From Clostridia bacterium (GTDB taxonomy: Bacteria; CBDUZB01; JAGLHV01), in contig DAOVVV010000005.1 of assembly GCA_030637025.1 (NCBI GenBank), forward strand, positions 61,608-81,607: a DNA stretch of 20,000 nucleotides, read 5' to 3'. A program made the translations under genes and the position numbers. Of this stretch, positions 1-20,000 are shown in pieces. Each line of letters begins with the position of its first letter. The first letter of the stretch is position 1. The notes under the pieces were generated by a model, which was not told the origin of the DNA, did not search any database, and worked only from the letters and a program-made list of their open reading frames with translations.

Positions 1-1
1 A

Positions 2-961
2 AGTAATAGTCCGAGTCTTTATGAGAAGTTTGCCCTGAGTTTATATATTTATGAGGTAGAAGATATTTTAAGAGAAAGACCTCTTGAGTGTTTTCTTAAA
101 GAGCCGATAGAAAATATTGCTATGGATCCCGATGATATCGATATTTGTTCCTGGGAGTACAGCCTTCGAACTTTTTATAAATTACCCCGTCGAATATCCT
201 GTAAAACTTTAAAAAAAATTGATTATCATTCATGCGATATTTTAAAACATTTAAGTTTTATCCAGTGTCCAATAGATTGGGATGAACGAAAAATTATTTT
301 TGACGAATATAAAAAACAAATTGGTTATAATTCGCTGGTTAAGTTTATTGGAGGGATGCTTTTTAATGAAATAACGTACTTTGAAAAAATAGATAATTAT
401 TTTCCCTGGAAATACTTAGGGAAAGGGATGCTTTATTGGTTGCGTGAGGAGTGGAATGAATCGGTCAGTGAATATCAAAAAGCAATAAAATTACATAACG
501 ATAAAACAATTAATTTTCTTGGATATCGGATGCTTGGGTTTATTAAGGAGCATAATTCTAAAAGAGTTCGTTTTGGTGAAGGATTTGGTGTAGAAGAAGC
601 AATTGCCAATTATAGAGAAGCATTGGCAATTAATCCCTGTTCGGTAGAAGTGCAGCTTAATTTAGCAAGTCTATATTTAATTAAGCAATTACCTCGGAAA
701 GCATTGGAATCGTTTAAAGCAGTGCAAAAATTAGATTTTAAATATGCAGAAGAAAATTTTCATTTTAAAAACATCAAAAAAATGTCTGAATATAAAAGCC
801 GGCAGGAATATTCGGAAGCGGTACGGGTGAATACTTTGAGCGGGGAACATCACTATCTGTTAGGGTTGGCCTGTGCAGTAAAAAAACAGAATAAGCTGGC
901 AAAAAAATATTTTAATCAAGCAAGAGAATTTGGATATAAAGTCGATGTACATTTGAAATGA
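2..961 (+). CDS. TPR-containing protein, 5'-truncated by the window edge
   Basis: The frame of ORF 122..961 is open back to position 2 (SNSPSLYEKFALSLYIYEVEDIL...), so the true start probably lies upstream. The C-terminal half has TPR-like helices (EAIANYREALAINP, HHYLLGLACAVKKQNKLAKKYFNQA). The N-terminal domain is not recognised. Confidence 0.75.
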   Translation, partial: SNSPSLYEKFALSLYIYEVEDILRERPLECFLKEPIENIAMDPDDIDICSWEYSLRTFYKLPRRISCKTLKKIDYHSCDILKHLSFIQCPIDWDERKIIFDEYKKQIGYNSLVKFIGGMLFNEITYFEKIDNYFPWKYLGKGMLYWLREEWNESVSEYQKAIKLHNDKTINFLGYRMLGFIKEHNSKRVRFGEGFGVEEAIANYREALAINPCSVEVQLNLASLYLIKQLPRKALESFKAVQKLDFKYAEENFHFKNIKKMSEYKSRQEYSEAVRVNTLSGEHHYLLGLACAVKKQNKLAKKYFNQAREFGYKVDVHLK

Positions 962-1007
962 AAAGAAGTAAATAACGAGCGGTCGTTTGGTATGCCAGGG
1001 GAGGATA

Positions 1008-3230
1008 ATGTTTAATTCTATAAAGGGTATTTCAAATAAAAAATACTTATTGTTGATACTAATGATATATACGATATTATCCGGATTATTGTTAAATACC
1101 GACTTACCCATAGTTGATGAAGAACCCTATTATTTTCTGCTATCTCAATCTATTATTTCCGGAGAAGGGTATAGAAATGTATTTTATCCGGACAATCCGG
1201 TTAACGTGGAATATCCTCCTTTGTATCCGTTATTTATATCACTGATTTTGTTTGTTTCACCTTATGCTATTTTGGGATTACGGATACTTTCCTTTTTTTT
1301 CGGAGCGGGTTCTTTGATTGTTTTTTACTTTTTTGTTTTTTCTGAGTTACCGGGTCCGGGAGGTATTAAGAACCGGAAATTAACCCGGAATTGTTTTTTT
1401 GTATTGTTATTATTTATTACTATAAATCCTTTATTTTTATCTTATTCGGTCAGGATACTAGCGGAAAAATGTTATTTGTTTTTTTCTTTAATAACGGTTT
1501 TTATGCTGGAGAAGTATATTACCCGGGATAATTCGAATAAATTATATTTAGGGATAGGAACAATTAGTTTGATTTTTGCTTTTTATACAAAGACGCTGGG
1601 ATTGTCCCTGGTGCTGGCGGTGGGATTATATTTTTTTATTAAAAGGAAATATAGAGATATTCTATTAATAGGAAGTGTATTCGGTCTTTCTGTTTTACCC
1701 TGGATAGTCAGAAATATATTGGTATCAGGTGTTCCTTCTGAATATGTAGGCTCTATTATATCAGGGCATAAGGTTTATTCAGTAAATATTTTCCAATTAA
1801 TTTTGTTCAATATTATACACTATGGACAATCTATTAAATATGTCTTTTTCCCGGGTTGTTTTTTATCTAAATTAATATGGTATTTTCCGTCTTTGTTTTC
1901 TTTGATGAATATAGAAGACTATTTCAATTTCCCTTTTCCCGGAATGTGTTCTGTGTTCATGGGAGGGATATTAGTATTTGGTTTTTATTTAGATACCCGT
2001 AATAAATTTTCTTTGATGACAGCTTATACATTGTTTTTTTTCTCGATGCTTTTATTGTGTCCTCCGGACTTTTTTTTAAGGGATGGTAATAAATATCTTT
2101 ATCAAATATTGCCTTTTTTATCGTATTATTTCATAAGTGGATTTTTTGGGATTGGCCGAAAAATAAATTTTTTACATTTTATTGCAAAAAAAATAATTGT
2201 AGGGATTTTTATATTGATTTTAATAATTCCTAACTTAATTTGCGATTTTTATTTAATAAGAGGGAATATTAACTGCCTGGCAAATACTAAAAAATTATCC
2301 AAAGAAGAAAAAATAGATTATTATGCTCCGTGGTTTAATGTATATTTTATGACTGCTTCCTGGGTGAAAGAGAAGTTGCCTTTAGATGCTTGTATTATGC
2401 ATAACGTTCCTTACACTTTTTATCTTTACAGCAAACATAAAACAATTTCTCTTTATTTGGATAGAAAAGAGAAGAATTTGGAGGCTATCATAGAAGAAAA
2501 TGCAGGTTATATTGCTGTGGGGACCCAGGAGGAAGAAAAGTTAGTAGAGGAATTAAATAAAATTACTGATGAATATGTTTTTATTCCTCTCGTTTTGTTT
2601 ATTCGGAGAGTGGGAAAAAATAAATTGAGTGGTTTTAGTAAGGTTTATAAAATAATTAAAGTTGATTCCCGGGTAAAGCAGCTTTATCAGGAGGGAAGTT
2701 ATTTTTATAATAGAGAAGATTATAAGCAGGCAATATTAAAATTTAAACGGGCATTACAGATTAGTCCTGATTTGATAGGATATTATAATCTGGGGATTAT
2801 TTATGAAAAAAGAGGGATGGTTAAAGAAGCAATCCAGATGTACAGGGAGACATTAAAAATCGAACCTAATTTTCAAATAGTGGAGAACAGATTAAATGTT
2901 CTTTGCCAGAGAGAATTTATAAAACAAAACACCCGGGATTTCGAAGGATATAAAAAATTAGGGGAGTATTATTTTAAAAATTATGATTACCCCGAAGCGA
3001 TAGGTGCTTATACTGAATGCCTGGAGATAAATGATAAACTGAAATTGAGGGATAATGATAGAAAAATAGTGGATATTTCATCAGTGTATTATAATTTAGG
3101 TAAAGCTTATTTTAGCCAGGGAGATTATGATAAGGCAGCAGGGGAATTTAGGAAAGCACTTAAGATGAATCCGCAAGTAAAATACAGGGTAAAACATTAT
3201 ATGAAATTAATAGATAGGTTGAAAAATTGA
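1008..3230 (+). CDS. GT-C fold (ArnT/PMT_2-like) membrane glycosyltransferase with C-terminal TPRs, paralog 1
   Basis: ATG at 1008 follows SD GGGGAGG and is preferred to TTG 987. Many hydrophobic TM segments. First-loop motif DEEPYYFLLSQSIISGEGY...EYPPLYP and AFYTKT motif. TPRs such as YYNLGIIYEKRGMVKEAIQMYRETLKIEP and YYNLGKAYFSQGDYDKAAGEFRKALKMNP. Confidence 0.8.
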   Translation: MFNSIKGISNKKYLLLILMIYTILSGLLLNTDLPIVDEEPYYFLLSQSIISGEGYRNVFYPDNPVNVEYPPLYPLFISLILFVSPYAILGLRILSFFFGAGSLIVFYFFVFSELPGPGGIKNRKLTRNCFFVLLLFITINPLFLSYSVRILAEKCYLFFSLITVFMLEKYITRDNSNKLYLGIGTISLIFAFYTKTLGLSLVLAVGLYFFIKRKYRDILLIGSVFGLSVLPWIVRNILVSGVPSEYVGSIISGHKVYSVNIFQLILFNIIHYGQSIKYVFFPGCFLSKLIWYFPSLFSLMNIEDYFNFPFPGMCSVFMGGILVFGFYLDTRNKFSLMTAYTLFFFSMLLLCPPDFFLRDGNKYLYQILPFLSYYFISGFFGIGRKINFLHFIAKKIIVGIFILILIIPNLICDFYLIRGNINCLANTKKLSKEEKIDYYAPWFNVYFMTASWVKEKLPLDACIMHNVPYTFYLYSKHKTISLYLDRKEKNLEAIIEENAGYIAVGTQEEEKLVEELNKITDEYVFIPLVLFIRRVGKNKLSGFSKVYKIIKVDSRVKQLYQEGSYFYNREDYKQAILKFKRALQISPDLIGYYNLGIIYEKRGMVKEAIQMYRETLKIEPNFQIVENRLNVLCQREFIKQNTRDFEGYKKLGEYYFKNYDYPEAIGAYTECLEINDKLKLRDNDRKIVDISSVYYNLGKAYFSQGDYDKAAGEFRKALKMNPQVKYRVKHYMKLIDRLKN

Positions 3231-5191
3231 TATTGACATTTATTAACAATTTTAAAATAATTCAAAAATTCATAAGCAATAAAATATTTTTGTTTATGCT
3301 GGTATTATATTTAATACTTGCCGGGTTATTGTTAAATCCGGACTTGCCTTTGGAAGGGGATAGCCCTATTTTTTTTAATCTGGCACAATCGATATCTTCC
3401 GGGCAAGGTTATAAAGATATTTATTTTCCCGGGAACCCTGTTCATGTTCAGTATCCTTATTGTTATCCCGGCTTATTAGCCCTGATTATTGTTTTATTTC
3501 CTAAAACTGTTGTGGGATTAAAATTACTTTCTATATTGTTTGGAGCAGCATCTTTAATAGCTATTCAAAAGCTTTTTTCAAATAGATATAAAACAGAGAG
3601 TATAAACCTTATTATTTTATTAACCTGCACTAATTTATGGTTTTTATCTTTCTCTGTAATACTTCTTCCGGAAATGCTCTATTTCTTTTTTTCTTTATTA
3701 ACCCTTATCACCGGCAGGGCATATATACGGCAGAAAAGTTTAGTTAATAGATATTTATGGATTCTTTTTGTTTGTTTAGGAGTTGTTTTTTATACAAAGA
3801 CAATAGGAATGACTTTATTTTTAGCGATTACAGTATATCTTTTTTTTATAGAGAAAAACCATAAAAAAGGGATTTTAATTTTGAGTTGGGAACTTTTTTT
3901 AGTTTTGTTTTGGATAAAATTTTTAGTTTTAGTGTCTGAACAATCTTCTCTGCCTATAATTTCCCAGAATTATATTATCCAGGTATTTTCCGATAATACT
4001 TTTTCTTTTTTGTCTAAGGTCAAGTTAACTCTAAATAACTTGTCCGGTTATTTCCACTCAATTTCTTCTTTGTTTTTACCGGGATATTTTCTGGGAGAGG
4101 ATACTTTTGAAGGAAAACGTTATTTTTGCCTTTTATATAATTTAATCGATGAAGTAAAGTTTTTTAATCCCCGTTCTTTATTAGTTTTTTCCAAAACAAT
4201 AATTATATTTATTGGAAGTATTACCTGTTTTGGTTTTTTGCGTCAGCTTAAAGATAAAAATTTGAACGAAATTTATGTGATTTGTTATTTGTTAGTTCTT
4301 TTATTTTCCCCTGAATTGTTTTATGCTTATAGCTGTAACCGGTATCTTTTAATGCTTTTTCCTTTTTTAATTTATTATTTTTTTTCCGGTATTTTATTAG
4401 TTCTAAATTTCAAAGGGAATGATGCTAAAGATAGAAAAAGGCGAAAATTTATTCGGAAAATCTGTTTTATCCTCACAGGTGTTTTGTTGGTAGTCAATTT
4501 AACCCCCGTTGCTTTTTGGATAAAAAACAATATGAGTTATGTGGTTAATTATAAATATTTATCCGTAAAAGAAAAAAAGTATTATCATTCTTTTTTGTTG
4601 TGGGATTTTTTTTCATCTGCTTGTTGGATAAAAGAAAATACCTCTCCCCAGTCAGTTATTATGCATTTTAGTCCGCCGGGATTTTATCTTTACAGTAAAC
4701 GCAAGACTGTTTTTTTTAACTACTTGCCTTATCACCCAAGAGGGACGGTTTCAGAAGAGATTAAATTAATTATAAAAGAAAAAGAAGTGGATTATGTAGT
4801 AGAAAGTTGCAAAATGCAGCGGGAAATTATTTATTGCTTAAATGATACATCAAAAGATTATGTTGTTGTGCCTTTAGTTAATCTTTCTAAAGAAATTATT
4901 TATAAAATAATTAATATTTCTCCCCAAGGAAAATTATTGAATAAAGAAGGGATTTATTGGTATAATGAAAAAAATTATGATCGGGCCATTATAAAGTTTG
5001 AAAGAAGCATAAAAATAAAACCAAATTTTTATACCTTTTATCAGTTGGGACGGTGTTACCAGGGAAAAAAGATGTTTAATCAGGCATTACAAATGTATAA
5101 AAAAGCGATATCTTTACAACCAAATTATGAAATTGCTAAGAGCAAGCAGGCATCAATATTAGATATTTTGAAAAAAACAGGTAATAAATAA
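3227..5191 (+). CDS. GT-C fold membrane glycosyltransferase with C-terminal TPRs, paralog 2 (shorter, one TPR block)
   Basis: TTG start overlaps the upstream TGA stop (TTGA), although the exact start is uncertain. Motifs LLLNPDLPLEGDSPIFFNLAQSISSGQGY...QYPYCYP, FYTKT and WIKENT. TPR FYQLGRCYQGKKMFNQALQMYKKAISLQP. Confidence 0.8.
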   Translation: MILTFINNFKIIQKFISNKIFLFMLVLYLILAGLLLNPDLPLEGDSPIFFNLAQSISSGQGYKDIYFPGNPVHVQYPYCYPGLLALIIVLFPKTVVGLKLLSILFGAASLIAIQKLFSNRYKTESINLIILLTCTNLWFLSFSVILLPEMLYFFFSLLTLITGRAYIRQKSLVNRYLWILFVCLGVVFYTKTIGMTLFLAITVYLFFIEKNHKKGILILSWELFLVLFWIKFLVLVSEQSSLPIISQNYIIQVFSDNTFSFLSKVKLTLNNLSGYFHSISSLFLPGYFLGEDTFEGKRYFCLLYNLIDEVKFFNPRSLLVFSKTIIIFIGSITCFGFLRQLKDKNLNEIYVICYLLVLLFSPELFYAYSCNRYLLMLFPFLIYYFFSGILLVLNFKGNDAKDRKRRKFIRKICFILTGVLLVVNLTPVAFWIKNNMSYVVNYKYLSVKEKKYYHSFLLWDFFSSACWIKENTSPQSVIMHFSPPGFYLYSKRKTVFFNYLPYHPRGTVSEEIKLIIKEKEVDYVVESCKMQREIIYCLNDTSKDYVVVPLVNLSKEIIYKIINISPQGKLLNKEGIYWYNEKNYDRAIIKFERSIKIKPNFYTFYQLGRCYQGKKMFNQALQMYKKAISLQPNYEIAKSKQASILDILKKTGNK

Positions 5192-5209
5192 AGAATAGGT
5201 TATTTTGCC

Positions 5210-5221
5210 GGGGGGGGGGGG
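5210..5221 (+). repeat. G12 homopolymer directly abutting the ATG of paralog 3
   Basis: Sequence reads ttttgcc-GGGGGGGGGGGG-atg. It is the longest G run seen in this AT-rich window. Confidence 0.95.
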
Positions 5222-7501
5222 ATGTTTATTGGGAATTTGTGTGGTAAGAGAAAGTTCTTTTTAGGCATTTTAATCGTATATATAACAATCTGCGGATTAC
5301 TATTAAATCCTGATCCCCCTTTAACTAATGATGGTCCGTATTATCTTCTGTTGTCCCAATCTATGGTTTATCACCAGGGATACCGGCATATCTTTCATCC
5401 CGCAGAAATGGTAGATGTAGAATATCCTCCTATTTATCCGTTATTGCTTGCTTTTATTTTAATAATTTTACCGAAAACCGTCGTCGGATTAAAATTCCTT
5501 TCGCTATTGTTTGGGGTAGCGTCGTTGATTATTATTTATTACTTTTTTGCTGATAAATATGAATATTTACCGGATTTGAAATTTTTCACTATTAAATTTA
5601 AAACCAAAATTTATAGTTTATCCTTTATTACTTATCCGCTATTGTTGCTTTTGCTTACCTTTAGCAATTTATGGTTTCTTGTTTTCTCTATAACGATTGC
5701 CCCGGAAGTTGTTTATCTTTTCTTTTCTCTCCTTTCACTTATTTTTTTGGAAAAATGGATAGATGAAGGTAATTATTTTAACCGGTATTTGCTTTTTACC
5801 GTTTTAAGCATAACAGTGAGTTTTTATATCAAAGCACTTGCTCTGGCATTAATTCTTTCCGGCAGCAGTTACCTTTTTGTCAGGAAAGACTATAAAAAAG
5901 GTTTTTTGTTTTTAATAACGACCGGTTTTGCAATTTTACCCTGGATAATAAGAAACAGGATAATAAATAAAACATCTCTGTCATTGGATTATATCGGACA
6001 GTTTTTAACCGGCCACCAATTAAATTTACTGGATATGGGTAAAACAATCTTTTTTAATCTTACTCATTATATTCATGCCGTCTTTACCCTTTTAATTCCC
6101 GGATATTTTCTGGGAAAGTCTGGTTTTCAGGGAGAGGAAGCTTTTTCTTTTTTATACAGTTTTTTGGGTAAAAAAGAATATTTTGATCCGCAATCGTTGA
6201 ATACTTTGACTCTTTTTATAACTTTACTTTTAAGTGTTATTATCGGAATAGGTTTTATCAAACAATTAAAGAAAAAGAAATTGCCGGAAGTATATGTTTT
6301 ATCTTATCTGTTTATTTTGTTTCTTTTTCCCAGAGGATTTTATATTAGTAGTTCCAACCGGTATTTACTTCCCTTGCTTCCTTTTATAGTACACTATTTC
6401 CTGAATGGAATTTTTTTGCTGGAAAGTTGGAGGTTAAAAGTTAAACAGCCTTGTTGTCTAAACTTACGGAGTAATTTAGTATGGATACTTTGTTTTATTT
6501 TGGTTGTTGCTAACCTGATTCCGGCTGCTTATATGATTAGGGGAAATATTTCTTATTTGGGCAATTACAAGTTCTTATCAATAGAGGAAAGAAAGGATTA
6601 TCATTCCAGATGGCTTCTCGATTATTTTACCCCGGCTGCCTGGATAAGAGAAAACACCCCGGTAAACAGTGTTGTTATGCATTGTTTTCCCCCGGCTTTT
6701 TATTTGAAGAGCAATCGAAAAAGTGTATTTTTTTTGCTTACCCTTCAGGGCCCCAGGCTGATAAAAATAAATCTGGATAAAATGAAAGTAATAGCGGATA
6801 GAATTAATAAATATAAAGTGGATTATTTAGTGGTAGGGCACCAGGCGGAGAGAGAAATTATTGGGTATTTAAAGCGGTACTCTGAAATATTTATGTTTGA
6901 GCCTTTAGCCGTATTTAAAACAGAAATGAAAAGGGTTGAGATTTACAAAGTTATTAAAACTAATGCTCAAATAAAAACATTGAATAGGCAGGGAATAAAT
7001 TATTATAAAAAAGGTAATTATAAGCAAGCGGTATCGAAATTTAAGGAGATTATCCAGCTGCAGCCCAATTGCAAGACTTATTTTAATTTAGGACAGTGTT
7101 ATGAAAAACAAGATCTTTCTAAAGGGGCCGGTGAAATGTATGCAAAAGCAATACAACTTGAACCTGCTTATAAAACCGCTAAAACCAAATTGTACATTAT
7201 TGAGGAAAAAGAAAAAATAGAGCAAAATCCGGTACATCCTGGCGGGTATGAAAATTTAGGTAGATTTTATCTGGAAGAGGGAGACTTAAATAAAGCGATA
7301 AAAAATTTAAACTATGCACTGCACTTAGGTGCTTATAATTCTTCGGTGCATTATAATTTAGGTATAGCTTATTTGAAAAAAAAAGAATATAAATCTGCTT
7401 TAGAAGAATTAAAAAAAAGTTTATCTTTGCAGCGAAATTTAGGAGATAAATACAGAATAAAACACTACATTAAGATTGCAAAAATGAAATTGCGATGGTA
7501 A
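5222..7501 (+). CDS. GT-C fold membrane glycosyltransferase with C-terminal TPRs, paralog 3
   Basis: Motifs LLLNPDPPLTNDGPYYLLLSQSMVYHQGY...EYPPIYP, PWIIRN, RYLLPLLP and WIRENTP. Two TPR blocks and tail KYRIKHYIKIAK. Confidence 0.8.
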   Translation: MFIGNLCGKRKFFLGILIVYITICGLLLNPDPPLTNDGPYYLLLSQSMVYHQGYRHIFHPAEMVDVEYPPIYPLLLAFILIILPKTVVGLKFLSLLFGVASLIIIYYFFADKYEYLPDLKFFTIKFKTKIYSLSFITYPLLLLLLTFSNLWFLVFSITIAPEVVYLFFSLLSLIFLEKWIDEGNYFNRYLLFTVLSITVSFYIKALALALILSGSSYLFVRKDYKKGFLFLITTGFAILPWIIRNRIINKTSLSLDYIGQFLTGHQLNLLDMGKTIFFNLTHYIHAVFTLLIPGYFLGKSGFQGEEAFSFLYSFLGKKEYFDPQSLNTLTLFITLLLSVIIGIGFIKQLKKKKLPEVYVLSYLFILFLFPRGFYISSSNRYLLPLLPFIVHYFLNGIFLLESWRLKVKQPCCLNLRSNLVWILCFILVVANLIPAAYMIRGNISYLGNYKFLSIEERKDYHSRWLLDYFTPAAWIRENTPVNSVVMHCFPPAFYLKSNRKSVFFLLTLQGPRLIKINLDKMKVIADRINKYKVDYLVVGHQAEREIIGYLKRYSEIFMFEPLAVFKTEMKRVEIYKVIKTNAQIKTLNRQGINYYKKGNYKQAVSKFKEIIQLQPNCKTYFNLGQCYEKQDLSKGAGEMYAKAIQLEPAYKTAKTKLYIIEEKEKIEQNPVHPGGYENLGRFYLEEGDLNKAIKNLNYALHLGAYNSSVHYNLGIAYLKKKEYKSALEELKKSLSLQRNLGDKYRIKHYIKIAKMKLRW

Positions 7502-7556
7502 AAGGGTTCTATAAATTTTTTTTAAAAAGATTAAAACCTAAAAAAGGCAAAAAAAT

Positions 7557-8270
7557 ATGAGACAAAAAATACTGATAGTTCCTGTTTATAATGAAGAAAA
7601 GATGGTGATAAAGACTCTTAATGAAGTTTTTTCCAGCGTAAATGCTATAATAATAATTAACGATGGTTCTACCGATTCTTCAGCGAAAAAAATTACCGAA
7701 TGGATAAAGGATAAAAGCAATATATATTTGATTTCTTCAAAAATCAATCAGGGGAAATCTCAGGCATTAAGAAAAGGATTTATTAAAATAGGTGAATTAC
7801 TCCGGGAAGGCAAAATAAATTCAGAGGACATTATTATTACCATAGATGCTGATGGCCAGCATTTAGGAGGGGATATGGATGTTATTTGCAATTATTTTGT
7901 CAAAGGAGATTATGATTTAGTCATAACCCGTAGAGATTTCGCAAAATACCCCCTGTTTAAAATAATAGGAAATAAGATATTATCCTTAACCGCTTCCTTG
8001 TTGAGCGGTATAAAGTATAACGACATAGAATGCGGTTTTAGACTTATGAAAGCTAAGATTATTCCTGAAATGATGAAATATTATACAGGTTTTAAATACA
8101 GCTGTGAACAGGAAATGGGAATAATTGCCGCCAGATTAAATTATAGAATTGATAATAATTATCTAATCAAGCCTCGTTTTTACCGTTCCCGGGGTACAAA
8201 AATTCCTGATGGGATAGTTAATGTTTTTTGGGGAATAATGGCCTTTATTAAGGTGAAATTAAAAAAATAA
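7557..8270 (+). CDS. GT2 family glycosyltransferase, DPM1/polyprenol-phosphate sugar synthase-like
   Basis: Motifs VPVYNEE, INDGSTD, NQGKSQA, the DxD motif IDADGQH and DIECGFR. 237 aa with no obvious TM segment. Confidence 0.9.
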   Translation: MRQKILIVPVYNEEKMVIKTLNEVFSSVNAIIIINDGSTDSSAKKITEWIKDKSNIYLISSKINQGKSQALRKGFIKIGELLREGKINSEDIIITIDADGQHLGGDMDVICNYFVKGDYDLVITRRDFAKYPLFKIIGNKILSLTASLLSGIKYNDIECGFRLMKAKIIPEMMKYYTGFKYSCEQEMGIIAARLNYRIDNNYLIKPRFYRSRGTKIPDGIVNVFWGIMAFIKVKLKK

Positions 8271-8284
8271 AAGAGAGGTCGAGG

Positions 8285-10543
8285 ATGTTATCTGTTTTTC
8301 TTAAGTTTCTGAGTAAAAATAAATATCTTTTATTTATTCTGGGCCTATTTGTTTTGATTAGCGGATTATTATTAAATCCTGATTTGCCCATGGAAAACGA
8401 TGAACCGTATTATTTTGTTCTGGCTAAATCTTTATCCCTGCAAAAGGGATATGTCCATCTTTATTATCCGGGAGAGGGACTTGTTGATGTGGAATATCCT
8501 CCTTTGTATCCGATTTGTTTAGCGTTAATTATGAAACTGGTTGAGTATCAAGTTGTTTTTTTAAAAATACTTTCTCTTCTTTTCGGCGGGGCTGCCTTAA
8601 TTGCTGTATATATCTTTTTTACTAGAAAAAATAAAACTTCGTTTTTACCGGAAACAAAACAGAGTTTTTACTTATGGCTTTTATTCTTTACAGCAACCAA
8701 TTGGTGGTTTCTTTCTTTTTCTGTAATAATTGCTCCGGAAATTGCTTATCTTTTTTTCTCACTGGCAGCTCTTTATTTTTTGGAAAAATATAATCAGCAA
8801 ACAACTTTAATTAATAAATATTTGTTTGGGGCAATTTTATTACTGATAATGACTTTTTATACTAAAACGCTGGGCTTAGCCCTTATTATCGCTGCGGTTA
8901 TCTATTTTTTGTGGATTGAAAGAAAGTATAAAAAGGGTTTGGTTTTAGGGGGTATATCTTTGGGATTAATTTCCCCCTGGTTATTAAAAAATAGCTTAAT
9001 TACTAATGCAGACAAAGTAATATCTCAAAATTACTTAAATCAATTTTTCTTTGGCTATGAAGGGAATTTATGGAATATTATAAAAACCGTTGGTTTGAAT
9101 ATTTTTAATTATGGTAAAGCTATTGCTCATTTGCTGCTTCCCGGTTATTTTATGGGAGAATCCATGTTTGAGGGTTTATCCTATTCCCCCTTTTTTTGTA
9201 GTTTAATGAATAATGACAGGTTATTTAAGCCGCAGGTTTTACCGGTGGTTTCTTTTTTTATTATTGTCTTTTTTTGCGGAATGACTATTTTTGGTTTTAT
9301 CAGGCAGTTAATCAAAAAAAAGAGTTTAATGGAGATATATATACTTTGTTATTTAGGAATTATTATGATTTTTCCTTCTTGTTTTTATATTAATGCGGGG
9401 AAGCGGTATTTAGTTTCTTTACTTCCTTTTATATTATATTATTTTTTCAGGGGTATTTTTTTTGTTGAAAAATGGAGATTAAAAATTCAGGAAGAATCTC
9501 TAAAGGCCGGAAATAATAAAAAAGGTTTTTTGTATTTTAGTAATTTGTGGGTAATAAGCGGAATTGTTTTGCTGTTGGGTAATTTAATTCCGGATTTTTG
9601 GTCGGTAAAAGGGAATATTTCTTATTTAGCTGATTATAAAGTTTCCTCGGAAAAAGAAAAAAGGAACTATCATTCTTTTTGGCTTAACGATTATTTTACA
9701 CTGGCTGAGTGGATAAAAAAAAATACTCCCCCGGATGCGGTTCTAATGCATTTTTTCCCGGCTGCTTTTTATCTGCATACTGAACGCAAAGTAACTTTTT
9801 TTGATAGGCTTCCTTATTATCCGGAAGAGAGAAATTTTAACGATATTAAAGCCGATATTGAAAAGAGAAAAGTTGGGTATATCATCACAGGGTCGTCTAA
9901 ACAGGAGGAAATAGTTTCCTGGTTAAACATAGAACTTAGTCAATATGTTTTTATTCCTATCGCCGAAATAGAAGTAAATAGAGTGTATAAAGCGTTTAAA
10001 GTAAACTCGTTGATTAAAGAAAAGTATAAACAGGGAGCATTTTGGTATAAAGAGGGAAAATATGATTTAGCTATAGCAGAATTCCGGAAAGCACAAGCTA
10101 TAGTATCTACTTTTGTGGGTTATTTTAATTTAGGAAGATGTTACGAAGAAAAAGGGGAAAGAGAAAAAGCACAAAAAATGTATAAGCAGGCAGTGGTTTT
10201 ACAACCCGATTTTAAGGTAGGCAAAATTAGAGCGGATATTTTGTTTTATCAGCAATTAATTGATGTTCAACCACACAATTATCAACATTATTATCAATTG
10301 GGAAAAAGTTTTCTGGAAAGTTACCAGTATGATAAAGCAATTGATAATTTTTCAGGGGCTTTAGCCCTTAATCCGTCTTTTTATCAGGTACACTATTTTT
10401 TAGGTTTATCCTATCTGGGAAATAAAGATTACCGGGAAGCAATAATGGAGTTTAAAAAAGCTTTAATTTTAACACCTGAAATCAAATATAAAACGAAACA
10501 CTATTTGAAAATTGCCCGCAAATTAAGAAAGAGAAATAAATAG
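8285..10543 (+). CDS. GT-C fold membrane glycosyltransferase with C-terminal TPRs, paralog 4
   Basis: SD-like GAGG elements upstream. Motifs LLLNPDLPMENDEPYYFVLAKSLSLQKGY...EYPPLYP, FYTKT and WIKKNTPPDA. Two TPR blocks and tail KYKTKHYLKIARK. Confidence 0.8.
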   Translation: MLSVFLKFLSKNKYLLFILGLFVLISGLLLNPDLPMENDEPYYFVLAKSLSLQKGYVHLYYPGEGLVDVEYPPLYPICLALIMKLVEYQVVFLKILSLLFGGAALIAVYIFFTRKNKTSFLPETKQSFYLWLLFFTATNWWFLSFSVIIAPEIAYLFFSLAALYFLEKYNQQTTLINKYLFGAILLLIMTFYTKTLGLALIIAAVIYFLWIERKYKKGLVLGGISLGLISPWLLKNSLITNADKVISQNYLNQFFFGYEGNLWNIIKTVGLNIFNYGKAIAHLLLPGYFMGESMFEGLSYSPFFCSLMNNDRLFKPQVLPVVSFFIIVFFCGMTIFGFIRQLIKKKSLMEIYILCYLGIIMIFPSCFYINAGKRYLVSLLPFILYYFFRGIFFVEKWRLKIQEESLKAGNNKKGFLYFSNLWVISGIVLLLGNLIPDFWSVKGNISYLADYKVSSEKEKRNYHSFWLNDYFTLAEWIKKNTPPDAVLMHFFPAAFYLHTERKVTFFDRLPYYPEERNFNDIKADIEKRKVGYIITGSSKQEEIVSWLNIELSQYVFIPIAEIEVNRVYKAFKVNSLIKEKYKQGAFWYKEGKYDLAIAEFRKAQAIVSTFVGYFNLGRCYEEKGEREKAQKMYKQAVVLQPDFKVGKIRADILFYQQLIDVQPHNYQHYYQLGKSFLESYQYDKAIDNFSGALALNPSFYQVHYFLGLSYLGNKDYREAIMEFKKALILTPEIKYKTKHYLKIARKLRKRNK

Positions 10544-10588
10544 GGTTTCTGAAGAAAAACTACGGATTAAAGGAAATTAATCTTAAAA

Positions 10589-11992
10589 ATGAAAAAAATA
10601 TTATTACTCAATCCTCCCGGAGACCGTCCTTACATTAGAGACTATTATTGCAGCCATGTTTCTAAAGGGGTTTATTATTGGCCGGGCTATGACTTGCTGG
10701 TATTAAGTGGAATTTTAAGCAAGGAGTATCGGGTAGAAGTGTTGGATGCAATTATTTCCAGGATGAGTTTTGAAGAATGTTTCAGCCGAATTAAGGAGAT
10801 GGATATAGATGTAATAATTTTTATTACAGGTTCTGTTTCCTGGAGAGAGGATTTTTCTTTTCTGGAAAAGGTCAAAAAAGAAAAAAAAGTTTTAATGATT
10901 GCCAGTGGTGATTTTCTTCTTTTCCAGGGCAGTAAAATTATGAGGCAATTTCCGTTTTTGGATGCTGTTATTTTGGATTTTACTACGCGGAACATTTTAG
11001 ACTTTCTTGGTGGAGAAGGAAATGAAAAAAAAGATAATCTTATTATCAGAAAAGGTGAAGATATAATCGAGGGAAATAAGATTACAATTAAGGAATTCGA
11101 AATACCCATTCCCCGGCATGAACTTTTTCCTTTAAATAAATATAGTTTACCTCATTTAAGAAAACATCCTTTTGCCAGTGTTCTGACTGCTTTTGGTTGT
11201 CCTTATCAATGTTTGTTTTGTCCTTTCCAGAGAATACCGTTTAAAACACGTAAAATTGAGAATATTTTAGAAGAGTTTACCTATATTAGTTCTTTAGGGA
11301 TTAAAGAAATATGGTTTAGGGACCAGACTTTTTTAGCTAACAAAGGACACAGTCTTAAATTGTGCAAAGAGATGATAGAAAAAAAATTTGCCTTTAGCTG
11401 GAGTTGTGAAACCAGGGTTGATTTGCTTGATGAGGAGACTTTAAAGGTGATGAAAGCTGCCGGTTGCCACACGGTAATGTTAGGGGTAGAAAGTGCCAGA
11501 CAGGATATATTAGATAGATATAAAAAGGGGATTAAAATAGACCGGATAAAGGAAGCTTTTGCTCTTTGTAAAAAATTAAAAATAAAAACATTGGCACATT
11601 TTATTATAGGATTGCCGGGTGAAGATGAAGAATCGCAAAGGGAATTGATTGATTTAGCTAAGCAAATTGATTGTGATTATGCTTCTTTTAATATTGCCAG
11701 TCCGCAAATAGGGACTACTTTTCGTGATCAAGCAATAAGTAAGGGGTGGATTTCCGAGAAAACGGATATTATGGATAGTTCCTGTTCGTATCCGCTTATT
11801 GAGACAAAAAGTTTATCTAAGGAAAAGGTGTGGATGTTTCATCAACAGGCAGTAAGGGAATTTTATATGCGTCCCCGTTTTTTATTAAATAGAATATGCC
11901 GGCTAAAATCTATAAAAGAAGGCATTATTTTACTAAAAGAGGGTATTTATTTTTTAAGAGAAATTTTTTTTGTCCAAAACCAAAAAAGATGA
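10589..11992 (+). CDS. B12-binding-domain radical SAM protein (class B methylase/BchE/HpnJ-like architecture)
   Basis: N-terminal KILLLNPP Rossmann-like B12-binding start. CxxxCxxC motif GCPYQCLFC (Cys codons span 11198-11221). Downstream motifs WSCETRVD, LGVESA and AHFIIGLPGE are typical of this family. Confidence 0.9.
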   Translation: MKKILLLNPPGDRPYIRDYYCSHVSKGVYYWPGYDLLVLSGILSKEYRVEVLDAIISRMSFEECFSRIKEMDIDVIIFITGSVSWREDFSFLEKVKKEKKVLMIASGDFLLFQGSKIMRQFPFLDAVILDFTTRNILDFLGGEGNEKKDNLIIRKGEDIIEGNKITIKEFEIPIPRHELFPLNKYSLPHLRKHPFASVLTAFGCPYQCLFCPFQRIPFKTRKIENILEEFTYISSLGIKEIWFRDQTFLANKGHSLKLCKEMIEKKFAFSWSCETRVDLLDEETLKVMKAAGCHTVMLGVESARQDILDRYKKGIKIDRIKEAFALCKKLKIKTLAHFIIGLPGEDEESQRELIDLAKQIDCDYASFNIASPQIGTTFRDQAISKGWISEKTDIMDSSCSYPLIETKSLSKEKVWMFHQQAVREFYMRPRFLLNRICRLKSIKEGIILLKEGIYFLREIFFVQNQKR

Positions 11993-12060
11993 TTATTAAA
12001 CAGATAGTTTTCCATGTTAAATAAAAAAAATTTACTGTTAAATACTAATGTAAAAAAATA

Positions 12061-12089
12061 TTGAGATTATTACCTTTTCGTGTTATATT
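12061..12089 (+). promoter_or_regulatory. Putative sigma70-type promoter with extended -10 for the sigma54-like/TCS operon
   Basis: TTGAGA (12061-66), a 17-nt spacer, then TATATT (12084-89), with TG at 12081-82. An A-rich UP-like region lies upstream, in an intergenic gap. Confidence 0.6.
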
Positions 12090-12148
12090 TGTAATGGTGA
12101 TTTTTTTTGCATAAACCACAAAAATACATATTAGTTTTGGATAAAAAA

Positions 12149-13246
12149 ATGGGTATTTTACAGAATGAGCTAAATCAAACTCTAAAAACACAGCTAAGAA
12201 ATAAACTAATAGCCGCAATGAAATTGACCAATTTTATAGATTTTCCCGAAATAGAATTTTCTAAATTTATTAAAAACGTGGAAAATGATCCATTATTTAG
12301 AAAATTAAAAATAAAAAGACTGATAAGTTATCAACGATTGGTTAAATCGGGCCTTTCATCTAATTTTTTGCAATTTAAGGAAGAAATTAGCGTGAATAAT
12401 AGTAAAGTAGATTTAGAATCCTTATTAGAAGGTAAAGAAAAAATAATTCAAATAATCAGGGAATTAGGAATAAATAAATTTAAGAAATATTTTTTGTACG
12501 ATGAAATTAATTTGTCTTTACAAGAAATATCCCGAAAAACAGGTTTAGCAATATCCAGGATTAATAAAATTAACGATTTAATTAATGAAATTTCTATTCA
12601 TAGCGAATTTCACCACCCGTCGTTGATAAGTTCAGGAGAAAAAAAACATTATTTTAAAATAGCATCGGTTGAAAAAACAGAAGAAAATTCTTTTGTTATA
12701 GGATATTTTGTGCCTGATTATGTTAGAGGAAAGTATTTAATAAATTACGAAAAAATAAAGGAAGTCCAAAAAAACAATTTTTTTTCCAGGGAAGAAATTG
12801 AAAGAATGGATAAACTGCTTAAAGATTTAAATTTAATTAATATCAGAAAAACAACAATTCATCGGATAATTCAGAGCGGCATAGAAATTCAGTCTGATTA
12901 TTTAGGTTCGGAAGATATTAAAAACTTAATATCATTTACCCAAAGGGATTTATCCCGTAAATTAAATATAAATTCTAGTTTAATTTGCCGCTTAATTGGT
13001 AATAAAAGTATTGTTATGCCATGGGGAGAGGAAAAATCCTTAAAAGATTTTTTTCCTAATAAGAAAAAGATTAGAAAAATATTAGTTAAAAAAATTATAA
13101 ATAATGAAAAAGAGCATTATACCGATGAAAAGATTAAAAATAAGTTAAAGAAAGAATTTGCAATAAACATTTCTCGTCGCTCAGTAAATGTTTATCGGAG
13201 AGAATTAGGACTATACAATGGTTATAAAAAAAATAAAAGGAAATGA
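12149..13246 (+). CDS. rpoN: Divergent, short sigma-54 (RpoN)-like sigma factor
   Basis: ATG 12149 is preferred to TTG 12107. Region-I-like Q/L-rich start (LQNELNQTLKTQLRNKL...VENDPLF). RKTTIHRIIQSGIEIQSDYL resembles RRQTLLKVAEAIVERQ. HTH TQRDLSRKLNINSSLICRLIGNKSIVMPWG...LKDFF. TDEKI motif and RpoN-box-like ISRRSVNVYRRELG (13169-13210). About 365 aa. Confidence 0.75.
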   Translation: MGILQNELNQTLKTQLRNKLIAAMKLTNFIDFPEIEFSKFIKNVENDPLFRKLKIKRLISYQRLVKSGLSSNFLQFKEEISVNNSKVDLESLLEGKEKIIQIIRELGINKFKKYFLYDEINLSLQEISRKTGLAISRINKINDLINEISIHSEFHHPSLISSGEKKHYFKIASVEKTEENSFVIGYFVPDYVRGKYLINYEKIKEVQKNNFFSREEIERMDKLLKDLNLINIRKTTIHRIIQSGIEIQSDYLGSEDIKNLISFTQRDLSRKLNINSSLICRLIGNKSIVMPWGEEKSLKDFFPNKKKIRKILVKKIINNEKEHYTDEKIKNKLKKEFAINISRRSVNVYRRELGLYNGYKKNKRK

Positions 13247-13296
13247 TAGGTGTTTTTAAAATTAGTTGATTCTTGTAAAAAGGGGTAGGGGGCAAA

Positions 13297-14961
13297 ATGG
13301 CCAGGGGATGTATATTAGTAGTTGATGATGATTTATCCGTGAGAAATTTATGTGTTGATATTTTAGAAAAGGAGGGATATAAGGTAGATGATGTGGAAAG
13401 CGGGGAACAGGCTTTGGAGTTTATTAATAGTAATAATTATAATTTATTGCTTTTAGATATTAATTTGCCGAATATTAACGGGGTGGAAGTTTTAAAACGG
13501 GTAAAGAAAAAACACCTTCAATGTGAAGTAATTATGATGACTGCTTATGGAAATGTTAAAACAGCAGTAGAATCAATGCGGTTAGGTGCATATGATTATA
13601 TTTCTAAACCATTTAATGTTAAGAAATTTGCTGTATTAATAAGTCATTGTTTGGAAAAACAAAATTTAGTTACGGAAGTAAGTGAATTAAAAGAGATTGC
13701 TGCGTTATATAATTTAAGTAAGGCAATGAGTTCGACAATGAATCCGGAGCAATTACTTAATTTGATTTTAAAATCAGCTTGCAAATCTTTGCAGGCAGAT
13801 GGGGGTTCATTAATATTATTAAACCAGCGAAAAAAAGAATTAACAGTCAGGAATTGTTTGACGGTATTTGACGGTAAGATATTTAAAAGAAAAGTGCGTG
13901 TTAATGAGAAAATTGCTGATTTAAAGGATAAGATGAGAGAACCGAGAATAGTGGCTGGAAGACAGAGTATGGTTGAACATTTTAAGTTTGAGGATGAGTT
14001 TGAAAATGTAAAATCAAGAATGGTAGTTCCTTTAATGATTAAAAATGATGTTATAGGAATAGTCAATTTAAAAAGAGTGAAAGAAGATAAGAAATTTGTT
14101 GAACAGGATATAAAACTGCTTTCTATTTTTGCTAAAGATGCTGCCCTGGCAATAGAAAATACTCGAGCTTATCAAGCATTAGAAGATGCAAAGATAAATT
14201 TGGAGGAAGATGTAAGAAGAAGAACGGAAGAACTTTTAAAAGCACAGGAACAATTGGTTCAATCTGAAAAAATGTCTGCCTTGGGCCAATTAGCAGCCGG
14301 GGTTGCTCATCAGTTACGTAATCCACTGTATGTTATTATGTCTGCAGTTCAGTTTTGCCTTTCTAAATTTAACCTTGAGAAAGAGGTTAAAAAGAATCTG
14401 GAAGTAATTTTACGAAATATAGAAAATGCTGATAAGGTAGTAAAAGAATTACTTGAATTTTCCCGGCCATCAAAAATTAATTTTTACGTTTTATCCATTA
14501 CAGAAGTTCTCAATAAAGTCTGTCAATTAATACAACCAAGATGTTCTAATCAGAATGTTCGGGTAGTTAAGCAATTTTGTTCTTCTTTGCCTGAATTAAA
14601 GATTGATAAAGATCATTTGGAACAAGCTTTTTTGAATTTAACAATCAATTCACTTCAGTCAATGCCGGAAGGAGGGGTACTTACCGTTAAAACATATCTT
14701 AGTTCCAAAAATAAAGAAATTATCGTTGAATTTATTGATACAGGTTGTGGGATTTCCGAAAAATGTGCTAAGGAAATATTTAATCCATTTTTTACTACTA
14801 AATCCGATGGGGTAGGTTTAGGTATGTCTGTTGCTCATCAAGTAGTTGTCGGCCAACACAAGGGAAGAATTGAAGTAGAAAGTGAGGAAAATAAAGGCAC
14901 TGTTATAAAAGTATATTTACCTTGTTTTTACCTAAATTTGGCAATGCCAAAATCTAAGTAA
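13297..14961 (+). CDS. Cytoplasmic hybrid sensor histidine kinase (REC-GAF-HisKA-HATPase)
   Basis: REC (ILVVDDD, LLDINLP, MMTAYG, YISKPF), GAF (MVVPLMIKNDVIGIVNL...FVEQDIKLLSIFAKDAALAIEN), H-box AAGVAHQLRNPL, N-box LEQAFLNLTINS, G1 DTGCGI, F-box FNPFFTTK and G2 GVGLGM. No TM segments. Confidence 0.93.
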   Translation: MARGCILVVDDDLSVRNLCVDILEKEGYKVDDVESGEQALEFINSNNYNLLLLDINLPNINGVEVLKRVKKKHLQCEVIMMTAYGNVKTAVESMRLGAYDYISKPFNVKKFAVLISHCLEKQNLVTEVSELKEIAALYNLSKAMSSTMNPEQLLNLILKSACKSLQADGGSLILLNQRKKELTVRNCLTVFDGKIFKRKVRVNEKIADLKDKMREPRIVAGRQSMVEHFKFEDEFENVKSRMVVPLMIKNDVIGIVNLKRVKEDKKFVEQDIKLLSIFAKDAALAIENTRAYQALEDAKINLEEDVRRRTEELLKAQEQLVQSEKMSALGQLAAGVAHQLRNPLYVIMSAVQFCLSKFNLEKEVKKNLEVILRNIENADKVVKELLEFSRPSKINFYVLSITEVLNKVCQLIQPRCSNQNVRVVKQFCSSLPELKIDKDHLEQAFLNLTINSLQSMPEGGVLTVKTYLSSKNKEIIVEFIDTGCGISEKCAKEIFNPFFTTKSDGVGLGMSVAHQVVVGQHKGRIEVESEENKGTVIKVYLPCFYLNLAMPKSK

Positions 14962-14983
14962 AACAAAGTAGAAGGAGACAGAA

Positions 14984-16363
14984 ATGAAAACAATATTAAT
15001 CGTTGATGATGAACCGGATATTCTCTGGACGTTGTCTAATGTTTTAAAGGAAAAAGGATATTTTCCGATCACGGCTCAAAACGGAAAAGAAGGTTTAAAA
15101 AAACTGGAAGAAGAACAGCCCGATTTAGCTGTTTTAGATATAAGATTACCGGATATGAATGGAATAGAACTTCTAAAGCAAATGAAAAAAAAAGAACAGG
15201 ATTTATCTATAATTATGTTTACTGCTTATGGTGAAATAAATTCAGCGGTGGAAGCAATAAAATTAGGAGCATTTGATTATCTTAATAAACCGGTAGCCAA
15301 TGAAGAATTACTTTTAGTAATTGAAAGAGCGTTTAAGTCAAAAAATCTGAACGAGGAGGTAAAATTTCTCAGGCAGTGTTTACACGAAAAGATAGAAACA
15401 AAAAATATTTTAGGAAAAAGCCAGGTAATGAAAAATGTTTTTAGTCAAATAGACCAAGTTAGTCCGACAGATTTAACAGTTATTTTACAGGGGGAAAGTG
15501 GAACAGGAAAGGAAGTAGTTGCTCATTTGATTCACCAGAAAAGTTTAAGAAAGAATAGACCTTTTATTATTGTAGATTGTAGCACAATACCCGAAAGTTT
15601 AGTAGAAAGTGAACTCTTTGGTTATGAAAAAGGGGCATTTACCGGGGCGGACAGGAGAAAGTTAGGATATTTTGAATTGGCTAATGAAGGAACTATTTTT
15701 TTAGATGAAATAGGAAATTTACCTTCCTCTACTCAGGCTAAAATGTTAAGGGTTTTGGAAGAGCGAACAATACAACATTTGGGAGGTAAAAAAGTTATTA
15801 AAATAAATGTAAGGATTATTGTTGCTACTAATTTTCCTCTGGAAGAGGCAGTAAGAAAAGGTTGCTTTAGAGAAGATTTATACCATCGTTTAAACCAGTT
15901 TACTGTTTTTTTACCGCCTTTACATAAGCGAAAAGAAGATATTATTCCTTTGGCTCAATATTTTTTGAAAGAAGCTAATACGGAACTGCATAAACAAATA
16001 AATTGTTTTTCGCCTGAAGTACTTAAATTATTAGGGCAGTATTCCTGGTCAGGAAACATAAGAGAGATGAAAAACGTTATAAAAAGGGCGGTTCTTCTTG
16101 CGGATGAAACTATTTTTCCCCGACATTTACCGGAAAGGTTTCAGGTATTGTCTTCTGCATCAGAGGAGTTTATTTCCCGGGACAAAGGAATTATTATTTC
16201 TGAATCTTTAAATTTAAAACAGGCAATTGAACAATTAGAAAAAAAAGTGATTAAAAAAGTATTACAGGAAGTATCCGGTAACAAGTTAAAAGCAGCAAAA
16301 GTTTTAGGTATTGATCGGAAATCCCTTTATAATAAAATGAAAAAATTTGGCTTTAAAATGTAG
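14984..16363 (+). CDS. Sigma-54-dependent response regulator, NtrC/AtoC family EBP (REC-AAA+-Fis HTH)
   Basis: SD GAAGGAG. REC (ILIVDDE, VLDIRLP), Walker A GESGTGKE, intact GAFTGA (15632-15649), Walker B FLDEI, FREDLYHRL, WSGNIRE and HTH GNKLKAAKVLGIDRKSLYNKM. Confidence 0.96.
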   Translation: MKTILIVDDEPDILWTLSNVLKEKGYFPITAQNGKEGLKKLEEEQPDLAVLDIRLPDMNGIELLKQMKKKEQDLSIIMFTAYGEINSAVEAIKLGAFDYLNKPVANEELLLVIERAFKSKNLNEEVKFLRQCLHEKIETKNILGKSQVMKNVFSQIDQVSPTDLTVILQGESGTGKEVVAHLIHQKSLRKNRPFIIVDCSTIPESLVESELFGYEKGAFTGADRRKLGYFELANEGTIFLDEIGNLPSSTQAKMLRVLEERTIQHLGGKKVIKINVRIIVATNFPLEEAVRKGCFREDLYHRLNQFTVFLPPLHKRKEDIIPLAQYFLKEANTELHKQINCFSPEVLKLLGQYSWSGNIREMKNVIKRAVLLADETIFPRHLPERFQVLSSASEEFISRDKGIIISESLNLKQAIEQLEKKVIKKVLQEVSGNKLKAAKVLGIDRKSLYNKMKKFGFKM

Positions 16364-16396
16364 AAAAGTTACCCACTATGTAGAAAAAATCCACAC
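16359..16396. promoter_or_regulatory. Tandem putative EBP upstream activator sites
   Basis: TGTAGAAAAGTTACCCAC (16359-76) and TGTAGAAAAAATCCACAC (16379-96) at a 20-bp period. The second is a TGT-N11-ACA imperfect palindrome (TGTAGA-N5-TCCACA). Confidence 0.6.
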
Positions 16397-16501
16397 TTAA
16401 TAAATAAATAATTTATTATTCTAGTAACATTTTTATTTAAGACCTTTCCCTTAATTATTTCTGCAAAATCGCTTTTTCTTTCTTATTATCATTCCTGTGG
16501 A

Positions 16502-16641
16502 CAGACTATGTCATAACTCAGATTTTTATGTGGTAGCCGCAACCTTTCTTGTCTGACTCTGGGGGAAGGGTGCGTTATCGTCGGAGATTTTACGCAGGCT
16601 AAAGCCTGCGACTACCAAAAAGGGGATTATGAGACAGTCTG
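16502..16641. mobile_element. 140-bp non-autonomous MITE-like element with terminal inverted repeats and a 3-bp flanking direct repeat
   Basis: Left end CAGACTATGTCATAA versus reverse complement of the right end CAGACTGTCTCATAA (13/15 match). GGA on both sides (16499-501 and 16642-44). Markedly higher GC than the flanks. Confidence 0.7.
16531..16617. repeat. Inverted pair of GTAG-type REP-like palindromes (REPIN-like) inside the MITE
   Basis: TGGTAGCCGCA (16531-41) is inverted to TGCGACTACCA (16607-17) with 1 mismatch. Perfect hairpin CGCAGGCT-AA-AGCCTGCG at 16593-16610. Confidence 0.7.
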
Positions 16642-16779
16642 GGAAGCAGGAATCTATTGATATTTTAAGACATTATAGAAAGCAGAATGACTTTTCCAAA
16701 GTTTTATTTTGGTTAATATTTCCTTGTTAATTTAAGAGTTTTCTTTTTTTCTTCTGTTTTTATTTAAATTTTTCTATTT

Positions 16780-16795
16780 TGGCACAAAAATTGCA
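16780..16795 (+). promoter_or_regulatory. Sigma-54 (-24/-12) promoter
   Basis: TGGCACAAAAATTGCA has GG at 16781-82, exactly 10 nt, then GC at 16793-94. It matches TGGCACG-N4-TTGCW at all but one position and lies 60 nt upstream of the ATG at 16855. Confidence 0.85.
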
Positions 16796-16854
16796 CATAT
16801 AATATATAGAAGTGTTCATATATTATTAAATTGGTAAATAAAAAAGGGGAGAAA

Positions 16855-18414
16855 ATGAACAAAATTTTAATAAGTCGAAAGAGTAATTATAGAGGAATAT
16901 TAATAATGATAATAATTACTATATTAACAATAGTTCCTAGTATATGGGCAGTTGATTATATTTCCGTTGGTAGTGGAAATTGGAATAATCCTGCTGTTTG
17001 GGACCAGGCCGGTTATCCTGATGTAGTAGAGGATACTGCTACTATTGCCAATGGGCATACAGTAAGGATTACTGCCGATCTTACCTGTGGTGCGGTGACT
17101 ATAAATAATGGGGGAGTGGTAAATCATACCGCATATACTAATCTGACTTGGATAATTCAGGGGGATATTTCGGTCAGTGGTACTTTGACCCTGGGACCAG
17201 GTGTAAATATCAAAATAGATTGTATTACTACCATGGGATTATACGGTATTATTGTGGAGTCGGGTGCGATTTTTAGTGCCAATGGTGGAAATAAACACTT
17301 GAATGATTGTGTAATTACGGCCTTAAACCCGGATTATAATACTTATATTTATTTAAAAGATGGTTCTCAAACTCTATTACAATATTGTAAAATAAGTGAA
17401 ATGGGAATTTTTGGGGCTCCTAAATATGGAATATATATTGAGAATGTTGATGGGAATATTCCTGGTGAAGGGATCCTTATAAAGGGTTGCATTATTAGCA
17501 ATAACTATAACTATGGAATTTATATGAGTGGATGTTCAAAAAACAATACGAATAACGGTAAAGGAATTATTGATACCGTTGTTGACGGTGATAGGGAAGG
17601 AATCTGGGTTACTAATTGTTCTTCTAATACATTTGAAGGGAATTATTGTTATAATAACAATTCAGGAACGGAAGCTGGTTCTGGTATTAATGTTTATGGT
17701 GGAAGTAATAATATTTTAAGCAATAATATTTGTTATAATAATCAAATAGCCGGGATTAGAATTGTAAACAGTAATAATAATATTTTAAATAATAATATTT
17801 GTTATGATCAATGGTATGTGACGGGGATTGATATTAGTGATAGTCATAATAATCAATTGATAAATAACATTACATATAATAATCCGTACGGTGTTTTTTT
17901 AAACGGGAGCAATAATAACACATTGACAGGAAATATAATTTATAGTAATTCTACTGGATTTTATGGCTATGGTAATGTAGGGAATGAACTTATAGATTGT
18001 AGTTTTGGTACTTTAGGAGAAAATACCCAGAGAGATATTTATTTAACTAATTTTGGTGCTTTCACACTTATTTTAAAAAATTGTCAATTATCTAGTACGA
18101 CTGAAGTAGATACTACGAATTTTAGTGTGGGAGGCTGGATTATTTCACAAAAACATGACCAGATACCAGGGTTAGTCAGGATTTGGGGTGATTATAATAT
18201 TCCTGCTGTTACAACGAACTGGCAATACGATACAGAATTATATTCTGGAAGTGGTGATGCCAATGTGCAAAAAAAGATAGAATTTTATTACACACCGATA
18301 GGGACAGAACTCATTGTAGAAAATGCAAAGACACTAAATATAACGGGGGGGTGCAGACCAATCAGAGGACTTTGTTTTATAGTGGGGATAGTACTTTCTG
18401 GGGTTTTATTGTGA
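16855..18414 (+). CDS. Large secreted/surface protein, N-terminal part (signal peptide, G8-like start, right-handed parallel beta-helix repeats); frameshifted near 18351
   Basis: SD GGGGAG then ATG 16855. Sec signal peptide ending IVPSIWA|VD. SGNWNNPAVW...ATIANGHTV start. PbH1/NosD-like repeats (GINVYGGSNNILSNNICYNN, GIRIVNSNNNILNNNICYD, GIDISDSHNNQLINNITYNN). The last about 20 codons after ITGG look out of frame. Confidence 0.8.
   Translation: MNKILISRKSNYRGILIMIIITILTIVPSIWAVDYISVGSGNWNNPAVWDQAGYPDVVEDTATIANGHTVRITADLTCGAVTINNGGVVNHTAYTNLTWIIQGDISVSGTLTLGPGVNIKIDCITTMGLYGIIVESGAIFSANGGNKHLNDCVITALNPDYNTYIYLKDGSQTLLQYCKISEMGIFGAPKYGIYIENVDGNIPGEGILIKGCIISNNYNYGIYMSGCSKNNTNNGKGIIDTVVDGDREGIWVTNCSSNTFEGNYCYNNNSGTEAGSGINVYGGSNNILSNNICYNNQIAGIRIVNSNNNILNNNICYDQWYVTGIDISDSHNNQLINNITYNNPYGVFLNGSNNNTLTGNIIYSNSTGFYGYGNVGNELIDCSFGTLGENTQRDIYLTNFGAFTLILKNCQLSSTTEVDTTNFSVGGWIISQKHDQIPGLVRIWGDYNIPAVTTNWQYDTELYSGSGDANVQKKIEFYYTPIGTELIVENAKTLNITGGCRPIRGLCFIVGIVLSGVLL
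18345..18351 (+). repeat. G7 homopolymer at the inferred frameshift
   Basis: Sequence ata acG GGG GGG tgc. One extra G gives ITGG-VQTNQRTLFYSGDSTFWGFIVNG and joins the two ORFs. Confidence 0.8.
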
Positions 18415-20000
18415 ATGGCATCATAAATTGTGATTATGCAAATTTTAGTAATTTGGATATAAGTGGCTTGAATGTTGCTAACAGTGCTACTGTTATCAAA
18501 CTTGACCATATCTCCTTTAACAATGTAGATAGTGGGGGTAGTCATCTAACGATGGATGGTATAGATTACAGCTTTGACGGATGTGTTTTTGATGATAGCG
18601 GAAACTATGATGTAACTGTAAATAACGATGCTGATTTAATTTTTATTAATTCCACCCGGGGCAACTTTACCGATAATTTTCTGGATGCAAACTCGTCTAT
18701 CCAGTGGGTTGAAGATAGTAGTACCAGATTTACCGATAGTGGTGGTGTAGACAGAACTTTTTATAGTATCCAAACAAATGAAATTTTTGTTACAGTCAAC
18801 GATAATGATGAAAATATGCACAATGGTTCACAGCAGCAGATAAGTGTAATTATATCTAATAGTAGTACCGGGGATGAGGAGATGCTTAATTTAATTGAGA
18901 CCGGAAATGATACCGGGATATTCAGAAATACAGTGGGACTTCCTGTAAAACTCAATTCTACAGCTACCAAGGGTAATTTTGAATTGGAAGCATTGGGTAC
19001 AGAAATGGTTAGTGTAACCTATATTGACGGAAACGATTCAGGGGATACTTCTAATGATGCTGTCAGAATTTATCCTAAAGAGCCGGTTGTAGTATTAATG
19101 GAACCAAATGAAGGAGCAGTTGGCTTGTTGCCGGACAGTTTTGTTAGAGTAGGATTTAGCAAGGAAATGGATAAAACCTCTGTAGAAGCAGCAATGAGTT
19201 TGAAGGTAGTGAGAGATAAAGATGGACAGGTTATAAATGAGTTGGTAAGCGGAGTATTTAATTGGGAAAATGATACTACTGTTATTTTTCAACCTAATGA
19301 ACCATTGAATAAAAATTATACTTATCAGGTAGTTGTTTTAACTGATGCACAGGATGCAAGCGGTAATTCTCTCCCCCACAGCAAAGAGTGGAAATTTACT
19401 ACCATAATGGAGCATACAGTTATTAATACTGTAGTGGGAGAAGATGAAAACACGGAAGTAGGTTTATCAGCTAATGCTTTACCGGAAGATGGATGTATTA
19501 AGATTAGTTTAGAGTCAACAGATCAAGAGGGAATTATTCAGGCAGAGAGTAAACTGGAAAGAATAGGAAATAATTTACAGTATCCCATTACCGGAACAAT
19601 GCGTGAATTGAATGCGTATGACACTAATGGTAATTTATATAATGTAACTTTTAATGCAGCAGTAAATTTAACTATTCCTTATTCGGATAATGATAATGAC
19701 GGAATTGTTGACGGCACCTTTCCTCTGGTAAGGGAAAAAACTTTGGCTATACATTATTTAGATGAAGATAATAATTTATGGGTCAGGATACCCGGTTCAA
19801 CAGTGGATACAGAACGAAATGTAGTCACAGCTAAAGTATTGCATTTTTCTACTTTTGTGTTAATGGGAGCAAATGATACTAACTTAACCGGTGCCTATGC
19901 CTTTCCTGTTCCGTTCAGGGCATATCAAGGGCATAATCAGATTACCTTTACCGGACTTTCTTCTCAGGCCACGATAAAAATATTTACCATTAGCGGTGAG
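18351..20000 (+). CDS. C-terminal continuation of the large secreted protein (not in the ORF track), 3'-truncated: ETGxxTGxF domain, Big_5-like Ig domain, DxDxDG loop, HFS motif, T9SS-CTD/FlgD-Ig-like tail
   Basis: Hand translation gives 550 codons with no stop from 18351 to 20000; the previous stop in this frame is TGA 18255-57. Motifs: ETGNDTGIF (18897-18923), PVVVLMEPNEGA...FSKEMDKTSV...PNEPLNKNYTYQV...DASGNSL...WKFTT (19083-19403), DNDNDGIVDG (19686-19715), LHFSTFVLM (His at 19842) and AYAFPVPF...ATIKIFTISGE (19893-20000). Confidence 0.88.
   Translation, partial: MQTNQRTLFYSGDSTFWGFIVNGIINCDYANFSNLDISGLNVANSATVIKLDHISFNNVDSGGSHLTMDGIDYSFDGCVFDDSGNYDVTVNNDADLIFINSTRGNFTDNFLDANSSIQWVEDSSTRFTDSGGVDRTFYSIQTNEIFVTVNDNDENMHNGSQQQISVIISNSSTGDEEMLNLIETGNDTGIFRNTVGLPVKLNSTATKGNFELEALGTEMVSVTYIDGNDSGDTSNDAVRIYPKEPVVVLMEPNEGAVGLLPDSFVRVGFSKEMDKTSVEAAMSLKVVRDKDGQVINELVSGVFNWENDTTVIFQPNEPLNKNYTYQVVVLTDAQDASGNSLPHSKEWKFTTIMEHTVINTVVGEDENTEVGLSANALPEDGCIKISLESTDQEGIIQAESKLERIGNNLQYPITGTMRELNAYDTNGNLYNVTFNAAVNLTIPYSDNDNDGIVDGTFPLVREKTLAIHYLDEDNNLWVRIPGSTVDTERNVVTAKVLHFSTFVLMGANDTNLTGAYAFPVPFRAYQGHNQITFTGLSSQATIKIFTISGE

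Follow-up and report, generated by a model that had tools for sequence, protein, structure and literature searches.

Bacterial sigma factors are related to sigma-70 with the sole exception of sigma-54, the structural mechanism of which was worked out on proteins of ∼400 to 480 aa in which a two-part core-binding domain (CBD) plugs the RNA exit channel. In the sigma-54 (RpoN/SigN) of E. coli and Klebsiella (477 aa; PDB entries including 5NWT, 7QWP, and 8F1J), Region I is followed by the CBD, a beta linker, an extra-long helix with its helix-turn-helix (HTH), and the RpoN domain. A 365-aa protein encoded in a 20,000-nt stretch of DNA from a Clostridia bacterium (here called the window) has its parts in the same order and shares the RpoN-box and HTH arginines, a predicted bEBP partner with the GAFTGA loop, and promoters of the TGGCAC-N5-TTGCW type. 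It differs from the E. coli and Klebsiella proteins in being ∼110 residues shorter, in lacking the acidic Region II, in having one CBD module rather than two, in its DNA recognition motifs (SRRSVNVYR versus ARRTVAKYR and NSSLICR versus HESTVSR), in scoring below the cut-off of TIGR02395, and in lying on a separate branch.

We take Aquifex aeolicus sigmaN to be a short canonical sigma-54 of 398 aa without the acidic Region II. This protein (5UI5 and 2O8K), which is also compact, was the best PDB sequence match, with an alignment that extended N-terminally as far as profile position 165. The crystallized Aquifex chain (342 residues, without Region I) has 139 residues ahead of the point that aligned with residue ∼165, versus the ∼112 residues that separate the end of Region I from residue ∼165 in the short protein; this difference fits the absence of one CBD module relative to Aquifex sigmaN. 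The shortest canonical proteins sampled (400 to 418 aa) matched the Pfam CBD and grouped with the canonical set.

Two sigma-54 genes per genome, in different neighborhoods, are described for Xanthomonas and Ralstonia (RpoN1 and RpoN2) and for Bradyrhizobium (RpoNc and RpoNp). The genome studied here likewise has two neighborhoods, a surface-protein/two-component locus for one sigma-54 gene and a glnA/GAF-ANTAR locus for its paralogue, but both copies are short, and no canonical copy was detected. The 365-aa protein is most likely a functional minimal sigma-54, and we consider it quite probable that the gene product is the working sigma-54 of the organism in a compact form. What the analysis shows is homology, a sigma-54 architecture, co-occurrence across genomes, and conservation of the promoters; that the protein binds the core, depends on an activator, and acts on the targets named below is inferred.

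Homology, length, and phylogenetic placement

The 365-aa protein is a sigma-54 homologue. An HMM search with the AID, CBD, and DBD models, as proposed in an earlier note on this DNA, returned Sigma54_DBD as the single sigma-54 Pfam domain in the protein (57.1 bits, E 2.4e-15; cut-off, 22.8), and neither Sigma54_AID nor Sigma54_CBD of Pfam was matched in it. NCBIfam TIGR02395 rpoN scored 65.3 bits, below its cut-off of 277.35, and covered only model positions 259 to 430 of 434. A 49-member family profile matched Aquifex sigmaN (5ui5) in the PDB at E 7.9e-24 and E. coli sigma-54 at E ∼5e-19, and hhalign of the short family against 27 canonical sigma-54 proteins gave a probability of 99.9% and E 5.7e-34 over residues 115 to 365. 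Structure prediction of the protein alone, also proposed earlier, gave an AF2 model (pLDDT 79, pTM 0.76) that matched sigma-54 chains: all 24 Foldseek matches in the PDB at E ≤ 0.001 were of this kind, and VIA superposed model residues 16 to 365 on residues 12 to 477 of 8f1j_M (Z 14.8, 232 residues). Beyond Pfam, Region I, the extra-long helix with the HTH, and the RpoN domain were found by profile and fold comparison; for the N-terminal 114 residues, homology was drawn from moderate profile scores (probabilities of 65 to 79%) together with the global structural alignment.

Table 1. Features of the compact sigma-54 gene and its surroundings (positions in the window)
Feature	Position	Strand	Description or basis
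Sigma-70-like promoter candidate (TTGAGA-17-TATATT, TG ahead of -10)	12061..12089	+	5' of the sigma-54-like gene; consensus scan, 10/12 matches
Compact sigma-54 gene	12149..13246	+	365 codons plus stop, open frame
Region I-like N terminus, residues 1-53	12149..12307	+	Two helices, ENDPLF motif; hhalign and structural alignment
Short basic linker with predicted beta-hairpin, residues 54-88	12308..12412	+	Replaces acidic Region II
Single CBD module, residues 89-165	12413..12643	+	Five helices, LGxxKFKxYFL motif; hhalign
Beta region, extra-long helix, and HTH (-12 reading)	12644..13054	+	Pfam Sigma54_DBD; VIA
RpoN domain (-24 reading)	13055..13243	+	phmmer, VIA
Hybrid sensor kinase (REC-GAF-HisKA-HATPase)	13297..14961	+	Pfam
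NtrC-type bEBP (REC, sigma-54 interaction AAA+ domain, Fis-type HTH)	14984..16363	+	Sigma54_activat, 229 bits
Predicted -24/-12 promoter TGGCACAAAAATTGCA	16780..16795	+	Ends 59 nt ahead of ATG at 16855; 3' of the kinase/activator pair
Secreted right-handed beta-helix (NosD-like) protein, predicted target gene 1	16855..18414	+	Pfam Beta_helix, NosD; N-terminal signal-like segment
Big_5 domain surface protein, predicted target gene 2	18351..20000, past window end	+	Pfam Big_5

The sigma-54-like ORF is real, and a chance ORF is excluded; dN/dS values of 0.18 to 0.24 among congeners indicated purifying selection on the gene. The ATG at 12149 is the likely start codon, because 365-aa homologues start at the same MG.. 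position and because the open frame of the congeners opens just 5 codons ahead of that ATG; the alternative upstream start, a TTG at 12107, would give a product of 379 aa. The earlier estimate that the protein is shorter than typical RpoN held, with 365 aa versus 400 to 528 aa in 27 canonical sigma-54 proteins from the sampled genomes, and the 49 aligned members of the short clade ranged from 343 to 400 aa. The sigma-70-like promoter candidate 5' of the gene is weak evidence, since the consensus scan found 27 such sites across the region versus 22.7 expected from shuffles. Rfam matched no family at gathering score within the window.

In an unrooted tree built from the ∼255 C-terminal residues common to both groups, a long branch separated the short clade from 27 canonical sigma-54 proteins (SH-aLRT 100). 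The clade comprised 356 clusters at 50% identity (E ≤ 1e-30). A distinct sigma-54 subfamily is supported by this placement, and no description of a short sigma-54 subfamily was found in the literature searched, in agreement with the suggestion in the earlier note of a subfamily not yet described. That note had also considered nesting among canonical RpoN proteins that commonly carry the same substitutions; the substitutions were indeed common among the relatives of the protein, but these relatives were the short clade and not canonical RpoN.

The N-terminal half and the single CBD module

Region I alone aligned with canonical Region I by hhalign at E 6e-5 (probability, 65%), versus E 0.008 for a reversed control, and Region I together with the first CBD helix gave E 5.4e-5. 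Structural alignment of Region I paired the model from residue 16 with E. coli sigma-54 from residue 12; in some of the alignments, the model was paired from residues 1 to 3 with E. coli sigma-54 from residues 5 to 7. Region I is joined to the first CBD helix by a linker of 35 residues, with 3 D+E and 7 K+R, that in the AF2 model has strands at residues 59 to 62 and 67 to 69 and is disordered at residues 75 to 87. The 60 residues past Region I in 26 canonical sigma-54 proteins contained 10 to 26 D+E, so the acidic region II had rightly been noted as missing. Region II is described in one report as showing poor conservation (PMC7057263), so we do not regard it as strictly defining for sigma-54.

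The core-binding domain had been described beforehand as hard to recognize. Indeed, the Pfam Sigma54_CBD model (185 positions) was unmatched in the 365-aa protein and in the 7 short-clade genomes, the Sigma54_AID model likewise had no match in genomes of the family, and Pfam CBD and AID were absent from the 25 families most often matched in 49 short-clade members. Profile-profile comparison with hhalign did find one CBD-like module, which aligned with the first canonical CBD half at E 1.6e-5 and with the second at E 1.2e-4; a comparison of the two canonical halves showed homology between them as well (E 1.1e-8). Judged by these profiles, the protein retains a single ∼75-aa module where the canonical CBD has two homologous ones, and the CBD is thus half present. 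An AF2 model of residues 1 to 166 alone, from a 9-sequence alignment, was poor (pLDDT 52) and uninformative for the fold; a wide VIA search with it returned generic three-helix/homeodomain-like structures (best Z, 5.1), with no sigma-54 CBD among the best 50 listed. The Aquifex CBD reportedly consists of a four-helix part plus a three-helix part. The minimal core-binding fragment, presumably residues 120 to 215 of E. coli sigma-54, overlaps the region without a counterpart in the short protein, so that half a CBD may or may not suffice for core binding.

The short clade might retain an ancestral architecture that preceded a tandem duplication of a ∼75-residue helical module, from which the canonical CBD, with its two mutually alignable halves, would have arisen. 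We regard this origin as possible but rather doubtful, and since the tree is unrooted, a later loss of one module is no less likely. If the clade were ancestral, one module would suffice for core binding and enhancer-dependent activation, and the clade would provide a minimal sigma-54 that occurs in nature and a starting point for explaining how the sigma-54 family, whose origin is unexplained, arose. The internal duplication in the canonical CBD itself bears on that origin.

Only the DNA-binding half of the protein scores strongly, and the NCBI annotation of clade members is mostly "hypothetical," with some named "winged helix-turn-helix transcriptional regulator." Both observations would suit a stand-alone DNA-binding regulator derived from sigma-54, one that uses the HTH and RpoN domains independently of the RNAP core and of bEBPs. 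Such a regulator is nevertheless very unlikely: the N-terminal half is conserved in the family, with signatures resembling Region I and the CBD that follow each other as in canonical sigma-54; the full-length model can be superposed on sigma-54 all the way from Region I to the RpoN domain; and the bEBPs of the clade genomes would be left without a partner.

The short clade in its host genomes

Of the 401 genomes sampled, 7 contained short-clade members; these 7 are drafts (86 to 97.8% complete) and come from at least three separate lineages. The Pfam CBD was matched in none of the 7 short-clade genomes versus 29 of 36 other genomes (41-genome sample), a contrast that we treat as suggestive and not as a formal test, since related genomes do not count as independent. 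In a loose-threshold search of five of the seven (G000 to G003 and G040), short-clade ORFs were the sole Sigma54_DBD-like matches. The genome that contains the window (97.8% complete, 2.36 Mb) has two Sigma54_DBD ORFs, both short, and gave no Pfam hit to CBD or AID. Gene contexts across the family were typical of sigma-54 and included two-component/bEBP loci, a flagellar export cluster, glnA, and P-II/GDH. A related-locus search with the single protein gave 3 loci, all congeneric.

A sigma-54 decoy or competitor, the other possibility raised in the earlier note, would bind to -24/-12 promoters or to the activator but not productively to the core, and would thereby repress or titrate sigma-54 transcription. 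The roughly halved CBD, unrecognized by Pfam, is in keeping with this, as are the two paralogues in one genome, one of which could antagonize the other. However, no canonical sigma-54 was detectable in any of the seven clade genomes, and GAFTGA bEBPs persist there, with 1 to 4 full-length copies in each; we know of no role for bEBPs without sigma-54. Where only one short copy is present (genomes G002, G208, and G359), bEBPs or conserved promoters are also retained. The seven clade genomes, which lack the Pfam CBD yet have true bEBPs, show no canonical RpoN against which the short protein could compete, and we give a decoy of canonical RpoN hardly any credence.

That the draft assemblies all missed a canonical rpoN, which would leave the short protein as a specialized second sigma-54 for this locus only, is highly improbable: the assembly studied here does seem to lack bEBPs that a congener has, but the same gap would be needed in every one of the seven drafts and across their lineages, whereas a CBD was evident in most of the other genomes.

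The functional compact sigma-54 that we favor belongs to a clade that is natural, diverse, and under selection, that has half a CBD and no acidic Region II, and that is the only sigma-54 detected in its hosts. If functional, the clade would define a minimal functional sigma-54 and would test which of the CBD contacts (beta flap, beta' zinc finger, and alpha-CTD) are essential; structural work could also profit from the smaller size of the protein. Annotation as "hypothetical" means that enhancer-dependent regulation is missed in several uncultured lineages, which by record names are Dehalococcoidia, Aerophobetes, and unclassified bacteria.

DNA recognition, predicted promoters, and proposed regulon

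VIA alignments placed model residues 164 to 362 on residues 268 to 474 of E. coli sigma-54 (Z 10 to 11.7), and the AF2 model has a 34-residue helix at residues 214 to 247 followed by the HTH. The RpoN domain matched that of Aquifex (2o8k) by phmmer at E 0.0047 and by VIA at Z 7.8 (rmsd 2.9 over 59 residues). Both motifs quoted in the earlier note are present, NSSLICR in the HTH at residues 275 to 281 (12971 to 12991) and SRRSVNVYR in the RpoN box at residues 342 to 350 (13172 to 13198). The box differs from canonical ARRTVAKYR at 4 of 9 positions and retains both base-reading arginines. Across the family, R344 and R350 of the box and R281 of the HTH are invariant, and R343 is retained in at least 90% of members. 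Base-specific -24 recognition is assigned to the two RpoN-box arginines in one report (PMC12096077). A shift in promoter specificity had been suggested from the altered motifs. Specificity does not look shifted: the predicted promoters fit the canonical TGGCAC-N5-TTGCW, both RpoN-box arginines are retained, and short-clade members with the canonical ARRTVAKYR box adjoin the same TGGCATAAAAATTGC promoter 15-mer.

Cognate -24/-12 promoters (GG-N10-GC) are predicted at the expected distance from start codons. The site 5' of the beta-helix gene is the sole 11/11 match to TGGCAC-N5-TTGCA in the 2.36-Mb genome and is kept as TGGCATAAAAATTGC, with diverged flanks, in three congeners (L051, L052, and L063); in G003, the orthologous promoter lies 5' of the orthologous beta-helix gene. 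TGGCAC-N5-TTGC occurs twice genome-wide versus ∼1.3 occurrences expected (an estimate from base composition), and the weight of this promoter thus comes from its position and conservation and not from the count. The same genome has TGGCAATATAATTGCA 5' of P-II and TGGCAACCAAATTGCG 5' of a glnA other than the one beside the paralogue, each kept in 3 congeners. No -24/-12 site was found 5' of the paralogue-adjacent glnA, where a sigma-70-type promoter was seen by eye, and Rfam gave only subthreshold, chance-level hits in the glnA leader.

The bEBP next to the sigma-54-like gene has the GAFTGA loop (EKGAFTGA in the translation) and is the only full-length bEBP found in the assembly, which has two sigma-54 paralogues versus this one bEBP. 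A congener has three bEBPs, one of them on the contig with the P-II and glnA sites. The paralogue is 42% identical to the 365-aa protein and lies elsewhere in the genome, beside glnA. A reading of the tree in which the two paralogues are not sisters was dropped, as a sister relation was not rejected in an AU test (p 0.565).

For a functional compact sigma-54, these elements suggest the following scheme. The sigma-54-like gene is probably cotranscribed with the REC-GAF histidine kinase and the NtrC-type GAFTGA activator, which the kinase would phosphorylate. Region I would hold the closed complex, the extra-long helix with its HTH would read the -12 element, and the C-terminal RpoN domain would read the -24 GG. 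The activator would then remodel Region I and spend ATP to open the RNAP-sigma-54 closed complex at TGGCACAAAAATTGCA (16780 to 16795), and this opening would turn on an operon for the secreted beta-helix and Ig-like surface proteins, the cotranscription of which is suggested by their position. Dependence of the short sigma-54 on a GAFTGA bEBP is suggested by the adjacent GAFTGA bEBP and by the bEBPs in 7 of 7 genomes. A small regulon of the classical sigma-54 type, for the cell exterior and nitrogen assimilation, appears to depend on the two paralogues together.

Five other short-clade genomes gave 17 hits to TGGCAY-N5-TTGCW, 7 intergenic and 10 intragenic. The intergenic sites lie 31 to 102 nt 5' of a same-strand ORF, except for one (G040:C16) that overlaps a nominal ORF start. 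Some are just 3' of bEBP or sigma-54-like genes, and one is 5' of a flagellar rod gene.

Domain architecture of the 365-aa protein

The 365-aa protein is most likely a functional sigma-54. Its DNA-binding half is homologous to that of canonical, full-length RpoN-type sigma-54, and it has collinear Region I-like and single core-binding domain (CBD)-like segments. The genomes concerned contain no other sigma-54; they have enhancer-binding activators (bEBPs) with GAFTGA and conserved canonical-type promoters, and the gene is under purifying selection (dN/dS of 0.18 to 0.24 among congeners). An alternative TTG start is possible 14 codons 5' of the ATG; the ATG was taken as the start because homologues of equal length (365 aa) begin at the same MG.. 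position and the open frame of the congeners opens just five codons 5' of it.

The earlier note had described a protein shorter than typical RpoN, with no acidic Region II and with two unusual motifs, and all of this was confirmed. Sampled canonical proteins are 400 to 528 aa long, versus 343 to 400 aa for the aligned short relatives. A basic stretch of 35 residues (3 D+E, 7 K+R) follows the Region I-like segment, versus 10 to 26 acidic residues in the corresponding 60 residues of canonical sigma-54 (n = 26 proteins), and both quoted motifs are present (see table). In the HMM search, Pfam matched Sigma54_DBD alone (57.1 bits, E 2.4e-15), with no match to AID (Region I) or CBD. For TIGR02395 (the NCBIfam rpoN equivalog), the score of 65 bits was below the cut-off (277), with the match confined to the last ~170 model positions.

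The domain content was resolved further by profile-profile comparison; the canonical alignment (A2) held 27 sigma-54 proteins from unrelated sampled genomes (loci L020 to L049). Residues 115 to 365 matched positions 221 to 478 of a canonical protein 478 aa in length (E 5.7e-34, prob 99.9%). The N-terminal 112 residues were collinear with canonical residues 1 to 139, which comprise Region I plus the first CBD helix (prob 67%, E 5.4e-5), and Region I alone gave E 6e-5 versus 0.008 for a reversed control. The family helical segment 86 to 168 could be aligned with either half of the canonical CBD, the first at E 1.6e-5 (prob 79%) and the second at E 1.2e-4 (prob 56%). Since these halves also align with each other (hhalign on A2, E 1.1e-8, prob 95.6%, 67 columns), an internal tandem duplication is implied; in our reading, the canonical CBD would be a duplicated ~75-residue module, of which the short clade, the compact relatives of this protein, has one. 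One module fewer and the absence of acidic Region II would together account for the ~110-residue shortfall. Two reviews (PMC7057263, PMC10786286) place the canonical CBD at the RNA exit, in contact with the beta flap, the beta' zinc finger, and alpha-CTD, with Region II passing through the cleft; the protein would differ in having half a CBD and a 35-residue linker in place of Region II.

Structure prediction for the protein alone, as the earlier note had proposed, also pointed to sigma-54. An AlphaFold2 model from 49 family members (pLDDT 79, pTM 0.76) matched 24 PDB chains in Foldseek at E <= 0.001, all of them sigma-54, and VIA-align placed model residues 16 to 365 onto 12 to 477 of E. coli sigma-54 (8f1j; Z 14.8, 232 residues). 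Against structures without a resolved Region I, the alignment ran from model residue ~164 on. Modeled separately, the first 166 residues gave a poor structure, so a fold search with it was uninformative. In the PDB, the family profile matched Aquifex sigmaN (5ui5) at E 7.9e-24 and E. coli sigma-54 at about 5e-19.

Relatives and genomic distribution

Among 5.8 billion proteins searched, 105 relatives were found, 331 to 400 aa long and each with PF04552 as its sole recorded family. For the most part they are unnamed or go under "sigma54-like," "hypothetical," or "RNA polymerase sigma-54 factor"; the named source organisms are Dehalococcoidia, Aerophobetes, and unclassified bacteria. IMG-style annotation already names some short-clade members sigma-54. 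When 1.84 billion cluster representatives were searched exhaustively with a profile, 356 proteins scored at E <= 1e-30, the best 150 of which are nearly all ~330 to 420 aa and matched across almost the whole profile. Relaxing the threshold to E <= 1e-10 raised the count to 7,953; the additional proteins are, in our view, mostly canonical sigma-54 whose match is limited to the C-terminal half.

Phylogenetically, 52 short sequences were set apart from the 27 canonical ones by one branch (SH-aLRT 100, about 1.5 changes per column) in a quick, unrooted IQ-TREE analysis of the shared C-terminal ~255 residues, a split that is partly by construction because the short sequences had been chosen for their similarity to the query. 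The shortest canonical proteins (400 to 418 aa) grouped with the canonical set. No paper on the short clade, and no description of the CBD internal duplication, was found in full-text searches of a body of literature largely without subscription journals.

Two Sigma54_DBD open frames occur in the genome of the window (2.36 Mb in 77 contigs, 97.8% complete), the window gene and a 361-aa paralogue that is 42% identical (an AU test did not reject the two as each other's closest relatives, p 0.565); no CBD or AID match occurs anywhere in the assembly, and its one full-length bEBP is the window's own, which has a GAFTGA loop. In a sample of 41 genomes (own, 3 congeners, and 37 from elsewhere in the domain), full-length short-clade members occurred in 5, none with a CBD match, versus 29 of the 36 others. 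Extending the sample to 401 genomes placed the clade in 7 (4 of 348 genera), and the two additional genomes were likewise without a CBD match. As kin are not independent, these represent about three lineages, not seven. The short form is the sole sigma-54 detected in its genomes. The idea of a decoy or competitor of canonical RpoN meets the opposite pattern: none of the seven genomes has a CBD match, yet all carry bEBPs (1 to 4 each, with full-length Sigma54_activat matches). Within the sampled collection the genus itself may stand alone at high rank; its sampled relatives are three same-genus genomes and otherwise share only the domain.

Promoter recognition and the proposed pathway

The window promoter lies 3' of the sigma, kinase, and activator genes, with 59 nt from its end to an ATG that is preceded by a good ribosome-binding site. 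It is the sole 11-of-11 match to TGGCAC-N5-TTGCA in its genome; the count of TGGCAC-N5-TTGC alone means little, because 2 were observed versus ~1.3 estimated from base composition. Congeners keep TGGCATAAAAATTGC at the orthologous place, as the longest conserved block of an otherwise diverging spacer.

Among five other short-clade genomes, TGGCAY-N5-TTGCW had 17 matches versus 7 for a reversed control pattern. Ten of the 17 are intragenic with arbitrary spacers; of the seven intergenic sites, six are 31 to 102 nt 5' of a same-strand open frame. The seventh, in G040, appears to drive the PhnD-like/kinase/bEBP operon; its TGGCA falls within the last codons and stop of the sigma-54-like gene (ATG GCA TAA), which may therefore belong to a positive loop acting on its kinase and activator. 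Of the seven, two are directly 3' of bEBP genes (G001:C7 and G359:C192), two are orthologues of the window's site (G001:C161 and G003:C335, one of them 5' of the orthologous beta-helix gene), and one precedes a flagellar rod gene (see table). P-II and glutamine synthetase genes are classical sigma-54 targets, and the next-best intergenic candidates in the window's genome precede a P-II gene and a second glnA, both sites being kept in 3 of 3 congeners.

The 15-mer TGGCATAAAAATTGC, A5 spacer included, recurs identically at L068, L072, L075, L076, and L077, next to genes for bEBPs or sigma-54-like proteins; the lineages concerned are related to the window's genus at domain rank only. The spacer may be read, e.g., through A-tract geometry; alternatively, the whole module may have moved horizontally.

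The earlier note had also suggested that the altered motifs shift promoter specificity. The family RpoN box consensus is ISRRSVA..R (R344 and R350 invariant; S342, R343, and S345 in at least 90% of members) and the HTH consensus is PS.ISRAI (R281 invariant); the window protein shows small differences only, such as C280. In a 2025 study (PMC12096077), R455 and R456 of E. coli sigma-54 provide base-specific -24 recognition and R456 substitutions re-target the promoter; both counterparts are conserved in the window protein. The canonical ARRTVAKYR itself occurs in some short-clade members (G040 contig C16, G359). There is no evidence of shifted specificity, because the arginines are kept and these members adjoin the same 15-mer as SRRSV-type proteins.

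As a functional sigma-54, the protein would bind core RNA polymerase via its single CBD module with Region I and the extra-long helix and form a closed complex at TGGCAY-N5-TTGC. Activation would come from the phosphorylated NtrC-type bEBP encoded two genes 3', under control of the REC-GAF kinase encoded between them. The output in the window would be an operon encoding two proteins, a secreted beta-helix protein and one with Big_5, whose locus also has the adjoining TPR/GT2/radical SAM cluster. This link to the cell exterior matches a theme of Francke et al. 2011 (PMC3162934).

Gene neighborhoods

Features and neighborhoods (G000, the window's genome; G040 and G359, other short-clade genomes; C, contig; L, locus)
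Source	Location	Feature
Window	987-11992	Four paralogues of ~650-760 aa, each ending in TPR repeats, then GT2 glycosyltransferase and B12-binding radical SAM enzyme
Window	12149-13246 (+)	Sigma-54-like gene, open frame of 365 codons
365-aa protein	275-281	NSSLICR
365-aa protein	342-350	SRRSVNVYR
Window	16460-16680	G+C-richer insert between bEBP gene and promoter
Window	16708-16735	Hexamer pair TTAATA-N6-TGTTAA
Window	16780-16795	Promoter TGGCACAAAAATTGCA
G000 C11	L062:853-5882	Own paralogue: glnA, GAF-ANTAR regulator, sigma-54-like gene, GAF histidine kinase
G000 C4	L082:918-933	TGGCAATATAATTGCA before P-II gene
G000 C4	L082:4438-4452	TGGCAACCAAATTGCG before glutamine synthetase gene
G040 C16	6798-6813 (L076)	Site overlapping sigma-54-like stop and nominal start of PhnD-like/kinase/bEBP operon
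G040 C14	15500-15515 (L073)	TGGCATAAATTTTGCA, 37 nt 5' of flagellar rod gene (FlgE/F/G family; FlgF/G-type)
G359 C192	5974-5989 (L077)	Site 3' of bEBP gene
G040 copy a		Sigma-54-like gene, PhnD-like/TPR protein, sCache-HAMP kinase, REC-bEBP
G040 copy b		fliR, flhB, flhA, FliA-like sigma-70 factor, sigma-54-like gene
G359		P-II and glutamate dehydrogenase adjoining sigma-54-like gene

The cluster directly 5' of the sigma-54-like gene may be a surface glycosylation cluster; the N-terminal membrane parts of the four TPR proteins are weakly GT-C/PMT_2/LIC_10190-like, and the radical SAM enzyme is HpnJ-like, below cut-off. The insert is a dispersed repeat, possibly MITE-like, with partial blastn copies by the dozens (80 to 100% identity over 25 to 170 nt) spread across many of the genome's contigs; one copy is directly 3' of the paralogue's kinase. 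Congeners are without it, and their bEBP-to-promoter spacer is ~175 nt versus ~417 nt. The hexamer pair, about 45 to 70 nt 5' of the -24 element, may be a bEBP binding site; by eye, in a three-sequence alignment, its counterpart in a congener (L052) is a perfect inverted repeat, TTGATA-N6-TATCAA.

No bEBP was found near the C11 paralogue, whose glnA has a sigma-70-type promoter by eye, and the G208 sigma-54-like gene has no telling neighbors. In the genome with the flagellar rod site, a second short sigma-54 gene closes the fliR-flhB-flhA-fliA-like cluster. A 15-bp hairpin in the leader of the C4 glnA is conserved (RNA fold z -6.2); it had no Rfam match, and the ANTAR regulator could act on it.
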